Shown: in pieces, positions 1 to 64,000 of the stretch
Numbering within the stretch: position 1 is the stretch's first letter
Layout of the letters: each line of letters opens with the position of its first letter
Position numbers and translations under genes: made by a program
NCBI GenBank assembly: GCA_965284395.1
Contig: OZ260084.1
Span: forward strand, 3,158,566 to 3,222,565
DNA length: 64,000 bases
Direction: 5' to 3'
DNA from: Limisphaerales bacterium
Lineage (GTDB): Bacteria > Verrucomicrobiota > Verrucomicrobiia > Limisphaerales > UBA9464
The notes under the pieces: model-generated
The model's database searches: none
What the model saw: only the letters and a program-made list of their open reading frames with translations
What the model was told of the DNA's origin: nothing

Positions 1-179
1 GGGCGGGAAGCGTGAGCACTTCCCCGGAGTGGAGTTGCCAGGCGCGGAGAAGGACGGAGCGGTCGCCGTGGCCGTGGGCGTCGAGGGCGAGGATCGATTG
101 CGCGGCGGGGGAATCGCCGAAAGTGGAACGGACGCAGGCCAGGAAGGCGGCGTCGCGATCGACGAGGGTCCCGTCGAGG

Positions 180-1304
180 TCAAAGAAGATGGCGCGGGGC
201 GAGACAGGCATGGGCGATGGCTTCGTAGGCGGACTCGCCGCGGTTGAGGAGGCGCGGCAGGAGGTCGCCGAAGGCGTTGATCTCCCCGATCCGGGGGCGG
301 TGCCGGGCATCGATGAGGACATCGACACCGGCATAGAGCGAATCGGGGAAGGTGGCGGCGGCCTGGCGGGCGAGGTCCAGGGCGCGTTGGAAAGCATCCG
401 GGCCGATGGCCTCGATGAGCGCGGATTCGTCGGCCCGGCGGTTGCCGAGGTGGAGGTTGGTCATCGGATGCCGGCTTTGGCGGATGACGCGGTGGCGGGG
501 TTCGCCGACGATGACGAGGACGCGGAGGTCGATGGCACCGCCGGGGAGCGTCAGTTTGGGGATCCAGTCCTCGCGGATCATCCCCTGCGGCAGGAGTCGG
601 TCGAGGATCCAGGCGATCTCATCGGTGGACTGGTAGGACTGCACGCGCAGGCTGTTCGCGAGAAAGGTGCGGCCGTGTTCGGATCGGATGCGGAGCGGGG
701 CGGTGAGCCGGGTTCGAGAGGCGGTCCACTGGAGGGCACAGACGCCGGAAGCGGAGGATCCGTGGAGGGGCTTGAGGAACCATCGACCATTGGGGCGGGC
801 GCGCATCTGTTCGCGCAATCCTGCGAACGAGTCGGGAGCGGGTGCGGACGCGGGTCTCGGGATCTCGGCGGCGGCGAAGCGTTGGTGGCTGGCCCACTTG
901 TCGAACATCACGCCGATGTCGGCGGGTGCGTTGAGGCACGGAATGCCGCGGGCCTGGATGCGGTCGAGGGCGATGAGGAAGCCCTGGTGCTGTTCGCGGA
1001 GCCACGCGATTTCGCCGAAGGCCAGCGAGGCGTCGGATGGGCCGCCGCCGAGGTTGATGAGGGCGTGTGTGACGGCTTCGTCCTCACCCGGTGAATCGAT
1101 TCGGAGCAGATCCGCGTCGAGTGCGTCGAGGGAGGCCGGGTTGCGGAGGAACTCGATCCAGGGGAGGCAGGGCGGGCGTGGGGCACCGAGGTCCTCGACT
1201 GCCTGCTGGAAGCCGAGCACCCGGCGGTTGGCCGGGTTGCCGAGGATCGCGAGACGTGGGCTATTCGCCGACGGCGACGAAGCGATACTCATCATCTTCA
1301 TCAT
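180..1304 (-). CDS. ATP-grasp family ligase (RimK/alpha-L-glutamate-ligase-like); start at one of four Met codons 1292-1304
   Basis: ORF 180..1466; C-terminal '[13 protein letters not shown]' and preceding 'LHLGN..DVLID' blocks typical of ATP-grasp folds; N-terminal '[10 protein letters not shown]' Met cluster overlaps the 3' end of the upstream WGR gene (stop 1261). Confidence 0.55.
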
Positions 1305-2469
1305 CGAGGTCGCTGGGGCGGGAGACATCGACGGTGAGGGGCAGGGCCTTGAGTTGGCGGGCGAGGTCGCTGCTGATGTAGTTGTAGTGGAGGTTGAGCT
1401 TCTTGAGCGTGGGACTGGCAGGGAGCTTGAGCAGGGCCTTGGCGCCTTCGTCGGTGAGGACTCCAAGGGAGAGATCCAGGGTCTCGATGCGCTGGAGAAG
1501 AGGGCTGCGGATGATGGCGGCGGCGATCTCGTCGGCCATCTGGCTGTTGCGCAGGCCGAGGTAACGGAGCTTCGGGAAGAGTCGTCCGGCGAGGATGGGT
1601 TCGAGGTCGTCCATCGAGTGGTTGCCGCCGTACTCGTCCGTGCCGAGCCAGAGCTCGAGGTGTTCGAGGTTGGGGAAGCTGGAGAGGGCGATCGACTTCA
1701 GGACGGAGGCGTCCAGCCCGCCGGTTTCCAGGGCGAGGGCGCGGAGGTTCTCATGTTCAGGCGCGTGGATGGAGAGACCGTCGCCCCCGCGGGTCCGGAG
1801 GAGTTGCAGGGTGGGGAAGGCGGCGAGGAGCGGAGAGAGGTCACACTGATGGATCCACGACATCTCGTTCTCCTCGCTGGTGATGTCGCCGAGGTAGATC
1901 GCGGCCAGCCTGGGGAGCCGGGCCTTGGACTTCACGAGCAGCTGGATGACTTCCTCGGGAGTCTTCTCCGAGTCGTCCCCGTGCCACGCACCGATGACGA
2001 GGGCCGTGGTCTCCGGGGCTTTTTCATCCGCCAGGAACTGTTCGAGATGCGGGATCAGTTCGTCTTCCTCCCAGTCGGATCGGAAACGATAGACGACGTC
2101 GGAGCGGACGGGCTTGTCGGGATCGAAGTCGACCACGCGGCGGCCGATGAAGGTGGATGCATTCTCGCTGATGTCCTCACGTCGTAGGATCGAACAGAAG
2201 GCGATGGCCGGGAGGAGACCGTCGCCCGAGTCCTGAGTGGAGGTAGCGGAAGCCCCGGACCCGGCGGATTCAACGTAGCCCTTGGCGAGTTTCTCGCGCA
2301 CGAGTTTCTCGGCCTCCTTGCGGGCGGCCTCGTCGGAGGCAAAGGACTTGGTCTGCGTCTGGCCCTCGGTGCCGATGCGACCGTAGGTGACGGTGAAGGA
2401 GTTCCCTTGGAGCGCAATGTTCCAGAACTTGCTGGAGTGGGAATCCATGTAGACCAGTTGGCGTGTCAT
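1261..2469 (-). CDS. WGR-domain protein with C-terminal leucine-rich repeats
   Basis: '[29 protein letters not shown]...[14 protein letters not shown]' is a WGR domain; C-terminal half has repeated L..L.L..N LRR-like units; real start taken as [10 protein letters not shown] (ATG at 2469), upstream part of ORF 1261..2706 is low-complexity read-through. Confidence 0.6.
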
Positions 2470-2794
2470 CGGAGGAGGGTTGGAGACTGCGGGTGAATTG
2501 TGGGAAGAGGTTGGCCAACGGCACGGGCGAGACAATTCCAAAATTTCCAGCGGCGGGCGTGGATGGGACGGGGGGGGCCATCGGCGACGCTGCGGGCGCG
2601 GCGGGGCGGCTAAGCCGTATCCATGCAGTAGTTGTCTCACGCGGAGCCGCGGAGAGCGCGGAGAGAGAGGCAGGTCACAAATGTCCCAAAGTCGGCAACC
2701 AGTCACCTAACGGTGACTGAGCGGCTTGCCGTCCAAGTGTACTTTCTCCGCGTCTCCGCGTGAACCTGTCCCCCCTTCAATCGCATGGTTACGG

Positions 2795-3676
2795 CTAAGG
2801 GGTGAGGGTGGCGAAGCAGTCGCGGAAGGCGCGTACGACGGGGGAACGATCGGAGCGACGCCAGGCGAGGACGGTCTGGACCGGGGGGACAGGCGAGGGA
2901 AGGTCACGGTAGACGAGGCCTGGTCGTATGACCTCGGCGAGGGTGGCGGTGGTGGGTGCAATCCCGAAGCCGGCGGAGATGAGCCACATCTTGGTCTGGA
3001 CGTCGTTGGCGTACTGGGCTGCGCGAGGGGTGGCACCGGCACGGGTGCAGGCGGCGAAGAAGGCATCGTAGTAGCCGTGCTGCATCGAGGGGTGGATCAG
3101 CACGAGGGCCTCGCCGTGGAAGTCCGACCAGGTGAGCTGGGGCTGCCGGGCGAGGCGATGGTCGGAGGGCATGGCGAGTACCTGAGGGGATTCCTCGACG
3201 AACCGGCATTCGAGGTCGGGGAAACCGACGGGTGGGCGCAGAAGACCAACGTCGAGCTCGTCCTCGCGGAGGCGTCGCATCTGTTCGAGGCTAACGAGGT
3301 CGAAGAGCGAGAGCTGGACGCCGGGGAAGCGTTGTTGGAAACCGCGGAGGATGCCGGCGAGCCAGGCGTTGGCGGAAGGGGCGATGATGCCGATGCGAAG
3401 GACGCCGACGAGGCCCTCACTGGCCTGGCGGGCGCGGTGCTCGGCCTGGGCGGCGACGCTGAGGACGAGCCGGGCCTCGTCGAGCAGGATGCGCCCGGCG
3501 GTGGTGAGGCGGACGGAGCGGGTGGTTCGTTCGAGGAGGCGGACGCCGAGCTCACCTTCGAGGGACTTGATCTGGGCGCTGAGCGGGGGTTGGGCGATGT
3601 GGAGGCGTTCGGCGGCGCGGCGGAAGTTGAGTTCCTCGGCGACGGCGACGAAGTAGCGAAGGTGTCTCAGTTCCAT
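2795..3676 (-). CDS. LysR-family transcriptional regulator
   Basis: N-terminal HTH 'MELRHLRYFVAVAEELNFRRAAERLHIAQPPLSAQIKSLE'; divergent from RND pump gene. Confidence 0.9.
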   Translation of the reverse strand: MELRHLRYFVAVAEELNFRRAAERLHIAQPPLSAQIKSLEGELGVRLLERTTRSVRLTTAGRILLDEARLVLSVAAQAEHRARQASEGLVGVLRIGIIAPSANAWLAGILRGFQQRFPGVQLSLFDLVSLEQMRRLREDELDVGLLRPPVGFPDLECRFVEESPQVLAMPSDHRLARQPQLTWSDFHGEALVLIHPSMQHGYYDAFFAACTRAGATPRAAQYANDVQTKMWLISAGFGIAPTTATLAEVIRPGLVYRDLPSPVPPVQTVLAWRRSDRSPVVRAFRDCFATLTP

Positions 3677-3681
3677 GGCTT

Positions 3682-3700
3682 TGATACTTGGTTCGTATCA
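3682..3700. promoter_or_regulatory. LysR-type T-N11-A palindrome (tgatacTTGGTTCgtatca) in LysR/RND divergent intergenic region
   Basis: perfect 6-bp inverted arms around 7-bp spacer, 6 bp upstream of LysR start codon. Confidence 0.4.
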
Positions 3701-3852
3701 GCGCGGCAGCAATCTTGTATTGGCCATCTGGCGCGCTGGACCGCAACCATGGGCAATGCTGTTGATGGATCCTTCCACCTCCCGCGGTACCCGGATGGGT
3801 GCTGGTGGCCGGCCTGCCGTGACTGCCTGATCGTCCGCCTCCTGGAACCGCC

Positions 3853-6800
3853 ATGTGGATCGTCCGCCTCGCCCTCCGTCGTCCGTACACCTTCGTGGTG
3901 GCGGCGCTGGTGTTGATCCTGTTGACGCCGCTGATCCTTCTGCGGACGCCGACGGACATCTTTCCGTCGATCAACATCCCGGTGATCTCGGTCATCTGGC
4001 AGTATCAGGGCCTGAGTGCGCAGGAGATCGAGCAGCGGATCCTGTTCGGGCATGAGCGGTCGTTGTCGGCGACGGTCAACGACATCGAGCACGTCGAGTC
4101 GAACGCCTACAATGGTGTTGGCATCATCAAGGTGTTCCTGCGGGAGGGGGCGTCGATTGACGCGGGGGTGGCGCAGATCACGGCGATCGCGCAGACCATC
4201 CTGCGGCAGATGCCGCCGGGCCAGACGCCGCCGCTGGTGATCCGGTACAATGCGTCGACAGTCCCGATCCTGCAGTACGGGTTGAGTTCAAAGACGCTTT
4301 CGGAGCAGGAACTGTATGACTTGGGTCAGAACCAGGTGCGAGTCGGGCTTTCTACGGTGTTCGGGGCGCAGGTGCCGTGGCCATATGGCGGGAAGACGCG
4401 GGTGGTGTCGGTGGACCTCGACCTGCCGGCGTTGAAGGCGAAAGGGCTGAAGGCCGAGGACGTCGTGAACGCGTTCGCGTCGCAGAGCCTGATCCTGCCG
4501 GCTGGGACCATGAAGATCGGTCCGACGGAATATGATGTCTCGGTGAACAGCCAACCGCGGGTTCTAGAGGAATTGAACGACCTGCCGGTGCGGGTGGTGA
4601 ACGGGGCGACGATCCGGGTGCGGGACGTGGCGAACGTGCGGGATGGGTACCAACCGCAGCAGAACGTGGTTCGACAGGACGGGCAGCGCGGGGCGTTGCT
4701 GACCATCCTGAAGAGCGGGGTGGCTTCGACGCTGGATGTCGTGGCGAGCGTGAAGGGGGCGATGCCGCGGATCGTGTCGGGTTTGCCGGCGGAACTCGAG
4801 GTGAAGGAATTCGGGGATCAATCGCTCTTCGTCCGGGCGGCGGTGGACGGGGTGATCCGGGAAGGCGTGATCGCAGCCGGGTTGACGGCGGTGATGATCC
4901 TGCTGTTCCTGGGATCGTGGCGGAGCACGTTGATCATCGCGGTGTCGATTCCGCTGAGCGTGTTGGCGTCGCTGGCTGTGCTGAGCGCTCTGGGTGAGAC
5001 GATCAACCTCATGACGCTGGGTGGCCTGGCCCTGGCGGTGGGAATCCTGGTCGATGATGCCACGGTGGAGATCGAGAACATCCATCGGCAGATGTCGTTC
5101 GGGAAGTCGCTGGAGACGGCGATCCTGGACGGCGCGCAGGAGATCGCATTGCCGGCGTTCGTGAGCACGCTGTGCATCTGCATCGTTTTCGTCCCGATGT
5201 TCTTCCTGACGGGGGTGGCGCGGCACCTGTTCGTGCCGCTGGCGGAGGCGGTGGTGTTTGCGATGCTGGCGAGCTACGTCCTGAGCCGGACGCTGATTCC
5301 GACACTGGTCATGTGGTTCTACAGAAATGTGGGGCACGGAGCGGGGCACGGGCTGGAGAAGGCAGCCGGGGGCGAGGGGGCGGAATGGGAGACGGGCGGG
5401 ACGATGATCCGTCGGCGTGAGGCGGTGAAGACGTCGACGTGGATGAGACCGTTCGCCGTGGTCCATGCGGCGTTCGAGGGTGGTTTCGGCCGATTCCGCG
5501 ATGGATACCGGGAGTTGCTGGAGTTGTTGCTGCATCATCGCGTGGCATTCGCGACGGCGTTCCTGGTTCTGTGCGGGGCGTCTGCGCTCCTGTATGGCCG
5601 GTTGGGGGAGGATTTCTTTCCGGCGGTCGATGCGGGGCAGATCCGGCTGCACCTGCGGGCTCGGACAGGAACGCGGATTGAAGAGACGGTACGACTCGTG
5701 GACCAGGTGGAGGCGGTGATCCGCGAAGAGGTCGGGACTGAGGAAATCGCGGGCGTGCTCGACAACATTGGCATTCCGAACTCGGGCATCTCGTTGAGCT
5801 ATTCCAACAACGGGTTGATTGGCACGGGCGACGCGGACGTGCTGGTGTCGTTGAAGGACGGGCATCGGTCGACGGCCGATCACGTGCGGCGGTTGAGGTC
5901 GCGGCTGTCGAGGGAGTTTCCGGGGACGATGTTCTATTTCCTGCCGGCGGACATCGTCAGCCAGACGATCAATTTCGGCCTGCCGGCGCCGTTCGACGTG
6001 CAGATCGTCGGGCGGGACCAGGCGGGGAACCGGGCGGTGGCGGCGGCGCTGGCGGCGAGGATCCGACAGGTGCCGGGGGCGGTGGACGTGCGGGTTCAGC
6101 AACCGGCCGACCAGCCGCGCCTGCACGTCGAGGTCGACCGGGCGAAGGCGGCGGAGATCGGGTTGACGGAGCGGGACGTGGCGAACTCGGTCCTTCTGAG
6201 CCTGAATGGCAGCGGGCAGGTGGCGCCCTCGTACTGGCTGAACCCGAAGATCGGGATCCAGTACCTGTTGAACATCCGGGCACCGGAGCACGTGATGGAT
6301 TCGCTGGATTCACTGATGTCGGTCCCGGTGAGCGCGAGCGTGGCTGGCGCGGGGGATGGGCAGGTGCTGGCGAACGTGGCGCGGGTGACGCGGACGAATT
6401 CGCCGCCGGTGGTGACGCACTACAACGTGCTTCCGGTGATCGACGTGTTCGGTGGGGTGGACGGTCGGGACCTGGGGTCGGTGCTGCGCGACATCGAGCC
6501 GTTGGTGGAAGCGGCCAAGAGGGAGCTGCCGAAGGGGAGTTTCATCGTCATGCGCGGCCAGGCGGAGACGATGCGGGCGAGTTACCGAGGGTTGCTGCTG
6601 GGTTTGGTGGGCGCGGTGGTGCTCGTCTACCTGCTGTTGGTGGTGAACTTCCAGAGCTGGCTGGACCCGTTCATCATCATCACGGCATTGCCCGGAGCGG
6701 TGGCGGGAGTGGCGTGGGGATTGTGGGTGACCGGGACTTCGCTGAGCGTGCCGGCGTTGATGGGGGCGATCATGTGCGTGGGCGTGGCGACGGCGAATTC

Positions 6801-7134
6801 GGTGTTGATCGTGAGCTTTGCGCGCGAGGCGATGAACACGGGGGAGGATGCGCTGGCGGCGGCGTTGAAGGCCGGGAGCACGCGTCTGCGGGCGGTGCTG
6901 ATGACAGCGCTTGCGATGGCGTTGGGCATGGTTCCCATGAGCCTTGGCCTGGGTGAAGGCGGCGAGCAGAACGCGCCGCTCGGCCGGGCCGTGATCGGTG
7001 GCCTGGTGATGGCCACGGTGGCCACGTTGCTCTTTGTTCCGGTGGTCTTCACGCTCGTCCACCGGGGACGTGACCCGAAGGAGAAGACGGCAGACCTGAT
7101 GGCCGAGTCCGGCCCCGAGACCCTTTCCCCATGA
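3853..7134 (+). CDS. RND efflux transporter permease (AcrB/HAE1-like)
   Basis: 1093 aa, 12-TM RND architecture, conserved N-terminus 'RRPYTFVVAALVLILLTPLILLRTPTDIFPSINIPVISV'. Confidence 0.9.
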   Translation: MWIVRLALRRPYTFVVAALVLILLTPLILLRTPTDIFPSINIPVISVIWQYQGLSAQEIEQRILFGHERSLSATVNDIEHVESNAYNGVGIIKVFLREGASIDAGVAQITAIAQTILRQMPPGQTPPLVIRYNASTVPILQYGLSSKTLSEQELYDLGQNQVRVGLSTVFGAQVPWPYGGKTRVVSVDLDLPALKAKGLKAEDVVNAFASQSLILPAGTMKIGPTEYDVSVNSQPRVLEELNDLPVRVVNGATIRVRDVANVRDGYQPQQNVVRQDGQRGALLTILKSGVASTLDVVASVKGAMPRIVSGLPAELEVKEFGDQSLFVRAAVDGVIREGVIAAGLTAVMILLFLGSWRSTLIIAVSIPLSVLASLAVLSALGETINLMTLGGLALAVGILVDDATVEIENIHRQMSFGKSLETAILDGAQEIALPAFVSTLCICIVFVPMFFLTGVARHLFVPLAEAVVFAMLASYVLSRTLIPTLVMWFYRNVGHGAGHGLEKAAGGEGAEWETGGTMIRRREAVKTSTWMRPFAVVHAAFEGGFGRFRDGYRELLELLLHHRVAFATAFLVLCGASALLYGRLGEDFFPAVDAGQIRLHLRARTGTRIEETVRLVDQVEAVIREEVGTEEIAGVLDNIGIPNSGISLSYSNNGLIGTGDADVLVSLKDGHRSTADHVRRLRSRLSREFPGTMFYFLPADIVSQTINFGLPAPFDVQIVGRDQAGNRAVAAALAARIRQVPGAVDVRVQQPADQPRLHVEVDRAKAAEIGLTERDVANSVLLSLNGSGQVAPSYWLNPKIGIQYLLNIRAPEHVMDSLDSLMSVPVSASVAGAGDGQVLANVARVTRTNSPPVVTHYNVLPVIDVFGGVDGRDLGSVLRDIEPLVEAAKRELPKGSFIVMRGQAETMRASYRGLLLGLVGAVVLVYLLLVVNFQSWLDPFIIITALPGAVAGVAWGLWVTGTSLSVPALMGAIMCVGVATANSVLIVSFAREAMNTGEDALAAALKAGSTRLRAVLMTALAMALGMVPMSLGLGEGGEQNAPLGRAVIGGLVMATVATLLFVPVVFTLVHRGRDPKEKTADLMAESGPETLSP

Positions 7135-8324
7135 GAATTGTTGCTGAACGTCGGGAGCTGCTGGACCGCGCACAGGGACGTGCGCGCGCCAGCGGAGCCT
7201 CCTTGCTGGTCTACGTCCTCTTGTTGGCGCTGGTGCTGGGTGTGGCGTTTGCCATGGGGTGGCTTCCCCGGGCTCGCCAGGCGCGAGCGGTGGTGGCGGA
7301 GACACGGGAGCTGGCGGTGTCGACCGTGACCGTGATTTCTCCGGCACCTTCGAAGGCTGGAGGCCTGCTCCTGTTGCCAGCGGAGATCCGGCCATTTGCG
7401 GATGCCTCGATTCTCGCGCGGGCATCCGGCTACGTGAAAAGGTGGCACGCCGAGTTGGGATCGACGGTTGAGTCAGGGGCGTTGCTGGCCGAACTGGAGA
7501 CGCCGGAGTTGAACGAGGAATTGTCGACGGCGCGGGCGCAGCTGAAGCAGATGCAGGCGGCCGCAGCCCTGTCGGAGACGACGGCGGCGCGCTGGCGCGA
7601 GATGCGGCGTGAGGCGCTGGTCTCGCAGCAGGAGACGGACGAGAAACTGGCGGACGCACGCTTGAAGGCGGCTCAGGTTGAGTCGGCCGAGGCGAACGTG
7701 CATCGGTTGGAGGAATTGCAGAAGTTCGCGCGGATCACGGCGCCGTTCGCGGGCGTGGTGACGGCGCGTCGGGTGGATGTCGGCCAGTTGGTGGCGGCGG
7801 GGAGCGCCGTGGAGCTTTACCGGCTCGCGCAGGTGGACCGGTTGCGGGTGTTCGTCCGGGTTCCCCAAGCGACGGCGTCGGCGATGGTTCCCGGATTGGC
7901 GGCCGAGGTGCTGCTGGATGGCAAGGGAAGCCGGCCACTGGCGGCGAAGGTGGTCCGGACTTCGGGAGCGATGGATTCGAGTTCGCGGACACTGCTGACG
8001 GAACTGGAACTGCCGAACCCCGGGCATGAGGTGCTGCCAGGCGGGTTCGCCCAGGTGCGTTTCACGGGTTTCTCACGGGAGGTGCCGCTGGCGGTCCCGG
8101 CGAACACGCTGCTCTTCCGGACCGATGGAGCCACGGTGGCACTGGTGAAGCAGGACAACCGGGTTGAATTGCGGAAGGTCACGCTCGGCCGGGACCTCGG
8201 CATGACGGTGGAGGTGACGGGGGGCCTTACGGCGTCGGACCGGTTGGTGTTGAATCCGGCGGATTCCATCACCGATGGCGTCGAGGTCCGGGTCCACAGC
8301 GGAGACGTGGGGAAGAAGCCTTGA
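7131..8324 (+). CDS. RND efflux periplasmic adaptor (membrane fusion protein, HlyD family)
   Basis: N-terminal TM, coiled-coil, 'ITAPFAGVVTARRVDVGQLV' lipoyl/beta-barrel motifs; ATGA overlap with pump gene. Confidence 0.8.
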   Translation: MRIVAERRELLDRAQGRARASGASLLVYVLLLALVLGVAFAMGWLPRARQARAVVAETRELAVSTVTVISPAPSKAGGLLLLPAEIRPFADASILARASGYVKRWHAELGSTVESGALLAELETPELNEELSTARAQLKQMQAAAALSETTAARWREMRREALVSQQETDEKLADARLKAAQVESAEANVHRLEELQKFARITAPFAGVVTARRVDVGQLVAAGSAVELYRLAQVDRLRVFVRVPQATASAMVPGLAAEVLLDGKGSRPLAAKVVRTSGAMDSSSRTLLTELELPNPGHEVLPGGFAQVRFTGFSREVPLAVPANTLLFRTDGATVALVKQDNRVELRKVTLGRDLGMTVEVTGGLTASDRLVLNPADSITDGVEVRVHSGDVGKKP

Positions 8325-8337
8325 TCCTGAAAGCGGC

Positions 8338-8515
8338 AGTTGGATCCGCAGATGGCGCAGATGACGCAGATAATGAGGAGCATGGATCGGGCGTGCCGTT
8401 CACCCGCAAGGTGACGTCTGCGCGAGCCTCGGGTGCTGGCATTTCTGCCCTTCCATCTGCGCAATCGGCGCCATCTGCGGATGAATGAACTGCCGATTTT
8501 AGGTTGATAGGGCTG
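8338..8515. repeat. Intergenic TIR-bearing repeat element, copy A (related copies at 39770-39955 and ~52495-52625)
   Basis: terminal inverted repeats ggatccgcagatgg / ccatctgcggatga; internal 3x9-bp array atctgcgca-atcggcgcc-atctgcgga; shared 3' block aactgccgattttaggttga; followed by palindromic hairpin cgcggcttc-tgttgc-gaagccgcg (8534-8557). Confidence 0.5.
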
Positions 8516-8580
8516 ATCCGGGAAGGAAAGGCCTCGCGGCTTCTGTTGCGAAGCCGCGAAGCCATGAAGCCGCGAGGGAA

Positions 8581-8967
8581 TCAGTCCTTGATGACGCGCA
8601 TGGCGGGGAGGGGACCGGCGATGTTGTGTTTCTCGAGGGCGGCCTTGGCGGCCTCGTTCATGGTGAAGAAGGCGTCCCAATAGCTGGCGGCGGGGCAAGA
8701 TGCGCGCAGTTCCGCGGTGAACTTGTTCTCGCCCAGTTGGGTGAGGACGACGACCGGGGCCGGTTGGGCGACCAGGTGGGTGTTGCCCTTGACGGATTCC
8801 AGGAGGGCGGCCCGGACTGCGGCCATGGTGTTGCCGCCGCCGACGGTGCAGGCCACGACGACCACCCGGAGCGGGTTGCTGGAGAAGTTGGTGATGTTCC
8901 CTCCGGTGATGGCCGAGTTCGGAACGACGACCTTGCGGTTGTCGAGGGTGTGCAGGGTGGGGCTCCT
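8581..8967 (-). pseudogene. 5'-truncated MscS-family mechanosensitive channel remnant (C-terminal ~128 aa only)
   Basis: 'TLHTLDNRKVVVPNSAITGGNITNFS...' matches MscS beta-domain/C-terminal region; no TM-encoding N-terminus in frame, upstream portion of ORF is non-protein-like and the MFS gene starts at 9040. Confidence 0.55.
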
Positions 8968-9039
8968 CGTTCGGCGTGCTTGCGTGCCGGCCGTTGGGTC
9001 CCTTGACTCCGCGTTCCCCGATCGCGATGGGGAATCGAC

Positions 9040-10290
9040 GTGCGAACCGGACCAGGCAAGAGCGGCTATTACGTGTTGGAAGGATTGAACTCCTTCGCGA
9101 CGGCCTATTTTTTCAACTACGTGCTGCAGCGGTTGCGGCGGGAGTCGGGCTTCACCGACATGGACACGCTGCTGCTGTGTGTCCTGCACGGGTTCCTCTA
9201 CATTCCGGGATCGGTCTACGGGGGACGGTTTGGCCAGCGGTTTGGGTACTTCCGGTCACTGCATGTGGGCTTCGGCGGGCAGTTCGCCGGCGTGTTGCTG
9301 GCGGGCCTGGTGCCGGCGACCTGGGCCCAGGTGGCCGGGGTGGCGATCTGGACGACTTCGATGTGCTTCGTGTGGCCGATGCTCGAGGCCCTGGTGAGCG
9401 AGCATGAGTCGAAGGACCGGCTGCCGGATCGGGTGGGGCTCTACAATTTCACGTGGGCGGCGACGGCGGCGGTGGGGGTGTTCGTCGGGGGGACGATGTA
9501 CCGGGTGCTGGGGGCGGCGAGCCTGTACTGGCTGCCGGCTCTGGTTCATCTGGGGCAATGGGTGGCCCTGCCGGCGTGGGAGAGGAAGCACGATCGATGG
9601 GTGGGGGAACAGCGCCTTCTAACGTCGCCCGACGGGCAACTGGTGACTGGGAACTCGGAACCTTCAGGCCAGCGCCTCCTGACGTCGTCGGCCACGGCCG
9701 GTACGGAGGGAGTGGGCTATTTCAAGCAGTTGGCGTGGCTGGGGAATCCGTTCAACTACATGGCGATCAACACGGTGCTGGCGATCGTGCCGGCGCTGTC
9801 GGTGCGGCTGGGGCAGGACGTGGAACGGATGGGGCAGCTGATGTCGATCTGGTTCGTGGCGCGGGCGGTGGCGTTCGTGGTGCTGTGGAAGTGGACGGGG
9901 TGGCATTACCGCTTTGTGTGGTTTGGGAGCGGTCTGCTGCTGCTGCTGGCGGGATTCGTGGGCGTGGTGCTGGCGCCGTCGACGTGGGTGCTGGTGGTGG
10001 CGCAGGTGGCGTTGGGATGGGCGAGCGCGGTGCTCTACTATTCCTCGCTGTTCTACACGATGGATGGATCAGAGGCGAAGGGGGAGCACGGCGGCCTGCA
10101 TGAGGCCTTCATCGGATGCGGTATCTTTGGGGGGCCAGCGGTGAGTGCGTTGGCGATCTGGGCGACGGGGAGCGAACTGGCACCGGCATGGGCGGTTGGG
10201 GCGTTCCTGTTCGCGGGATTCGTGATCTCGGTGGTGCTGAAGGTAAGGGGGACGACGAAGATGGTTCTCCGCGATGGCGAGGTCAGGTAA
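9040..10290 (+). CDS. MFS-like polytopic membrane transporter (GTG start)
   Basis: 416 aa, ~10-12 hydrophobic helices, Gly-rich MFS-like N-terminus; start uncertain (internal Met at 'MDTLLL'). Confidence 0.6.
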   Translation: MRTGPGKSGYYVLEGLNSFATAYFFNYVLQRLRRESGFTDMDTLLLCVLHGFLYIPGSVYGGRFGQRFGYFRSLHVGFGGQFAGVLLAGLVPATWAQVAGVAIWTTSMCFVWPMLEALVSEHESKDRLPDRVGLYNFTWAATAAVGVFVGGTMYRVLGAASLYWLPALVHLGQWVALPAWERKHDRWVGEQRLLTSPDGQLVTGNSEPSGQRLLTSSATAGTEGVGYFKQLAWLGNPFNYMAINTVLAIVPALSVRLGQDVERMGQLMSIWFVARAVAFVVLWKWTGWHYRFVWFGSGLLLLLAGFVGVVLAPSTWVLVVAQVALGWASAVLYYSSLFYTMDGSEAKGEHGGLHEAFIGCGIFGGPAVSALAIWATGSELAPAWAVGAFLFAGFVISVVLKVRGTTKMVLRDGEVR

Positions 10291-10308
10291 GGTTGGCGGC
10301 CTTAGGTC

Positions 10309-12228
10309 ATGGCTGAATCACTCATTGCGGCGCGCGAGATCGTCCTGAAGCACAACACCCGGGTCCTGCTGGACCGGGCATCGTTGGCCCTGTGCACGGG
10401 GGATCGGGTGGGGTTGGTGGGCCGCAACGGCTCGGGGAAGTCCACGTTCCTGAAGATCCTGTTCGGGTCGGTGCAACCGGACTCGGGCGAGGTGATCCGG
10501 ACGCGGGACCTGGTGGTGGGTTACCTGCCGCAGGAGTTCACGTTGGATCCGGAGCTGACGGTGGGCGAGAACGTGCGGTTGGGTGCGCAGCACGTGCTGA
10601 AGCTGATCGAGGAGTTCGAGAACCTGCCCGGTCACACGGCGCGGCATGACTACCTCGAGGACCGGATCAACCACTTCGACGGGTGGAACCTGGACCATCG
10701 GTTGAAGGCGGCGATCAGCGAGCTGGGCTGCCCGCCGGCGGACGCGCCGGTGACAAACCTCTCGGGTGGCGAGAAACGTCGGGTCGCCCTCGCCCGGGCA
10801 CTGGTGTCGCAACCGGACCTGCTCATCCTCGACGAGCCCACGAACCATCTCGACACGGAGAGCATCGGGTGGCTGACGGATTTCCTGCGGACGTATCCGG
10901 GAGCGATGCTGGTCGTGACGCACGATCGGCACTTCCTCGACGAGGTGGCGACGGGAATCGTGGAGCTTCGAAACGGGGTGTTCGAGCGGTACGAGGGTGG
11001 TTACACGGACTACCTGGTGGCGCGCGCGGAGAAGTTGGCGACGGAGGAACTGGTCGAGCACAAGCGCCAGATGTTCCTCCGGAAGGAGATTGATTGGGTG
11101 CGCCGTCGGCCGAAGGCGCAAACCAGCAAGTCCAAGGTTCGTTTGGACAAGTTCTACGAGGTGCAGGAACAGGGCCCGCCGCCGGAAGAGGGCGAGATGG
11201 ACCTGGTGGTGCCGCCCCCTCCGCAGTTGGGGAACCGGGTGGTCGAGCTGGAGGACGTGGGGTTGCAGTACGGTGGTCGCCGGCTGTTCTCGGGGATCTC
11301 GTTGCAGTTCGCCGGCGGGACGCGCGTGGGCGTGACGGGTCGGAATGGGCTCGGGAAAACGTCGCTCCTGCGGGTGATCCTGGGGCAGACGCCACCGACG
11401 GAGGGCGAAGTCCGGATCGGGGCGTTGACGAAGTTCAACTACGTCGACCAGAGCCGGCTGCAGTTGCGGGAGGATCGGACGGCGCTGGAGGAGTTGAGCG
11501 ATGGTTCGGAATGGGTGCAGTGGGGTGAAGAGAAGCTGTCGCTGCGGGGCTACCTGCGTCGGTTCCTGTTCACGGACGACCGGTTGACGACGCCGGTGAA
11601 GCTGATGAGCGGCGGCGAGCGTAGCCGCCTGCTGCTGGCGCGGATCCTGAAGAAGGGCGGCAATTTCCTGGTGCTGGACGAGCCGACGAACGACCTCGAC
11701 CTGCCGACGTTGCGGGTGTTGGAGGAAGCGCTGGTTTCATTCCCGGGCTGCGTGCTGGTCGTGAGCCACGACCGCTATTTCCTCAATCGCGTCTGCACGA
11801 ACATCGTGGCCTTCGAGGGCGAGGGCCGGGTGGTGACGAGCGCGGGCAACTACGACTATTACGTCGAGAAGAAGCGCCGGGCGGCGGCCGAGGAGGCGGC
11901 GTGGCTGGCGGCCCAGAAGGCGGCGGCGAAGAGCGGGGCGAAGCCGGCACCCAAGGCAGCGCCGCTGGCCGCGCCCGCACCAGTGGCAGCCGCACCGGCA
12001 GCCAAGGCGCGCAAGCTGAGTTACAAGGAACAGCGCGAATTGGATGGCATGGAGGCTGCCATCGAAGTTGCTGAGGGGAAGGTGACGGAGATGGAGGGAC
12101 GTCTGGCTTCCCCGGAATTCCACAAGACGATCGGAGCCAAGGCGCCGCAATTCATGGCCGAGTTGGAAGCGGCCCGTGCCGATGTCGCGCGGCTGTACGC
12201 GCGTTGGGAGGAACTGTCTGTGGGCTGA
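10309..12228 (+). CDS. ABC-F family ATPase (Uup/EttA-like, two ABC domains, no TMD)
   Basis: two Walker A sites 'GRNGSGKST' and 'GRNGLGKTS', two 'LSGGE' signatures, Ala/Lys-rich linker and C-terminal coiled-coil. Confidence 0.9.
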   Translation: MAESLIAAREIVLKHNTRVLLDRASLALCTGDRVGLVGRNGSGKSTFLKILFGSVQPDSGEVIRTRDLVVGYLPQEFTLDPELTVGENVRLGAQHVLKLIEEFENLPGHTARHDYLEDRINHFDGWNLDHRLKAAISELGCPPADAPVTNLSGGEKRRVALARALVSQPDLLILDEPTNHLDTESIGWLTDFLRTYPGAMLVVTHDRHFLDEVATGIVELRNGVFERYEGGYTDYLVARAEKLATEELVEHKRQMFLRKEIDWVRRRPKAQTSKSKVRLDKFYEVQEQGPPPEEGEMDLVVPPPPQLGNRVVELEDVGLQYGGRRLFSGISLQFAGGTRVGVTGRNGLGKTSLLRVILGQTPPTEGEVRIGALTKFNYVDQSRLQLREDRTALEELSDGSEWVQWGEEKLSLRGYLRRFLFTDDRLTTPVKLMSGGERSRLLLARILKKGGNFLVLDEPTNDLDLPTLRVLEEALVSFPGCVLVVSHDRYFLNRVCTNIVAFEGEGRVVTSAGNYDYYVEKKRRAAAEEAAWLAAQKAAAKSGAKPAPKAAPLAAPAPVAAAPAAKARKLSYKEQRELDGMEAAIEVAEGKVTEMEGRLASPEFHKTIGAKAPQFMAELEAARADVARLYARWEELSVG

Positions 12229-12295
12229 TGGCGCCGGCGTCGGGCGTCGGTGTGGGCGTTGCGACGGACGAACGTTGGGGTTCGGGCGAGACCAG

Positions 12296-13642
12296 TCATT
12301 CCGGGTGATCCAGGGGAGCCAGGGCGACGAAGGGGATGGCCTTGCCTGAGGGCGACGGACTGATTGTTTCGGTGAGCTCGATGCTGATGCGGGCGCGGGT
12401 TCCCACCGCCCGGTTGGCGGACGTGGTGATTTGTTCGAGCTCGGTTGCCGTCGGCGGACGCAACGGGACGAGTCGAAGCACCAGACGGCGGCGCTGGGTC
12501 TGGGCGAGTTGGAGTTGCCGGATCCACGCGAAGTTCGGGCGGATGGCGTTGAGGATTTCCCAAGGATGGAGCCAGAGATCCGGGCCGAGCGGGAATCGGT
12601 CGATGGTCCGGCCGCGGATCGAAAGCAGGGTGGAGCAGGGGGCACCGCACTGGCATGAGGCTGGCCCCTGGACTGCCATGTCCCCGACGCGATACCGGAT
12701 GAAAGGCATCGCGTAGGACAGCAGACTGGTGGCGACGACCTCACCGGATTCACCCGGGGCGGCGGGTTTGTTGTCTGGCCCCAGGATCTCGATCCGGTGG
12801 GAGTCTCCGCACACGTGATACGCGTCGAAGCCCGCAGGGCACTGCCACGCGATCAGGTTCAGCTCGTTGGAACCATAGAGATCGAAGATGGGGACGCGGA
12901 GCTGCTGTATCCGGCGGCGGAGGGATTCGGTGAGGAGTTCACCGCCGGTGGCGATGAACTGCAGCGGGAGTTCGACGCCGCGTTCCGCGCATTGATCCGC
13001 GAGGATGGCGATGGCGCTCGACATGCCGGCGATCCCCCGGGGCTTGAATTCAACGACGGCCTCCAGCAGTCGGGAATCACCGAGGGCATCGAAGACGCGC
13101 TGCTGGCAGAACCCGAGGCTGGCGGCGAGACGGTGGAGCAGCGGGTTGTCCCGCGCGTCTCGGGCGCGTCGGAAGTCGATGATCGCGAGACGGTCGGTGG
13201 TTCCGAGCCCGTAGTGACGCCAGGCGCGCCACCGGAGGGCATTGAGGAGTCGTTCTTCGAACCACGTTCGGCGGACCGCGAGGCGTTCACCGGTCGATCC
13301 GCTGGTCGAACGATCGAGCAGTTGGTCGGGATCGAGGTTGTCGGCCGTGCGATCCCGAAGGCTTGCCTGCTGGAGATCACGCCGGGTGAACACGGGCAGC
13401 CGCTCGAAGTCGGCGAGGGATCGGATGTCTTCCGGCGTGGCACCGACGCGATTGAACGCCTCGCGAATGACGGGCACGTGGGCATGGGCGTGGCGCAGGA
13501 GTCGCGAAAGCCGCCGCCATTGGTCGGTGGCCAGTTCCGATGGGTTGGCAGGCGGACGGTGAAGTCGCGGGTGGGCGAGCATCCGGACGACGTCCCAATC
13601 CTGGAAGAGGCTGCTCATTCGGAGGTGGGCCTTCTCCGGCAA
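12296..13642 (-). CDS. PaaK/coenzyme F390 synthetase-like adenylate-forming ligase
   Basis: 448 aa; AMP-binding motif 'STSGSTGE'; size and layout of phenylacetate-CoA ligase family; overlaps bshA-like gene by 28 bp (operon). Confidence 0.75.
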   Translation of the reverse strand: MPEKAHLRMSSLFQDWDVVRMLAHPRLHRPPANPSELATDQWRRLSRLLRHAHAHVPVIREAFNRVGATPEDIRSLADFERLPVFTRRDLQQASLRDRTADNLDPDQLLDRSTSGSTGERLAVRRTWFEERLLNALRWRAWRHYGLGTTDRLAIIDFRRARDARDNPLLHRLAASLGFCQQRVFDALGDSRLLEAVVEFKPRGIAGMSSAIAILADQCAERGVELPLQFIATGGELLTESLRRRIQQLRVPIFDLYGSNELNLIAWQCPAGFDAYHVCGDSHRIEILGPDNKPAAPGESGEVVATSLLSYAMPFIRYRVGDMAVQGPASCQCGAPCSTLLSIRGRTIDRFPLGPDLWLHPWEILNAIRPNFAWIRQLQLAQTQRRRLVLRLVPLRPPTATELEQITTSANRAVGTRARISIELTETISPSPSGKAIPFVALAPLDHPE

Positions 13643-14748
13643 TCTCCGAGGGTTCGCTCGTAGAGATCGAGATAGAGCGGGATGATCCGGTCGGGTGAGA
13701 AGAGATCCGCGGCGCGTTGGACGGCGGACTGCGCGAGGCGCTCGGCGAGTCGAGGGTGGGAGAGGATCTCCAGCGTCGCCGCGGCCATGCCGGCGACGTC
13801 GCCCGGTGGGAGCAGGCGCCCGGTGGTGCCATCCTCGACGAGTTCAGGCAGCCCGCCGACCCGGCTTGCGACGACGGGAACCCCGCAAGCCATGGCTTCC
13901 AACGCGGCCATTCCGAAGGCCTCGGTCTCGCTGGGAAGCAGGAGAACGTTGGCTGACCCGAGCCAGCGCTGGACGTCCGGTTGGTCGCCGACGAACTCCA
14001 CGTACGGTTCGAGCCCCAGGTCGCGGGCCAATTCTCGCGCTGCGGGGAGTTCCGGCCCGTCACCCACCATGACCAAACGGCAGGAATGCTGGCGTCGGAT
14101 GAGACCGAAGATCCGCAGGCAATCCGGGGCCCGCTTCACGGGGCGGAAGTTCGAGACGTGGATCAGGACGGACTGCGTGGGGTCTCCAACGATGCGACGG
14201 GTGCCGGGGCTGAATGTGGCGGGATCGATGAAGTTGGGGATGACCGGTACCGGAGGGAGGCGGAACAAGGATGAGGTTTCGTGGGCGAGCGAGTGGGAGA
14301 CGGCGGTGACGGCGTCGCTGCCGGTGATGGCAAGTCGGGCAACCGCGCTGAATTCCGGTTCGCGGCCGAGCGTGGTGACGTCGGTGCCATGGAGGGTGGT
14401 GATGACCGGCAGCGATTGCTGGGAGCGGACCATTGCGCGGGCGAGTTGCGCGCTGATGGCGTGCGGAACGGAATAGTGGGCGTGGAGCAGGTCGAGGTTT
14501 TCGCGGATGGCGACCTGGGCGATCACCGAGGCGAATTCGAGGATTGGCAGGGATTCGTCCGAAGCGGGAAACGACAATGCGGGGACGGAATGAAACTCCA
14601 CGTTCGGGGGGAAGGGCTGGATTCTGGCAGGATGGGTGCGTCCGATCAGGTGGACGACGTGTCCGCGTGCGCCGAGCTGACGGGCGAGCTCGCAGGCAAT
14701 GGTTGCGCTGCCGCCCGTTCGCGTGTGGCAGATGATTCCGAGCTTCAT
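13615..14748 (-). CDS. bshA: GT4 glycosyltransferase, BshA-like (N-acetylglucosaminyl-malate synthase family)
   Basis: 'MKLGIICHTRTGGSATIACELARQLGARGHVVHLIG' and 'ENLDLLHAHYSVPHAISAQLA...TTLHGTDVT' closely match BshA subfamily blocks; 'EAFGMAALEAMACGVPVVAS' GT4 motif. Confidence 0.8.
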   Translation of the reverse strand: MKLGIICHTRTGGSATIACELARQLGARGHVVHLIGRTHPARIQPFPPNVEFHSVPALSFPASDESLPILEFASVIAQVAIRENLDLLHAHYSVPHAISAQLARAMVRSQQSLPVITTLHGTDVTTLGREPEFSAVARLAITGSDAVTAVSHSLAHETSSLFRLPPVPVIPNFIDPATFSPGTRRIVGDPTQSVLIHVSNFRPVKRAPDCLRIFGLIRRQHSCRLVMVGDGPELPAARELARDLGLEPYVEFVGDQPDVQRWLGSANVLLLPSETEAFGMAALEAMACGVPVVASRVGGLPELVEDGTTGRLLPPGDVAGMAAATLEILSHPRLAERLAQSAVQRAADLFSPDRIIPLYLDLYERTLGDCRRRPTSE

Positions 14749-15491
14749 CAGGGGAGGATGTCCATCGGACCGGAGAGGAACTGGACCGGATCGTTGACGG
14801 CCGGGATTCCTCGGATGGCGAAGGCCTCGCCGTATCGTGTCTGGATCAGGGTACCGTAGTAGCGGTGGATGGCGTCGAGTCGGTCGAGGTGGTCTGGCGA
14901 GGAGACTCTGGTTTCCGGAGCGGATGAAGCGGGGTCGTGAAGTTGGGACTGATGGCAGCGGATTGCTTCATCCTTCTTCGAGTACCATTCGGAGATGTCG
15001 ACGATGAAGGTTGGTTGGACGGCATGCGGGAGTCCGAAGTGGGCGACGCGGCTAGGGCGATGCCGTGTCAGGGATGGGATGGGTTGCCAGTTGGCCAGCC
15101 CCGCGAGGTAGGCAGCGGCAGTGACGATCTGGGCCGTGGCGACGTGATCCGGGTGGGGTTGGTCCCAGTGGTGGGTCAGCACCAGTCGGGGCCGAAGCCG
15201 GCGGAAGGCGAGGGCGACCGCGGTGCGGGTTGCCAGGGTGTCGGTGAGTTGTCCGTCGCCGAGGTCGAGGCAGGAGCGATGGCGGAGTCCGAGTACCCGG
15301 GCAGCGGCCTCGGCTTCGGCTGCGCGGATTCCCGGGGTGCCCCGGGTGGCGGACTCGCCCCGGGTCAGGTCAAGGATCCCGGTGGAGTAGCCGAGGTAGG
15401 CGAGCTGGAGCAGGGTTCCTCCAGCGTGAAATTCCACGTCGTCGGGGTGGGCGCCGACTGCGAGGACATCCACCGTGGGGGACGGTTGCAT
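14748..15491 (-). CDS. bshB: PIG-L/LmbE-family deacetylase, BshB-like
   Basis: 'VDVLAVGAHPDDVEFHAGGTL' LmbE signature plus 'HPDH' motif; real start MQPSPTVDV (ATG 15491); upstream part of ORF 14748..16034 is Pro/Arg-rich artefact; ATGA overlap with bshA-like gene. Confidence 0.8.
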   Translation of the reverse strand: MQPSPTVDVLAVGAHPDDVEFHAGGTLLQLAYLGYSTGILDLTRGESATRGTPGIRAAEAEAAARVLGLRHRSCLDLGDGQLTDTLATRTAVALAFRRLRPRLVLTHHWDQPHPDHVATAQIVTAAAYLAGLANWQPIPSLTRHRPSRVAHFGLPHAVQPTFIVDISEWYSKKDEAIRCHQSQLHDPASSAPETRVSSPDHLDRLDAIHRYYGTLIQTRYGEAFAIRGIPAVNDPVQFLSGPMDILP

Positions 15492-15811
15492 GCGGTGAGT
15501 ATTGGACGGAGTCGGGGGGTGATGTCGACGGGCGGGGAAATGGTGGATCCCGTTGAAGGATGGGGCTGGCGCGATCCGGTTGCGGGCGCTCGACGGGATG
15601 GAGGCGGCGGGAGGACGGTGAGCACGGAGAGGTGGGGTGGTGGAGCAGGGAGCAGACTCACGCGGAGGCGCGGAGACGCGGAGGCGCGGAGGGGGGGCGG
15701 GCTGTACGGGAGCAGTCCGTTTCACCTTTCGAACGTAGGGTGTTTGATGCGGGCGCTGCAAAGTGCCCGGGCGGAATTGCGGTGCGGCGCTGCCCGTGGT
15801 TGGCTTGTGGG

Positions 15812-16564
15812 ATGATTGGGAATCGGCTTGGGCGCGGGGTGGTCGTAGTCGGCATGCTGCTGCTTGGGGTGGCATGCGCCGCTCCGGCACGGGCGCAGGT
15901 CGGGGTGGTTGCGGGGCCGATCGTGAATCCGGCGAACGAACATGAGTACTTCCTCCTTTCGCCGGGTGGGTGGCATGAATCGGAGACGCTTGCGATCGCG
16001 ATGGGTGGGCATCTGGTGACGATTGACGACGCATCGGAGCAGGCGTGGGTCTTCGACACGTTCGGTGCCTGGGGCGGGACCCATCGGAGTCTGTGGATCG
16101 GGCTGAGCGATGCGGCGCAGGAAGGTGAGTTCGTCTGGGCGGACGGGTCTTTGACGGGCTATTCGAACTGGCTGCCCGGCCAACCGGACAACAGCCCGGT
16201 CACGGATGGCGAGGACTACGTGCACATGCTCAATACGGGGAACGAGTATGGGCATCCCGGCGGATTCTGGAATGACCTCAAGAGTCCGAACTCGGTCTTC
16301 ACGACCTTTGATCCGGTTTGTGGTGTGGTGGAGCTGCCGTATCCGGTGCGGCCGACCCTGCAGTGGGTGGGCAATTCCCCCATGCTCTGCTGGAGGGCCA
16401 GACCCGGGACCCGGTGCCGCCTCGAGTTTCGGGCGACACTGGATGCCGGGGCCTGGTCGGAGTGGACGGTGGTGACGACGGACGCCAGTGGTCGGTCGTG
16501 TGTGGAAATGACGGGAGTCGTGGGACAGGGAGAAGGGTTCTTCCGGTTGGTTGTGGTGGAATGA
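15812..16564 (+). CDS. Secreted C-type lectin domain protein (QPD motif) with C-terminal conserved module
   Basis: signal peptide 'MIGNRLGRGVVVVGMLLLGVACAAPARA'; CTLD blocks 'WIGLSDAAQEGEFVWADGS...YSNWLPGQPDN...EDYVHM...GFWNDLKSPNS'; ends 'GEGFFRLVVVE'. Confidence 0.8.
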   Translation: MIGNRLGRGVVVVGMLLLGVACAAPARAQVGVVAGPIVNPANEHEYFLLSPGGWHESETLAIAMGGHLVTIDDASEQAWVFDTFGAWGGTHRSLWIGLSDAAQEGEFVWADGSLTGYSNWLPGQPDNSPVTDGEDYVHMLNTGNEYGHPGGFWNDLKSPNSVFTTFDPVCGVVELPYPVRPTLQWVGNSPMLCWRARPGTRCRLEFRATLDAGAWSEWTVVTTDASGRSCVEMTGVVGQGEGFFRLVVVE

Positions 16565-16626
16565 TGGAAGGGGGGTGAAGAACATCATGTTTCAAGAGCA
16601 TAAAGTTTGCGGGTAGGGTTTCTGTC

Positions 16627-17297
16627 GTGAAGCTCGAATTCGTCAACCGGGAGGCGGAGCTTTCCGAACTGGATGCCGCCGCACGGCGCGGGGGCTTGCT
16701 CGTGGTCTTCGGTCGTCGGAGGGTCGGCAAGACGCGCCTCCTGCGGCAGTGGATGGCGGGCCGTGGCGGGATATTCAGTCAGGCGATTGAGGGGCCGGTG
16801 GAGATGCAGGTTGGGCAGGTTTTTCGAGACTCCTGCAGCAGTTGATGGATGCTTCGGTGCTGGCCCGGGATCTTCCCTATGGCGAGAGCAGTCGCACCAC
16901 CAAGCGCACCCTCTATCGCATCCAGGATCCGGCCCTGCGCTTCTGGTTCGGGGTGTTTTCTCCCCATCGGAGCCTCTGGCCGAGCTACCCACAGGAGAAG
17001 AAGCAACTTCTGGTGCATGGCCACGCAGCGTCGGTGTTCGAGGACTGGTGTCGAAGTCGCCATCCGGGCAGCTCGCGCTACTGGGACAAGACGGTCGAGA
17101 TCGATCTGGTTGCGCCCGATCCCGAGGATCCAGCCCGCCTGGTGGTGGGCGAGGTGAAGTGGAAGCGGCTCACCAGTGCTGAGCGGAAAGGGGTCCAGCG
17201 TGATCTGGAACAGAAATGGCTTCGCTGTCCCTTGAGCGAGCGCTACCCGGCACCGCGCTTCGCGGTCCTTGATGCGAGGGAGATCTCGACAGGATGA
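16627..17297 (+). pseudogene. Decayed AAA+ ATPase of the Arch_ATPase/DUF234 family (frameshift plus internal deletion)
   Basis: N-terminal fragment 'FVNREAELSELD...LLVVFGRRRVGKTRLL' (Walker A) stops after 72 aa; C-terminal DUF234-like 'KRTLYRIQDPALRFWF' continues in another frame (16842..17297); middle ~150-200 aa missing. Confidence 0.6.
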
Positions 17298-17321
17298 CAG
17301 GATGGACAGGATGAGGTGGCG

Positions 17322-17768
17322 CTACTTCGTGGAGATCGGATTCCAGACCTTGGCGAAGCCCAGTCCCTCGAAGTCCTTGACGTTGGCGGTGGCGAATTCG
17401 GTGACGCCGAAGGCCTGCAGGGCAAGGGCGGTGCGGGTGTCATAGATGCGTCGTCGGGCAATCCCCGGGACGGCGACGCGCTTCCAGAGGTCAGCGTGGA
17501 GTTCGCGACTGGTTGGCGGAAATCCGAGTACCTTCCAGCTTGGGTGCCGACGATAAGTCTGGATGACTGCCACGGCCTCCGGTGCGGCGAGCGGTTTGGT
17601 CAGGACGGCGGGGTTCCTGAGCAGGAGATACAGCTCAGCTAGGACGAATTCGCTCAAGGCGACCTCGTCGTTTCCGGACAGTGACTCAATGAACTGCCTT
17701 GCCTTGGCGTGTTGCGGGGAGGCCTCGCTGTAGCAGAACAAGAGCAGGTTGGCGTCGATGGAGAGCAT
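17322..17768 (-). CDS. vapC: PIN-domain toxin VapC
   Basis: 148 aa from MLSIDANLLLF; PIN acidic residues; adjacent to small antitoxin; upstream part of ORF 17322..17957 is artefact. Confidence 0.75.
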   Translation of the reverse strand: MLSIDANLLLFCYSEASPQHAKARQFIESLSGNDEVALSEFVLAELYLLLRNPAVLTKPLAAPEAVAVIQTYRRHPSWKVLGFPPTSRELHADLWKRVAVPGIARRRIYDTRTALALQAFGVTEFATANVKDFEGLGFAKVWNPISTK

Positions 17769-17773
17769 CGGAT

Positions 17774-18028
17774 TCAGGGCAGGCGAGGTTCCCCATCGGC
17801 AAAGGCAGCGTCGCGGAGTTGTTCGGCGGTAAGGCCTTTCCAGCCGACACGGCTGGAAGACGGCGGTGTCCAGGCGGTAGCCGATGGGGCATCCGTTTCC
17901 GGGTAGACCTGTAGCAGCAATTCGGCTCCGCGCCGGAAGGTCTCCGCGAGGGACCATTCCCGTCGTTTGGCAAAGGCTCGGACCTCACGAAAGAGTTCCT
18001 CAGGCACTTGGATCTGCGTTTTCGTCAT
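17774..18028 (-). CDS. VapB-type antitoxin (84 aa)
   Basis: 'MTKTQIQVPEELFREVRAFAKRREWSLAETFRRGAELLL' DNA-binding antitoxin-like N-terminus; 5-bp gap to vapC; only the last 84 codons of ORF 17774..19567 are coding. Confidence 0.6.
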   Translation of the reverse strand: MTKTQIQVPEELFREVRAFAKRREWSLAETFRRGAELLLQVYPETDAPSATAWTPPSSSRVGWKGLTAEQLRDAAFADGEPRLP

Positions 18029-18151
18029 GCCGGATAATCTCAGGCTCCATTGAATTGATGTCAATGTGCCTGCCGACCGTGGATCCGGAGCGGGGGGCAC
18101 CCGTTCCCGGGCTTCCCGTCGGGTTGGGGTGTCGGTAGGGTTGTCGGACAC

Positions 18152-19435
18152 ATGGCGACACGGATTCTGGAAGAGCTGCGGTGGCGGGGGTTGATTGCGG
18201 ACTGCACGGATGCGGCGGAGCTGGGGGCGCGGTTGGCGTCGGGACCGGTGACATTGTACTGCGGCTTTGATCCGACGGCGGACAGCCTGCACGTCGGGCA
18301 TCTGGTGCCGTTGCTGGCGTTGCGTCGGTTCCAGAACGATGGGCATCGGCCGATCGCGGTGGCCGGTGGGGCGACGGGATCGATTGGGGATCCGAGCGGG
18401 AAGTCGGCGGAGCGGCAATTGCTGACCAAGGATCTGATCGCGGCGAACGTCGCCGCGGTGCGGCCGCAGTTGGCGCGGTTGCTGGACTTCGAGCGGGCGA
18501 GCAATCCGGCGATGCTGGTGGACAACGCGGACTGGACGGCTCCGATGAGCTTCCTCGATTTCCTGCGGGACATCGGAAAGCACTTCACGGTGAATCAGAT
18601 GGTGGCGAAGGAGTCGGTGCGGGCGCGGATGGAGGACCGGGACGTCGGCATCAGCTACACCGAGTTCAGCTACATGCTGCTTCAGGCGTTTGATTTCTAC
18701 CACCTGTGCGCGGCGCATGACTGCACGCTGCAGATCGGTGGGAGCGACCAGTGGGGCAACATCACGGCCGGGATCGACCTCGTCCGGAAGAAGCTCTCGA
18801 AGGGGGCGTTTGGCCTGACCCTGCCGCTGATCACGAAGGCGGACGGGACGAAGTTCGGGAAGACCGAAGGCGGGGCGGTGTGGCTGGATCCAAAGAAGAC
18901 CAGTGTCTACCGATTCTACCAGTTCTGGATCCAGACGGACGACCGCGACGTGGTGCGGTACCTGAAGTTCTTCACGTTCCTGGGTCAGGAGGAGATCGCG
19001 GCACTCGAAGCGGAGCACGTGGCGAATCCGTCGGGTCGAGTCGCGCATCGGGCGCTGGCGAAGGCGGCGACGGACCTCATCCATGGACCGGACGCGACGA
19101 TCGAGGCGCAGCGGGCGTCGGAGATCCTGTTTGGTGGGGATTTGGCGGGCGTGGGTGAATCGACGTTCCGCGAGATCGTGGGTGAGGTTCCGACGAAGGA
19201 CCTCGAGGTGGCGAAGGTGTCGGGTGGGATCTCGGCGCTCGACCTGTTCGTGCACTCGGGGTTGGTGCCGAGCAAGGGACAGGCGCGAAAGGACCTGGAA
19301 GGCGGTGGACTGTACCTGAACAACGTCCGTTTGACCGAGGTGGGGCGCGTGATCGGAAGTGCGGACCTGTTGTTCGGGAAGTGGCTCCTGCTCCGCAAGG
19401 GCCGACGGAACTACACCGTGATCACGGTGGGATAA
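18152..19435 (+). CDS. tyrS: Tyrosyl-tRNA synthetase
   Basis: class I HIGH 'GFDPTADSLHVGHL', KMSKS-type region 'KFGKTEGG', C-terminal S4-like domain. Confidence 0.95.
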   Translation: MATRILEELRWRGLIADCTDAAELGARLASGPVTLYCGFDPTADSLHVGHLVPLLALRRFQNDGHRPIAVAGGATGSIGDPSGKSAERQLLTKDLIAANVAAVRPQLARLLDFERASNPAMLVDNADWTAPMSFLDFLRDIGKHFTVNQMVAKESVRARMEDRDVGISYTEFSYMLLQAFDFYHLCAAHDCTLQIGGSDQWGNITAGIDLVRKKLSKGAFGLTLPLITKADGTKFGKTEGGAVWLDPKKTSVYRFYQFWIQTDDRDVVRYLKFFTFLGQEEIAALEAEHVANPSGRVAHRALAKAATDLIHGPDATIEAQRASEILFGGDLAGVGESTFREIVGEVPTKDLEVAKVSGGISALDLFVHSGLVPSKGQARKDLEGGGLYLNNVRLTEVGRVIGSADLLFGKWLLLRKGRRNYTVITVG

Positions 19436-19477
19436 GGGGGCTGCGACTCCCATCCGGAGTTCCTGGATTGTTTGCAG

Positions 19478-19497
19478 GCCGCGTGCCCTCACGCGGC
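19478..19497 (+). terminator. GC hairpin downstream of tyrS (gccgcgtg-ccct-cacgcggc), no U-tract
   Basis: perfect 8-bp stem 43 bp after tyrS stop. Confidence 0.3.
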
Positions 19498-19553
19498 GGG
19501 ATCGCCCCCCCCACGAGGGAGTCTGGGGGGACTGGATCGGTAGGGTGTTTCCG

Positions 19554-19690
19554 CCGGGTGAGGGCACCCGGCCTACAGAAGGAGCAGGCGCCGGGTGAGG
19601 GCACCCGGCCTACAGAAGGAGCAGGCGCCGGGTGAGGGCACACGGCCTACAGAAGGAGCAGGCGCCGGGTGAGGGCACACGGCCTGCACT
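19554..19690. repeat. Tandem direct repeat, 37-bp unit x ~3.7 (ccgggtgagggcacccggcctacagaaggagcaggcg), each unit carrying a 7-bp-stem hairpin
   Basis: period-37 copies starting 19554, 19591, 19628, 19665; units 3-4 carry a C>A change (cacacgg) weakening the ccgggtg/cacccgg stem; lies between convergent tyrS and membrane-protein gene ends. Confidence 0.85.
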
Positions 19691-19694
19691 GCGT

Positions 19695-21389
19695 TCAGCC
19701 GGGCGGGATGGGGGTGATGGAGTCGATGCCGCGTCGGGCGAGGAGCGCGATGGTGAGTCTCAGGGCGAGGTAATTGACCGGCAGGAGCGCGGCGGCGGCG
19801 ATCAGCCCTCCGATGGGAATGATGCAGACCATGAGGCCGAGGAGGTCGAGCAGGAGGACGGCGACGACGAAGGCGAGGCCGAGGTAGGAGACCAGACCTT
19901 TCATCCAGCCGCGGTTGACGGCCTGGAATCGGTAGATGGTGAGCGCGGGTCGGATGGCGATCCAGATCAGGGCAACCTGGGCCCCGATGAGGGCACCGAC
20001 GCCGTAGCCGTGGCCGAGGAAGCCCGAAGCGATGGCGGCGGTGGCGGTGCTGACGGGAAGGGCGGCGAGGGCGCGGACGACGGTGGCCTTCCACTGGACG
20101 GTGGCGACCTCGGAGAAACGGACTGGCAGGACGTGGATGGGGCAGATCTGGATTCCGGTGTCGGCCATGACCGCGGGACGGAGTGTGAAGCTGGAGGAGA
20201 GTGGCAACAGGTACAGGGAACCGGCCGCATAGCCGATGAATGAGAGCGGCAGCCAATCGGGTGCCCACAGGCCGAGCGTGACGGAAACCGGGACCGTGCA
20301 GGCAAGGACGATGGAGCCGGTGCCCCAGCGGGTGGACCAGTCCGGCCAGGAGAGGCGGAGATACTCTGCGACAGTGCGTTCGCGCGGAGTCCACCACCGC
20401 CAGACGAGGGCCTCGATGCGGCCCGGAGGGTTCTCCAGATTGGAGGTGAGGAAGGAGCGGTTGAGGATGTCGTCGACGATGGCGGTTTCGCCGCGGGACG
20501 GGGGTGACTGCTGCGCGATGGCGACGGACTCGGCGAGTTCTTCGTCGGCGTCCTCCGGGGTTTCGAGGAACAGGTCGAGGAGGATGGCGTCGCGATACTG
20601 GTAGTTGGCGCAAGTCCAGCGGAGGTTCAGAGGCAGGGTGGAAAGCAGGGGAACGAGGGGGATGAGGGCGACAGCCAGGTGCCAGGGACCGTTCTCGACC
20701 AGGGCCGACCAGGGAAGGATGACCCAGCCGGTGGGCAGCAAGGCGGCGAGTAGGTCGCCGTGGGCGGTCATGAGTTGTTCGACGCGGGCTTCAACCCATT
20801 TTGAACCCTTGATGGAGAGCAGCAGGATGACGGTGGCTGGCAGGGAAATGGCCATGGGTACGGCAAGCCATCGGGAGCGGGCGGCGGCGAGGGCATAGGT
20901 GACGGCAACGAGAGGGAAGGCCACGGCGATGAGGAGGCCGGCGAGAATGGGCACGCCGAAGCCGGGGCCGGTGCGGAGGTGGGAGGCGAGGATGGCGAAT
21001 CCGGCCCCGGCAGCGACGCTGATGAAGGCGATGTGGCGGGCGGCCCGGGCGGCCTGGCGGCGGAGGACGTCGATCGGAGCGACGGGCAGCAGGGCGAAGA
21101 GGGCGAGGTGGGGATGGTTTCGGAGGTTGGCATCGATGACGAACCCGACGTAGGCGATGCCGATGAACAGAAGGAGGCTCAGTGAAAAGTGGCGTGGGGC
21201 CGGGTCCATCGCGCCGATGAAGGGCGGGGCAACGATGGCGATGCCGAGGACGAAGGGATTCCCGGTCCAGCGGAAGAGGACGCGGATCCAGGAGTAGAGG
21301 TTGCGGCCGACGCCACGGGTTGTGCGTGCGGCGGCTAGAAGTCGGCGAGTGCGGACGAGGAACTCGGGCGATGGTTGGATGCCCCACAT
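19695..21389 (-). CDS. Polytopic membrane protein (564 aa), putative ABC-2-like permease partner of upstream ABC ATPase
   Basis: start MWGIQPSPEF (ATG 21389) 5 bp after the oxidoreductase stop; >=10 hydrophobic helices; low-complexity N-terminal extension of ORF 19695..21743 rejected. Confidence 0.55.
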   Translation of the reverse strand: MWGIQPSPEFLVRTRRLLAAARTTRGVGRNLYSWIRVLFRWTGNPFVLGIAIVAPPFIGAMDPAPRHFSLSLLLFIGIAYVGFVIDANLRNHPHLALFALLPVAPIDVLRRQAARAARHIAFISVAAGAGFAILASHLRTGPGFGVPILAGLLIAVAFPLVAVTYALAAARSRWLAVPMAISLPATVILLLSIKGSKWVEARVEQLMTAHGDLLAALLPTGWVILPWSALVENGPWHLAVALIPLVPLLSTLPLNLRWTCANYQYRDAILLDLFLETPEDADEELAESVAIAQQSPPSRGETAIVDDILNRSFLTSNLENPPGRIEALVWRWWTPRERTVAEYLRLSWPDWSTRWGTGSIVLACTVPVSVTLGLWAPDWLPLSFIGYAAGSLYLLPLSSSFTLRPAVMADTGIQICPIHVLPVRFSEVATVQWKATVVRALAALPVSTATAAIASGFLGHGYGVGALIGAQVALIWIAIRPALTIYRFQAVNRGWMKGLVSYLGLAFVVAVLLLDLLGLMVCIIPIGGLIAAAALLPVNYLALRLTIALLARRGIDSITPIPPG

Positions 21390-21393
21390 GGTG

Positions 21394-22453
21394 TCAAAGG
21401 GCGCCGACGGCTCGGAGGAGAGTCTCCTGCGTGGTCCGTTCGGTGGCGGGCTCGATGGGAAGTGGGCGGTTGTCGAGGACGCAGGCGGCGAGTTCGGCAA
21501 GTTCCCCGACGTAGCGGGAGTAGGGAGGGAGAGAAACGGAGGTGCGTCCGGCAGGGAGGTCGGCGTGAGAGCGCGCGAGGTCGAGGGTGAGGTTGGGGGG
21601 CTCGATCGGCTGAAGGAGGGCGTTGCCGCGGGTTCCGCAGAACTCGAAGGATCGGTTGTCGCCGGCGTTGTGACGAAGGGTGGAGCTGGTGATGACGACC
21701 GTGGTCTTCGGGAGCTCCAGGACGGCGACGTTGGCGTCGGCAAGGCGATCGGAGCCGGTGCCGCCGAGGGTTCGGAGGAACGGTGTCACCCGGGTGGGGC
21801 GGCCGAAGAGACGGACTGCGGCGTCGATGACGTGGGATCCGAGCTCGAAGAGGACGCCGCCCGGGAAGCGCGCCCATTCGGCGCGACGGGCTGAGGCGAG
21901 TTGGTTGTCGATGGCGATGCGGACCAGGAATACGTCGCCAAGTGCACCCTCGCGGATGAGGTCGGCAACGCGATTGATGCCGGGATGATGGCGCCACATG
22001 TATCCGACCTGGAGCAGGCGTTTCTTCGCGGCGGCAAGGCGGAGGAGTTCGTCGATCTCCGGGAGGGTGAGGGCGGGTGGTTTCTCGAGGTGTACGTGAC
22101 GCCCGGCTTCGAGCGCGAGCCGCGCGAGCGGTGCGTGTTGGGGGACGTCGGACTCGACGAGGATGACTTCGGCCTGATCGAGGAGTTCGCCTTGACTGAG
22201 GATGGGCACGCCGCGGGCGGAGTATTCGGCGGCCAGGGTTGGGGTTTCTGGCCACGCACCGACCAGGTTCCAGTCGGGAGACGTCTGGAGGAGTCGGCAC
22301 TTCTCGGCGGCGTGGGAGTAAGCGAGGCCAAGGAAGCCGACCGGAATGCGGCGGGTGGGTTGGTTGGGTTGGGCAGCGATGGAAGGGAGGGTCGCGCCTG
22401 CGGCGGCGATGGCCGAGGCGGTGACGAAGGAGCGTCGGGTCATGGGATCACCG
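21394..22453 (-). CDS. Gfo/Idh/MocA-family NAD(P)-dependent oxidoreductase with Tat signal
   Basis: 'MTRRSFVTASAIAAAGATLP' twin-arginine signal; Rossmann 'IPVGFLGLAYSHA'; 'VHLEKP' MocA motif; alternative start 22471. Confidence 0.8.
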
Positions 22454-23200
22454 GGTTTCATGGAGGTTGGCGATGGCCGCGGCGAGGATCCCGTCGCCGG
22501 TGTCGGTGACGCGGGTGCGGAGGTTCTGGACGGTCTCGAAGATGCGGACCTCGCCGTGGTGAAGGATGCAGACGTGGTCGGCGAACCGTTCGGCAGCCTC
22601 GAGGACCTGGGTGGTGAAGAGGATGGTGCGACCGCGGGCGGCGGCGTTGCGGACCTCGGTCCGGAAGAGGGAGATGCCCTGTGGGTCCATGCCGGAGGCA
22701 AGCGGTTCGTCGAGGAGCCAGAGCTCGGGGTCGATGATGAGCAGGGCGATGAGGGCGACCTTGTAGGACTGGCCGCGGGAGAGGGATTCGACGGGGGCTT
22801 CGGCGTGGTCGAGAAGGTCGAAGGCGCGGAGCCAGTGGATGACGCGTTCGGGGGCGTCGGGGCTGTCTGCGCCGTAGATTCGGAGGACGAGGCCGAGGCT
22901 TCGGACGAGGGTTTCGCTGCTGAAGTGGGGAGGGAAGTCGGGGAGGAAGACGATGCGGCGGCGAAGTTCGAGGTTCTCGGCGGAGAACGGCTGGCCGTCG
23001 TAGGTGAGCGCGCCGTGGTCGGGCCGGATCAGGCCGGCGAGGCAGCGGAGGAGGGTGGTCTTGCCGGCGCCATTGGACCCGAGAATGGCAACGATCTGAC
23101 CTGGGGTGAACGAAACGGAGACCTTGTCGAGGGCGCGGGTGCGTCCGTAGGTCTTGGAGACGGAGGAGAGTTCGACGTTCACGTGGTGGCGTAGGCTCAA
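22448..23200 (-). CDS. ABC transporter ATP-binding protein
   Basis: Walker A 'GSNGAGKTT', signature 'LSRGQ', Walker B 'LWLLDEP'; overlaps start of downstream oxidoreductase. Confidence 0.85.
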   Translation of the reverse strand: MSLRHHVNVELSSVSKTYGRTRALDKVSVSFTPGQIVAILGSNGAGKTTLLRCLAGLIRPDHGALTYDGQPFSAENLELRRRIVFLPDFPPHFSSETLVRSLGLVLRIYGADSPDAPERVIHWLRAFDLLDHAEAPVESLSRGQSYKVALIALLIIDPELWLLDEPLASGMDPQGISLFRTEVRNAAARGRTILFTTQVLEAAERFADHVCILHHGEVRIFETVQNLRTRVTDTGDGILAAAIANLHETR

Positions 23201-23259
23201 GTTTCAAGTTTCAAGTTTCAAGTACAGTGCGTGGCGAGACTGGCCGCGAGTGAGAACAC

Positions 23260-23333
23260 AAACGGGGTGGCGACGTCCTCGTCGCCTCAGGAGAGGGCAT
23301 GGGAGGGCAACGAGGACGTTGCCGCCCCGTTTT
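23260..23333 (+). other. Long imperfect inverted repeat (22-bp arms, ~27-nt loop) followed by T-tract; candidate attenuator or sRNA 3' end
   Basis: aacggggtggcgacgtcctcgt ... acgaggacgttgccgccccgtt then tttgaatt; 130 bp upstream of CBM48 gene. Confidence 0.4.
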
Positions 23334-23465
23334 GAATTAAGGGTCAATTGCCAAGGACCGGGCAACCGAGGGTGGATCTCGGGCAAGGGGGGCCGAGAGA
23401 AGTGTCGACAAGGAGCGACATTGGGTGCGTCCTGATGATGGAAGCAGGAGAAAGGAACATCCGCC

Positions 23466-23801
23466 ATGAAGCCGAAGAAAATCACGAAGAAGAAGGCTGC
23501 AGCAACGGAGCCCGTTTCCGCGGTTCCGGAGGCGGCAGATGCGCCGCGCCGGGTGTTGTTTGACGTTCACCTGGGTGGGGCCCGTGAGGTGTACCTCGCC
23601 GGGACGTTCAATGACTGGCACCCAACAACCCTTCCGATGGTCGATATGGGGTTGGGGCGATGGGAGAAGGAGATCCTGGTTCCGCCTGGGGTCTACGAAT
23701 ACCTGTTCGTGGCCGATGGGCGGTGGATCCCGGATCCCGAGTGCACGGTGACGGTTCCCAATCCGCATGGAGGGGTGAACTGCGTTCGCCGGGTTTCGTA
23801 G
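23466..23801 (+). CDS. Small CBM48/AMPK-beta-like glycogen-binding domain protein
   Basis: 'REVYLAGTFNDWHP...MVDMGLGRWEKEILVPPGVYEYLFVADGRWIPDPE' matches glycogen-binding module. Confidence 0.6.
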   Translation: MKPKKITKKKAAATEPVSAVPEAADAPRRVLFDVHLGGAREVYLAGTFNDWHPTTLPMVDMGLGRWEKEILVPPGVYEYLFVADGRWIPDPECTVTVPNPHGGVNCVRRVS

Positions 23802-23861
23802 GAGCCGGCCGGTGCGGCCGGAGCAAGCGGTTGAATTGTCTTCAGGAAGGAGTTCGAAGCC

Positions 23862-24434
23862 ATGAACACGAATACAGGCAAGAATGCGGGTACCGGCGAC
23901 GCCGGCGTGAAGTTGGTGGTGGAAGGCAAGGGTGGGCAGGGGCATGCGACGGTTCCGGCGACACAGCTGGCACCGCTGCGGTTCCAGCTGAAGAAGGTGT
24001 TGGTGCCGGTCGACTTCTCGGAGCCTTCGCGGAAGGCGATCCACTACGCGCAGGTCTTCGCCGAGCAGTTCGGTGCGAAGTTGACCCTGTTGCACGTGGT
24101 CGAGCCCTTGAGCTATCCGCCGGACTTTGCGGTGGTGCCTTTGTTGCCGCCCGATGCGGAGGGGCCCCGCCTCCGGGAGTTGGCGAAACATCTGGAGGAA
24201 CTCGGCCGGGCGGTCGGGGGAGGCGTGGAGACCGAGTCGGTGGTGATCTCGGGCCGGCCTTGGCAGGGCGTGGTGGATTACGCGAAGGAGTCGGACACGG
24301 ACCTGATCATCGTATCGACGCACGGGTACACCGGGCTGAAGCACGTGCTGCTCGGCAGCGTGACCGAGAAGATCGTGCGGCATGCACCCTGCCCGGTGTT
24401 GGTGGTGCGGGACGAGGAACACGACTTCGCGTGA
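23862..24434 (+). CDS. Universal stress protein (UspA family)
   Basis: 'KKVLVPVDFSEPSRKAIHYA' and 'DLIIVSTHGYTGLKHVLLGSVTEKIVRHAPCPVLVV' Usp ATP-binding motifs. Confidence 0.8.
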   Translation: MNTNTGKNAGTGDAGVKLVVEGKGGQGHATVPATQLAPLRFQLKKVLVPVDFSEPSRKAIHYAQVFAEQFGAKLTLLHVVEPLSYPPDFAVVPLLPPDAEGPRLRELAKHLEELGRAVGGGVETESVVISGRPWQGVVDYAKESDTDLIIVSTHGYTGLKHVLLGSVTEKIVRHAPCPVLVVRDEEHDFA

Positions 24435-24555
24435 GGCGGGGTGAAGTGGAATGGAACGTTCGGAAAGCGACGGCGGTCGGTCGCTCCCGATGACGAAACG
24501 AAAAAGGCGCCGTGGCTCTCGCCACGGCGCCTTGCTTGCGTAGGGATGCGCGGGA

Positions 24556-27500
24556 CTACGGGCGCATCAGGCGGAACATGCGTTGGTCATCGTCGACCGG
24601 GAGAAGGACCGTGTAGCGGTCGCCGACGAGTTGCGGCGTGTTCGGCAGGTTCTGCCATTCCGAGTTGGAGACCTCGGAGTTGGCCTGGACCAGGAGGCCG
24701 GGGAAGTTGCTGCTCCAGGAGAGCTTCACCTGGTTGTTGGGGGCGGATTCGATGGCGAGCTTGAGGCCCACGAAGATCGGCCATTCCCAGGAGTAGGTGC
24801 CGCCGTCGTCATCGGAGACCGTCATCTTGATCCGGAAGATGCCGTCGCCGGGGAAGGCGTGGGCGAGTTGGACCTTGCGGTCTTCGGTGACGCCGAGCTT
24901 CTGCTCGGGGCTGGAATCACCCCAGTTGACGAGGGCGGTGAAGGTGTCGGCGCCGGGGTCGATGATGTCGATGATCTGGTCGAGGGCCTCGCCGGAGGCG
25001 AGGACCTTGGGCGGTCCCTGGAAGAAGACCGGCGGGTGATTGGTGACGAGGACCGGGTCGTAGGCCTGGATCGAGGAGATGCCGTTCGGGCTGAAGAGGT
25101 GCGCCGTGATCGCGCGGGTGGTCTCCGACGGGCCGGTCGGGGTGTCGTCAGCGTACTTGTGGCCGATGGCGAAGCTGCCGCCGGTGACGTTGTTGGTGGT
25201 GTTGGGAGTGCCATCGCCCCAGTTGACGACGAGCTTCATGGTATCCTGGAGGTTGGTCCATTCGTAGAGCCCGTTGAGGGTCATCACGGCACCTTCCATC
25301 ACCGGGGTCTGGCCGGCGAAGCGGGTGATGACGGGGTTGGGTTGGCCGCTGATGATGGCGAACTCATTTCCGTTTCCGCCATTGTACCTGGCCGTGAAAG
25401 TGCCGCCGGCGGTGTGCAGGACCGTGTTGGCCGGGATGGCGTCGAAGGTGCCGCCGATGACCAGGACCGAGACGGTCTCGATGAGGGCGATGGCTTGTCC
25501 GGAGGGGATGACGTTGTGGACCTCGAGGTCGAGCTTGGCGCCGCCGAGGGTCGTCTTGTCCTGGACGCGGATCTGGTCGTAGCCCGTGCCTGCAGTCGTG
25601 CCGTTGACGTGGGCTTCGTAGATGGCGCCCGCTTCGAGGTTCAGGTCGTTGTCGACGATGATGCGGCCGGGGCCGAGCCTGCCGGGCGAGACGGTGCCGC
25701 CGGCCTTGACGGTGAGGGTGTCGATGGTGGGTTCACCGGTGAGGATGGCTTCGGCGGTCACCTCGACCGTGGCGTTCGGGAGGTTACCGTTGAGGTTCAA
25801 TTCGCCGCCGGACACGAAGATCTTGCCGGCGAAGTCACCGGTGGCGGTCATGGCGAGTCGGCCGGTGCCGGACTTGATGAAAGTGGAACCGGGCGTGCCG
25901 TTCAGGGTTCCGTCGAACTCCACGTTGTGGATGTTGTCGGCGAAGAGGGTCCTGAGGACGCCGTCGTTGAGCTGGATGGTGCCGCGGCCGTCCACGACGC
26001 GCACCACCTCGGCCTCTGCGCCCATGGACAGGGTGCCTGTCTTGAGGATGAAGATGGACAGGTTGTCCGGGATTTGGTGCGACCCGCTCAGAGTGAGCTT
26101 GGCGGTGACCATTCCGGCTTGAGGTTGGCCGACGGTGATCGAACCTCCGGTGGCGGTGGCCAGGGGAGCCTTCGCGAGGATGAGCTCACCCTGGGCCACG
26201 TCGATGCCGCCCTCCATCGTGTTGGACTCGGTGCCGCCGAGACGGAGCGGTGCGCTGCCGTCCTTGATCAATTCGCCAGGACCCGTGATGGGGCCATTGA
26301 GCTGGGCAAGGCTGGGGCTGCCGCCAGCGGTAACCCGGGTGATGCCTTCGAGGTGGATGGGGCCGTTCCAGAAGGAATTGTTGCCCAGGCCCAGCTCAAC
26401 CGCGTTTTGAAGGGTGCCGGGGCCCATCCACAGCGATTCCCCGGCGATACCCTTGAAGGAGCCGATGAAGAGGGATGCGCCCAACTCGATGCGGACGCCG
26501 CCGGCGGTCGTTCCGAAAGCCTTGGAGTTGTCAGCGGCGAGGGAGCCTGCCTGCGCCTGGACGGGACCGCTGAAGGTGTTCGCGCCGGCGAGGCTGAGGC
26601 CGCCAGGACCCGTCTTGACGATGCCTGCACCCTCGGCGCCGGAGATGGCGGCACTGATGGTCAGGTAGCCCGAGGTATTGAACGTGCGGGTGGCGGAGCC
26701 GAGCGAGATGGCACCATCGATGACGGAGGATCCGGTGGATTCGACGTCGGCGCTGAGGGTGACCAGCGCGCCGTCCGTGTAGAGCCGGCCGCCGTTGATC
26801 GAGAGGGGCCCGATGGTGTCCGTGAAGCTCGCGGTCTGGAGCATGCCGGACTCGTTGATGGTGATCTTGGCGGTATCGGCGATCTGGTCAGCGGCAAGAT
26901 AGCGGACCTCGGCAGGGACGCTGCTGCCCGGGGTGCCGATGATGATGTCTTCCGGGATCGCGGGGGCACCGGTGAGGATTCCGACGCTGAGGTCGAGCCG
27001 GCCGGCCGCGACGCGGGTGATGCCGGTGTAGAGCGAGCTGGCTGCCGAGTCGAGGAGCAGGATGCCGCTGCCGATCTTGGAGAAGCCGCCGGCGCCGCGA
27101 AGGACGCTCTCGATGCGGAGCGTCTGGTTGGTGGCGACGGAGAATTCGTTGAAGTTCCGGCCGTTGCTCAGCTGGAGCGAGAGGGAGGAGGCGATCTTGT
27201 TTCCGGAGCCGGTCGAGGAGACGAGGCCGCCGTTGCGGAGGGTCACGATGTTGCCGGCGCCCTTGCCGAACAGCGTGTAGTTGTTGCCGGTGATGCGGAT
27301 CTCGTCGACGACCAGGCCGGCGAGGTCATTGGTCGAAAGCTTCTCGGAGGCGGACTCGGGGAACACGAGGATGACGGGAGATGCCTCGTTGGTGGTCGGC
27401 ACGCCGCCGTTCCAGTTGAAGGGGTCGCTCCAGGTCCGGGTGATGTTCCCGAAGAATCCCGTGCCGTGCCAGGTGTGGGTGTCGGCCTTGGCGAGAGGGG

Positions 27501-27557
27501 AGGCGAGCGTGAGGGTCGCCAGGCCCGCCGCGATGCCGTATTTGATTTTCGTTTTCA
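24556..27557 (-). CDS. Large secreted surface protein with autotransporter-associated beta-strand (PATR) repeats, two PKD-like domains and C-terminal conserved module
   Basis: signal peptide 'MKTKIKYGIAAGLATLTLASPLAKA' (ATG 27557); many 'G.L.L.G.NTY/FSG.V.V.AG.L' repeats; 'VNWGDGT...GHKYADD' and 'VNWGDSSP...MTVSDDDGG' PKD signatures; ends 'QRMFRLMRP'. Confidence 0.8.
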
Positions 27558-27874
27558 TTTCTGGTGACGGCTCCCGTTGTATCCGAGGCGGGTGTCGGCG
27601 CGGAATCCGACCTCGGTCCGGCGGATGCGGCGGAACATCCGACTCTGGTGGTAGGACGAGGGGCGGAGGGGGGAGGGGCAGAAGCCCGGGCTCATGCACC
27701 CCGTCGCGAATCAGGGAGGGGTGTAGCTGCTGCAACCCCTGCCGGGGTTGGTGTCGAGCTGGGCGCAGGACCCGGGGTCGCTTCGCACCCCGTATTGCCT
27801 ACCGGCTGCCACGCCTCCGGCGTATGGGGTGGAGTTCCGCCTCCTGACGTTGGCGGCTACGGAGGTTGCTGGGT

Positions 27875-30241
27875 TCAGGACTGGGTGACGTTGCGGCGGG
27901 CGAGGCGGAGGGCGTTGCCGACCACGATGAGGTCGCTGAGGCCCATGGCGGCGGCACAGAGGGCTGGATTGACCAGGCCGAGGGCGGCGAGGGGGATGGC
28001 GGCGGCGTTGTAGAAGAAGGCCCAGAAGAGGTTCTGGCGGATCGTGGCGAGGGTCGCGCGGGCGAGGTCGAGGGCCTCGGGAACGGCGGTGAGGTTGCTG
28101 CGGAGGAGGACGAGGCCGGCGGCCTCGCGGGCGACATCAGAAGCTCGGGCGACGGCGATCCCAAGGTCGGCAGCGGCGAGGGCCGGGCCATCGTTGATGC
28201 CATCGCCGACGAAGGCCACGTGATGTCCCGAGGCGCGAAGGGTGTCGAGGAATCCGGCCTTGGATTCAGGGGCGACCTCGGCGTGGACGAGGCTGGGTTC
28301 GATGCCGACCTCGGCGGCGATGCGACGGGCGGCGTCGGGGTGGTCACCGGAGAGCATGCCGACGCGGAGACCGGCGGCCTTCAGGCGTTGGACGACCCGC
28401 TTCGCTTCGGGGCGGACCTTGTCGCGGAGGGCGAAGGCGCCGATGGCAGCGTTGTCCTGAGCAAGGAGCACCGGGGTGGCGCCCTGTTCGAGGGCGGTCC
28501 GGATGAAGGCTTGGGCGTGGGAAAGATCGCAGCCCCGACGGGTGAGGAAGGCGACCGAGCCCAGATTGAGGGTGGAGCCATTCCAGCGGGCAGACAGGCC
28601 CGCACCTGGCTTCTCCTCGAATTGCTCGAGAACCGTCGCGCTGGAGGCGAGGGCTGCAATGGCGCAGCTGAGTGGGTGGGTGGAACGGTTGGCGAGTGCG
28701 GACGCGAGCTCGGCGAGCGGCGGACTCGCCGGATTGGAGGGGCCGGGTGTGGTGCGGAAATCGGCCTGAGTGATGACGGCGGGCTTGCCTTCGGTGAGCG
28801 TGCCGGTCTTGTCGAAAAGGATGGTGTCGATGGCACCGCAGGTTTCGAGGACGGCGGCATCGCGAACGAGGATTCCACGGCGGGCAGCATTGTTGACGCC
28901 GGCCATGAGGGCGGCGGGCGTGGCGAGCCCCATGGCGCAGGGACAGGCGATGACGAGGACAGCGCAGCCGACAACGACAGCGGCGGCCACGCGGGACGGT
29001 GGGAGGTGAGACTGCCAGAGGAAGGACTCGGCGAGGGCATGGACTGCCCCAGCGGTCTCGGGTGAGATGAGCCACCAGAGGGCGGCCAAGGCAGCGATGG
29101 CAACAACGATCGGGACAAAGACGGCGCTGATCTGGTCGGCCAGGCGTTGAATCCGTGCGCGGGTGGACTGGGCGCGGCGGATGACGTCGGCGATCCGGGC
29201 CAGGGCGGTGGCTTCGCCGGTGGCGGAGACGCTGACGATGATGCGTCCGCTGCGGTTGATCGTGCCGGCATAGATGACGGAACCCGGCGTCTTCTCCACG
29301 GGCATGGATTCGCCGGTGAGCATCGACTCGTCGACTGCGGATGTTCCCTGGACAACGAGGGCGTCGACTGGGACGTGGTCGCCTGGGCGGAGCACGACCT
29401 GATCCTCGTGATTGAGTCCGGCGATGGGGACCTCGGTTTCGACACCGGAGAGGTCGATGCGGCGGGCTGTCCGGGGAGCGAGGTCGAGGAGGCTGCGCAG
29501 GGCGCTGCCGGCCTTCATGGACATCCGGTGCTCGAGGAAGTGGCCGGTGCCGACGAAGGCGAGCAGGGTGACGGTCTCGGTGAAGAACAGGTGGCCGTGG
29601 GTATTGGAGAAAAGTGCAGGGACGCTGTAACCCATGGCGGCCGTGACGCCGAGGGACACGAGGGTGTCCATGCTGGCGGTGCCGGCGCGGAGTTGGTTCC
29701 AGGCACCGACGAAGAAGCGGCGGCCGAGGATCCAGACGATGCCTGCGGCGACGATGAACGAGATGGATTGGAAGGTGCGGTTCAGCCCGAGGCCGAGGAG
29801 CCAGTCACCGAGGCCGAGGAGCGCCGCGGCCGGCAGGCCAGCCTTGATGGACCATTCCCAAGGATTCTCGGGCGCTGCCTCCGGGCTGGCCTGGGCGAAC
29901 GGTTGGCGGATCAGTTCCCTGGAGTCGAAGCCGGCGTCGGAGAGTTGACGGATCAGGAGTTCGGGTCTGACCGAGGCGACGTTGGCCCAATCGACCGTGG
30001 CTGTGGCGTTGGCGAGGTCGACCGTGGCGAGGGCGACGCCATCGACGCCTTCCAAGGCTTCGGTGACGTGGCGGGCGCAGCTGCCGCAGGTCATCCCGTC
30101 GACGACGAGAGTGGACTGCGGCGAGGGTCTCCATGTGGATCCCGGGCCCGGACGCTGCGGCGCTGCGGGCAAGGAATAAGATGGCGTTGTCCCCGGCCGA
30201 GGCCGGGGCATCGGCCTGAACTGGATTCGGACGTCTGCCAT
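27875..30241 (-). CDS. copA: Copper-translocating P1B-type ATPase
   Basis: HMA 'GMTCGSCARHV', 'CPC' transduction motif, 'DKTGTLT', 'GDGINDGPAL'; start taken as MADVRIQ (ATG 30241); longer ORF to 30496 rejected. Confidence 0.85.
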   Translation of the reverse strand: MADVRIQFRPMPRPRPGTTPSYSLPAAPQRPGPGSTWRPSPQSTLVVDGMTCGSCARHVTEALEGVDGVALATVDLANATATVDWANVASVRPELLIRQLSDAGFDSRELIRQPFAQASPEAAPENPWEWSIKAGLPAAALLGLGDWLLGLGLNRTFQSISFIVAAGIVWILGRRFFVGAWNQLRAGTASMDTLVSLGVTAAMGYSVPALFSNTHGHLFFTETVTLLAFVGTGHFLEHRMSMKAGSALRSLLDLAPRTARRIDLSGVETEVPIAGLNHEDQVVLRPGDHVPVDALVVQGTSAVDESMLTGESMPVEKTPGSVIYAGTINRSGRIIVSVSATGEATALARIADVIRRAQSTRARIQRLADQISAVFVPIVVAIAALAALWWLISPETAGAVHALAESFLWQSHLPPSRVAAAVVVGCAVLVIACPCAMGLATPAALMAGVNNAARRGILVRDAAVLETCGAIDTILFDKTGTLTEGKPAVITQADFRTTPGPSNPASPPLAELASALANRSTHPLSCAIAALASSATVLEQFEEKPGAGLSARWNGSTLNLGSVAFLTRRGCDLSHAQAFIRTALEQGATPVLLAQDNAAIGAFALRDKVRPEAKRVVQRLKAAGLRVGMLSGDHPDAARRIAAEVGIEPSLVHAEVAPESKAGFLDTLRASGHHVAFVGDGINDGPALAAADLGIAVARASDVAREAAGLVLLRSNLTAVPEALDLARATLATIRQNLFWAFFYNAAAIPLAALGLVNPALCAAAMGLSDLIVVGNALRLARRNVTQS

Positions 30242-30352
30242 GCGGCGAGCGTCGCTCTGAACCTGTGGGTTGCCTAGTTCGGGATTGTCCGGTGATTCAC
30301 CGCGCTTGTCGGTGGGCTCGACGGAGAGGGCTGCCGGGTTCATGGTCCAAGC

Positions 30353-30622
30353 ATGACACGTCAGCAGGTGCTCGACCTGTATTTCATGGATGCCCGGTGC
30401 AAGTTGATCGAGGTCGCGGCCTTCCTCGACCGGGTGGATCGCGGCAGCGGGCCCGCGGACTTCCGCCTGACGGCCTTCCGCGAGGCGATGCAGCATCTTG
30501 CCAGCGGAGAGACCGGGCGCGCGTCGGCGGTGTTGACCGCCCTGAGTGACCCGACGGTAGCGCCCATTGAGAAGGCTCCGGGCAAGGGCGCGATCGGGGC
30601 GTGGGTGAAGACCGAGGGTTGA
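30353..30622 (+). CDS. Hypothetical small protein (89 aa), divergent from copA
   Basis: protein-like composition 'MTRQQVLDLYFMDARCKLIEVAAFLDRVDR'; T-rich run after stop; no family recognised. Confidence 0.35.
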   Translation: MTRQQVLDLYFMDARCKLIEVAAFLDRVDRGSGPADFRLTAFREAMQHLASGETGRASAVLTALSDPTVAPIEKAPGKGAIGAWVKTEG

Positions 30623-31103
30623 GGAGGCATCGGGGGGAGGATGAGCGGAGCGGCTCGACGGAGTCTCGCCCTACCCCTTTTCTGAGGCCTGGGGGGAGAG
30701 TTGACAGAGGGGTGGTTCGGTGGGCGTGATGGGCCCGTTCGAAACATTGCAGCCTAAGTCCACCTGCCTTCCTGCTGGTGGACGCGGGGGAACCAGAATC
30801 CCCGGTGAAGACCGGGGAGGGGGCGCACGGGTCCGGGCAACCGGATCCCAGGTCACTTCCAAGACCGAGCCCGTCAGCTAACTCCGTCGGCGACTGGAAG
30901 GGCGATCCTCTGGGTCCGCAGGTTGCGGCTCCCACGTTCACCCCATTGAAACAAGACGGCACGTCGGCATGGAGCCGGCGTGCCTGCGCGTCGCTGCGTA
31001 CCTACGAGGTGACGTTTCGAATGCGCGTGTGAATGAAGCGGCGGTGGGCATTGCCGGGAGGAAATCCAAACCCGGCGGTGATCCATCACTGCGGGAGACA
31101 TCC

Positions 31104-32897
31104 ATGAATCCCATGTTGGTGGTTGCGGCCGGAATGGTCGCTTTGCTGGTGTTGGTCCCGGTCGTGGTGTGGTTGGCGGGGTTTGTCCGCATCCGGGAGG
31201 ATCAGGTCGGGATCGTGATCAAGCGGTTTGCCCGACACTCATTGCCAGCGGGTCGATTGATCGCGCTGGAAGGAGAGGCGGGCTATCAGGCCGACACGCT
31301 GGCTCCCGGCTGTCATTTCGGCTACTGGCCATGGCAGTACGAGGTGCAGAGGGTGCCGATGACCGTCGTGGCGCCGGGCGAGATCGCGTTGGTGGTGGCG
31401 GCGGATGGTGCGCCGATTCCACCGGAGCGGATCCTGGGCAAGGTGGTGGCGAGCGATGACTTCCAGGACGCACGGCGGTTCCTGACCGGGGGCGGGGAGC
31501 GCGGGCGGCAGTTGGGAATCCTTACGGCGGGCACGTACCGCATCAATACGGTCCTCTTCCAGGTGATCTCATCGCATACCGCCGAGGCTCACGGGCTGGC
31601 CCGGGAGTCGCTGCTGGTGCACCGGGTGGAGCCGGACCGGGTGGGAATCGTGACGACACTCGACGGGCGGCCGATCGACGCGGGTGAGATCGCGGGGCCG
31701 TCGATCCCGAACCACGACAACTTCCAGAATGCGCAGGCCTTCCTGGAGGGAGGCGGGCGGCGTGGGCTGCAGGAGCAGGTGCTCTTGAGCGGCAGTTGGA
31801 ACCTGAATCCGTGGTTCGCACAGGTCGAACAGGTGCCCATGGTCGAGATCCCGATCGGGTCGGTGGGGGTGGTGATGTCATTCGTGGGCGCGGCGCACGA
31901 GGACGTGAGCGGGACCGACTTCAAGCACGGCGACCTGGTGAATCCGGGACACAAGGGTGTGTGGGTGACGCCGCTCTATCCAGGCAAACATCCGATCAAC
32001 ACGCGGGTGATGAAGGTCGAGCGCGTGCCGACGACGAACATCGTGCTGAACTGGGCGAACCGCACCGAGGCGCACAACTTCGACGCAAAGCTCTCGTCGA
32101 TCACGGTGCGTTCGCGGGACGGCTTTGCCTTCAACATCGACGTTTCCCAGATCATCCACGTTGGGGCGTTGGAAGCGCCCAAGGTGATCTCGCGGGTGGG
32201 TTCGATGCAGAACCTGGTGGACCACGTCCTGCAACCGATCGTCGGGAACTGCTTCCGGAACTCGGCGCAGGATTTCACGGTGCTCGATTTCCTGTCGGCG
32301 CGGAGCCACCGACAGACGGATGCTGCGGGGCACATCCGGATCGCGTTGGGGGCTTATGACGTGCAGGCGATCGACACGTTGATCGGGGACATCAACCCGC
32401 CGGCGGAGCTGATGCACACGCAGACCGAGCGGAAGATCGCCGAGGAACAGCGCAAGACTTACGAGGTACAGGAGGCGGCGCAGCAGCAGCGCCAGCAACT
32501 GGTCCGCGGCACGGCATTGGCGGACATCCAGTCGAAGGTGGTCGCGGCCGAGCAGGGCGTGGACATCGCCCGCCTGCAGTCGGACGCGCACATCCGCCAG
32601 GCAACGGGCGAGGCGGAGGCGGTGCGATTGCGTGCGGTTGGTGAGGCGGAAGCCATTCGAGCGACGGGTGAGGCCCGGGCGGGGGCGTACCGGTCAGGCG
32701 TGGAAGCGCTGGGCCGGGAAGCGTACCTGCGCTTGCAGTTGATGCAGGTGGTCGGCGAACGCGGAGTGCGGATCGTGCCGGACGTCTCGGTGACCGGGGC
32801 GGCCGGAGGGGCAGGCCTGGTGGAAGCGTTGCTGGGGCGGACGCTAGGCCTACCGGCAGCCGGTCACGCGGATAGTACCGGAGCGGCGGCAGGCTGA
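31104..32897 (+). CDS. SPFH/band-7 flotillin-like protein (YqiK-like)
   Basis: N-terminal TM, SPFH domain, C-terminal 'EAEA' repeat region 'ATGEAEAVRLRAVGEAEAIRATGEARA' typical of flotillins. Confidence 0.8.
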   Translation: MNPMLVVAAGMVALLVLVPVVVWLAGFVRIREDQVGIVIKRFARHSLPAGRLIALEGEAGYQADTLAPGCHFGYWPWQYEVQRVPMTVVAPGEIALVVAADGAPIPPERILGKVVASDDFQDARRFLTGGGERGRQLGILTAGTYRINTVLFQVISSHTAEAHGLARESLLVHRVEPDRVGIVTTLDGRPIDAGEIAGPSIPNHDNFQNAQAFLEGGGRRGLQEQVLLSGSWNLNPWFAQVEQVPMVEIPIGSVGVVMSFVGAAHEDVSGTDFKHGDLVNPGHKGVWVTPLYPGKHPINTRVMKVERVPTTNIVLNWANRTEAHNFDAKLSSITVRSRDGFAFNIDVSQIIHVGALEAPKVISRVGSMQNLVDHVLQPIVGNCFRNSAQDFTVLDFLSARSHRQTDAAGHIRIALGAYDVQAIDTLIGDINPPAELMHTQTERKIAEEQRKTYEVQEAAQQQRQQLVRGTALADIQSKVVAAEQGVDIARLQSDAHIRQATGEAEAVRLRAVGEAEAIRATGEARAGAYRSGVEALGREAYLRLQLMQVVGERGVRIVPDVSVTGAAGGAGLVEALLGRTLGLPAAGHADSTGAAAG

Positions 32898-32969
32898 TCC
32901 TCCGCGGCCGGGGTGGTTCAATGAGCCCGGATGAATCGAAGGGTTCATCCGGGCCTTTGAGTCCGGAGA

Positions 32970-33683
32970 TCAGGCCGATTTCCGCCGCCGAAGCGCCAGG
33001 GCGGTGGCAGCGGCCCCGACGGGCACCAAGGCGAGCAGGCTGGGCTCCGGAACGACGGCAGTGGAGGGCATCGTGGTGATCGCGGCGCCGCGGACGTCGT
33101 TGTAGGCGAAGCTCAGGAGGGTGACGCTGTAGTCGGGGTTCACGTTGATCTCGGCGTATCCGTAGAAGATGTCGCTCGAGCTGCTGCCCGAGGGATCACG
33201 CATCGTCAGGCCGATGTAGCCGCGTCCGCCGGCTGCCCAGTTGCCGAAGGTTGGGCCGAGATCGGTGTAGCCAGCGCCGGGGTTCTGGTAGCCGACGCCT
33301 GGTCCGATGGTTTCGCCGTCGCCGAAGCGGGCGGGGTTCAGGTTGGAATTGCTGGCGTAAACGACGCCGTTGCCGTTGCTGAAGAAGCCCTGGGTCCAGA
33401 TCTCGGCCTCAGGTTGGACGTAAAGGTTGTTCCACATGAGCCAGTACTGGCCGTCGGCAAAGAAGGTCGACGGATAGGTGTAGCCGCGGCTCTCAGCGTA
33501 GCCGGTCAACGGGTTGAACCAGATGCCGGTGCCGTCGTTGGCGCCGACGCCCGAGTTGAACGGGTTGTAATTCGGAGCCGTGGTGAGGTCGGCGATGTCG
33601 GTGACATGGACCTCGGCGGCGAGTTGGGTGGTGATCAGTCCGGCCAGGATGCCGGCGCTCCAGGATTTCAGGTTCATTTTCAT
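32970..33683 (-). CDS. PEP-CTERM sorting-domain secreted protein
   Basis: signal peptide; Gly/Asn/Tyr-rich body; C-terminus 'VPEPSLLALVPVGAAATALALRRRKSA' = PEP motif + TM + basic tail. Confidence 0.8.
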   Translation of the reverse strand: MKMNLKSWSAGILAGLITTQLAAEVHVTDIADLTTAPNYNPFNSGVGANDGTGIWFNPLTGYAESRGYTYPSTFFADGQYWLMWNNLYVQPEAEIWTQGFFSNGNGVVYASNSNLNPARFGDGETIGPGVGYQNPGAGYTDLGPTFGNWAAGGRGYIGLTMRDPSGSSSSDIFYGYAEINVNPDYSVTLLSFAYNDVRGAAITTMPSTAVVPEPSLLALVPVGAAATALALRRRKSA

Positions 33684-33888
33684 GGGAAGAAGGGCGCCTC
33701 GCAGACGTCGGCGCGCTGCCCCCAGAAACCCTTTCCGGGGCTGTTACGGCAACTCAATTTGAGGCGCAGTGTCCGGGGATTTTGCGAGGGCTGACAGGAT
33801 CGATCGATGGCTTGCTTGATTGTCATTCAGCCCATTCATGGATCATGGGGTTGAGTTCGGCGGAGGTGCGGGGTTAGGTGGCTGGAAG

Positions 33889-36297
33889 ATGAGGGTGAAG
33901 GTCCTTCGATCCGTGGGTGGGGATCCTGTTTCCGGACCGCGTCCGTTGGCGTGGTTTGCATGCTTGGCGTTGCTTGTCCCTCCTGCTGTGGCGGCCCCGG
34001 CTGGGGCAGCGAGCGGGAGGCTTTCGTTCCTGGCTACCGATGCCGACGGCGACGGGTTGGAGGATGCCTTGGTCAGGCAGGCCGTCGGCGCACGGGAGGC
34101 AGCCAGCGATGGAAGCGTTGAGGTGGAAGTGATCTTCGGTCGGGAACCGGAGGCGTCGTCGTTGTCGGGCTTCGAGGGCGTCGGGGGCAAAGTGCTGCAT
34201 CGCTTCCGGGCAGTTTCGCGGGGGTGGATCGGGCGTGTTCCGCTGCGGTCGGTTCCGGACCTTCCGCGGGTCCTCGGTGAGGACTTGATCCAGGTGGAAG
34301 GGCCGAGAGCGATGGAGATGCACCTCGACCAAGCGACTTGGACCGGGCGCGCGCGTTCGGTGTGGGCAGGGTTGCCGGGTGTGGGATCCGGTCTGCGCGG
34401 GGATCCGGGCATCGTGGTTGGGATCATTGATTCGGGGGTGGATGCCGGGCATGCCGACCTCGCGGGCCGGATGGCGTCCTGGCGGGATTATTCGAAGGAC
34501 GGCTCGCTGGTGCCGACCGACCATTCGCAGCACGGCACGCACGTGGCATCGGTGGCGGTGGGAACGGGAGCGGCGGGTGAGACTTTTGGAACGGAGCTTC
34601 GTGGGTCGTTGGCGGGAAACCTGGTGGGGGTCTTGAGCAACAACTTCCTGACGACGTCGATCGCCTTTCCGGAAGGCGCCGTGGATTTCCGGGCGCACGC
34701 CCGATGGCAGGGTGGCGGCTCGGGGGTTTTCCGCCTGATGTCGCGTCCCCGTACGGCGAAGGTGGGCTGGATCACGGAAGGCGTGCCGGTGACTGGGGAA
34801 TCGCCGCTGGAGCTGTCGATGTCGATCGCGGGTGATCCGCTGCGGGAGTATTCGCCGGTGCTGGTATCGAACGGGAGCATGGCTGACTACGCGGTGGATT
34901 TCCGGGTTTCGGGGTGGGCCGGTCTGGATGCCTTCCCGCGGTTCTCCGGGGTGGCCCCCGAATGCCGGTGGGCAGCTGCCCGGGTGTTTGCGAGCGATGG
35001 CTCGGGCTCGCTGGTCTGGACCGGTGCCGCGCTCGATGACCTCGTGGCGGAGCGCGAGCGGATGGGGATCCGGGTGATCAACATCAGCCTCGGCGCGAGC
35101 GGTGCGCCCGGGATCTCGGTCTCGACACGGCAGAAGGTGAACGCAGCGGTTCGGCACGGGGTGGTGGTCGTTTGTTCGGGCGGCAACGACGGGCTGATCG
35201 GGAGCGCGACAGCGCGGGAGACGGATGACCCGGGACGTGCGGCATTGGCGATCACCGTGGTCGCAGCCAATGACGTGAACCAGCTGACCGACTACTCGAG
35301 CATTGGTTTCCCAACTCCGGATTCGCAGGTCGGGCAAGAGGAGGACTTCAAGCCGGATCTGATGGCCCCGGGAGGGTCGAGTTTCCACTCGGCCATCCTG
35401 GCGGCGGACTCCGGTTCCGGGGATACACGCTCCTTCGTGGACCAGCAGGCGGATGACTACTGGAGCAACCAGGGCACGTCGGTCGCGGCACCCTTCGTGT
35501 CGGGCGCCGCGGCATTGGTGATCCAAGCCTTCCAGCGTGCCGGCGTGGCGTGGGACTACGGATCGGAACGGATGCCGATGCGGGTCAAATCGGTGTTGTG
35601 TGCCACGGCCACGGAGTCGAACTCGAACCGGGAAGGGTTCGCCAACCACCCGACGTTGCAACGGTCGGGTACTGGGCCAGGGGCCTATCCCTCGGGCAAG
35701 GATGGCTTCGAAGGGTATGGCTTGCTGAACGTGGACGCGGCGGTGGAGGCGGTGCTGGGTCGGTGGGAATCGGGTATTGCCCTCGAGGGGGTTCTGGGTG
35801 GGGGGCCGGGCGAACGGCGAGCCTGGGCCCGGCGATTCTCCGTGCCTGCGGCGACCCGGGCACGGATCCGGCTTCAGGTGCCGTCCTTCGGTGACTTCGA
35901 CCTGTATGCCTACTCGGACGAGCCCGGGCGATTCGGGGCGCCGCAGCTCCTGGCGTCGAGTGCAGGCGCGGGAGGCGGAGGGACGGAGACTATGGAGGTG
36001 GGCGGAGATCAGGTGGTGGAGGGTTTCGTGGTGGTGAAGCGGGTTTCGGGCCTTGGCCGGTTCCGGTTGGAGGGGGGAGTTGGGGCTGGGCCCGAGGTGA
36101 CGGCGGGGTGGAAGGCGGGGAAGTTGGAGGTGGTGTTCCCGACGGTGGTGGGGTGGGGCTACGAGGTCCAGCGACAGGCCGTCTGGGGTGGGGCGTGGAG
36201 CCCGGTGGTCGAAATGCCTGGCGACGGTGGGCCGCGGGTGGCGCTCCTGGATGTGGAAGGGGATGAAACGGGATTTGTCCGGGTGCTTGTGAAGTGA
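33889..36297 (+). CDS. Secreted subtilisin-like serine protease (S8) with C-terminal conserved module
   Basis: signal peptide; catalytic triad blocks 'VGIIDSGVD', 'HGTHVASVAVG', 'GTSVAAPFVSGAAALV'; ends 'ETGFVRVLVK'. Confidence 0.85.
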   Translation: MRVKVLRSVGGDPVSGPRPLAWFACLALLVPPAVAAPAGAASGRLSFLATDADGDGLEDALVRQAVGAREAASDGSVEVEVIFGREPEASSLSGFEGVGGKVLHRFRAVSRGWIGRVPLRSVPDLPRVLGEDLIQVEGPRAMEMHLDQATWTGRARSVWAGLPGVGSGLRGDPGIVVGIIDSGVDAGHADLAGRMASWRDYSKDGSLVPTDHSQHGTHVASVAVGTGAAGETFGTELRGSLAGNLVGVLSNNFLTTSIAFPEGAVDFRAHARWQGGGSGVFRLMSRPRTAKVGWITEGVPVTGESPLELSMSIAGDPLREYSPVLVSNGSMADYAVDFRVSGWAGLDAFPRFSGVAPECRWAAARVFASDGSGSLVWTGAALDDLVAERERMGIRVINISLGASGAPGISVSTRQKVNAAVRHGVVVVCSGGNDGLIGSATARETDDPGRAALAITVVAANDVNQLTDYSSIGFPTPDSQVGQEEDFKPDLMAPGGSSFHSAILAADSGSGDTRSFVDQQADDYWSNQGTSVAAPFVSGAAALVIQAFQRAGVAWDYGSERMPMRVKSVLCATATESNSNREGFANHPTLQRSGTGPGAYPSGKDGFEGYGLLNVDAAVEAVLGRWESGIALEGVLGGGPGERRAWARRFSVPAATRARIRLQVPSFGDFDLYAYSDEPGRFGAPQLLASSAGAGGGGTETMEVGGDQVVEGFVVVKRVSGLGRFRLEGGVGAGPEVTAGWKAGKLEVVFPTVVGWGYEVQRQAVWGGAWSPVVEMPGDGGPRVALLDVEGDETGFVRVLVK

Positions 36298-36480
36298 GTT
36301 GGAACGAATCGGGTGGCGCGGTGTCTGAATGCGTGACCCTGAGTGGGGTCGCATGAGGTACAGGGCGCGGGTCGCCTGCCGGTGTCGGGAGGGTTCCGGA
36401 TCCGAGGGAAGAGAGGGGTGGATCAGGACTTGCCGGCCGGCGGGCGACTCGTCACCTTGCGACCAATCTGGGAATCTTGC

Positions 36481-36726
36481 ATGCCGCTTTACGAGTACGA
36501 GCTTTGCGACGGTAACTGTGCCGCCTGTGGTGGGCGCTTCACGCTGCGCCGGCCGCTGAGCGCGGCGCCGCTGACCCAGTGTCCGGCGTGCCGGAAGCCG
36601 GTGCGGAAGATCATTTCCGGGTTCAACACCCCCTCGATAACCAAGCCGGTGTCGATTTCGGACGCGAAGAAGGCGGGATTCACCGTCCTGAAGCGGGTTT
36701 CGAAGGGTGAGTACGAGCGTCAGTAG
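36481..36726 (+). CDS. FmdB-family zinc-ribbon protein
   Basis: 'MPLYEYELCDGNCAACGGRFTL...CPACRKPV' CxxC...CxxC; longer ORF from 36343 rejected. Confidence 0.7.
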   Translation: MPLYEYELCDGNCAACGGRFTLRRPLSAAPLTQCPACRKPVRKIISGFNTPSITKPVSISDAKKAGFTVLKRVSKGEYERQ

Positions 36727-36767
36727 TCCAAGGAATTTCCGATCCCGAACCATCAGCCATTGCCGAT

Positions 36768-38705
36768 ATGAGTGACCTACAAGTGCTGCAGCAGACGTTG
36801 GACCGGACCGTGGCGCGTGCCCGGATGGTGCGGGCGTGGCGAGGATTGTGGCGCGGGATGCTGGTGGGGGCGGTGGTCTATCTGGCCTGCCTCGCGGCCT
36901 ACAAGCTGGCGCCGTTGCCGTGGGCGGTGGTGCAGGCGGGTCTGGTCGGTGGCCTGTTCGCGGTCGTGGCTGGTTTGGCTTGGGGGCTCATGCACCGCGT
37001 CACGACGGACGAGGCGGCGCGGTTCCTGGATCTGCGTGCGGGCCTCAAGGAACGGCTGAGCACGGCGCTGGAAATGGCGAAGCAGGGCAAGGAGGACCGT
37101 TGGGCCCAGCTTTTGATCGCCGATGCCAGCGTCTCGGCGCGGACGGTGGATGCCCGCCGGGTGCTGCCGTTTGAACTTCCATCGTTTTCCCGCTGGGTGG
37201 TTCTGGCACTGGCGCTCGGTGCCGGGCTGGGTTTTGTCCCGGAGTACCGGACGAAGGCGCAGCAGCAGCAGGCGCAGGATGCGGGCGTGATCAAGGATAC
37301 CGGCAAGAATCTGGTCCAGGTGACCAAGCGTGAGGTCGCCGAGCGCAAGCCGGCGATGGAGCAGACGCGGAAGGCGTTGGATGAGGTCCAGGAACTGGGC
37401 GAGCGGTTGCAGAGCGCGAAACTCAATCGGGATGATGCGCTTCGGGATCTGGCCAAGGTCACGGATACGATGAAGCAGCAAGCCCTGGACCTGGCGAAGA
37501 ATCCGGCCCTGCGGAAGCTGGAGAAGGCTGCGAGGAATTCGGGTACGACACCGAACACGACTCCGGCGTCCCTCCAGAAGCAGATGGATTCCCTTCAGAA
37601 GGCGCTGGGTGACCGCGCGGACCAAGGCGAGGCCATGAAGGACATGCAAAAGCAGTTGGACAAGATGAAGGAGGAGGCGAAGGGGTTGGCGGACAAGACC
37701 GGCGCCGCAGCGGAGCAGGCAAAGAAGGATCTCGCCAAGTCGTTGGCGGAACTCTCGCGTCAGGCGGAGTCGATGGACATGCCGATGGAGAGCCTGGCCG
37801 ACGCCGCTGAGGCGCTGAAGAACGCGGACATCGATCAGTTCGTGAAGGATCTGGGCATCGCCGAGAAGGATCTGGAGAAGCTGGCGGACATGGCCAAGCA
37901 GTTGGCGAAGATGCAGGCGCAGGCCGACAAGCTGGGCAAGGACCTGGCGGAACAGTTGAAGAACGGCCAGGCCGAGGCGGCGGGAGATACGCTGCGCAAG
38001 ATGATCGAGCAGCTCCAGATGGGGAATCTTTCCAAGGAACAGTTGCAGAAGCTGGCGGAGGAGGCGTCCAAGGCCGCCAAGCCCGGCGAGCAGTACGGCA
38101 AGGTGGGCGAGTTGCTGAAGCAGGCGGCCGGCCAATGCCAGAACGGAGACAAGAAGGGTGGATCGGAAAGCCTGGCCGCAGCCCAGAAGGAACTTCAGGA
38201 GTTGATGGACCAGATGGGCGACGCACAGGCGATGATGGCCGCGCTCCAGAACCTCCAGAAGGCCCAGATGTGCATCGGCAACGGCCAGTGCTGGGGGCAA
38301 TGCAAGAATCCCGGTGCGCCGAGGGCAGGCAAGGGCGGCAAGGGTGGCAAGGGCGTCGGCACGTGGTCGGAGAACGACGCGTGGTCTATGCCCGAGGAAA
38401 TTTCCGACCTTTGGGACAACTCGGGACTCAATCGCCCGGACATGGCGGGCAAGGGGCATACCGACCGGGACATCAACCAGCCTGACGGATTGGTGCCGAC
38501 CAAGGTCAAGGGTCAGCTCCAGCCAGGTGGACCCATGCCGAGCATCACCTTGAAGGGCGTCAGTGCGAAGGGTGAGAGCCGCGTGCAGTACGCGGAGGCG
38601 GTGGCGGCGGCGCAGTCCGATGCCCAATCCGCGCTCAACCAGGAGCAGGTGCCGAAGGCGTACAAGAACGCGGTCCGGGACTACTTTGATGACCTGAAGC
38701 GCTGA
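36768..38705 (+). CDS. Membrane-anchored giant coiled-coil protein (645 aa), function unknown
   Basis: two N-terminal TM helices, ~400 aa Lys/Glu/Ala/Gln-rich heptad region, Cys/Gly-rich 'CIGNGQCWGQCKNPGAPRAGKGGKGGKG' segment, conserved-looking C-terminus. Confidence 0.65.
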   Translation: MSDLQVLQQTLDRTVARARMVRAWRGLWRGMLVGAVVYLACLAAYKLAPLPWAVVQAGLVGGLFAVVAGLAWGLMHRVTTDEAARFLDLRAGLKERLSTALEMAKQGKEDRWAQLLIADASVSARTVDARRVLPFELPSFSRWVVLALALGAGLGFVPEYRTKAQQQQAQDAGVIKDTGKNLVQVTKREVAERKPAMEQTRKALDEVQELGERLQSAKLNRDDALRDLAKVTDTMKQQALDLAKNPALRKLEKAARNSGTTPNTTPASLQKQMDSLQKALGDRADQGEAMKDMQKQLDKMKEEAKGLADKTGAAAEQAKKDLAKSLAELSRQAESMDMPMESLADAAEALKNADIDQFVKDLGIAEKDLEKLADMAKQLAKMQAQADKLGKDLAEQLKNGQAEAAGDTLRKMIEQLQMGNLSKEQLQKLAEEASKAAKPGEQYGKVGELLKQAAGQCQNGDKKGGSESLAAAQKELQELMDQMGDAQAMMAALQNLQKAQMCIGNGQCWGQCKNPGAPRAGKGGKGGKGVGTWSENDAWSMPEEISDLWDNSGLNRPDMAGKGHTDRDINQPDGLVPTKVKGQLQPGGPMPSITLKGVSAKGESRVQYAEAVAAAQSDAQSALNQEQVPKAYKNAVRDYFDDLKR

Positions 38706-38766
38706 GCTTCACAAAACTCGGTTGGCCCAAGGGGATGGATGCCGGTAAGCTTGCCGGCACCTATCC

Positions 38767-39762
38767 ATGAAAGCCGCCGTCATCCAGGGTATTCAGGAGC
38801 TCCTCGTTGATTCCGTTCCCACCCCCAGTGCCGCGCCGGGGGAGGCGGTCGTCCGGTTGCGGGCCGCTGCGCTCAATCACCGGGATGTCTGGATCAAGCA
38901 GGGAGCTTACGCCGGCCTGAAGTTTCCGATCATTCCGGGCTCGGATGGCGCGGGTGTGGTGGTGGAAGTGGGGCCGGGTGTGGACGAGTCTTGGGTGGGT
39001 CGGGACGTCATCATCAATCCCTCCCTCGATTGGGGACATGATCCCCGGGCGCAGGAGCCTCGCTTCCAGATCCTGGGACTCCCCCGCGACGGCACGTTGG
39101 CGGAGTACATTTCGATACCGGCGACTCAGTTGGCGCCCAAACCCGCGCATCTGGATTGGGCTGAGGCGGCGGCACTCCCGCTGGCTGGCTTGACGGCTTT
39201 CCGCGCTGTCTTCAGCCGCGCCCACCTCAAGGATCATGAGAAAATCCTGATCAACGGCATCGGTGCTGGGACCGCGCTGTTCGCGCTGCAATTTGCCGTG
39301 GCGGCCGGAGCACTGCCCTGTGTGACGTCGAGCTCGGAGGAGAAGTTGCGCAAGGCCCATGATCTGGGCGCCAAGGCCGGAGCTCTCTACACCGCTTCAG
39401 GCTGGGCGCGGGAGTTTGGCGAGCACCACGGGCCGTTCGACGTGATCGTCGACAGCGCGGGTGGCGAGGGGTTTGGGGATCTGGTGGACCTGGCGGCTGC
39501 CGGCGGACGGATCGTGTTCTTCGGGGCGACGCGGGGAAATCCGCCCGAGTTGCCCATGCGGAAAGTGTTCTGGAAACAGCTCTCGCTGCTGGGCACCACA
39601 ATGGGGAGTCCGACGGATTTCCAGATGATGACGGCCTACGTGGCGCGCCACGCCATCCACCCGGTGATCAGCCACCGGTTCAAGCTCGACGATGTAGCGG
39701 AGGCTTTTGCGCTGATGGAGGCGGGCGGTCAGTTCGGGAAGATCGTCGTCGAACTGGAGTGA
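38767..39762 (+). CDS. Zinc-binding alcohol dehydrogenase / quinone oxidoreductase family (MDR superfamily)
   Basis: GroES-like N-domain 'GEAVVRLRAAALNHRDVWIKQG', Rossmann 'ILINGIGAGTALFALQFA'. Confidence 0.85.
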   Translation: MKAAVIQGIQELLVDSVPTPSAAPGEAVVRLRAAALNHRDVWIKQGAYAGLKFPIIPGSDGAGVVVEVGPGVDESWVGRDVIINPSLDWGHDPRAQEPRFQILGLPRDGTLAEYISIPATQLAPKPAHLDWAEAAALPLAGLTAFRAVFSRAHLKDHEKILINGIGAGTALFALQFAVAAGALPCVTSSSEEKLRKAHDLGAKAGALYTASGWAREFGEHHGPFDVIVDSAGGEGFGDLVDLAAAGGRIVFFGATRGNPPELPMRKVFWKQLSLLGTTMGSPTDFQMMTAYVARHAIHPVISHRFKLDDVAEAFALMEAGGQFGKIVVELE

Positions 39763-39769
39763 GCGTAGA

Positions 39770-39955
39770 AACCGCGGTTGGATCCACAGATTACAGCGAT
39801 TCTACGGATTGGAAGCCGGTTGGGAGAGGCTGTCGTTTCACCCCACGGGTGACATGGAAACAGCGGGGCTGCGAGGCCCCTCGTCCCGGCCCATCTGTGA
39901 AATCCGTGAAATCTGTGGATAACCCAACTGCCGATTCTAGGTTCAGACAACCGCG
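39770..39955. repeat. Intergenic TIR-bearing repeat element, copy B
   Basis: arms ggatccacagatt / aatctgtggat; 3x9-bp array atctgtgaa-atccgtgaa-atctgtgga; shared block aactgccgattctaggttca; between convergent gene ends. Confidence 0.5.
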
Positions 39956-39998
39956 ATTTCCGCAGCCATGCGTGAGACTGCTACCGCATGGATACGGC

Positions 39999-40928
39999 TC
40001 AGTAGGTCGCGCGCACCCGATAGAAGCGATTGGGATCGCCGCTGGGATCGACCACGACCGCCGGGTAAGTCTTCGCGGCGGAGTCGGTGGGTAGGTCCGT
40101 GCCCGAGTAGACCTTGGCCGGAATGGCTTCCGGGGGAAGGTTGGTGAGCGCGTGCCAGTTCGGCGGGAACTCCGTCGTGTATTCCACGAAGTTGGTCCGA
40201 CCTGCGACCGGGTTCCACGTGACTTCCGTGAGACCGTCCTGGCGGTTGTGAACGCGGACACGGAGCAGGGTGACGTCGCAGTAGACGAGGTCCGCCAGAT
40301 CGACGAATCGGACGCCATCCGCACGGGTGGCAAGCTTGAGGAGGGGTAGTTCGCCGAAGGGAGATCCAGCGTTGACGATCAGGTTGGGCGCATTGGTCGG
40401 CGTGGTGGCGGCCACGTACCGCGTGAAGCTGTTCCAGGCCGTGAGAGTGTTGGTCCCGCTGATCACCCGACCAAAGACGGTGAATCCGCCGGAATTGTTG
40501 GTGTTGTCGAGGGCGGTGTTGTTCTGGAGGTTGATGAAGAACTGGGAGTTGGCGGAGTTCGGATCGGCCGTCTTGGCCATCGCGATCGTCCCGGCAACGT
40601 TCGAGAAGAATGGGCCAACCCCGTATTCGTTGGTGATGTTCGCCCGGGATGTGACGTTGGCGACGGTGTTCGAGGACGTGCCGCGGTTGGCGACACGGAA
40701 TCCCCCGCCCTGGATCACGAAATTCGGCACCGCCCGGTGGAAGAACATGTCCCGATAAGCGCCGTCAGCTACGTAACGGACGAAGTTGGTCGAAGTGATC
40801 GGCTTTTCGGTGTCGTACAACTCCACTTCGACATCGCCGAGGACGGTCCGGAACTGGACGACGGTGCCGGCATTCAGGCTGAAGGTCGCGGAGGCGATCA
40901 ACGCGATGGCAAGGCGGGATCGGTGCAT
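39999..40928 (-). CDS. Secreted cyclophilin-type peptidyl-prolyl isomerase with C-terminal conserved module
   Basis: signal peptide 'MHRSRLAIALIASATFSLNA'; 'FHRAVPNFVIQGGGF' and 'SQFFINL' cyclophilin motifs; ~110-aa C-terminal extension ending 'NRFYRVRATY'. Confidence 0.85.
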   Translation of the reverse strand: MHRSRLAIALIASATFSLNAGTVVQFRTVLGDVEVELYDTEKPITSTNFVRYVADGAYRDMFFHRAVPNFVIQGGGFRVANRGTSSNTVANVTSRANITNEYGVGPFFSNVAGTIAMAKTADPNSANSQFFINLQNNTALDNTNNSGGFTVFGRVISGTNTLTAWNSFTRYVAATTPTNAPNLIVNAGSPFGELPLLKLATRADGVRFVDLADLVYCDVTLLRVRVHNRQDGLTEVTWNPVAGRTNFVEYTTEFPPNWHALTNLPPEAIPAKVYSGTDLPTDSAAKTYPAVVVDPSGDPNRFYRVRATY

Positions 40929-40938
40929 GATGTGGACT

Positions 40939-41772
40939 TCAGGATTTCTTCTTGCTGGAAAGCTTGGCCGGCCGGATGGCCTTGGCAGCGATCTGTTCGA
41001 GCCCATCGTGGATGTGGCCGTTATTGGAGTTGAGTGAGTATTTGTAGTCCTCGCCCGGGAGCGCGTTGATCTCGAACCGGCCTCCGGCCCGCTGGAGGAT
41101 CAAGCCGCCTGCGGCGACGTCCCAGAGGCGGATGCCAGCCTCGATGTAGCCGTCGAAGCGGCCATCGGCTACGTACGTGAGGGCGAGCGCGGCGGAGCCC
41201 ATGAGCCGGATCTTGCGGACCTGGTGAACGAGTTCGCCGAAGACAGGAAGCATCTGGTTCAGTGAGCCCGCGCTCTTGGCGAAGCCCATGGAAACGATGG
41301 CTTCGCCAAGGGTCTTCCGGGAACTGACCTGGATCCGGCGCCCGTTCATCCGCGCCGGTCCGGTGGCGGTGGCGGTCCACGTCTCGTCCATGAACGGGTC
41401 ATGAACGACGCCCGCGACGGTCTCAAATCCATCGGCACTCCGAGCCTGCAATGCGATGCTGACGCAGGCATGCGGGATGCCGTGAGCGTAGTTTACGGTG
41501 CCATCGATTGGATCCACGACCCAGCGCGCCGCGGCCGCTTCGGCCGCTTCGTCGCGTCCCTCCTCGCCGAGGACGGGGATGTCCGGGAAGTCCTTGGCGA
41601 GCGTCCGCGTGATGAGCCGCTGGCACCGGACGTCCAGCTCGAGCTTGATGTCGTGTGGCGTGGATTCGTTGACCTTCTTGGTGCGCCGCAGGTGGGCACG
41701 CATGAGTTGGCCGGCAGCACGGGCCGCGGCTTCGGCGGACTTCAAGGCGGGGAGGACCGAGGAGGACTTCAT
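40939..41772 (-). CDS. Inositol monophosphatase family protein (SuhB-like)
   Basis: 'WVVDPIDGTVNYAHGIPHACVSIAL' and 'WDVAAG' IMPase motifs. Confidence 0.8.
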   Translation of the reverse strand: MKSSSVLPALKSAEAAARAAGQLMRAHLRRTKKVNESTPHDIKLELDVRCQRLITRTLAKDFPDIPVLGEEGRDEAAEAAAARWVVDPIDGTVNYAHGIPHACVSIALQARSADGFETVAGVVHDPFMDETWTATATGPARMNGRRIQVSSRKTLGEAIVSMGFAKSAGSLNQMLPVFGELVHQVRKIRLMGSAALALTYVADGRFDGYIEAGIRLWDVAAGGLILQRAGGRFEINALPGEDYKYSLNSNNGHIHDGLEQIAAKAIRPAKLSSKKKS

Positions 41773-41826
41773 TCCAGACAAGGATGGGGAGGTTACTGGA
41801 AAGCGGACAAATCCCAAGGCTGAAGA

Positions 41827-43560
41827 CTAGGGGAGGACTTCCCGCCGTTCAGCGAGGGACTGGACGAGTTGGGAACGCTTTTCCTCGATGAGCCCTTCCT
41901 CGGAGGCCCGGAGGGCTTCGAGCAGGTCGCGGCCTTCCAGGAGCCGACCCATGCAAACGTAGGATGCGCCTGCTTCAATGAGCCGTGGGGCCTCGCCGAG
42001 GACTTCCGCTGGCGCGATGATCCGGGCCTTGGGGTTCACCTCGCGCAGGCTGCGGACCAGCTTTTCGTTGGTGATGCCCTTGAGAAGGCTGTCGGGCACC
42101 GTGCAGATGAGGACCTCGGCATTGGCGATTCCGGCGTGGAGCAGGGTGTCGCGTTGGCTGATATCGCCGTAGATGACCGGGATGCCCCGGGACTTGAGCT
42201 CGGCGTGGACCATCGGGTTGAAGTCGACCACGGCCACGTCCTTCAGGAGGTCCGGCGCATGCCGTTCGATCTCGTCGAGGAGGGAGCTGGCGGCCCGGAA
42301 AAACCCAAGGAACAGGATCCGGGCGCCGTGGCCATGGCCGGCGGCATCGGCGGCATGCGATGGGTGGGAGGCATCGAGATCCTGAAGGCCGAGGCGCTTG
42401 AGGCGGGGAATGAGCCAACGGATGAGACCGTCGGAACGGACCATGCCGAACGTCGAGACGGTGGCGAGGATGACAAAGGCCAGGGAGGTCATGTCCTTCG
42501 CGAGGGGGCCGACGTGCTTGAACTTGTCGCTGGCACCGAGTTCGAGCAGCACCAGGGAAAACTCGGAGACCTGGGCGAGGTTGATGGCGGGAAGCAGGCT
42601 GGCGCGCAGGCCCTGCCGGAGTCGGTAGAGTGGGGTGAAGGTCGTGACTAGGCGGCTGACGACCGTGAAGGCACCGAAGGCCAGCGCCCAGCCAACGACG
42701 GTCATTCCCGGCATCTGGATCTTCATGCCGAGGCCGACGAAAAAGAGGGTCACGAAGAAGTCCCGGAGGCTGGTGACCTTGGCGGTGACGTCGAGGGCGT
42801 ACGGGAACGTCGACAGGGCGACACCGGCCACCAGCGCCCCCATCTCGCGGGAGAGATGGAGGCGTTCGGCGAATTCGCCGACGAGGAAACACCATCCGAT
42901 GGCACCGACGAGGACGAGTTCCGGGAGGCGCGCCACCTTGTGGAACAGTGGGGGCAGGACGTACTTGCTGACCAGCAGGGCGGCTCCGACGAGGATTCCA
43001 ACCCGGAGCAGTGACAGGAGCAGGACGCTGACGGCGAGCTGGTTCAGGTTGGGCTGGATCGCGAGGAACAGGATGGCGAAGAGGTCCTGGAGGACAAGGA
43101 CGCCGAGCGTCACGCGTCCTGGCAGGGTGTCGAGTTCGCGCTTTTCGTACAGGACCTTGACGATGATGACCGTGCTGCTCATCGCGGCTGCTGCGCCGAG
43201 GTAGAGCGCGTCCCAGCTTCCGGAACCCAACTTGAATCCGAGCAGACGAAACACGGCTGTCCCAAGCGCGAAGCCGCCAAAGATCTGCACGAGGGCGGTG
43301 ACCGTGATCGACTTTCCCGCGCTGATGATCTTCTTCAGGTCGATCTCCAGCCCGATCATGAAGAGCAGGAAGATCAGGCCGAGCTCCGAGATCGTGGCGA
43401 TGGATTCCTGGTTTGTGACCCAGGACAGCGTCGATGGACCGAGAACGAAGCCGGCGGCCAGGTACGCGAGGATGATTGGTTGCCGGGCCAGTTGGGCCGC
43501 GAGTCCCAGAAGCCAGGCGGCGGCGGTACACAGGGCAATGTCTCGGATGAGCTCGTGCAT
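41827..43560 (-). CDS. CPA2-family cation:proton antiporter with C-terminal RCK/TrkA-N domain (KefB-like)
   Basis: 12-13 TM Na_H_Exchanger core, then Rossmann 'ILFLGFFRAASSLLD' regulatory domain; start taken as MHELIRD. Confidence 0.8.
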   Translation of the reverse strand: MHELIRDIALCTAAAWLLGLAAQLARQPIILAYLAAGFVLGPSTLSWVTNQESIATISELGLIFLLFMIGLEIDLKKIISAGKSITVTALVQIFGGFALGTAVFRLLGFKLGSGSWDALYLGAAAAMSSTVIIVKVLYEKRELDTLPGRVTLGVLVLQDLFAILFLAIQPNLNQLAVSVLLLSLLRVGILVGAALLVSKYVLPPLFHKVARLPELVLVGAIGWCFLVGEFAERLHLSREMGALVAGVALSTFPYALDVTAKVTSLRDFFVTLFFVGLGMKIQMPGMTVVGWALAFGAFTVVSRLVTTFTPLYRLRQGLRASLLPAINLAQVSEFSLVLLELGASDKFKHVGPLAKDMTSLAFVILATVSTFGMVRSDGLIRWLIPRLKRLGLQDLDASHPSHAADAAGHGHGARILFLGFFRAASSLLDEIERHAPDLLKDVAVVDFNPMVHAELKSRGIPVIYGDISQRDTLLHAGIANAEVLICTVPDSLLKGITNEKLVRSLREVNPKARIIAPAEVLGEAPRLIEAGASYVCMGRLLEGRDLLEALRASEEGLIEEKRSQLVQSLAERREVLP

Positions 43561-43744
43561 GGTCGGTCGTCTCGTCGAACCGGGTTCGACTGCCAAGCCG
43601 CCCGGGCGGGCGGCGGGGCTGATACTGCCGTGGAGGATTGACGGGTCAACGCGTGGTTGTGCAATTCGCGAAGTGAGGGGACTGGATGGCTCCGCTTCGA
43701 AGCGGGGGCTCGCGTCGCAGGGGCGGTGGGTTCAAGGTTCCGGA

Positions 43745-45016
43745 GTGTCGAATCGCAAGCGAGTGGTGGTACTGGGTGCAGGCTTCGCCGGGCTGACCTT
43801 CTGTCGATCGTTCCAGCACGCCGGAGCAGAAGTCATCCTGATCGATCGCCAGAACCATCACCTGTTCCAGCCGTTGTTGTACCAGGTCGCGACGGCGGGC
43901 CTGTCGGATTCGGAGATTGCCCAGCCGATCCGCTCCATTCTTTCGGAACGACCCGATGTTCAGGTGCGGTTGGCGGAGATCCACGACGTGGACGTGGTCC
44001 AGCGTCGGGTGACCACCTCGGTGGGTGAGATCGGCTACGACTATCTGGTGGTGGGGTTGGGAGGGCGGACAAGCTACTTCGGGCATCCGGAGTGGGAGCA
44101 GCATGCCCCCGGTCTCAAGTCATTGGAGGATGCGGAGCGGATCCGGCACGGCCTGCTGCTCGCCTTTGAGCGTGCCGAGAACGTCAGCGACGAGACGGAG
44201 CGAAGGCGATTGATGACCATCGTGGTGGTGGGGGGCGGCCCGACCGGGGTAGAGTTGGCAGGAGCCTGCGCCGAGTTGACGCGAGTCGTCCTGAAGGCGG
44301 ATTTCCGGAGGATCGATCCTGGGCAGGCGCGGGTGATTCTGATCGAGGGTGGGGCGAGGTTGCTGGGCCAGTTTCCGGCCGAATTGGGAGATGAGGCGCG
44401 CGCTGAGCTGGAGCGGATGGGGGTTGAGGTGCGGTGTGGAGTTCGTGTCCGGGATATCCGCGCCGGGGAAGTGGAGGTGGAAGGCGAGGTGATCCAGGCA
44501 GGCAACATCCTTTGGGGCGCTGGCGTTTCTGCCTCGCCACTTACCGCGCGCCTCGGGGCTCCGATCGATCGGGCCGGAAGGGTCAAGGTCGAGCCGGACC
44601 TAAGCCTTCCGGGACGGCCCGAGGTTTTTGCCATCGGAGATCTTGCGGCGGTCGTCGACAAGGACGGACAGGTGGTGCCCGGGGTCTCGCCGGCCGCGAT
44701 GCAGGAGGCGAGGCATGTTGCCCGGCAATTGGAGGCGGAGCTGGACGGAGATCCAGAATCGCGAAGGCCATTCGACTATTGGGACAAAGGGAGCATGGCG
44801 ACCATCGGGCGGTCTGCGGCGGTGGCGAAGTTGGGAGCACTCGAGCTGACCGGGTGGGTGGCCTGGGCGGCTTGGTTGTTCGTGCACCTGATCTTTCTGG
44901 TAGGGTTCCGCAACCGGCTCGCTGTCCTTCTGCAATGGACGTACAGCTACTTCACCTACCGGCGCGGAGCGCGGATCATCTCGGTCGGACACGGCCGGCC
45001 TCCGTCAGCCTGCTGA
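43745..45016 (+). CDS. ndh: Type II NADH dehydrogenase (NDH-2)
   Basis: two dinucleotide-binding motifs 'RVVVLGAGFAGL' and 'IVVVGGGPTGVELAG'; C-terminal amphipathic membrane anchor; GTG start inferred; long upstream ORF extension rejected. Confidence 0.8.
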   Translation: MSNRKRVVVLGAGFAGLTFCRSFQHAGAEVILIDRQNHHLFQPLLYQVATAGLSDSEIAQPIRSILSERPDVQVRLAEIHDVDVVQRRVTTSVGEIGYDYLVVGLGGRTSYFGHPEWEQHAPGLKSLEDAERIRHGLLLAFERAENVSDETERRRLMTIVVVGGGPTGVELAGACAELTRVVLKADFRRIDPGQARVILIEGGARLLGQFPAELGDEARAELERMGVEVRCGVRVRDIRAGEVEVEGEVIQAGNILWGAGVSASPLTARLGAPIDRAGRVKVEPDLSLPGRPEVFAIGDLAAVVDKDGQVVPGVSPAAMQEARHVARQLEAELDGDPESRRPFDYWDKGSMATIGRSAAVAKLGALELTGWVAWAAWLFVHLIFLVGFRNRLAVLLQWTYSYFTYRRGARIISVGHGRPPSAC

Positions 45017-45079
45017 AACAGAAAGGCGGTGGCCGGGTGGCCACCGCCTTGCGGTTCCGTGAGAAGTCTCGACCGGAAG

Positions 45080-48000
45080 CTACAACTTCGGGTCGAGGGA
45101 TTCCCGGATGAAGTCGAACCGCTGGTCTGACTTCAGCTGCGTGCGGAGGTTCGCGCTTGCCGGGTTGGTCGCGAGGCGCGAATCACTGAGCTGAAAGGCC
45201 TTTCGCAGGCTGCCGGCGGCTGAACTGGACTTGCCTTGGACCGCCTGGACGGCGGCGAGCTGGTACCAGGCCTCCGGGCTGTCAGGCACCAGCCGGGCAT
45301 AACGCTCCATGGTGCCCTCGACGCGGTCGACGCGCTGGAGTTGCTGGTAGGCTTGGGCAAGGGAAGCGAGCGTGCGCAGGTCTGCATCCGGCTTCGCCAA
45401 CAGGCTGTCCAGGACGGCGACGCCTTCGTTGCTGCGCCCGGTGTTGAACAGGGTACTGGCCAGGTTGAACGCCGACTCCAGGTTGGTCGCGCCCGTCGAT
45501 GGGAAGGCGGCCGTCGATGGTTGCGCCGGCGTGCCGACCCCGGCTGCCGGCAGCGGCGAGTCCTTGTAGGGCTCGAGCTGCTTCAGGAGATCGCGGATGC
45601 CCACGTTGTCCGGGTCGATCTCGTAGCAGGTGGCGACGACGCGGTAGGCGTCGGGGTACCGGCCAAGACCGGCGAGCAGGGACGCGTAGTTGAAGACCGT
45701 TTCCGGGCTGTACGGGCAAAAGGCGAAGGCCTGCTTCATCGCGAACTCGGCCTCCTTGATCAGCTTGGCCTGATAGACCGGGTCGCGGGCTTCCTGCGCG
45801 CGCCAGCCGTAGACGGACTTGCCGATGGCATTGCGGAGCTTGCTGAAGGCTTTCTGGGCGTTGTCGTCCCGTACAAAACGCGCGTCGCCCTTGAACCCGG
45901 CGTAATCCCGGAGTCGGTAGGTGCGGATGGCAAAGTCACACACATCCTTCACGGGAGTTTCGTAGGTGATCCAGTTGCCGATGAACCGTTCGGAGTACTG
46001 GGACCAGTACTCGTGATCCCGCTGCAGCTGGTCATCGGAAAGCTGGGCGACGGGCTCACGTTCGATCTTGAGGATGATGCCGTACGGAACGAGGTGCGGA
46101 TACATCCAGTCGAGCGCAAAGCTCTCTTCGACGTAGAAGGAGTGATCCGGGTTCTTGTCGAAGATGACCTTGGTAAGGAGTCCGTTGATCGACATGACCG
46201 CGGTCTGTCCCGAGACCGAGACCCGTCCGTCGGGAAGCTGGGTCAGCACTTCGCCCGGCTTCAATTGCCGGGACTGGGCGCGGCGTTGGGCATCGATGCT
46301 GTACTCCTCGAAACAGCGCCTCAGGTCATCGGGAGTGGGAGTCTGGATCTCCCGGTCTGGATAAAGTCCGCCCGGGCTTGGAACGATGAGGCCAGGGTAG
46401 GCTTCCTCGATGAGGAGTCGGTTGAGACGGATGCGATTGTGGCCCGTCGGAGCCTGGGCGGCAAAACGCGCGACGTGATCCGACAATTTGACCGCGGCGA
46501 ACCGGCTCTTCTCGAAGAAGGACGGTCCCTCGATGAACTGGTTGAGCCCCTCGATGAGCGCGGCGGTCTCGTCACTGCCTGCGGGGCCAAGCTTCTCCTT
46601 TAGATACGCCGACACGGGGTCTGCAGCGGCGGTGATCTTTGCCTTCAATGCGGCAACGTCCTTGAAGTCAACGGCCTGGAAATAGGACGAACCCGCTCGG
46701 CGCTCTTTCTCGATCGAGTCGCCCATGGCGGTCATCCATCGATCGATCGGCCCCATCATCTTGGCCCAGTCGTTGGTTCGACCACGGGAGATCGAGACGG
46801 AGTCGTTCAGCATGGAGTAGAAGAACGGCGGATCGTTCTGGGCACTGCGATTGTAGTGCGCGCGGATGTAGTCGAGGTAGGTGTTGTCCGCGAGTGCGTT
46901 CTGGGTGATCAGGTAGACGTCCCGCCGGTCGAAATTGGGGTTCCGGCGATGCTGCGGGGGGATGAAACTCTCGCAGAAGATCATGTAGGTCGGGCAGAAT
47001 CGTCCCGGATCGGTACCACCGAACAGCACGGTGTGCTTGTCCATCGACGGGTACAGTGGTTTTCCGTCCTTCCCCTTCGGGGCCGGTGCAGCGGACGTAT
47101 CCGCCCCGGGTTCAAACATGTCGTGGCCAAACCAGAATCCAAAGTAGTGGTCGCGCTGCTCGTTGTCGGCCCAGTGATCTAGGATCGAGTCAACGGGGAT
47201 CAACGTGAAGACGGCCAAGACCAACCCAAGGCGATTGCGGCTGTTGGGATCGGGTGGGACAGGCGCATTGGGTTTGCCCGCTGGTGCATGCTGAAATGCG
47301 ACAGTCGTCTCCTGCCAGATCAGGAAGAGGACAAGCAGGATCCCCGCAATTCCCAAGCTGATCCCAGCAGCCAGACGGGGGATGAAGAACACGTTGATGT
47401 CATCCCGGAAAACCTCGATCAGTTGGTACAGATTCAGGGAGACCGCCAAGGTCGCGCCGCCCAGCAGAAAGACCCTCCACTTCGAGTACGCATGTTGTAC
47501 CAGGGCCCCCACGATCGCGAGACCGTAACCGACCACCATGGCGATCATGACGTGCGAGGAGGTGTAGAACACTTTCACCAACTCTCTCGACTGCTTGTCG
47601 GTCTGCGCGTTGAGGAGGTAGATGAGGAGGAATGCCAGGCAGAAGTAGGTTGTGCTCAGGCCGATCAGCCAGCCCCGCTCGCGTTGCCTGAAGCGCCGGA
47701 TCAGGATGAACGGGACGATCGCGAAGATCAGGTTTGCGAGGTTGAATTCCTCTTTGACACCACCGAAATACGCGAGGATTTGATCGATCGTGATTCCCGG
47801 TGAGGTCTTCTCGTACTGGCCACGGGTAAAGGCGTGGATGAAGCCGTCCCAGACCCGGGGATACCCCCAGTTCAACGGCGGATTCGTCACCGACGCCAGG
47901 GGCATGTAGAAGTAGTGGAGCGCTCCCACTCCGAATGACAGCCCAGACAAAATGACGATGTGAAGCCGTGTGGCAATTGCCCCGGTCAGCACCGCCGTCC

Positions 48001-48895
48001 AGATCGTCCCGATGGCCGAAAGGATGCCGACGAGGTTGAAGATCAGAAGAAGGGCGGGGTTCTCCGTGAAGGTCCTGATCTTGCCGCTGGCGTGCCCGAC
48101 GAGGCCGAGTACCCAGCAAAACGTGTTCAACAGAAGGAAGTCCCGGCCTACCCGACGATCCGCCATCAGCACAAAGACCTCGAGGCCCATCGCGGCAACG
48201 ATGAGGGTTTGGTGATTGCAGAACGAGATGCCGAAGAGGAAGCAAGCAATGTAAAGGTGCCGGCGCTGGTGAGGAAACCAGCTGTACTTCTTGAGGCAGA
48301 ACAGTACGCCCATCAAGGACCAGACCGCGATGGTGTAAACCTCTACGATGACGGCTTGGCTCCAGATGTAGCCGTTGAAACCCAACAGCATTCCGGACAC
48401 GAAACCCGTTACCAGGGAAATCCGGTTGTCGAGGGAGGCGTCGCGGTCCTTCAGAAGGTCGACCGAATCGAGGATCAGCGCGGATCCGCGGGAGACCAGC
48501 ATTGCCACCATGCCGGCAGACATGGCCGCCGCGAAGGCAGACGACACTGCCACCCGCCACGCTATGTTGGAGAAGGGAAGGAGCTTGGTGAAGAGCCACG
48601 TATAAACGGTCCAGACAGGGTAGCCCGGCGGGTGTGGCACGCCTGCATACATCGAGGCCACGGCAAGCTCCCCGGAATCCTCCAGGGTCATGTCGGGGGC
48701 GATTGTGTACATGTAGCCCGCCATGACGATGATCGTGACGAGCACGAAGGCCAGCCAGTCGACAGGGCGCAACAGTCGCCCTAGCGGCGGCGGAGCCTCG
48801 ACCTTGCTGCCGCCGCCCCCCCCGGCGACTGAACTCATCTTGGGGACCGACGGTGCGCCGGATGGGACGCTCGAAGTGGAACTCGCTTGTGCCAT
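45080..48895 (-). CDS. DUF2723-type giant membrane protein (PMT/glycosyltransferase-39-like) with C-terminal TPR repeats
   Basis: 1271 aa; N-terminal ~500 aa polytopic; C-terminal TPR-like helices; operonic with ECF sigma / anti-sigma. Confidence 0.75.
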   Translation of the reverse strand: MAQASSTSSVPSGAPSVPKMSSVAGGGGGSKVEAPPPLGRLLRPVDWLAFVLVTIIVMAGYMYTIAPDMTLEDSGELAVASMYAGVPHPPGYPVWTVYTWLFTKLLPFSNIAWRVAVSSAFAAAMSAGMVAMLVSRGSALILDSVDLLKDRDASLDNRISLVTGFVSGMLLGFNGYIWSQAVIVEVYTIAVWSLMGVLFCLKKYSWFPHQRRHLYIACFLFGISFCNHQTLIVAAMGLEVFVLMADRRVGRDFLLLNTFCWVLGLVGHASGKIRTFTENPALLLIFNLVGILSAIGTIWTAVLTGAIATRLHIVILSGLSFGVGALHYFYMPLASVTNPPLNWGYPRVWDGFIHAFTRGQYEKTSPGITIDQILAYFGGVKEEFNLANLIFAIVPFILIRRFRQRERGWLIGLSTTYFCLAFLLIYLLNAQTDKQSRELVKVFYTSSHVMIAMVVGYGLAIVGALVQHAYSKWRVFLLGGATLAVSLNLYQLIEVFRDDINVFFIPRLAAGISLGIAGILLVLFLIWQETTVAFQHAPAGKPNAPVPPDPNSRNRLGLVLAVFTLIPVDSILDHWADNEQRDHYFGFWFGHDMFEPGADTSAAPAPKGKDGKPLYPSMDKHTVLFGGTDPGRFCPTYMIFCESFIPPQHRRNPNFDRRDVYLITQNALADNTYLDYIRAHYNRSAQNDPPFFYSMLNDSVSISRGRTNDWAKMMGPIDRWMTAMGDSIEKERRAGSSYFQAVDFKDVAALKAKITAAADPVSAYLKEKLGPAGSDETAALIEGLNQFIEGPSFFEKSRFAAVKLSDHVARFAAQAPTGHNRIRLNRLLIEEAYPGLIVPSPGGLYPDREIQTPTPDDLRRCFEEYSIDAQRRAQSRQLKPGEVLTQLPDGRVSVSGQTAVMSINGLLTKVIFDKNPDHSFYVEESFALDWMYPHLVPYGIILKIEREPVAQLSDDQLQRDHEYWSQYSERFIGNWITYETPVKDVCDFAIRTYRLRDYAGFKGDARFVRDDNAQKAFSKLRNAIGKSVYGWRAQEARDPVYQAKLIKEAEFAMKQAFAFCPYSPETVFNYASLLAGLGRYPDAYRVVATCYEIDPDNVGIRDLLKQLEPYKDSPLPAAGVGTPAQPSTAAFPSTGATNLESAFNLASTLFNTGRSNEGVAVLDSLLAKPDADLRTLASLAQAYQQLQRVDRVEGTMERYARLVPDSPEAWYQLAAVQAVQGKSSSAAGSLRKAFQLSDSRLATNPASANLRTQLKSDQRFDFIRESLDPKL

Positions 48896-48925
48896 GGGAA
48901 AATCAGATTCGAATGCCGAAGCAAT

Positions 48926-49252
48926 TCAAAGGGTGCCTTGGGAGGCGTTGGTTGTCGGAAGACTGGGTAGGTTGGTGATGGTGAAACTGGCGACTGGGAG
49001 ACAGTTCTGCGCGACGAGTGTGGAGAGTCCAGTAGCCCGGTTCACACCCTCCGGGACGACCGTTGCAGCTGCAGGCGACCAGGCGATCGTGACGGCAAAA
49101 AGCCACACAGAGGTGACGACGAGGCAGACTCGCATCCAGGGCTCACCGAGGCGCGAGATCGTGGCAGCATCCGCGGATGACTGGAAAATCCTTCGCCGCA
49201 GGGCCTGGGACGCCGGCCTCGGCTTCCATGGTGGGATGGGTCCGGTTTTCAT
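48926..49252 (-). CDS. Putative anti-sigma factor (single TM)
   Basis: ATGA overlap with ECF sigma stop; TM 'MRVCLVVTSVWLFAVTIAW'. Confidence 0.4.
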   Translation of the reverse strand: MKTGPIPPWKPRPASQALRRRIFQSSADAATISRLGEPWMRVCLVVTSVWLFAVTIAWSPAAATVVPEGVNRATGLSTLVAQNCLPVASFTITNLPSLPTTNASQGTL

Positions 49253-49779
49253 GAAGTGGGGCAGGGGAAGAAACTGGGATCTTCCGAGAGCTTCAGGTGG
49301 CGCCGCAGATGTTCCACCCCATAGCGATACCTCCCGGCTGCGGTGTTGGGGCTAACCCCGGTGACTTCGGCGATCTCCTCGAAGGTCATCGCATGCCAGA
49401 ACTTCAGGACGATGACCTCTCGCTGCTCGGCAGGAAGTCTAGCCAGAGCCTCCATCGCTGACCGTTCGGCTGGGTGTGGATCCTCCGCAGGCTCGAACCA
49501 GTCGCGGCTTTCAAGTTCGCGCGCCAATCGTCGCCAGAGACTGCGCTTGCGGTTCAGCGCGTGATTGCGGAACGCACGGACGAGATAATGGGACGGCTTG
49601 CGGGGCGGTTCAGGCCGCTGCAGGAGCTCCGCAAACACGTCCTGGACCGAATCCTCGGCCTCCGAATGCCCGAGTCCCAACGCCCGGCCATACAGGATCA
49701 AGCAGGCCGCGTGGGCCTCAAAGAGGTCCTCAGCCCAGTGGCTCCTGTTGGTGTTCCCGCCGGCCATTTCGAATACCAT
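49249..49779 (-). CDS. ECF-family RNA polymerase sigma factor
   Basis: sigma-70 region 2 'LILYGRALGLGHSEAEDSVQDVFAEL' and region 4 'REVIVLKFWHAMTFEEIAEVTGVSPNTA'; start MVFEMAGG (ATG 49779); upstream part of ORF is antisense-tRNA artefact. Confidence 0.8.
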   Translation of the reverse strand: MVFEMAGGNTNRSHWAEDLFEAHAACLILYGRALGLGHSEAEDSVQDVFAELLQRPEPPRKPSHYLVRAFRNHALNRKRSLWRRLARELESRDWFEPAEDPHPAERSAMEALARLPAEQREVIVLKFWHAMTFEEIAEVTGVSPNTAAGRYRYGVEHLRRHLKLSEDPSFFPCPTS

Positions 49780-50064
49780 GACACCGGGGCCGGCGTTTTT
49801 GTATGCCCGGGACGAAAAAAGTTCGTCGAACTCCTCGTGCGTCCGGCGCGGAGGCCTTCGGTGCGGGTATTGGCTTTCCGCGGTTCCTCGCCTCTTGGAT
49901 TCGGGGATGACTCCTGACGTTGGCCTGCGGCAACTACGATCGGAGTACCAAAACCCGTTCGGCCCGACCCGGAGGCGTGGATGCCGGTGGGCCCTAGATC
50001 CTGAGTTATGCCCGGAAGGTGGGCTTTGCAGAGGGTTTCCGGACCAATTTCCGGAACCCGTGTT

Positions 50065-50149
50065 TGGTGCGCACGGCAGGACTTGAACCTGCACGCCGTA
50101 AGGCACTACCACCTCAAAGTAGCGCGTCTGCCAATTCCGCCACGTGCGC
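50065..50149 (-). tRNA. tRNA-Leu (anticodon GAG), long variable arm, encoded CCA
   Basis: rc: gcgcacg tg gcggaattggcagacgc gctact ttGAGgt ggtag tgccttacggcgtgc aggttcaagtcct gccgtgcgc a cca. Confidence 0.8.
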
Positions 50150-50189
50150 ATTAAACATCCCCTTACGGGGCCTCCGTTAGGAGGGCAGA

Positions 50190-50267
50190 TGGTCGGGGCG
50201 GTGAGATTTGAACTCACGACCTCTTGTACCCGAAACAAGCGCGCTAGCCAGGCTACGCTACGCCCCG
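50190..50267 (-). tRNA. tRNA-Pro (anticodon CGG), encoded CCA
   Basis: rc: cggggcg ta gcgtagcctggctagcgcgc ttgtt ttCGGgt acaag aggtc gtgagttcaaatctcac cgccccg a cca. Confidence 0.8.
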
Positions 50268-50829
50268 AACCAAAATGCGGGCGGAACATGCGGAACGTAG
50301 CCGACGACTGCAACGGTTTTCTTTCTTCGGTACCAAAAATCTGCCGAGAACCCAGTGCATGGCAGGCAAAGGGGCCGTGCCCGCTTGCCGTCGGCTGCAC
50401 CACCTCAGAACACAGCGGACCTAACGGGCCCGCGAGCAGTGCCGCTCAAACTGTGAGTTGGCCCGGCCGCGGAAGGCTACTGATGACTGCGGCCAAAAAC
50501 CCCGGATCGGATGCCGATAGCGTGGAGTTCAGGCCAGCGCCGAGCGGTGGCGTGTCGAGAAGTCGGTCCATCTCGGCTCTTGGCCATGAGCCCATGAAAA
50601 AGGCACGGCAGACTCTTGAACCTGGAAAAGGCAGTTGGAACCACGGATGGCAGGTATGTGGTTTGTCAACGAGAGCCTGAGAAAACCGAAGGGAAAATCT
50701 TTCGTGGGCCAAGCATGCTGACTGCACCAGGGCGCGTGGTGCCGGCGCCAGCACCCAGCCTGGGAAAGGAGAGAACGGTGGGCCTACGCCTTTGCCGTCC
50801 TCCCCTCTCCGTTTCTAGGCGGCCAAAAC

Positions 50830-52400
50830 TTTCCGCCGAAGGCGGCTCTTTTCAATTCCCTTTTGCGCTTCCGCGCTTTTGCCTGACTTCCCCTGCGTCT
50901 AGGTCGCCACGGCCGACGCTGGAACCGTCATGACGGCTTCATTGGCAGGGGGCTGCGCTTGCGCACCCAAGTCTTGGGCGGGAGGACTGTTTCGGAGGGT
51001 GTACTCCCGGCCCGACTTGCGGGTGCGGAGGATTTCCATCGCCTGTTCCCGAGCGTCCTTGCGGGTGATGCCCAGTGCGTCGAGGCCCTGTTGGCCGACG
51101 CGGGAGATGATTTTTCCGAGCTTCTGGACCATGGGTTTGGCGGCTTGCTCCATGGGGTCGGTGAGTCCCATGAGCGAGTACCAGACCTGGGTGATGAGCT
51201 TGCGGGCCAAGGCTGCCACCACAAGCGAGACCTCGCCCTTTCGGCCCAGCAGCTTGCGGCCCCAGTCGCTGTTGGGATGCTTGGATGAACGCAGCAGCGA
51301 GTGGCCTGCCTCGATGAGAAGGGCGCGGAGATCCTTGTGCCCATGCCCCTTGATGCCGCCTGACTTGGTACCCTTGCCACTGTCGTCGAAGGCGGGGTTG
51401 AGGCCGACGAACTTGACGAGGGATTTCGGGGACTTGAATCGGTTGATGTCACCAACGACTGCCCCGATGGCGAAGGCGATGACATCGCGGATGCCGGTGA
51501 GTCGGGTAAGTTCGAGGAGCTTTGGATCCTGGAGGACCTGTTGGGCGACGAGGCTGGCCAAGCGTCGCTCGAGTTCGATGTGGTATTCGAGTTCGAGCAA
51601 GCGGATCTCCAGGATCTGGGTCTGCATTGGATTCCAGGTCCTGGCCTTGAGGATGGCGGTGCGGCGTTCGTCACGGCCGAGGTCCAGGAGGGACTCTCCC
51701 AGTCGGACGCCGTTGTCACTGAGGTAGGAGGAGAGGGAATTGTTGGCGGCAGTGACGCCCTTGACGGCCCTGCGGTGTGCGTGGAAGAGGTCGCGTCGCT
51801 CCTGGGTGAGTGGATCGGGGACCCAGACGAGCTTGGCGTTGCCGCAGAGGTAGGCGCGAGCGATGCGGGTGGCGCTGATGCGGTCGTTGTTGGCGTGTGA
51901 TTCCTTGAGCTTGCCGATGAAGACACTCTCCAGAACGAGAGCGTTGCGCTCGATGGCGCGCAGCTTGCGGACGGCGTCAAAGGTGTTGCCGGAGGCCTCC
52001 AGGACAAGGGTGTCGGTGGGGAGGGTGTTCTTCTTGGCCCAGGAAGCGAGCTGGGCGATGGGAACCTTGTTGAAGGTTTGCAGCACAACAGCCGCCAGGG
52101 GAGTAGGCCCTTGGAGGATGGAGGCGGTGAAGGAATCCGGGTGGACGTCGAGACCGACGACCCGGGATACGGTGGGTGGTATGGATGATTGCTGCACTGG
52201 ACAGGATGTGTTAGTGAGCAGGTGGACGGAGACGGGCCAGGCGACTACATGCACTCAGGTATGCGGGGCGGTCCCCAATGTAGGTGCTTTTCGCCGAAGC
52301 TCGATTCACAGAAACGGAGTGTTGAGCTCCAAGTGCAATCAACGAGCAACTCCCGAAGTGCCACCTGTCTGTTTAGCAAAGACCGACAGGCCCAAAGGTG
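50830..52400 (-). mobile_element. IS110-family insertion sequence (approximate bounds)
   Basis: transposase ORF plus GC hairpin/T-tract 50833-50860; IS110 elements lack clear TIRs so ends are not defined from sequence. Confidence 0.4.
50899..52254 (-). CDS. IS110-family (DEDD) transposase
   Basis: N-terminal 'VVGLDVHPDSFTASIL' and C-terminal 'LTGIRDVIAFAIGAVVGDINRFKSPKSLVKFVGLNPAFDDSGK...DLRALLIEAGHSLL' IS110 blocks; start codon uncertain (GTG). Confidence 0.8.
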   Translation of the reverse strand: MHVVAWPVSVHLLTNTSCPVQQSSIPPTVSRVVGLDVHPDSFTASILQGPTPLAAVVLQTFNKVPIAQLASWAKKNTLPTDTLVLEASGNTFDAVRKLRAIERNALVLESVFIGKLKESHANNDRISATRIARAYLCGNAKLVWVPDPLTQERRDLFHAHRRAVKGVTAANNSLSSYLSDNGVRLGESLLDLGRDERRTAILKARTWNPMQTQILEIRLLELEYHIELERRLASLVAQQVLQDPKLLELTRLTGIRDVIAFAIGAVVGDINRFKSPKSLVKFVGLNPAFDDSGKGTKSGGIKGHGHKDLRALLIEAGHSLLRSSKHPNSDWGRKLLGRKGEVSLVVAALARKLITQVWYSLMGLTDPMEQAAKPMVQKLGKIISRVGQQGLDALGITRKDAREQAMEILRTRKSGREYTLRNSPPAQDLGAQAQPPANEAVMTVPASAVAT

Positions 52401-52494
52401 TACCCGTCTCCGTCCATCCTGCAATTGCTACCCGAGTGCTCCCGGGACCGCACACAAACCTCATACCCTCACGGATGACACGGATAAGCCGGAA

Positions 52495-52625
52495 CTTGGC
52501 TTGGGATCGCCGCGCACCTGCGAGGTGAGCGCTCGACCGGGATGGAAACCTTCATTCCAGCCCTGTCCATCCGTGGAATCTGTGAAATCCGTGGTCAAAA
52601 AACCGCCGCTTTTGGGTTGAAATCA
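52495..52625. repeat. Intergenic repeat element, copy C (shorter)
   Basis: ttgggatcgccgcg...gggatggaaac...ccatccgtggaatctgtgaaatccgtggtcaaaaaaccgccgcttttgggttgaaa aligns with right halves of copies A/B including the 3x9-bp array. Confidence 0.4.
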
Positions 52626-53035
52626 GCGCCCGCCCGCGGAGTGGATGCCGGAAAGATGGAGCGACACCCCTGCCATTCAGCATCAGACCGATGATCGGAA
52701 AATCGGGCACGCGCCCCCGGCGAAAGCCTGGCGATGGGCGCGGTGAGATTGGCCGTCGAAGCGGGCTAAGGGTGAGGTAGTGCTCCTTGGCGACCTCCGT
52801 CAGTTGAACTGTTCGATGGTTGGCTCGGGGATGGTGAAGCTTGCCTTGGGTGCGCATCCCGTAAGCCCAAACTACATAAAAGCCGATCCATGGGTGGGCC
52901 ATGCCAATGCAGGTCCAGCAAAGGACTCCGGCCGAGTGGTTGAACCCAGCGAGGGAACCCATCATGCAGCCCTGAGATGATCGCGGGACGCGGAACCCTT
53001 TTGAGGATGGATTTGAAAATTCTCAAAAAAAAGCG

Positions 53036-53063
53036 TTGCGACTTCGGCGGCGATTCCTAATCT
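53036..53063 (+). promoter_or_regulatory. Candidate sigma-70 promoter of ribosomal-protein operon (TTGCGA-N16-TAATCT)
   Basis: in AT-richer leader ~130 bp upstream of rplB; preceded by hairpin ttttgag-N15-ctcaaaa + A-run. Confidence 0.25.
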
Positions 53064-53195
53064 CTGCGCTCCCGTTTCGCCTCTAACAGGGCAAAACGAT
53101 GAGCCCGGCCGATAACCAAGTTGCTCCAGGCAACTGGGAGTGATGGCTGAGTGCACGCCAGCGAGTGCTGCGTGTCCGAATTTGAATTTTTGCCT

Positions 53196-54044
53196 GTGAA
53201 AACATTTAGGCCTCTAACGCCCTCGACGCGTTACATGACGTACGCCGACTTTTCGGACATCACGAAGAGTCGTCCGGAGAAGTCGCTGGTTTATACCCGC
53301 AAGAAATCTGGCGGCCGTAATAGTTACGGCCGGGTGACCGCCCGAGCGATCGGTGGCGGACACAAACAGAAGGTTCGGGTGGTAGACTTCCGACGCAGCA
53401 AGATCGGCATCGAAGCCAAGGTGGTCGCTGTGGAGTATGATCCGATCCGGAGCGCCCGGCTTGCTCTCGTCGAATACACCGACGGTGATCGGCGATACAT
53501 CATTTGCCCTGAAGGGCTCAAGGTGGGCACGACCATCATGAATGGTCCCTCGGCCCCTCCTACGGTGGGGAATTGCCTTCCCCTCTCCGCTATCCCCATG
53601 GGTGTCACGGTTCATAATGTTGAGCTGGTGCCGGGCAAGGGCGGTCAAATGGTTCGCTCGGCAGGCTCTGGAGCGACGCTGATGTCGAGGGACGCTGGGT
53701 ATGCTCAGCTTCGCCTTCCCTCTGGCGAAATCCGCAAGGTTCATGAGAACTGCGTCGCCACCATCGGTCAGGTAGGCAACACCCAGCATGAGAATGTTGT
53801 CCTCGGCAAGGCCGGCCGCAGCATCCATCGGGGACGTCGTCCGATGTCCCGAGGCATGGTCCGCAATCCTGTGGACCATCCCAACGGTGGCGGTCAGGGT
53901 AAGTCCAAGGGTGGTGGTGGTCGCCAGCATCTAGTCTCGCCGTGGGGTGTCCTTGCCAAGGGCTATCGCACTCGCGAAAAGCGCAAGAATTCCAACCGGT
54001 TCATCCTGGTTCGCCGGGACGGCCGACCGATGAAGCTCAAGTAA
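53196..54044 (+). CDS. rplB: 50S ribosomal protein L2
   Basis: '[27 protein letters not shown]', '[22 protein letters not shown]', '[13 protein letters not shown]'; GTG start. Confidence 0.95.
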
Positions 54045-54048
54045 GCAT

Positions 54049-54330
54049 ATGGGACGTTCTCTCAAGAAAGGGCCGTTTGTGGACCAACACCTGATGGACA
54101 AGGTCCAAAAGGCTCGGGCTACAAAGTCCAAGGCACCGATCAAGACGTGGTCGCGCCGATCGACCATCACCCCCGACTTCGTCGGGCTCACCGTCAACGT
54201 GCACAACGGGCGTGTGTTCAATCCTGTGTTCATCACTGAAAACATGGTTGGACATAAGTTGGGCGAGTTCAGCCTCACCCGCACGTTCAAGAAGCATGGT
54301 GCCCATACCGCGAAGGCGGAGGCCAAGTAG
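54049..54330 (+). CDS. rpsS: 30S ribosomal protein S19
   Basis: '[19 protein letters not shown]...[23 protein letters not shown]'. Confidence 0.95.
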
Positions 54331-54341
54331 GAAGGAATCCC

Positions 54342-54674
54342 ATGGAAGTGCACGCAATCTACAAGAATTTCCGCATGTCCCCGCAGAAAGTGCGGGAGGT
54401 GGTGCGACAGGTTCAGGGAATGAACGCAGTTCAGGCTCTGGCCGTCCTGAAGGTGGTGCCTCGCAAGTCCGCACGTGCGGTTGCGAAAACCCTGCAATCC
54501 GCCATCGCAAATGCCGAAAACAACCATGGTCTCAAGGCAGAGACCCTGAGGGTTTCCGGTGCCTTCGCCCAGACCGCCGGATCATTCAAGCGCTTCGTCC
54601 CGAAGGCTCGGGGCTCCGCTGGTCCGATCATCAAGCGAAACAGCCACATCAAGATCGTCCTCAGCGACAACTGA
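54342..54674 (+). CDS. rplV: 50S ribosomal protein L22
   Basis: 'RMSPQKVREVVRQVQGMNAVQALAVLK'. Confidence 0.9.
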   Translation: MEVHAIYKNFRMSPQKVREVVRQVQGMNAVQALAVLKVVPRKSARAVAKTLQSAIANAENNHGLKAETLRVSGAFAQTAGSFKRFVPKARGSAGPIIKRNSHIKIVLSDN

Positions 54675-54678
54675 TCCT

Positions 54679-55344
54679 ATGGGCCAGAAAACGAATCCGA
54701 TCGGCTTCCGCATTCCAGTCAATCACGACTGGCGCTCCAAGTGGTTTGCCAACAAGAAAGACTTCAGCGGACTGCTCGTCGAGGACCAGCTCATCCGCTC
54801 GATCCTGAAGAGGAAGCTTGAGAGCGCATCCGTTCCCAGGATCAACATTGAACGGGCGGCCAACCGCTGCCGCGTCACGATCTTCACTGCACGTCCAGGG
54901 GTAGTTATCGGACGGAAGGGCTCTGAAATCGACCGCCTCAAGGAGGAGCTCTCGAAGATTACTGGGAAGGACATCTACGTTGATATTCAGGAGGTCAAAC
55001 AACCTGACCTGGATGCACAGTTGGTCGCCGAGAACGTAGCCCTACAGCTCGAACGTCGAATCAGCTTCCGCCGTGCCATGAAGAAGGCGATTCAGATCGC
55101 AATGGACCTTGGCGCCAAGGGAATCAAGGTTCGTTGCGCCGGCCGCCTCGGAGGTGCTGAGTTGGCCCGGGTTGAAACCTACCATCAGGGCAGCGTTCCC
55201 CTTCACACGCTCCGAGCCAACGTAGACTTTGGCTTCGCAGAGGCCAAGACCGTCTATGGGAAACTCGGCGTGAAATGCTGGATCTGCAAGGGCGAGCCCA
55301 AGCGGGCCGAGCGCAAGCCTGAGCCCATCGCCAAGCCGGCATGA
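54679..55344 (+). CDS. rpsC: 30S ribosomal protein S3
   Basis: 'MGQKTNPIGFRIPVNHDWRSKWFA', KH domain 'VTIFTARPGVVIGRKGSEIDRLK'. Confidence 0.95.
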   Translation: MGQKTNPIGFRIPVNHDWRSKWFANKKDFSGLLVEDQLIRSILKRKLESASVPRINIERAANRCRVTIFTARPGVVIGRKGSEIDRLKEELSKITGKDIYVDIQEVKQPDLDAQLVAENVALQLERRISFRRAMKKAIQIAMDLGAKGIKVRCAGRLGGAELARVETYHQGSVPLHTLRANVDFGFAEAKTVYGKLGVKCWICKGEPKRAERKPEPIAKPA

Positions 55345-55388
55345 TTGATCCGGCTAACAACCGTACATTCTAGGAAAAAGGATTTCAT

Positions 55389-55808
55389 ATGGCCCTGATG
55401 CCCGCACGGGTGAAGTACCGCAAGATGCAGAGAGGCAGCCGCACCGGCCTTGCCTCCCGTGGTAACACCGTAGCTTTCGGAGAGTATGGTCTGCAGGCGC
55501 TCGAGCGCTGCTGGATGGATACGAAGCAGATTGAAGCGGCTCGTGTGGCGATTACCCGCTACATGAAGCGTCGTGGCAAGGTGTGGATCCGCATCTTTCC
55601 TGACAAGAGCTTCACCAAGAAGCCGCTCGAGGTTCGAATGGGCACCGGCAAAGGCGGGGTGGAGTCGTGGGTTGCGGTGATCCGGCCCGCCAGTGTGCTG
55701 TTTGAGATCGATGGCGTTCCCGAGGCGATAGCTCGTGAGGCCATGCGGCTGGCAGCTACCAAGCTTCCCATCTCAACCAAGTTCATTTCCCGGCATAAGC
55801 TCGGTTGA
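55389..55808 (+). CDS. rplP: 50S ribosomal protein L16
   Basis: '[14 protein letters not shown]...[10 protein letters not shown]...[18 protein letters not shown]'. Confidence 0.95.
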
Positions 55809-55819
55809 TTTTTTATCCC

Positions 55820-56029
55820 ATGGCTACCAACGCTTTCAAAGAGATGTCCGCGCAGGAGCTCGTCGCCAAGGGGCGCGAGTTGCGCCTTGAACTCTTCAAT
55901 CTGAGGCTCCAAAAGGCCACCGCACGCCTTGAGAAGCCGCACCGAATCCAGCAGCTGCGGCGCGATATTGCCCGTTGCGAAACCCGCTTGTCCTCGCTGA
56001 GGACGAAGTCGGATGGCAAAAAGGCTTGA
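55820..56029 (+). CDS. rpmC: 50S ribosomal protein L29
   Basis: '[52 protein letters not shown]'; TTG at 55805 overlaps L16 stop and is rejected. Confidence 0.9.
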
Positions 56030-56040
56030 ACCACAGGTAT

Positions 56041-56328
56041 ATGGCTGAAATTTCCGCAGATCGTGGCCACCGCAAGGAGCGAGTGGGAGAAGTGGTGTCC
56101 AGCAAGATGCAAAAGACGATCGTCGTCCGCGTCGAGCGTCGCTTCCGGCACCCTCAGTTCAAGAAGGTGGTGACAAGCTTCCAGAAGCTGTACGCCCATG
56201 ACGAAACCAACCAGGCGAAGGTCGGTGATCTGGTTCGTATTCAGGAAACCCGTCCACTGTCCCGCACCAAGTGCTGGCGGTTGATGGAGGTCCTCAACGC
56301 GGATGGGTCCTCCAAGACGGCCGCCTGA
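56041..56328 (+). CDS. rpsQ: 30S ribosomal protein S17
   Basis: '[34 protein letters not shown]...YAHDE'. Confidence 0.9.
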
Positions 56329-56361
56329 TCCGGAACCGAATAACTCCCAAGGGGACTCATC

Positions 56362-56727
56362 ATGCTTCAAATTCGCACTAGTCTTGATGTTGCCGATAAC
56401 ACCGGAGCCAAGGTCGCCTGGACCATTGGCGTTCTGGGACGCAACCAAGTTTACGCCCGTGTCGGTGATATCATCAAGGTCCACATCAAGGAGGCCGCCC
56501 CCGATGGCTCTGTCAAGAAAGGGGATGTTTGCACGGCAGTAGTGGTTCGGACCAAGCAACCGATCCGCCGTTCGGACGGGTCCTATCTCCGGTTCGATCG
56601 CAATGCGATCGTGATCATCAATGCCGAGGGCGAGCCCAAGGGGACACGCATCTTTGGACCGGTGGCCCGTGAGTTGCGCGAGAAGCGCTTCATGAAGATC
56701 ATCTCGCTGGCCCCGGAAGTCATTTGA
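56362..56727 (+). CDS. rplN: 50S ribosomal protein L14
   Basis: '[26 protein letters not shown]...[11 protein letters not shown]'. Confidence 0.95.
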
Positions 56728-56749
56728 GGTTCGAATAATTGCCAAGGTT

Positions 56750-57058
56750 ATGGCCAAATTTCATGTCAAAAAAGGTGACGAAGTGATCGTCATCGCCGGG
56801 TCGGCCAAGGGCCGGCGCGGCACTGTCTCCAAGGTGGTAACTTCTGAAGAGGCTGTCATCATCGAGGGAAACGACGAACGCTCCAAGGGGCAGGAGGATC
56901 GCTCCCGGTTGGTGAAGCCGGTCCTTCACTATCTTCGCAAGAGCCAGCAGAACCCTCAGGGCGGATTGCTTTGGCTTGAGGGACCTGTCCATGTGTCGAA
57001 CGTCATGAAAGCGGACGAGTACGAGCGCCGCCGAGCAAAGAAGACTGCCAAGAGCTAA
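56750..57058 (+). CDS. rplX: 50S ribosomal protein L24
   Basis: 'MAKFHVKKGDEVIVIAGSAKGRRGTVSKV' KOW motif. Confidence 0.9.
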   Translation: MAKFHVKKGDEVIVIAGSAKGRRGTVSKVVTSEEAVIIEGNDERSKGQEDRSRLVKPVLHYLRKSQQNPQGGLLWLEGPVHVSNVMKADEYERRRAKKTAKS

Positions 57059-57061
57059 GCC

Positions 57062-57601
57062 ATGAAGCCCCGTCTCCAGGAGAAGTACGAGAAGGACGTG
57101 CGTCCCGCGCTGGTGTCCAGCCGCGGATACAAGAACGTTCATCAGGTCCCCAAGATCGAGAAGATCGTGGTCAACATGGGCGTTTCGACGTCCCGTGAAA
57201 AGGGAGCGCTTGAGGAGGCCGTAAAGGACCTCACCGCGATCACGGGGCGTAAGCCCGTGGTCAACAAGGCCAAAAAGAGCGTTGCGAATTTCAAGTTGCG
57301 CATGGGACAGGCGGTTGGGTGCCGCGTCACCCTGCGGCGCGAAGTGATGTACGAGTTCTTCGATCGGTTGGTCGCTACGGCGCTCCCACGGATCCGCGAT
57401 TTTCGCGGAATCAGCCCTCGGCAGTTTGATGGTCGTGGAACGTATTCCCTCGGACTTCCTGACCAAACCACTTTCCCTGAAATCGAATTGGACAAGATCA
57501 AGTTCAATCAGGGCATGGACATTACCATCGTGACCACGGCCGAGACCGATGCCGAGGCCTTGGAGCTGCTGAAGCTGATGGGAATGCCCTTCTCCAAGTA
57601 A
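57062..57601 (+). CDS. rplE: 50S ribosomal protein L5
   Basis: '[17 protein letters not shown]...[13 protein letters not shown]...[20 protein letters not shown]'. Confidence 0.95.
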
Positions 57602-57624
57602 CTTCACCTACAACTTTCCAGACT

Positions 57625-57894
57625 ATGGCCAAAAAATCATGGTTGGCGCGCGATAAGAAGAAGGCCGCCACGGTCAAGAAGTTCGCTGCGCTTCGCGCCG
57701 AACTTAAGGCCAAGGGCGACTATGTTGCCTTGAGCCAGCTTCCCCGCAACGCCAGTCCCGTCCGGGTTGTGAACCGTTGCAAGATCAGTGGGCGTCGGCA
57801 CGCCTTCATCCGGAAGTTCGGGGTGTCCCGCCTAACCTTCCGCGAACTTGCCCTCACCGGCCAGATTCCCGGTGTCATCAAGGCCAGCTGGTAA
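57625..57894 (+). CDS. rpsN: 30S ribosomal protein S14
   Basis: '[33 protein letters not shown]...[28 protein letters not shown]'. Confidence 0.9.
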
Positions 57895-57906
57895 GGAATA
57901 CACCTC

Positions 57907-58293
57907 ATGCACGATCCGATTTCTGATCTTCTGACCCGCATCCGCAATGCCGGAATGGCGAGGCACGCCAAGGTTACGATTCCGCACTCGAAGCTGAAGG
58001 CCTCAGTGGCTGCGGTCCTCAAGCAGGAGGGCTATGTGGCCGATGTGACAGTCGAAGGGGAAACCATCAAGTCCATCGTGGTTGCCTTGAAGTACGAGGC
58101 CAAGCGGCCCGTAATTGTTGGCCTCCGGCAAATCAGCACTCCAGGCCTTCGGAGGTATGTCCGAAGCACTGAGATCCCCAGGGTCTTGGGCGGCATGGGA
58201 GTGGCGATTGTCTCAACTTCACGCGGCGTCATGTCTGGTCAGGATGCCAAGAAGCAGAACCTGGGTGGCGAACTCGTCTGTTACGTCTGGTAA
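57907..58293 (+). CDS. rpsH: 30S ribosomal protein S8
   Basis: 'MHDPISDLLTRIRNAGMARHAKVTIPHSKLK...STSRGVMSGQDAKKQNLGGELVCYVW'. Confidence 0.95.
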   Translation: MHDPISDLLTRIRNAGMARHAKVTIPHSKLKASVAAVLKQEGYVADVTVEGETIKSIVVALKYEAKRPVIVGLRQISTPGLRRYVRSTEIPRVLGGMGVAIVSTSRGVMSGQDAKKQNLGGELVCYVW

Positions 58294-58302
58294 GGAGTAC
58301 CT

Positions 58303-58839
58303 ATGTCAAGAATCGGCAAACAACCCGTCGAGGTTCCCGCCAAGGTCAAAGTCTCGGTTCAGGGCAACATCATTTCGGCCGAAGGTCCCAAGGGAAAGCT
58401 TCAGTTGAACCTTCCAAGGTTGACTTCCGCCAAGGTGGAGGGGGCCAAGGTGACTCTATCCCGCACCGCGGAGACGGCGGAGGCTCGATCCATGCATGGA
58501 TTGGCCCGCGCCTTGGTCAACAACATGGTTCGGGGTGTGACGGAGGGCTTCCAGAAGAAGCTCGAGATCCAAGGTGTCGGGTTCAAGGCTGCGGTTCAGG
58601 GCAACATCGTCAACATGTCGCTCGGGTTCAGCCATCCCATCCTCTATCCCATCCCGGCCGGTATCAAGGTCGTGGTGGAGGAGAACACCAAGATCAGCAT
58701 TGATGGTGCTGACAAGGAGACGGTCGGACGGGTTGCTGCTGAGCTTCGCAGCTACTATCCCCCTGAGCCTTATAAGGGCAAAGGTGTTCGGTATGCCGGA
58801 GAGCATGTCGTCCGCAAGGAAGGCAAGACCGTTCAGTAA
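58303..58839 (+). CDS. rplF: 50S ribosomal protein L6
   Basis: '[33 protein letters not shown]...[11 protein letters not shown]'. Confidence 0.95.
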
Positions 58840-58868
58840 CACACTCAAAGCTAAGCTTTCGCTGCAAC

Positions 58869-59231
58869 ATGAGACCCGAGAAGAAGAATTCGCTGGCGCA
58901 AAAGCGCCGTTGGCGCGTGCGCCAGAAGCTTTCCGGAACGGCCTGCAGGCCCCGGATGGCTGTCAAGTTCACCGGTGCACACATTTACGTGCAGTTCATC
59001 GACGATGGCGCAGGCATCACCTTGGCGTCCGTTGGAACCCGGGACAAGATCGCGCCGAAGGAGATTCGCGGTGCAAATGTGGCCAACGCAACCTTGACCG
59101 GCAAACGTGCCGCCGAGGCGGCGAAGGCCAAGGGTATTGAAGCTGTGGTGTTTGATCGGGGCGCTGCCCGGTACCACGGCAAGGTGAAGGCGCTGGCGGA
59201 TGCTGCGCGCGAAGCCGGTCTCAAATTCTGA
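58869..59231 (+). CDS. rplR: 50S ribosomal protein L18
   Basis: '[34 protein letters not shown]...[29 protein letters not shown]'. Confidence 0.9.
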
Positions 59232-59245
59232 TCTGGAGGTTTATC

Positions 59246-59911
59246 GTGGCTGACGAAATCGAGAACAAAACTGCTGGAGCACCGGCCGCACCCGCGGCGA
59301 CTCCTGCTACGCCTGCGCCCTCGGCTCCCCCGCATTCGCAAGGTGGTGCCTCTTATGGCGGCGGAAGGTTTGAACGAGGAGATCGTCCCCGTCGCCGACG
59401 GGGACCAGACAACGATGGTGACTCCAAGCGTGACGATCTCGCTGAGAAGGTCATTTTCATCAATCGGTCTGCCAAGGTCGTCAAGGGCGGCCGCCGGTTC
59501 AGTTTCAGCGCTCTGGTTGTTGCTGGTGACCGACACGGGCGGGTGGGGCTGGGCTTGGGCAAGGGAACGGAAGTGTCGGATGCGATCCGCAAGGGTGGTG
59601 ACAATGCCAAGTCCGGGCTCCGACCCGTTTCCTTGGCGGCCAACACGATCCCTCACGAGGTTTATGCGGCATTCGGAGGAGCCAAGGTGCTCCTGCGCCC
59701 TGCATCCCCGGGTACTGGACTGATCTGTGGCAAGACTGTGCGTGCGGTTGTCGAGTCTGTTGGCATCCGCGACATCCTTTCGAAATCTTTGGGTTCAAAG
59801 AACGCGGCCAATGTGGCAAAGGCCACGTTGAAGGCCCTGCAACAACTCCGGACACGGGAGACGATCCTTCGTAGCCGTGGTCTGGAGCATCGCCTCAAGA
59901 AGACAGCCTGA
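59246..59911 (+). CDS. rpsE: 30S ribosomal protein S5 with ~60-aa Ala/Pro-rich N-terminal extension
   Basis: core 'VIFINRSAKVVKGGRRFSFSALVVAGDRHGRVGLGLGKGTEV' preceded by 'AGAPAAPAATPATPAPSAPP...'. Confidence 0.9.
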   Translation: MADEIENKTAGAPAAPAATPATPAPSAPPHSQGGASYGGGRFERGDRPRRRRGPDNDGDSKRDDLAEKVIFINRSAKVVKGGRRFSFSALVVAGDRHGRVGLGLGKGTEVSDAIRKGGDNAKSGLRPVSLAANTIPHEVYAAFGGAKVLLRPASPGTGLICGKTVRAVVESVGIRDILSKSLGSKNAANVAKATLKALQQLRTRETILRSRGLEHRLKKTA

Positions 59912-59916
59912 ATTTT

Positions 59917-60363
59917 ATGCGACTTCACGATCTTAAGCCCCGTCCAGGTGCAAAGCACCGCCGTAAGCGACTTGGCGCTGGTGAATCCAGCGGCCATGGA
60001 AAGACTTCTGGGCGAGGTGGAAAAGGACAGAGCGCTCGCTCTGGCAGCTCGATCCGTATCGGGTTTGAGGGTGGTCAGATGCCTTTGATTCGGCGCATTC
60101 CCAAGCGCGGATTCAACAACAAGGCCTTTGGTACGAGCTATTTGCCGGTCAACCTCGCTGCCCTGAATGCTTTTGATGATGGCGCAGTTGTTGATGCCGC
60201 TGCCCTCAAAAAGGCTGGGATCGCCAAGGGCAACAGCGACGGTGTCAAGGTTCTCGGCAACGGCGAGCTGACCAAGAAGCTCACGGTTCGCGCAGCAGCG
60301 TTTAGTGCGGCAGCCAAGGCTGCCATTGAAAAGCTCGGCGGCAGCGCCGAAGTGGTCAGCTAA
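59917..60363 (+). CDS. rplO: 50S ribosomal protein L15 (no L30 gene between S5 and L15)
   Basis: 'MRLHDLKPRPGAKHRRKRLGAGESSGHGKTSGRGGKGQ'. Confidence 0.9.
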   Translation: MRLHDLKPRPGAKHRRKRLGAGESSGHGKTSGRGGKGQSARSGSSIRIGFEGGQMPLIRRIPKRGFNNKAFGTSYLPVNLAALNAFDDGAVVDAAALKKAGIAKGNSDGVKVLGNGELTKKLTVRAAAFSAAAKAAIEKLGGSAEVVS

Positions 60364-60377
60364 AATCCGGGATTCTC

Positions 60378-61751
60378 ATGCTGGGTCAGATCTTCCAAAC
60401 ATTTGCCAACTGCTTCCGAATTCCGGAGCTGAGGTCGCGCTTGGTCTTCACCGGGCTAGTCCTCTTGGTGGCGCGATTGGTTGCGCTGACCCCGATCCCA
60501 GGGCTCGACGGCCGGGCGCTGAACGAACACTTCGAGAAACAGTCGGGCCAGGGAGGAGTGGTTAGCTTTTACTCCCTGTTTACCGGCGGCGCTCTTGAGA
60601 AGTGCTCGGTCGGCTCGCTGGGAATCATGCCCTACATCTCCGCGACGATCATCATCCAGCTACTCTCGGCGGTACTTCCGGGACTTGCCAAACTGGCTCG
60701 TGAGGAGGGTGGCAGGGCTAAGATCATTGCCTATGGTCGTTACTTGACCGTGCTTCTATGTCTCGGTCAGGGACTGGTAATGGCTATTGGATGGGAGAAT
60801 GCCAAGGAGGCGTTCAACTACGAGGGTGGGAGGGTGGTATTGATCGAGAACAGGTGGATCTACTTGTTTCAGACCGTGATCATACTCACCGCCGGAACCC
60901 TGTTGCTCATGTGGTTGGGGGAGCAGATTTCTGAGCGTGGGATTGGCAATGGGGTTTCACTCCTGATCACGATCGGCATCCTAGCCCGCCTGCCGCTGGC
61001 GCTGACCTCGCTGTGGACGGGATTCTTTCCCCCGGCCGGGGTTGAAGCCCAGTTCCGGTGGCCGCATGCCTTCCTGCTATTGGCCCTGCTGGCGATTGTG
61101 ATTACCGGTGTGATTCTCGTGACCCAGGGCCAGCGGAAGATTCCGGTTCAGTACGCCCAACGCGCGGTGGGGCGGAAGGTCTTCGCAGGTAGCACCTCCT
61201 ACATGCCTCTCCGCGTGAATTACGCTGGTGTGATGCCGGTCATCTTTGCACAGGCCATCCTGATGTTCCCTGGGTTGCTTTTCGACAAGCTAGGCGCGTC
61301 AGCCAATCTCCCGTTTTTCAGCGAGCTTGGGCGGTTAATGCGGCCCAATACTGTTTTCTATCTGGTGGCCGAGTCGCTGATGATTATTTTCTTCAGTTAC
61401 TTCTGGGTCGCCACCCAGTTCAACGAGCTTCAGATCGCGGATGATTTGAAGAAGCACGGTGGCTACATACCTGGGGTGCGACCCGGGGTAGCAACCAGTG
61501 ACTTCCTGCATCGGTCCATGTCGAGGTTGACCTTGGCTGGAGCAATCTTCCTGGCGATTCTGGCGGCGATTCCCACACTGATGAACTTCACGATGAAGAT
61601 CGATTTCAACGTGGCTACGTTTTTCGGAGGGACTTCGTTGCTGATCACGGTTGGTGTTCTGTTGGACACGATGAGGCAGATGGAGAGTCATCTGTTGTTG
61701 AGGCAGTACGATGGCTTCCTCAAGAAGGGGCGGGTCAAGGGGCGCTCCTGA
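60378..61751 (+). CDS. secY: Preprotein translocase subunit SecY
   Basis: 10-TM SecY 'MLGQIFQTFANCFRIPELRSRLVFTGLVLLVARLVALTPIPG...GIMPYISATIIIQLL'. Confidence 0.95.
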   Translation: MLGQIFQTFANCFRIPELRSRLVFTGLVLLVARLVALTPIPGLDGRALNEHFEKQSGQGGVVSFYSLFTGGALEKCSVGSLGIMPYISATIIIQLLSAVLPGLAKLAREEGGRAKIIAYGRYLTVLLCLGQGLVMAIGWENAKEAFNYEGGRVVLIENRWIYLFQTVIILTAGTLLLMWLGEQISERGIGNGVSLLITIGILARLPLALTSLWTGFFPPAGVEAQFRWPHAFLLLALLAIVITGVILVTQGQRKIPVQYAQRAVGRKVFAGSTSYMPLRVNYAGVMPVIFAQAILMFPGLLFDKLGASANLPFFSELGRLMRPNTVFYLVAESLMIIFFSYFWVATQFNELQIADDLKKHGGYIPGVRPGVATSDFLHRSMSRLTLAGAIFLAILAAIPTLMNFTMKIDFNVATFFGGTSLLITVGVLLDTMRQMESHLLLRQYDGFLKKGRVKGRS

Positions 61752-61828
61752 GGTGAATTTGTCACCCAGTTCTTTGTAATGCATTCCCGGGGATAGAGCC
61801 ACATTAGGGGCTCGACCCGAAACATCCG

Positions 61829-62599
61829 ATGGCCAAGCCGGTTCCCAAGACTGCAGCGGAGATCGATTCGATGCGGTCGGCGGGCAGGATGGCCATGAGG
61901 GTGTTGCGCCGGGCCGCGGGTGCGGTTGGGCCGGGAACAACCACTGGTGAATTGGACCAGTTGATTGGAAAGTGGATAGCGGAGGAAGGGGGTACCAGTG
62001 CCTTTTTGGGCTACCGGGGATTCCCTGCCAATGCCTGCATTTCGGTCAACGAGGAGGTCATACACGGGATTGGTGGAGCGCGGAGGCTTCAGTTTGGTGA
62101 TCTGGTGAAACTGGACATCGGGGTGAGGCATCGGGGCTTCATCGGTGACGTGGCAATGACCGTGGCCTGCGGCGGATGCAGTCCGATAGCCCAGAAGCTG
62201 CTGGATGTAACAATCCAAGCCTTGCGGGAGGGCATCGGGCAGATCCGAGGTGGGTCGACGACTGTTGACGTAGGAAGGGCAGTTCAGAGGGTCGTCGAGT
62301 CTGCCGGGTTTGGTGTGGTTCGGGAGTTTTGCGGGCACGGAGTGGGCAGGAATGTCCACGAGGAGCCTCAGGTTCCGAACTACGTTGACGTGCGGAACTC
62401 GGTGCGTTTGAAGCCTGGAGTGACGATCGCAATTGAGCCCATGGTGACGGTTGGCTCACCATCCGTGAAAATCTTGGATGACGGATGGACAGTGGTTACG
62501 CATGATAGGCAGCTCGCCGCTCACTTTGAGCATACGGTGCTCGTGACGGAGGGTGGTGCAGAGATTTTGACAGATGATGGAATGCCCCCTCTTTATTGA
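61829..62599 (+). CDS. map: Methionine aminopeptidase type I (no adk between secY and map)
   Basis: metal ligands in 'GFIGDVAMT', 'FCGHGVG', 'IAIEPM', 'FEHTVLVT'. Confidence 0.9.
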   Translation: MAKPVPKTAAEIDSMRSAGRMAMRVLRRAAGAVGPGTTTGELDQLIGKWIAEEGGTSAFLGYRGFPANACISVNEEVIHGIGGARRLQFGDLVKLDIGVRHRGFIGDVAMTVACGGCSPIAQKLLDVTIQALREGIGQIRGGSTTVDVGRAVQRVVESAGFGVVREFCGHGVGRNVHEEPQVPNYVDVRNSVRLKPGVTIAIEPMVTVGSPSVKILDDGWTVVTHDRQLAAHFEHTVLVTEGGAEILTDDGMPPLY

Positions 62600-62628
62600 G
62601 AGGGGCCTGAACGGAGACTTTTAGAAGA

Positions 62629-62742
62629 TGAAAGTTCGAGCGTCGGTAAAGAAGCTTTGCGAAAACTGCAAAATGGTGAGGCGTAAGGGCGTGATCCGCG
62701 TGATCTGCTCGAATGCCCGGCATAAGCAGCGTCAGGGCTGAA
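62629..62742 (+). CDS. rpmJ: 50S ribosomal protein L36 (37 aa, absent from ORF track)
   Basis: atgaaagttcgagcgtcggtaaagaagctttgcgaaaactgc... = [37 protein letters not shown]. Confidence 0.9.
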
Positions 62743-62756
62743 ATCAAGGAACTGCC

Positions 62757-63152
62757 ATGCCACGTATTCTGGGTGTTGATATTCCGGGAGAGAAGCGCGT
62801 TGATATCGCGCTGCGTTACGTCTACGGACTGGGTCCGGTAAACTCGCGCGATATCCTGGCTCGCGCGAACATTGATCCTGCGCTTCGTGCGAAGAATCTG
62901 TCTGAGGCCCAACTGTCGCAGATCGTGAACGCGATTCAGGAAGGCAAGTATGTCATCGAGGGCGATCTTCGCCGCGAGATTGGCATGAACCTGAAGCGCC
63001 TGCAGGCGATCAAGTCTTACCGCGGTGTGCGGCATCTCAAGGGCCTTCCGGTTCGTGGGCAGCGCACCCAGACCAACGCGCGTACCCGGAAGGGTCCGCG
63101 TCGCACGGTCGGTGTTCAGCGTAATCCGAACGCCAAGGCCGGAACCCACTAA
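62757..63152 (+). CDS. rpsM: 30S ribosomal protein S13
   Basis: 'MPRILGVDIPGEKRVDIALRYVYGLG...YRGVRHLKGLPVRGQRTQTNARTRKG'. Confidence 0.95.
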   Translation: MPRILGVDIPGEKRVDIALRYVYGLGPVNSRDILARANIDPALRAKNLSEAQLSQIVNAIQEGKYVIEGDLRREIGMNLKRLQAIKSYRGVRHLKGLPVRGQRTQTNARTRKGPRRTVGVQRNPNAKAGTH

Positions 63153-63170
63153 ACCATTTTCAGGAACGAT

Positions 63171-63782
63171 ATGGCTGAAGAGACGAAGCCCAAAAAGGCT
63201 CCAGCAAAGAAGGAAAGCGCTGATGGCGCCCCCGTTGCGGCTCCCGCGGCGGTTGAGAAGCCCGCCAAGGCCAAGAAGGCGACTGAGGCAGGTGCGGCAG
63301 CGGCGGCTCCGGCCGCATCTCCGGCTGCGGCTGCCCCTGGTGCTCCTGCTCCTGCGGCATCGGCGCCAACGGCAGCTGAGCTGTTGGGGGAGGATCCCAA
63401 GGCGCAGAAGATCATCCGCGCAAAGGGCGCCAAGAACATCGCCAGCGGGGTGGCAAACATCCTTGCTACCTTTAACAATACCCAGGTGACGATCACCGAC
63501 ATGCAGGGCAACAGCCTTGGTTGGAGCACGTCCGGTCGGGTTGGTTTCAAGGGCTCGCGCAAGAGCACGGCATTCGCTGCACAGCAGGCTGCGCAGGACG
63601 CGGCCCGTCAGGCGATGGCCCACGGCATGCGTGAGGTCGAAGTCCGGGTCAGTGGCCCGGGCTCCGGACGCGAGTCGGCGATCCGTGCTCTTCAGGCCAT
63701 TGGTTTGGAGATCACCGCGATCAAGGACGCCACGCCCATTCCGCACAACGGATGCCGGCCTCGCAAGAAGCGTCGCGTGTAG
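63171..63782 (+). CDS. rpsK: 30S ribosomal protein S11 with ~75-aa Ala/Pro/Lys-rich N-terminal extension
   Basis: core '[46 protein letters not shown]...[14 protein letters not shown]'. Confidence 0.9.
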
Positions 63783-63803
63783 TCTCAATCTGGATATCAT
63801 CAC

Positions 63804-64000
63804 ATGGCACGTTACACTGGTCCCCGCGTTCGCATCAGCCGTCGGCTGGGCGTACCCGTCTTTGGTTCATCGAAGTACTTGGAGCGCCGCCCATATCCTC
63901 CGGGCATGCACGGTCCCAAGTCGCGGCGCAAGAACAGCGACTACGCTGTCGGCCTGCTGGAAAAGCAGAAGCTGCGGTTCTTTTACGGCCTTCAGGAGAA
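63804..64000 (+). CDS. rpsD: 30S ribosomal protein S4 (5' part; continues beyond window)
   Basis: 'MARYTGPRVRISRRLGVPVFGSSKYLERRPYPPGMHGPKSRRKNSDYAVGLLEKQKLRFFYG'. Confidence 0.9.
   Translation, partial: MARYTGPRVRISRRLGVPVFGSSKYLERRPYPPGMHGPKSRRKNSDYAVGLLEKQKLRFFYGLQE

Follow-up and report, generated by a model that had tools for sequence, protein, structure and literature searches.

Here, we found three tightly coupled minus-strand genes in the window (the whole 64,000-nucleotide stretch of DNA that was analysed), which code for BshB- and BshA-type enzymes and for a PaaK-fold adenylate-forming ligase. Judging from the sequence, we consider the chances about evenly balanced that these genes form a self-contained operon for a metabolite of the type of bacillithiol, a protective cell thiol, in which the ligase would adenylate cysteine, acylate GlcN-malate and thus replace BshC. 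The product would be either bacillithiol made via a substitute ligase or another N-acyl-GlcN-malate, and the evidence fits both. The conserved trio may explain thiol synthesis in bacterial groups believed to lack one.

All three open reading frames are present where the earlier note had placed them, and the peptides it had quoted, GGSATIACELARQLGARGHVVHLIG, LLHAHYSVPHAISAQLA, VGAHPDDVEF and STSGSTGE, are found in them. The locus comprises the following elements.

12229..12295: 67-bp convergent spacer, from the ligase stop to an ABC-F gene (10309-12228, plus strand)
12296..13618, minus strand: ligase, 440 aa, PaaK-fold adenylate-forming enzyme, proposed GlcN-malate N-acylating (cysteine) ligase
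13615..13618, minus strand: ATGA start/stop overlap of bshA and ligase, 4 nt, read from the sequence
13615..14748, minus strand: bshA, 377 aa, UDP-GlcNAc:L-malate N-acetylglucosaminyltransferase (GT4)
14746..14750, minus strand: TGATG one-base overlap of bshB and bshA, read from the sequence
14748..15491, minus strand: bshB1, 247 aa, GlcNAc-malate N-deacetylase (LmbE/PIG-L family)
15492..15559: divergent spacer of 68 bp that separates bshB from the plus-strand lectin-like ORF, assigned by position only
15560-16564, plus strand: C-type-lectin-like ORF, divergent neighbour of bshB

The genes had been described as coupled by an ATGA at 14748 and by a 28-bp overlap (13615-13642). The tight coupling stands, because overlaps of 1 nt and 4 nt are read from the sequence, but the junctions themselves differ from that description. 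At 14748, the bshB stop TGA (14750-14748) and the bshA ATG (14748-14746) have one base in common, which gives TGATG; the ATGA belongs to the bshA/ligase junction, where the bshA stop TGA (13617-13615) meets the ligase ATG (13618-13616) in a 4-nt overlap. The 28-bp overlap arises solely from the longest-ORF start, a TTG at 13642 that would yield a protein of 448 aa. We favour the ATG at 13618, in agreement with the 100% identical database protein P0001 (440 aa) and with homologues of 428-460 aa. The bshB start ATG 15491 is likewise that of the database protein P0122 (247 aa). An extension of bshB to 16034, which would make an ORF of 428 aa, was rejected as a Pro/Ala/Ser-rich artefact of G+C-rich sequence. 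The 4-nt ATGA between GT4 and ligase recurs in the gene calls of four other loci (L001, L084, L149, L150), and the 1-nt bshB/bshA overlap in two (L082, L147). Through such stop/start overlaps, translation of the three genes would be coupled. The operon promoter presumably lies in the 68-bp spacer upstream of bshB, where no sigma-70 consensus was found, and the 67-bp convergent spacer, in which no intrinsic terminator was predicted, marks the operon end. In the window, the trio is flanked by genes for ABC-F, MFS, RND pump and TyrRS proteins and by the lectin-like ORF. Since the TyrRS is 75-78% identical to proteins of Verrucomicrobiota MAGs, the window is verrucomicrobial.

The assignment of the first two genes to the BshA and BshB types, proposed in the earlier note, is borne out, far above chance, by the curated NCBIfam equivalog cut-offs (273.7 bits for TIGR03999 and 182.5 bits for TIGR04001). 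BshA reached 409.9 bits with TIGR03999, its residues 1-367 covering positions 1-374 of the 375 of the profile, and it matched the solved B. subtilis BshA (5d00) over its full length with 285 bits and the B. anthracis enzyme (3mbo) with 280 bits. The motifs GGS, HAHY..PHA, TLHGTD and SNFR.VKR are common to it and 5d00. BshB1 reached 225.7 bits with TIGR04001 (Pfam PIG-L, E 3e-25) and scored only 42.7 bits with the BshB2 profile and 22-30 bits with those of MshB and Mca. Its metal site is marked by AHPDD (aa 13-17) and HPDH (aa 113-116), which align with TT1542/1uan, and the solved proteins most similar to this enzyme are Thermus TT1542, B. cereus BC1534 and the BshB1 entry 6p2t. The similarity of BshA to canonical Acidobacteriota BshA (46-49%) equals that to other ligase-linked BshAs. 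Both enzymes exceed their equivalog cut-offs and have diverged no further from the canonical Acidobacteriota BshA and BshB than from their ligase-linked counterparts, and therefore the pathway intermediate should be GlcN-malate.

The third gene had been described as PaaK/F390-synthetase-like, of which the PaaK-like fold holds and membership in the F390 families does not. In profile searches, its closest relatives in the PDB are PaaK and BT_0428 (E 1e-29 to 1e-31). The AF2 model (pLDDT 86.6, pTM 0.84) has PaaK1, BT_0428 and PaaK2 as its top Foldseek matches, with a probability of 1.00, TM scores of 0.62-0.68 and 22-25% identity. The protein reaches the cut-off of no curated family: 29.4 bits against 458.7 for coenzyme F390 synthetase (TIGR03335), 20.5 against 251.9 for the F390-synthetase-related family (TIGR02304), 76.5 and 93 against 646 and 700 for PaaK proper (TIGR02155 and NF041878), 40 against 800 for BagE/FevW, 27.7 against 29.9 for Pfam AMP-binding and, as the best curated match, 108.7 against 300 for the DVU_1553-family AMP-dependent CoA ligase (NF045666). 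With the BshC profiles TIGR03998 and PF10079 it gave no match at E<=0.01, which agrees with the earlier view that it is not of the BshC family.

Is the three-gene order common among relatives of the ligase? The ligase belongs to a clade of ~63 clusters at 90% identity, which is monophyletic in a neighbour-joining tree and sharply bounded by a fall in score from 338 to 297 bits; at 50% identity, among 1.84 billion proteins, it has four representatives (704-566 bits), the next sequence scoring 445 bits. Those of its hosts that have a name belong to the Verrucomicrobiota, the Isosphaeraceae (Planctomycetota) and the Binatia. A GT4 gene lies directly upstream of the ligase in 25/25 distinct clade loci with upstream DNA; put in terms of identity, any homologue of at least 43% with upstream DNA has a GT4 directly in front. 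The earlier note had left the conservation of the synteny open: the full bshB-bshA-ligase order occurs in 19 of the 25 loci and is absent at identities of at most 41%, where none of ~110 outgroup loci has bshA or bshB beside the ligase. In two loci cut by a contig edge (L090, L099), bshA lies directly upstream of the ligase, up to the edge. In a nested sub-clade (L084/88, L087, L091, L149), the upstream GT4 is of another kind than BshA (73-76 bits) and no deacetylase lies nearby, so the strictly conserved partner of the ligase is the GT4 rather than BshB. Blastocatellia L146, a canonical organism, keeps a bshB-bshA pair without the ligase, which is thus an addition to an older pair.

The genes around the trio are unrelated between loci: ABC-F and MFS in the source, and restriction-modification, serA/serC, TetR or GMC oxidoreductase genes elsewhere, the flanks in relatives being unrelated housekeeping or mobile genes. 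The CapK-type polysaccharide cluster considered earlier was not found in relatives; the trio stands alone in unrelated contexts, and glycosyltransferase-rich clusters occur only in outgroups. It is very improbable, and disfavoured here, that the third gene codes for an ordinary acyl/aryl-CoA ligase or is a CapK-type capsule gene and adjoins bshA and bshB by chance. Homologues do carry the database name 'phenylacetate-CoA ligase', and the best curated match, DVU_1553, is a CoA ligase family. However, its scores are far under every curated cut-off, paa and polysaccharide genes are absent around it, the ATGA overlap of GT4 and ligase is kept across phyla while the flanks differ, and the GT4 adjacency without exception in the clade stands against the lack of any bshA/bshB order outside it. 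Some neighbours in relatives have a thiol theme, namely GST in L084/85/87, a member of the DinB family in L082, a glyoxalase-like protein in L098 and serA/serC in L082 and L147; each comes from one lineage, and the association could be due to chance.

The nearest outgroups (at most 41% identity), which frequently come as two paralogues, are found in clusters rich in glycosyltransferase genes, and this fits sugar-linked substrates. This setting would suit an enzyme that activates the malyl carboxylate of GlcN(Ac)-malate for attack by an external amine or by its own 2-amino group, the latter giving a six-membered lactam. The chemistry should be feasible and would resemble a possible action of CapK-type PaaK homologues on sugar acids in glycan clusters. 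Nevertheless, we regard this reaction as improbable: it is speculative and has no known precedent, leaves the free external acid without a role and does not explain the trio in lineages that lack BshC.

Indeed, no BshC-like ORF was detectable in the 64-kb window (of a source genome of 7.9 Mb) or in the 359 kb of clade loci, with a query that was validated by 672 bits against TIGR03998. In a 2025 RefSeq survey of 43 phyla, BshA, BshB and BshC occur together in no Verrucomicrobiota and in only two Planctomycetota species (PMC12719100 supplement), and no low-molecular-weight thiol was predicted for these phyla by Hiras et al. (PMC6282198). Reconstitution of the BshC reaction has yet to be achieved, and the donor of its activated cysteine still has to be found (PMC5790435). 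This would give a place to a ligase that assists a canonical BshC with its gene elsewhere and supplies the activated cysteine, or that modifies or recycles bacillithiol. Such a role seems quite improbable, since the RefSeq Verrucomicrobiota lack the complete set, the ligase is not adjacent to bshA in the BshC-containing organisms L146 and L148, and the ligase clade is very rare, its ~63 clusters comparing with at least 7,984 for BshA.

Returning to the ligase as a substitute for BshC, its core adenylation motifs A3, A5, A7 and A8 and the A10 lysine are intact and invariant across the clade.

13289..13306, minus strand: motif A3 (phosphate loop), TSGSTG, aa 105-110, unchanged across 58 sequences of the clade
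13148..13159, minus strand: D-x-R-D loop, aa 154-157, D157 invariant, aligned to 2y27
12863-12877, minus strand: motif A5, YGSNE, aa 248-252
12680-12694, minus strand: motif A7, YRVGD, aa 309-313
12599-12613, minus strand: motif A8, GRTID, aa 336-340
12341..12352, minus strand: motif A10, PSGK, aa 423-426, with the invariant catalytic lysine K426

The D-x-R-D loop aligns with the aryl-pocket segment of PaaK1 (Y136...F141...A147) and is charged where the PaaK1 segment is hydrophobic. This loop may form part of a substrate pocket, although the AF2 confidence is low there (pLDDT 60-73). D157 is also present in near outgroups, and the set C260/H268/C322/C324 is common to outgroups and BT_0428 and is therefore not a clade-specific thiolate-binding site. 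No cysteine-specifying feature was identified in the ligase sequence, and the charged loop does not single out cysteine.

Accordingly, the acid itself has to be weighed. The ligase might N-acylate GlcN-malate with an acid that is not cysteine but a different amino acid or a hydroxy or aryl acid, giving a new N-acyl-glucosaminyl-malate that is not necessarily a thiol and is further decorated in some lineages; we consider this unlikely, though a serious candidate. We know of no characterised PaaK-family enzyme that activates an alpha-amino acid, the known substrates being aryl or alkyl acids, and all characterised enzymes of the fold take non-amino-acid or aromatic acids. The charged pocket-equivalent segment, with no specific indication of cysteine, is compatible with such an acid. 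Accessory genes occur next to the trio, namely GNAT (L002, L003, L006, L150), Methyltransf_11 (L002, L098, L102/104) and two ATP-grasp ligases (L104), and their variability suggests a tailored product. However, GNAT and methyltransferase neighbours also match the way in which MshD and NmbA tailor Cys-GlcN thiols, N-cysteinylation is to our knowledge the sole known fate of GlcN-malate, and the host phyla have no other predicted low-molecular-weight thiol, so that a thiol would fill an obvious need.

In the pathway with cysteine, BshA would move GlcNAc from UDP-GlcNAc onto L-malate and BshB1 would deacetylate the conjugate and free the 2-amino group of GlcN-malate, both steps being assigned by equivalog-level homology. 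As its anatomy, gene order and family precedent suggest, the PaaK-fold ligase would then convert a carboxylic acid, with L-cysteine as the most likely candidate, into its adenylate at the expense of ATP. The acyl group would pass to the GlcN-malate amine directly, without CoA, in place of the unrelated BshC, yielding bacillithiol or a close derivative. Indeed, CoA-independent transfer from an acyl-adenylate straight to O or N nucleophiles is known for the PaaK-fold enzymes NatL2, AjiA1 and ClxA (PMC7204872, PMC12519233).

We regard it as plausible, if a little short of an even call, that the PaaK-fold ligase represents a third independent way to join cysteine to a glucosamine scaffold, besides those of MshC, which resembles a tRNA synthetase, and of the enigmatic BshC. 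Verrucomicrobiota, Isosphaeraceae and Binatia, for which no low-molecular-weight thiol is predicted, would thereby have a bacillithiol-type redox buffer, tailored in some lineages by GNAT, methyltransferase or ATP-grasp enzymes into undescribed thiols.

Compared with known systems, the ligase would occupy the slot of BshC (YllA), the GlcN-malate-consuming step after BshA and BshB, and both were found via their association with bshA and bshB. However, the two have no sequence relationship: BshC has a Rossmann-type fold, similar to that of class I aminoacyl-tRNA synthetases, together with a coiled coil; the ligase, in contrast, has a two-domain ANL/PaaK fold with textbook ATP-adenylation motifs. 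The mycothiol pathway likewise proceeds from a GT4 glycosyltransferase via an LmbE deacetylase to a ligase, and MshC would share with our enzyme the ATP-dependent cysteinyl-adenylate and its attack by the glucosamine 2-amino group. MshC, with its class I fold and zinc-thiolate recognition of cysteine, is paralogous to cysteinyl-tRNA synthetase; neither that fold nor the recognition site is evident in the ligase, and the aglycone is malate here but inositol in mycothiol. Because the fold differs, the analogy concerns the chemistry only.

Closer in structure are PaaK1/2 of B. cenocepacia and BT_0428 of B. thetaiotaomicron, which share the N-terminal helical microdomain and motifs A3-A10 with the ligase, BT_0428 also its C-x-C-G motif. 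Unlike PaaK, the ligase has the charged D-x-R-D in the segment of the PaaK1 aryl pocket and no paa genes nearby, and its proposed acceptor is an amine instead of CoA. The nearest outgroups, PaaK/CapK-like ligases from glycosyltransferase-rich clusters of Gemmatimonadota, Acidobacteriota and archaea (25-41% identity), often lie near a generic GT4, which suggests an ancestral role in glycoconjugate decoration, but they never adjoin BshA or BshB and are often tandem paralogues or fusions. The benzoxazole and bagremycin enzymes NatL2, AjiA1, ClxA and BagE-FevW have only ~20% identity to the ligase and act on aminohydroxybenzoates of secondary metabolism rather than on sugar amines; yet, with their PaaK fold, ATP adenylation and direct CoA-free transfer to a hydroxyl or amine, they provide the model for the ligase.

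The region 12296-15491 is filled by three minus-strand open reading frames, which together with their boundaries are laid out as follows:

14748-15491, minus strand, start ATG 15491: bshB, LmbE/PIG-L protein, 247 aa (start as in database protein P0122)
14746-14750, minus strand: bshB/bshA junction, TGATG, one base in common, read directly
13615-14748, minus strand: bshA, GT4 glycosyltransferase, 377 aa
13615-13618, minus strand: bshA/ligase junction, ATGA overlap, read directly
12296-13618, minus strand, start ATG 13618: PaaK-like ligase (440-aa database call P0001 and homologues use the same start)
15560-16564: lectin-like ORF, divergent, one operon boundary
10309-12228: ABC-F gene, convergent, other operon boundary

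An earlier note on this DNA had placed an ATGA overlap at 14748; direct reading puts it at the bshA/ligase junction instead, and bshB and bshA meet in TGATG. The 28-bp overlap that it described appears only with the longest ORF (TTG 13642), whereas P0001 and its homologues begin at ATG 13618. A longer bshB ORF reaching to 16034 was rejected, as the extension translates as a Pro/Ala/Ser-rich artefact. Simple scans of 12100-15800 turned up no promoter of the sigma-70 type and a single terminator-like site, fewer than in shuffled sequences; this site falls within the ligase gene, on the wrong strand.

The assignment of the first two genes to BshA and BshB is borne out by the curated cut-offs, as BshA scores 409.9 bits to TIGR03999 (cut-off 273.7) and BshB1 225.7 bits to TIGR04001 (cut-off 182.5). 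BshA aligns over its full length with the solved B. subtilis BshA (285 bits), and BshB, which carries the AHPDD and HPDH motifs, is best aligned with Thermus TT1542, B. cereus BC1534 and the BshB1 entry 6p2t. The window BshA/BshB show 49% and 55% identity to a canonical Blastocatellia bshB-bshA pair, on par with other ligase-linked copies. With the two enzymes no closer to the ligase-linked copies and no sign of an altered product, GlcN-malate would be the expected intermediate.

The third gene clearly encodes a PaaK-fold adenylate-forming enzyme, in agreement with the earlier reading. A profile search matches it to PaaK1/2 and BT_0428 (E 1e-29 to 1e-31), its AlphaFold model (pLDDT 86.6) matches the structures of the same proteins, and motifs A3, A5, A7, A8 and the A10 lysine are all intact and invariant. 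The proposed PaaK/F390-synthetase affiliation thus survives as a fold and fails as a family: the ligase reaches 77-93 bits to PaaK profiles (cut-offs 646-700) and 29 bits to F390 synthetase (cut-off 459), next to 109 bits to DVU_1553 (cut-off 300) and 27.7 bits to Pfam AMP-binding (cut-off 29.9). In the Pfam/NCBIfam profile comparison it attained the cut-off of no curated family; a precomputed table assigns PF27533 to many of its homologues.

Does the ligase carry a mark of its acid substrate? A charged D-x-R-D loop with an invariant D157, about 45-50 residues past A3, aligns with the aryl-pocket segment of PaaK1. In NRPS adenylation domains, the aspartate responsible for alpha-amino binding sits at this same distance from A3. 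The model is uncertain at the loop (pLDDT 60-73) and an aspartate at the D157 position is often found in near outgroups too, so that we treat the predicted alpha-amino-binding site as a lead only. A zinc/thiolate site (C260/H268/C322/C324) was considered as a cysteine signature and rejected, because outgroups and BT_0428 have the same set and it is not clade-specific.

The ligase belongs to a small clade, monophyletic in a neighbour-joining tree, of about 63 clusters at no less than 45% identity among 5.8 billion clustered proteins, beyond which scores fall off from 338 to 297 bits. Searching 1.84 billion representatives exhaustively with HMMER gave 28,382 family members (E<=1e-3), only 4 of which fall within the clade range (704-566 bits); the next scores 445 bits. 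The wider PaaK-like family also contains proteins of about 900 aa. One of them, P0382 (875 aa), consists of two ligase units fused in tandem, with TSG and C-x-C-G motifs in each, and P0426, P0429, P0454, P0481, P0492 and P0508 are further two-stretch matches; at outgroup loci, paralogue pairs are often adjacent.

Is the gene order conserved outside the window? We collected loci from species-representative genomes, JGI metagenomes and exact-protein look-ups, and located BshA/BshB by tblastn. Upstream DNA is available for 25 distinct clade loci. In every one of them a GT4 gene stands immediately 5' of the ligase, usually with the same ATGA overlap, and the full bshB-bshA-ligase order is present in 19; in two others of this set (L090, L099) bshA lies directly upstream of the ligase and the contig edge cuts off the rest. 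Around the ligase at about 110 distant-homologue loci (<=41% identity), tblastn found bshA/bshB in none, so the synteny asked after in the earlier note is conserved and confined to the clade. This adjacency contradicts a merely coincidental CoA or CapK-type ligase, a reading that we consider extremely improbable, also because no paa or capsule genes surround the trio.

Named carrier genomes comprise one MAG each of Verrucomicrobia, Limisphaerales, Binatia and Isosphaeraceae, and in the Binatia and Isosphaeraceae MAGs the GT4 scores above the cut-off for BshA (363 and 395 bits). A contig labelled 'Cyanophyceae cyanobacterium' (L004 1524-4628) is probably mis-binned, since it shares 90.7% nucleotide identity over 3.1 kb with a Limisphaerales MAG contig (L003 7985-11089) on which the same trio is found. 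Of the loci from canonical organisms, L146 has the older bshB-bshA pair without the ligase and L148 has bshA alone. The window is verrucomicrobial: its local order RND pump, MFS, ABC-F and trio recurs in a Verrucomicrobia MAG, and its TyrRS shares 75-78% identity with Verrucomicrobia/Verrucomicrobiota MAG proteins. Elsewhere, the flanks are wholly different among lineages (restriction-modification genes, serA/serC, TetR, GMC oxidoreductase and others), and all-against-all neighbour clustering of the 25 clade loci found no conserved accessory genes beyond bshB, GT4 and ligase. Thus, the trio behaves as a portable functional module and not as part of a polysaccharide cluster of the CapK type, the context that the earlier note had raised against its own proposal.

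Further features of the window stand apart from the trio. Across 1-64000, G strongly outnumbers C on the plus strand irrespective of gene orientation (GC skew 0.168 overall, up to 0.29 per 2 kb); past about 46 kb the skew declines to about 0.05, and the G+C content declines from 65% to 58%. We also observed the following:

30741-30907, plus strand: c-di-AMP riboswitch (ydaO/yuaA type), 52 bits (gathering score 38)
30969-32897: SPFH/Band-7 protein, 642 aa, directly downstream of the riboswitch, an unusual pairing
49249-50403: sigma-70-family protein, 384 aa, long N-terminal extension, by the IS110 transposase
50068-50149 and 50193-50267: tRNA genes
50899-52254, minus strand: IS110-family transposase, adjoining the tRNA genes
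53151-63152: ribosomal-protein S10/spc operon and secY, after the IS110/tRNA region
19695-21743, minus strand: ORF, 682 aa, coding-like codon bias, no Pfam or NCBIfam family
36768-38705, plus strand: ORF, 645 aa, coding-like codon bias, no Pfam family

Elsewhere in the window, about 45 ORFs scanned with Pfam or NCBIfam included no thiol-related genes. With a B. subtilis BshC sequence as query, validated at 672 bits to TIGR03998, tblastn detected no BshC in the window or across the clade loci (359 kb). Over 2.0 Mb of window and loci this single-sequence search, which a very divergent BshC could escape, gave only chance matches (best E 0.02-0.03, 29 residues). We regard it as highly improbable that the ligase assists a BshC from another part of the genome. 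According to Hiras et al., Verrucomicrobia and Planctomycetes stand out by the lack of any predicted low-molecular-weight thiol (PMC6282198), and the supplement of a RefSeq survey from 2025, covering 43 phyla, names no Verrucomicrobiota member and only two Planctomycetota species with BshA, BshB and BshC (PMC12719100 supplement). As far as these sources extend, no thiol is documented or predicted for Verrucomicrobiota or for most Planctomycetota (PMC6282198; PMC12719100). The window plainly encodes BshA and BshB, so that this evidence, although indirect, consistently points to BshC as the missing member in such genomes.

We propose that BshA would make GlcNAc-malate, which BshB1 would deacetylate, and that the ligase would form an acyl-adenylate, to be attacked by the GlcN-malate amine to give an amide and AMP without CoA. 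Such CoA-free transfer has precedents among PaaK-fold enzymes in NatL2, AjiA1 and ClxA (PMC7204872, PMC12519233). Activation of the malyl carboxylate by the ligase is a highly improbable alternative. For the acid, cysteine is the most economical choice: we know of no fate of GlcN-malate besides cysteine addition, and these lineages have neither BshC nor another predicted thiol. A different acid, leading to another N-acyl-GlcN-malate, is possible, if rather doubtful. With cysteine as the acid, the product would be a bacillithiol-type thiol.

Thiol-themed genes are scattered among the trio neighbours (GST, DinB, glyoxalase-like, serA/serC). The accessory set comprises GNAT acetyltransferases, a Methyltransf_11 enzyme, two ATP-grasp ligases and a glyoxalase-like protein, located at:

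L002 10047-11653
L003 11516-12424
L006 7002-7928
L150 7302-7931
L098 7218-8078 and 11984-12394
L104 69-815 and 4416-6548

The GNAT, methyltransferase, GST, DinB, glyoxalase and ATP-grasp neighbours are each lineage-restricted, and none of the accessory genes has a curated-family match. The recurrent Methyltransf_11 neighbours are homologous among L002, L098 and L102/104; lacking a curated match (best, 40 bits to BioC), they are not callable as NmbA, and this candidate was rejected. By analogy, the GNAT and methyltransferase neighbours recall MshD and NmbA, and the accessory enzymes may tailor the pathway product. On two metagenome contigs (L082 11451-15385, L147 8647-11762), downstream of the trio and in convergent orientation, lie serA (phosphoglycerate dehydrogenase) and a serC-like class-V aminotransferase, enzymes of serine synthesis and hence of the cysteine precursor; as both loci may share one lineage, this neighbourhood may be a single event.

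Nested in the ligase clade, a sub-clade departs from this arrangement:

L084 8748-12800 (L084/88)
L087 2721-6126
L091 485-2946
L149 8754-11287

Here, the preceding GT4 is not BshA (73-76 bits), no deacetylase lies near the ligases of these loci, and GT4 and ligase are coupled by the same 4-nt overlap as in the trio; in three of the loci a GST-family gene and a HAD phosphatase come next. What is strictly conserved is thus the pairing of GT4 and ligase, and the sub-clade may represent a second, different glycoside-based pathway with the same ligase type.

Redox balance and detoxification depend centrally on low-molecular-weight thiols, and the operon is a concrete, testable thiol-pathway candidate for Verrucomicrobiota and most Planctomycetota. 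It bears both on the thiol of these phyla and on the last bacillithiol step, which is biochemically open because BshC was never reconstituted and its activated cysteine donor not identified (PMC5790435). A stand-alone ATP-adenylating ligase in the pathway position of BshC should assay easily and could act as a biocatalyst for bacillithiol and analogues. If the substitution is real, surveys demanding BshA, BshB and BshC undercount bacillithiol producers, and the PaaK fold would extend beyond CoA and benzoxazole ligases to amino-sugar acylation. In the literature that was searchable we found no link of bacillithiol genes to a PaaK/F390-type ligase. The operon resembles the mycothiol and bacillithiol pathways in its GT4, its LmbE deacetylase and its ATP-dependent ligase, but unlike theirs this ligase is in neither the BshC nor the MshC family; it lies within the ANL/PaaK-fold superfamily, outside all its curated families.

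Follow-up and report, generated by a model that had tools for sequence, protein, structure and literature searches.

The window, meaning the whole 64-kb stretch of DNA that we analyzed (64,000 nucleotides from a Limisphaerales bacterium of the Verrucomicrobiota), encodes four unrelated, exported proteins that have the same small C-terminal module in common: a C-type lectin, a PATR/PKD protein, an S8 protease, and a cyclophilin. We refer to this module as RFYR-type. The host genes, with their Pfam matches, and the modules are located as follows.

15812..16564, + strand: host gene 1, signal peptide, C-type lectin (Lectin_C 3.3e-8, residues 54-147), and module
16349..16561, + strand: lectin module, RFYR-type, C-terminal end FFRLVVVE; stop codon 16562-16564
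24556..27558, - strand: host gene 2, signal peptide, PATR repeats (PATR 4.2e-18), PKD (PKD_4 4.5e-6), and module
24559..24753, - strand: PATR/PKD module, RFYR-type, C-terminal end MFRLMRP
33889..36297, + strand: host gene 3, signal peptide, S8 subtilase (Peptidase_S8 8.2e-41), and module
36109..36294, + strand: S8 protease module, RFYR-type, C-terminal end FVRVLVK
39999..40928, - strand: host gene 4, signal peptide, cyclophilin (Pro_isomerase 2.4e-35), and module
40002..40274, - strand: cyclophilin module, RFYR-type, C-terminal end RFYRVRATY

All four open reading frames described in an earlier note on this DNA are present with the tails it gave, and its coordinates for the PATR/PKD gene hold apart from the start, which is 27558 rather than 27557 (one base off). 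Immediately before the stop codon, the tails read GEGFFRLVVVE (lectin), QRMFRLMRP (PATR/PKD protein), ETGFVRVLVK (S8 protease), and NRFYRVRATY (cyclophilin). The N-termini are MIGNRLGRGVVVVGMLLLGVACAAPARA in the lectin, MKTKIKYGIAAGLATLTLASPLAKA in the PATR/PKD protein, and MHRSRLAIALIASATFSLNA in the cyclophilin. The modules are 60-90 aa long in the four tails, with F-[FYV]-R-[LV] inside them; this motif does lie close to the stop in all four, as had been claimed, at a spacing of 3-4 residues and not the 3-6 first given. The cargo domains, previously called unrelated, were assigned by Pfam to Lectin_C, PATR with PKD_4, Peptidase_S8, and Pro_isomerase, which agrees with that description. The PATR/PKD protein carries neither an autotransporter barrel nor PEP-CTERM.

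A PEP-CTERM protein is also encoded in the window (32970-33683, - strand; C-terminal end VPEPSLLALVPVGAAATALALRRRKSA). The PEP-CTERM/exosortase signal resembles the module as a C-terminal element on exported proteins of the same genome, but it consists of a short motif, a TM helix, and a basic tail, whereas the module is a folded beta domain without these. Direct reading of the four tails found no VPEP motif, TM helix, or basic tail; we rejected PEP-CTERM identity, and the separation of the two made in the earlier note stands.

Statistical support for a shared module

None of the four tails is covered by a Pfam model (E<=1), and the same is true of NCBIfam. When we compared the tails pairwise by Smith-Waterman against shuffled sequences, the lectin and S8 tails (z 4.3, 2/500) and the S8 and cyclophilin tails (z 2.1, 20/500) stood out, while the remaining four of the six pairs scored no better than shuffles. 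We also used an HMM made from 265 module copies in outside proteins, with the orthologues of the window proteins left out (the outside-only HMM). These copies were recruited by a profile seeded from the window tails; the window sequences themselves did not enter the test, but their pattern did through this seeding. Against this HMM the four tails scored 22.8-50.4 bits, compared with at most 13.2 bits over 500 shuffles of each. Individually, the lectin tail reached 41.8 bits (at most 9.1 when shuffled), the PATR/PKD tail 36.6, the S8 tail 22.8 (at most 5.8 when shuffled), and the cyclophilin tail 50.4. A six-frame ORF search of the window and locus L001, a 90%-identical locus from a Verrucomicrobia MAG (669 ORFs in all), returned the four tails as the only window matches (E 7.6e-11 to 2.4e-4); the next-best window ORF had an E value of 0.23. 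Three of these matches were placed on the HMM as follows.

Lectin module: outside-only family HMM positions 6-73, 36.7 bits, E 7.6e-11 among 669 ORFs
S8 protease module: HMM positions 11-72, 15.6 bits, E 2.4e-4 among 669 ORFs
Cyclophilin module: two pieces, HMM positions 10-50 (29.8 bits) and 43-72 (15.0 bits), whole-protein E 4.6e-11

The S8 module is the weakest of the four, with its first W changed to F and its Y to V. In the cyclophilin, about 20 aa are inserted between strands C' and E; the architecture of cyclophilin plus module is kept in L001 and in P0072. A regex scan of the window found no fifth real ORF with the terminal motif.

At the level of sequence, the similarity of the four tails is demonstrable by profile though not pair by pair. 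The proposal of one shared domain on unrelated cargo is upheld in that the outside-only HMM sets the tails apart from their shuffles and from the other window ORFs, and the comparison with shuffled controls suggested in the earlier note comes out in its favor at the profile level, even though only two of six pairs stand out pairwise. That the resemblance reflects chance or composition is consistent with the shuffle-level scores of the other four pairs, but it is practically negligible as an explanation given the gap in profile scores and the recurrence of the same motif spacing in thousands of database relatives. We rejected chance similarity on the outside-only HMM scores.

Family, position, and relation to FN3

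The RFYR module is, as judged from its sequences, a large domain family that no Pfam or NCBIfam model covers, and all of its named members are Verrucomicrobiota. Its cargo domains comprise M12B and S8 proteases, Big_9, cadherin-like, DUF11, LTD, Ig, beta-propeller, cyclophilin, lectin, and PATR. Carriers with an intact N-terminus have a signal-like hydrophobic stretch, and Sec signals are found where the protein is complete. Verrucomicrobiota append the module, singly or in arrays, to the extreme C-terminus of diverse Sec-exported proteins, which include proteases, lectins, isomerases, and Ig-, cadherin-, or PATR-type adhesins. A protein may carry from one to about ten copies, with arrays of 2 to ~10 in which the linkers have a median of ~5 aa; in the less biased DNA-level sample, a single terminal copy is the commonest form. 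In giant S8 proteins, the module arrays come after P_proprotein and PPC domains. Within an array, the terminal copy diverges more from the internal copies than these do from one another, but the first copy is likewise diverged, and part of the terminal-copy divergence is an array edge effect. The module ends in the consensus R-F-Y-R-[VL]-x-[LV]-x-P. R66, F67, Y68, R69, and V70 are each conserved, which points to constraint on the two faces of the last strand.

Related loci were gathered at the DNA level with the consensus peptide as query. Word-indexed homologue searches with a single tail, a four-tail profile, or a 35-sequence profile returned only orthologues or fragments, and a contig search with the whole cyclophilin yielded one relative (L001) and 36 unrelated cyclophilins. 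A prepilin motif scan showed no general link between module genes and pseudopilins, giant S8 cassettes excepted. Our literature search on the motif and on verrucomicrobial C-terminal domains found nothing relevant, although a description may still exist.

The module's position in the protein is strongly biased. Among RFYR-type proteins, 77 of 78 have a copy no more than 5 aa from the end, compared with 34 of 61 FN3-type proteins (Fisher p 7e-11); together with the tandem period, which is 78 aa for the module and 90 aa for FN3, this makes the RFYR type cleanly separable from ordinary FN3. The DNA-level sample (metagenome and other loci) agrees, in that 36 of 38 ORFs stop 0-4 aa past the HMM end, and three of these are bystander genes that the search had not selected. 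The protein P0063 continues for 392 residues beyond its module array. The earlier note had proposed a genome-wide check in which a lack of C-terminal bias and equal matching of ordinary FN3 domains would count against a distinct module; the outcome is mixed, as the bias is present in the proteins sampled here and the HMM does also match ordinary FN3 domains. Those matches in turn show homology.

Comparison of alignments places the module within FN3 in greater detail. Using hhalign, the module matched an FN3 alignment that includes 10Fn3 and TNfn3 with a probability of 97.5% (E 5.9e-12), module columns 9-77 falling on FN3 columns 7-70 of 90 and FN3 columns 71-90 having no module counterpart. 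The module HMM aligns to Pfam-confirmed fn3 repeats, and in the HMM alignments RFYRV lies on FN3 YYYRVKA, the Y-x-Y-x-V of the F strand. In genuine FN3 proteins, the Pfam fn3 match goes 8-13 residues past the module end. Since our proteins stop 3-4 aa past the F-strand motif, the seventh strand of FN3, G after F, is missing from them, and linkers with so short a median are too short for a G strand. We conclude from these alignments that the module is homologous to FN3 with strands A to F only and no G strand, as the earlier note had suggested in describing an FN3-like fold that terminates after the F strand. Pfam fn3 (PF00041) itself had no match on the four window proteins at E<=1, and it matched 3 of 61 family proteins at 1e-5. 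The module has the A to F strand order of Pfam fn3, especially of the bacterial "W..V.GA..Y.VYR ... YYY.V.A" type, as well as the W in strand B, the Y-x-V in strand C, and the occurrence of tandem arrays in exported proteins; it differs in the shorter period and absent G strand, in an F strand of R-F-Y-R-V, in a near-invariant W in C', and in being nearly always the protein's last domain.

Strand topology was taken from alignments and DSSP only. AlphaFold2 (AF2) modeled the isolated tail as all beta with a pLDDT of 88.5; its model of the two-copy protein P0006, made without an alignment, had a pLDDT of 47 and was unusable. A Foldseek search against the PDB gave no match at E<=1e-3. Among solved structures, the best sequence match was to CBM32/discoidin domains (PDB 4zy9, 2rv9; E 3e-5), which share the pattern W...Y-x-[IV]...S-x-D...W across module strands B to E. 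This match is part of a 137-aa jelly-roll domain and does not reach the RFYR strand, whereas the predicted fold of the module is FN3-like.

One reading of the missing strand is that the module is an incomplete FN3 fold, completed by a partner beta-strand through donor-strand complementation or beta-augmentation at the open F edge; we consider this very unlikely, and equally so that such completion would dock the cargo onto a receptor or onto each other. There is precedent in chaperone-usher pilins, which are G-less Ig folds, the G strand is absent by sequence here, and conservation is highest in the F strand, on either face. On the other hand, the internal array copies also lack a G strand and the linkers between them are too short to supply one, the isolated tail is modeled confidently, and the edge strand contains conserved arginines, which are a known means of preventing edge pairing. 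The confident model and these arginines suit a module that folds autonomously no less than one that is incomplete. Pilin subunits are likewise beta-sandwiches without the last strand, but they have an N-terminal donor extension and nearby chaperone and usher genes, and we saw no chaperone, usher, or donor-like extension in the window. The module also has no sequence similarity to pilins and, unlike donor-strand pilins, lies C-terminal to large globular cargo.

It is also unlikely that the module is an ordinary FN3-like structural spacer with no specific role, its terminal position being a by-product of 3' fusion and tandem duplication. The clear homology to FN3 would suit such a spacer, as would the often terminal position of ordinary FN3 arrays and the edge effect seen at the first copy as well as the last. 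Against it, the module is terminal in 99% and 95% of the two samples, a much higher share than among FN3-type proteins. Proteins that otherwise differ greatly have the RFYR motif in common and also the lost G strand, and orthologues as diverged as cyclophilins P0005 and P0072 still carry the module.

Possible sorting or retention at the cell envelope

That a small beta-sandwich should stand at the extreme C-terminus of so many kinds of Sec-exported cargo brings to mind a C-terminal sorting domain, here for an undescribed route by which proteins would cross the verrucomicrobial outer membrane or be placed on it. The T9SS C-terminal domain of Bacteroidota is a parallel: an Ig-like sandwich of ~70-80 aa, it too closes many unrelated Sec-exported proteins at the extreme C-terminus, and a genome has many carriers. 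Four carrier genes lie within the 64-kb window, and therefore dozens or more may be expected per genome; in addition, the terminal copy of an array differs from the internal copies, and these proteins are without any other anchor. However, the T9SS domain is single-copy, seven-stranded, and dependent on the T9SS machinery. The module shares its terminal position but breaks the single-copy rule, and known sorting domains are not seen in arrays of up to ~10, which also fit a simple secretion tag poorly. The long extension of P0063 past its array is a further difficulty. No candidate machinery was found in the window (SprA/Sov, PorU/V, or similar are absent from its genes), no neighbor is conserved across loci, and T9SS machinery is not known from Verrucomicrobiota. 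Pfam and NCBIfam scans at E<=1 to 10 found no Por_Secre_tail or TIGR04183, and there is no sequence match to curated sorting domains. We judge a sorting domain for such a route to be unlikely, and we hold the same doubt about its T9SS-like form, in which a translocon or sortase-like factor would recognize the module and possibly then remove it. Similarly doubtful is the idea of an undescribed Verrucomicrobiota sorting or surface-attachment system that uses the RFYR module for recognition or anchoring, the module docking on an envelope receptor via its open F-strand edge; in function, this would parallel the T9SS C-terminal domain or PEP-CTERM.

Of the functional readings, we prefer surface retention or binding to a secretion tag and to a donor-strand fold. 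In full, our proposal is that the tails are single copies of a mobile, self-folding, G-less FN3 domain with a role in retention or binding, which we give about an even chance of being correct. This domain of about 65-70 aa belongs to the FN3 superfamily and has strands A, B, C, C', E, and F, the last being F. It would fold alone as a six-stranded sandwich in which the conserved arginines shield the exposed F edge. It would be non-catalytic and keep its cargo attached to some part of the cell envelope or matrix, avidity or reach depending on the number of copies, and it would not be a cleaved secretion signal. Multi-copy arrays look like known wall- or matrix-binding repeats, and the last strand is conserved on both faces. 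Proteobacterial PATR proteins are autotransporters that end in a barrel anchor, and the window PATR protein has the module at that place. SLH, GW, and choline-binding repeats, PPC (PF04151), and P_proprotein are comparable in being non-catalytic, C-terminal, often repeated, and attached to diverse exported cargo, although the module is unrelated to them in fold and sequence and its ligand is only postulated. Several observations weigh against retention or binding: the C-terminal rule is far stricter than in most binding modules and resembles that of true sorting domains, the predominance of single terminal copies at the DNA level is what a tag would predict, the diverged terminal array copy could have a special role, and the cyclophilin could equally be periplasmic rather than displayed on the surface.

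Should its role be purely structural, the work still yields a clean definition of a large FN3-derived, G-less, almost always C-terminal domain family, and the annotation of hypothetical tails, of which Verrucomicrobiota have many, would benefit. A six-stranded FN3 with natural stability, as predicted here, would be of interest to fold evolution and scaffold engineering. If retention or sorting is its true role, the module marks the surface and exoproteome of an abundant, poorly studied soil phylum and would give a handle, via phylogenetic profiling of partners, on how its proteases, lectins, and adhesins are displayed.

The common C-terminal module of four exported proteins

Four open reading frames, described in an earlier note as encoding unrelated secreted proteins with one C-terminal module, were all present in the window with the endings it quoted (tails read to the stop codon):

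15812-16564, + strand: C-type lectin (Pfam Lectin_C), tail ...GEGFFRLVVVE
24556-27558, - strand: PATR/PKD protein (Pfam PATR and PKD_4), tail ...QRMFRLMRP
33889-36297, + strand: S8 protease (Pfam Peptidase_S8), tail ...ETGFVRVLVK
39999-40928, - strand: cyclophilin (Pfam Pro_isomerase), tail ...NRFYRVRATY

Only the N-terminal parts were matched; the last 60-90 residues of all four had no Pfam or NCBIfam assignment at E ≤ 1. By reading, all four N-termini pass from basic to hydrophobic to small residues and are signal-peptide-like. In P0001 (84 aa, Logan assembly), an orthologue of the window PATR protein (24556-27558, - strand), a signal peptide is fused straight to the module and the ~900-aa passenger is absent, whether by natural deletion or through an assembly error.

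Compared pairwise against 500 shuffles, the tails gave z scores of 4.3 (lectin-S8) and 2.1 (S8-cyclophilin), and the remaining pairs did not rise above this background. Aligned together, the four tails share L-x-W, G, h-x-h-[QE], W and F-x-R-[LV] in the same register. An exhaustive search with a six-sequence profile of this alignment, over 1.84 billion representatives, gave 4041 protein matches at E ≤ 1e-3. From the best 150 of these we took 265 complete copies, with all orthologues of the window proteins removed, and built an outside-only HMM. With this HMM the real tails reached 41.8, 36.6, 22.8 and 50.4 bits, and none of 500 shuffles of each exceeded 13.2 bits, with the limit on independence that the outside copies were gathered by a profile seeded with the four tails. 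Among 669 six-frame ORFs from the window and L001, a Verrucomicrobia MAG locus, the HMM recovered the four tails at E 7.6e-11 to 2.4e-4, each at the C-terminal end and spanning nearly the entire model, and matched no further window ORF (next best E 0.23). The earlier claim thus stands on the outside-only HMM, though it fails for most tail pairs taken singly, and a common C-terminal module in four unrelated proteins is confirmed.

The window derives from a Verrucomicrobia genome: its cyclophilin locus shares 90% identity with L001 ("uncultured Verrucomicrobia bacterium"). Its GC content is high (~0.66), falling to ~0.58 over the last 12 kb (about 52000-64000), where GC skew also flattens. The window also carries ordinary housekeeping and transport genes, and no sorting machinery is obvious among the genes of the 64-kb window. 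One 1271-aa protein (45080-48895, - strand) has a TMEM260-like protein O-mannosyltransferase domain and C-terminal TPR repeats; exported proteins might be its glycosylation substrates.

Relation to fibronectin type III domains

The family consensus is ...P-x-I-T-S-I-x-x-x-N-G-x-h-x-L-T-W-N-A-V-A-G-x-x-Y-R-V-Q-Y-K-x-x-L-x-x-x-x-W-x-x-L-x-x-x-V-T-A-T-G-x-x-T-T-V-T-D-P-x-x-x-x-x-Q-R-F-Y-R-V-x-L-x-P, with the highest conservation at W20, G25, Y28, V30, W41 and the R66-F67-Y68-R69-V70 stretch. When 10 members and later 61 were scanned, no Pfam or NCBIfam model covered the family, and only scattered sub-threshold matches appeared (Tissue_fac, fn3 in 3/61, MIB_HERC2, AlcCBM31, choice_anch_C). No source database names the family, and searches of Pfam, NCBIfam and the literature turned up neither a curated model nor a published description.

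The best 150 of the 4041 matches sort into two classes, FN3-type (61 proteins) and RFYR-type (78 proteins). The former are ordinary bacterial fibronectin type III (FN3) arrays, and fn3 was above threshold in three of five scanned with Pfam. In these proteins the HMM places RFYRV on the F-strand sequence Y-Y-Y-[RK]-V-[KR]-A, and at least 13 more residues (FG loop and G strand) precede the next repeat or the protein end, whereas RFYR-type proteins lack this segment. The tandem period is 78 aa (IQR 76-83) for RFYR-type and 90 aa (IQR 87-93) for FN3-type. When the profile of 35 modules was compared with that of 18 FN3 domains, human 10Fn3 and tenascin fn3 among them, module columns 9-77 aligned with FN3 columns 7-70 of 90 (probability 97.5%, E 5.9e-12), and Pfam fn3 matches in genuine FN3 proteins ran 8-13 residues past the module end. 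The module therefore corresponds to FN3 strands A to F, and nothing in its sequence matches G, which bears out the earlier suspicion of a G-strand-less FN3-like fold. The module is homologous to FN3 but departs from it in two features of membership: it lacks a G strand and scores below the Pfam threshold.

The strand topology is that suggested by the FN3 alignment. AlphaFold2, given the PATR tail with a six-sequence alignment, predicted strands at tail residues 4-9, 13-19, 26-30, 39-40, 46-48, 51-57 and 64-68 (pLDDT 88.5). Among solved chains, those closest in sequence were CBM32/discoidin modules of a Paenibacillus glucanase/chitosanase, matching module strands B to E alone (E 3e-5), followed by consensus FN3 designs; 4zy9_A, 2rv9_A and 4zxe_A ranked best against the module profile, ahead of those designs. 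The CBM32/discoidin likeness may reflect shared ancestry or a shared pattern.

Position, arrays and cargo

A copy ends within 5 residues of the C-terminus in 77/78 RFYR-type proteins; in the other, P0102, the final copy has diverged (...AAFLRVRIVP). In FN3-type proteins the last repeat lies within 30 aa of the end in 34/61 (Fisher p 7e-11). P0063, of mixed type, is a genuine exception, with 392 more residues after seven module copies; within residues 2699-3400 of this 3400-aa protein, the post-array segment is repeat sequence and beta-propeller-like. At the DNA level (30 metagenome loci from a consensus-peptide search and five loci fetched for other reasons), the stop codon fell 0-4 residues after the HMM end in 36/38 module-bearing ORFs, most with a single copy; three of the 36 were bystander genes unselected by that search. 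Protein ends form an exact domain boundary, often at the proline that opens the linker in internal copies.

Modules occur singly or as 2 to ~10 tandem copies with short linkers. Within arrays, terminal copies share 0.357 identity with internal copies, which share 0.485 among themselves, and the terminal copy is the more diverged in 39/51 array proteins (p 1.8e-6). By contrast, no extra divergence is seen for the last internal copy (0.463 vs 0.465). In 18 proteins, identity was 0.396 for first versus middle copies, 0.285 for terminal versus middle and 0.494 among middle copies. Because the first copy is diverged too, though less than the terminal one, terminal divergence is in part an edge effect.

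Cargo includes proteases (M12B reprolysin-like metalloproteases, S8, proprotein-convertase-like), repeat or adhesin-type domains (Big_9, cadherin-like, DUF11, MBG, Calx-beta, He_PIG, I-set, Ig_3, LTD, PATR), a DUF5122 propeller, cyclophilin and C-type lectin. A signal-like hydrophobic N-terminus was present in 21/35 Met-starting proteins, and the others look like internal starts of fragments. Members with an organism name are all Verrucomicrobiota or Pedosphaera. What these data show is a G-less FN3-superfamily domain appended promiscuously to the C-termini of exported proteins in Verrucomicrobiota.

Three giant S8/proprotein-convertase-like proteins (2278-2994 aa; loci L038:1-18985, L039:1-15582, L041:1-16837) end in module arrays, each encoded by the final gene of a cassette with T2SSF, 3-5 prepilin-type (GFTLIELL) genes, two unknowns of ~260-340 aa and one of 1211-1385 aa. 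The only NCBIfam matches of these cassettes, all below threshold, were to Verru_Chthon cassette proteins A, C and D. A prepilin-type gene also lies directly downstream of two module genes with LTD and Ig cargo (L070:10099-11022, L071:3739-4512), which may be chance since such genes are abundant in these phyla.

Proposed role

The strictness of terminal placement is the main support for a true C-terminal sorting signal, a reading we consider unlikely given the arrays and the lack of a tracked partner gene. In placement and size the module is like the T9SS C-terminal domain, from which it differs in sequence and copy number. Identity with PEP-CTERM was rejected, as the earlier note had held. A 237-aa exported protein (32970-33683, - strand) ends VPEPSLLALVPVGAAATALALRRRKSA, a textbook PEP-CTERM signal, and the genome therefore employs at least two kinds of C-terminal element.

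Donor-strand docking seems improbable. The module would fold on its own, as internal copies likewise lack G, linkers are not long enough to provide it, and arginines are conserved in the edge strand, a known device against edge pairing. A role as passive spacer we also doubt. With modest confidence, we suggest that the module would hold or bind cargo at the envelope or matrix: its repeat number varies, by analogy with wall-binding modules, its carriers are mostly adhesin-like or degradative surface proteins with no other anchor, and in the PATR protein it sits where an autotransporter barrel would be. Were a partner system found, the module would gain greatly in interest.
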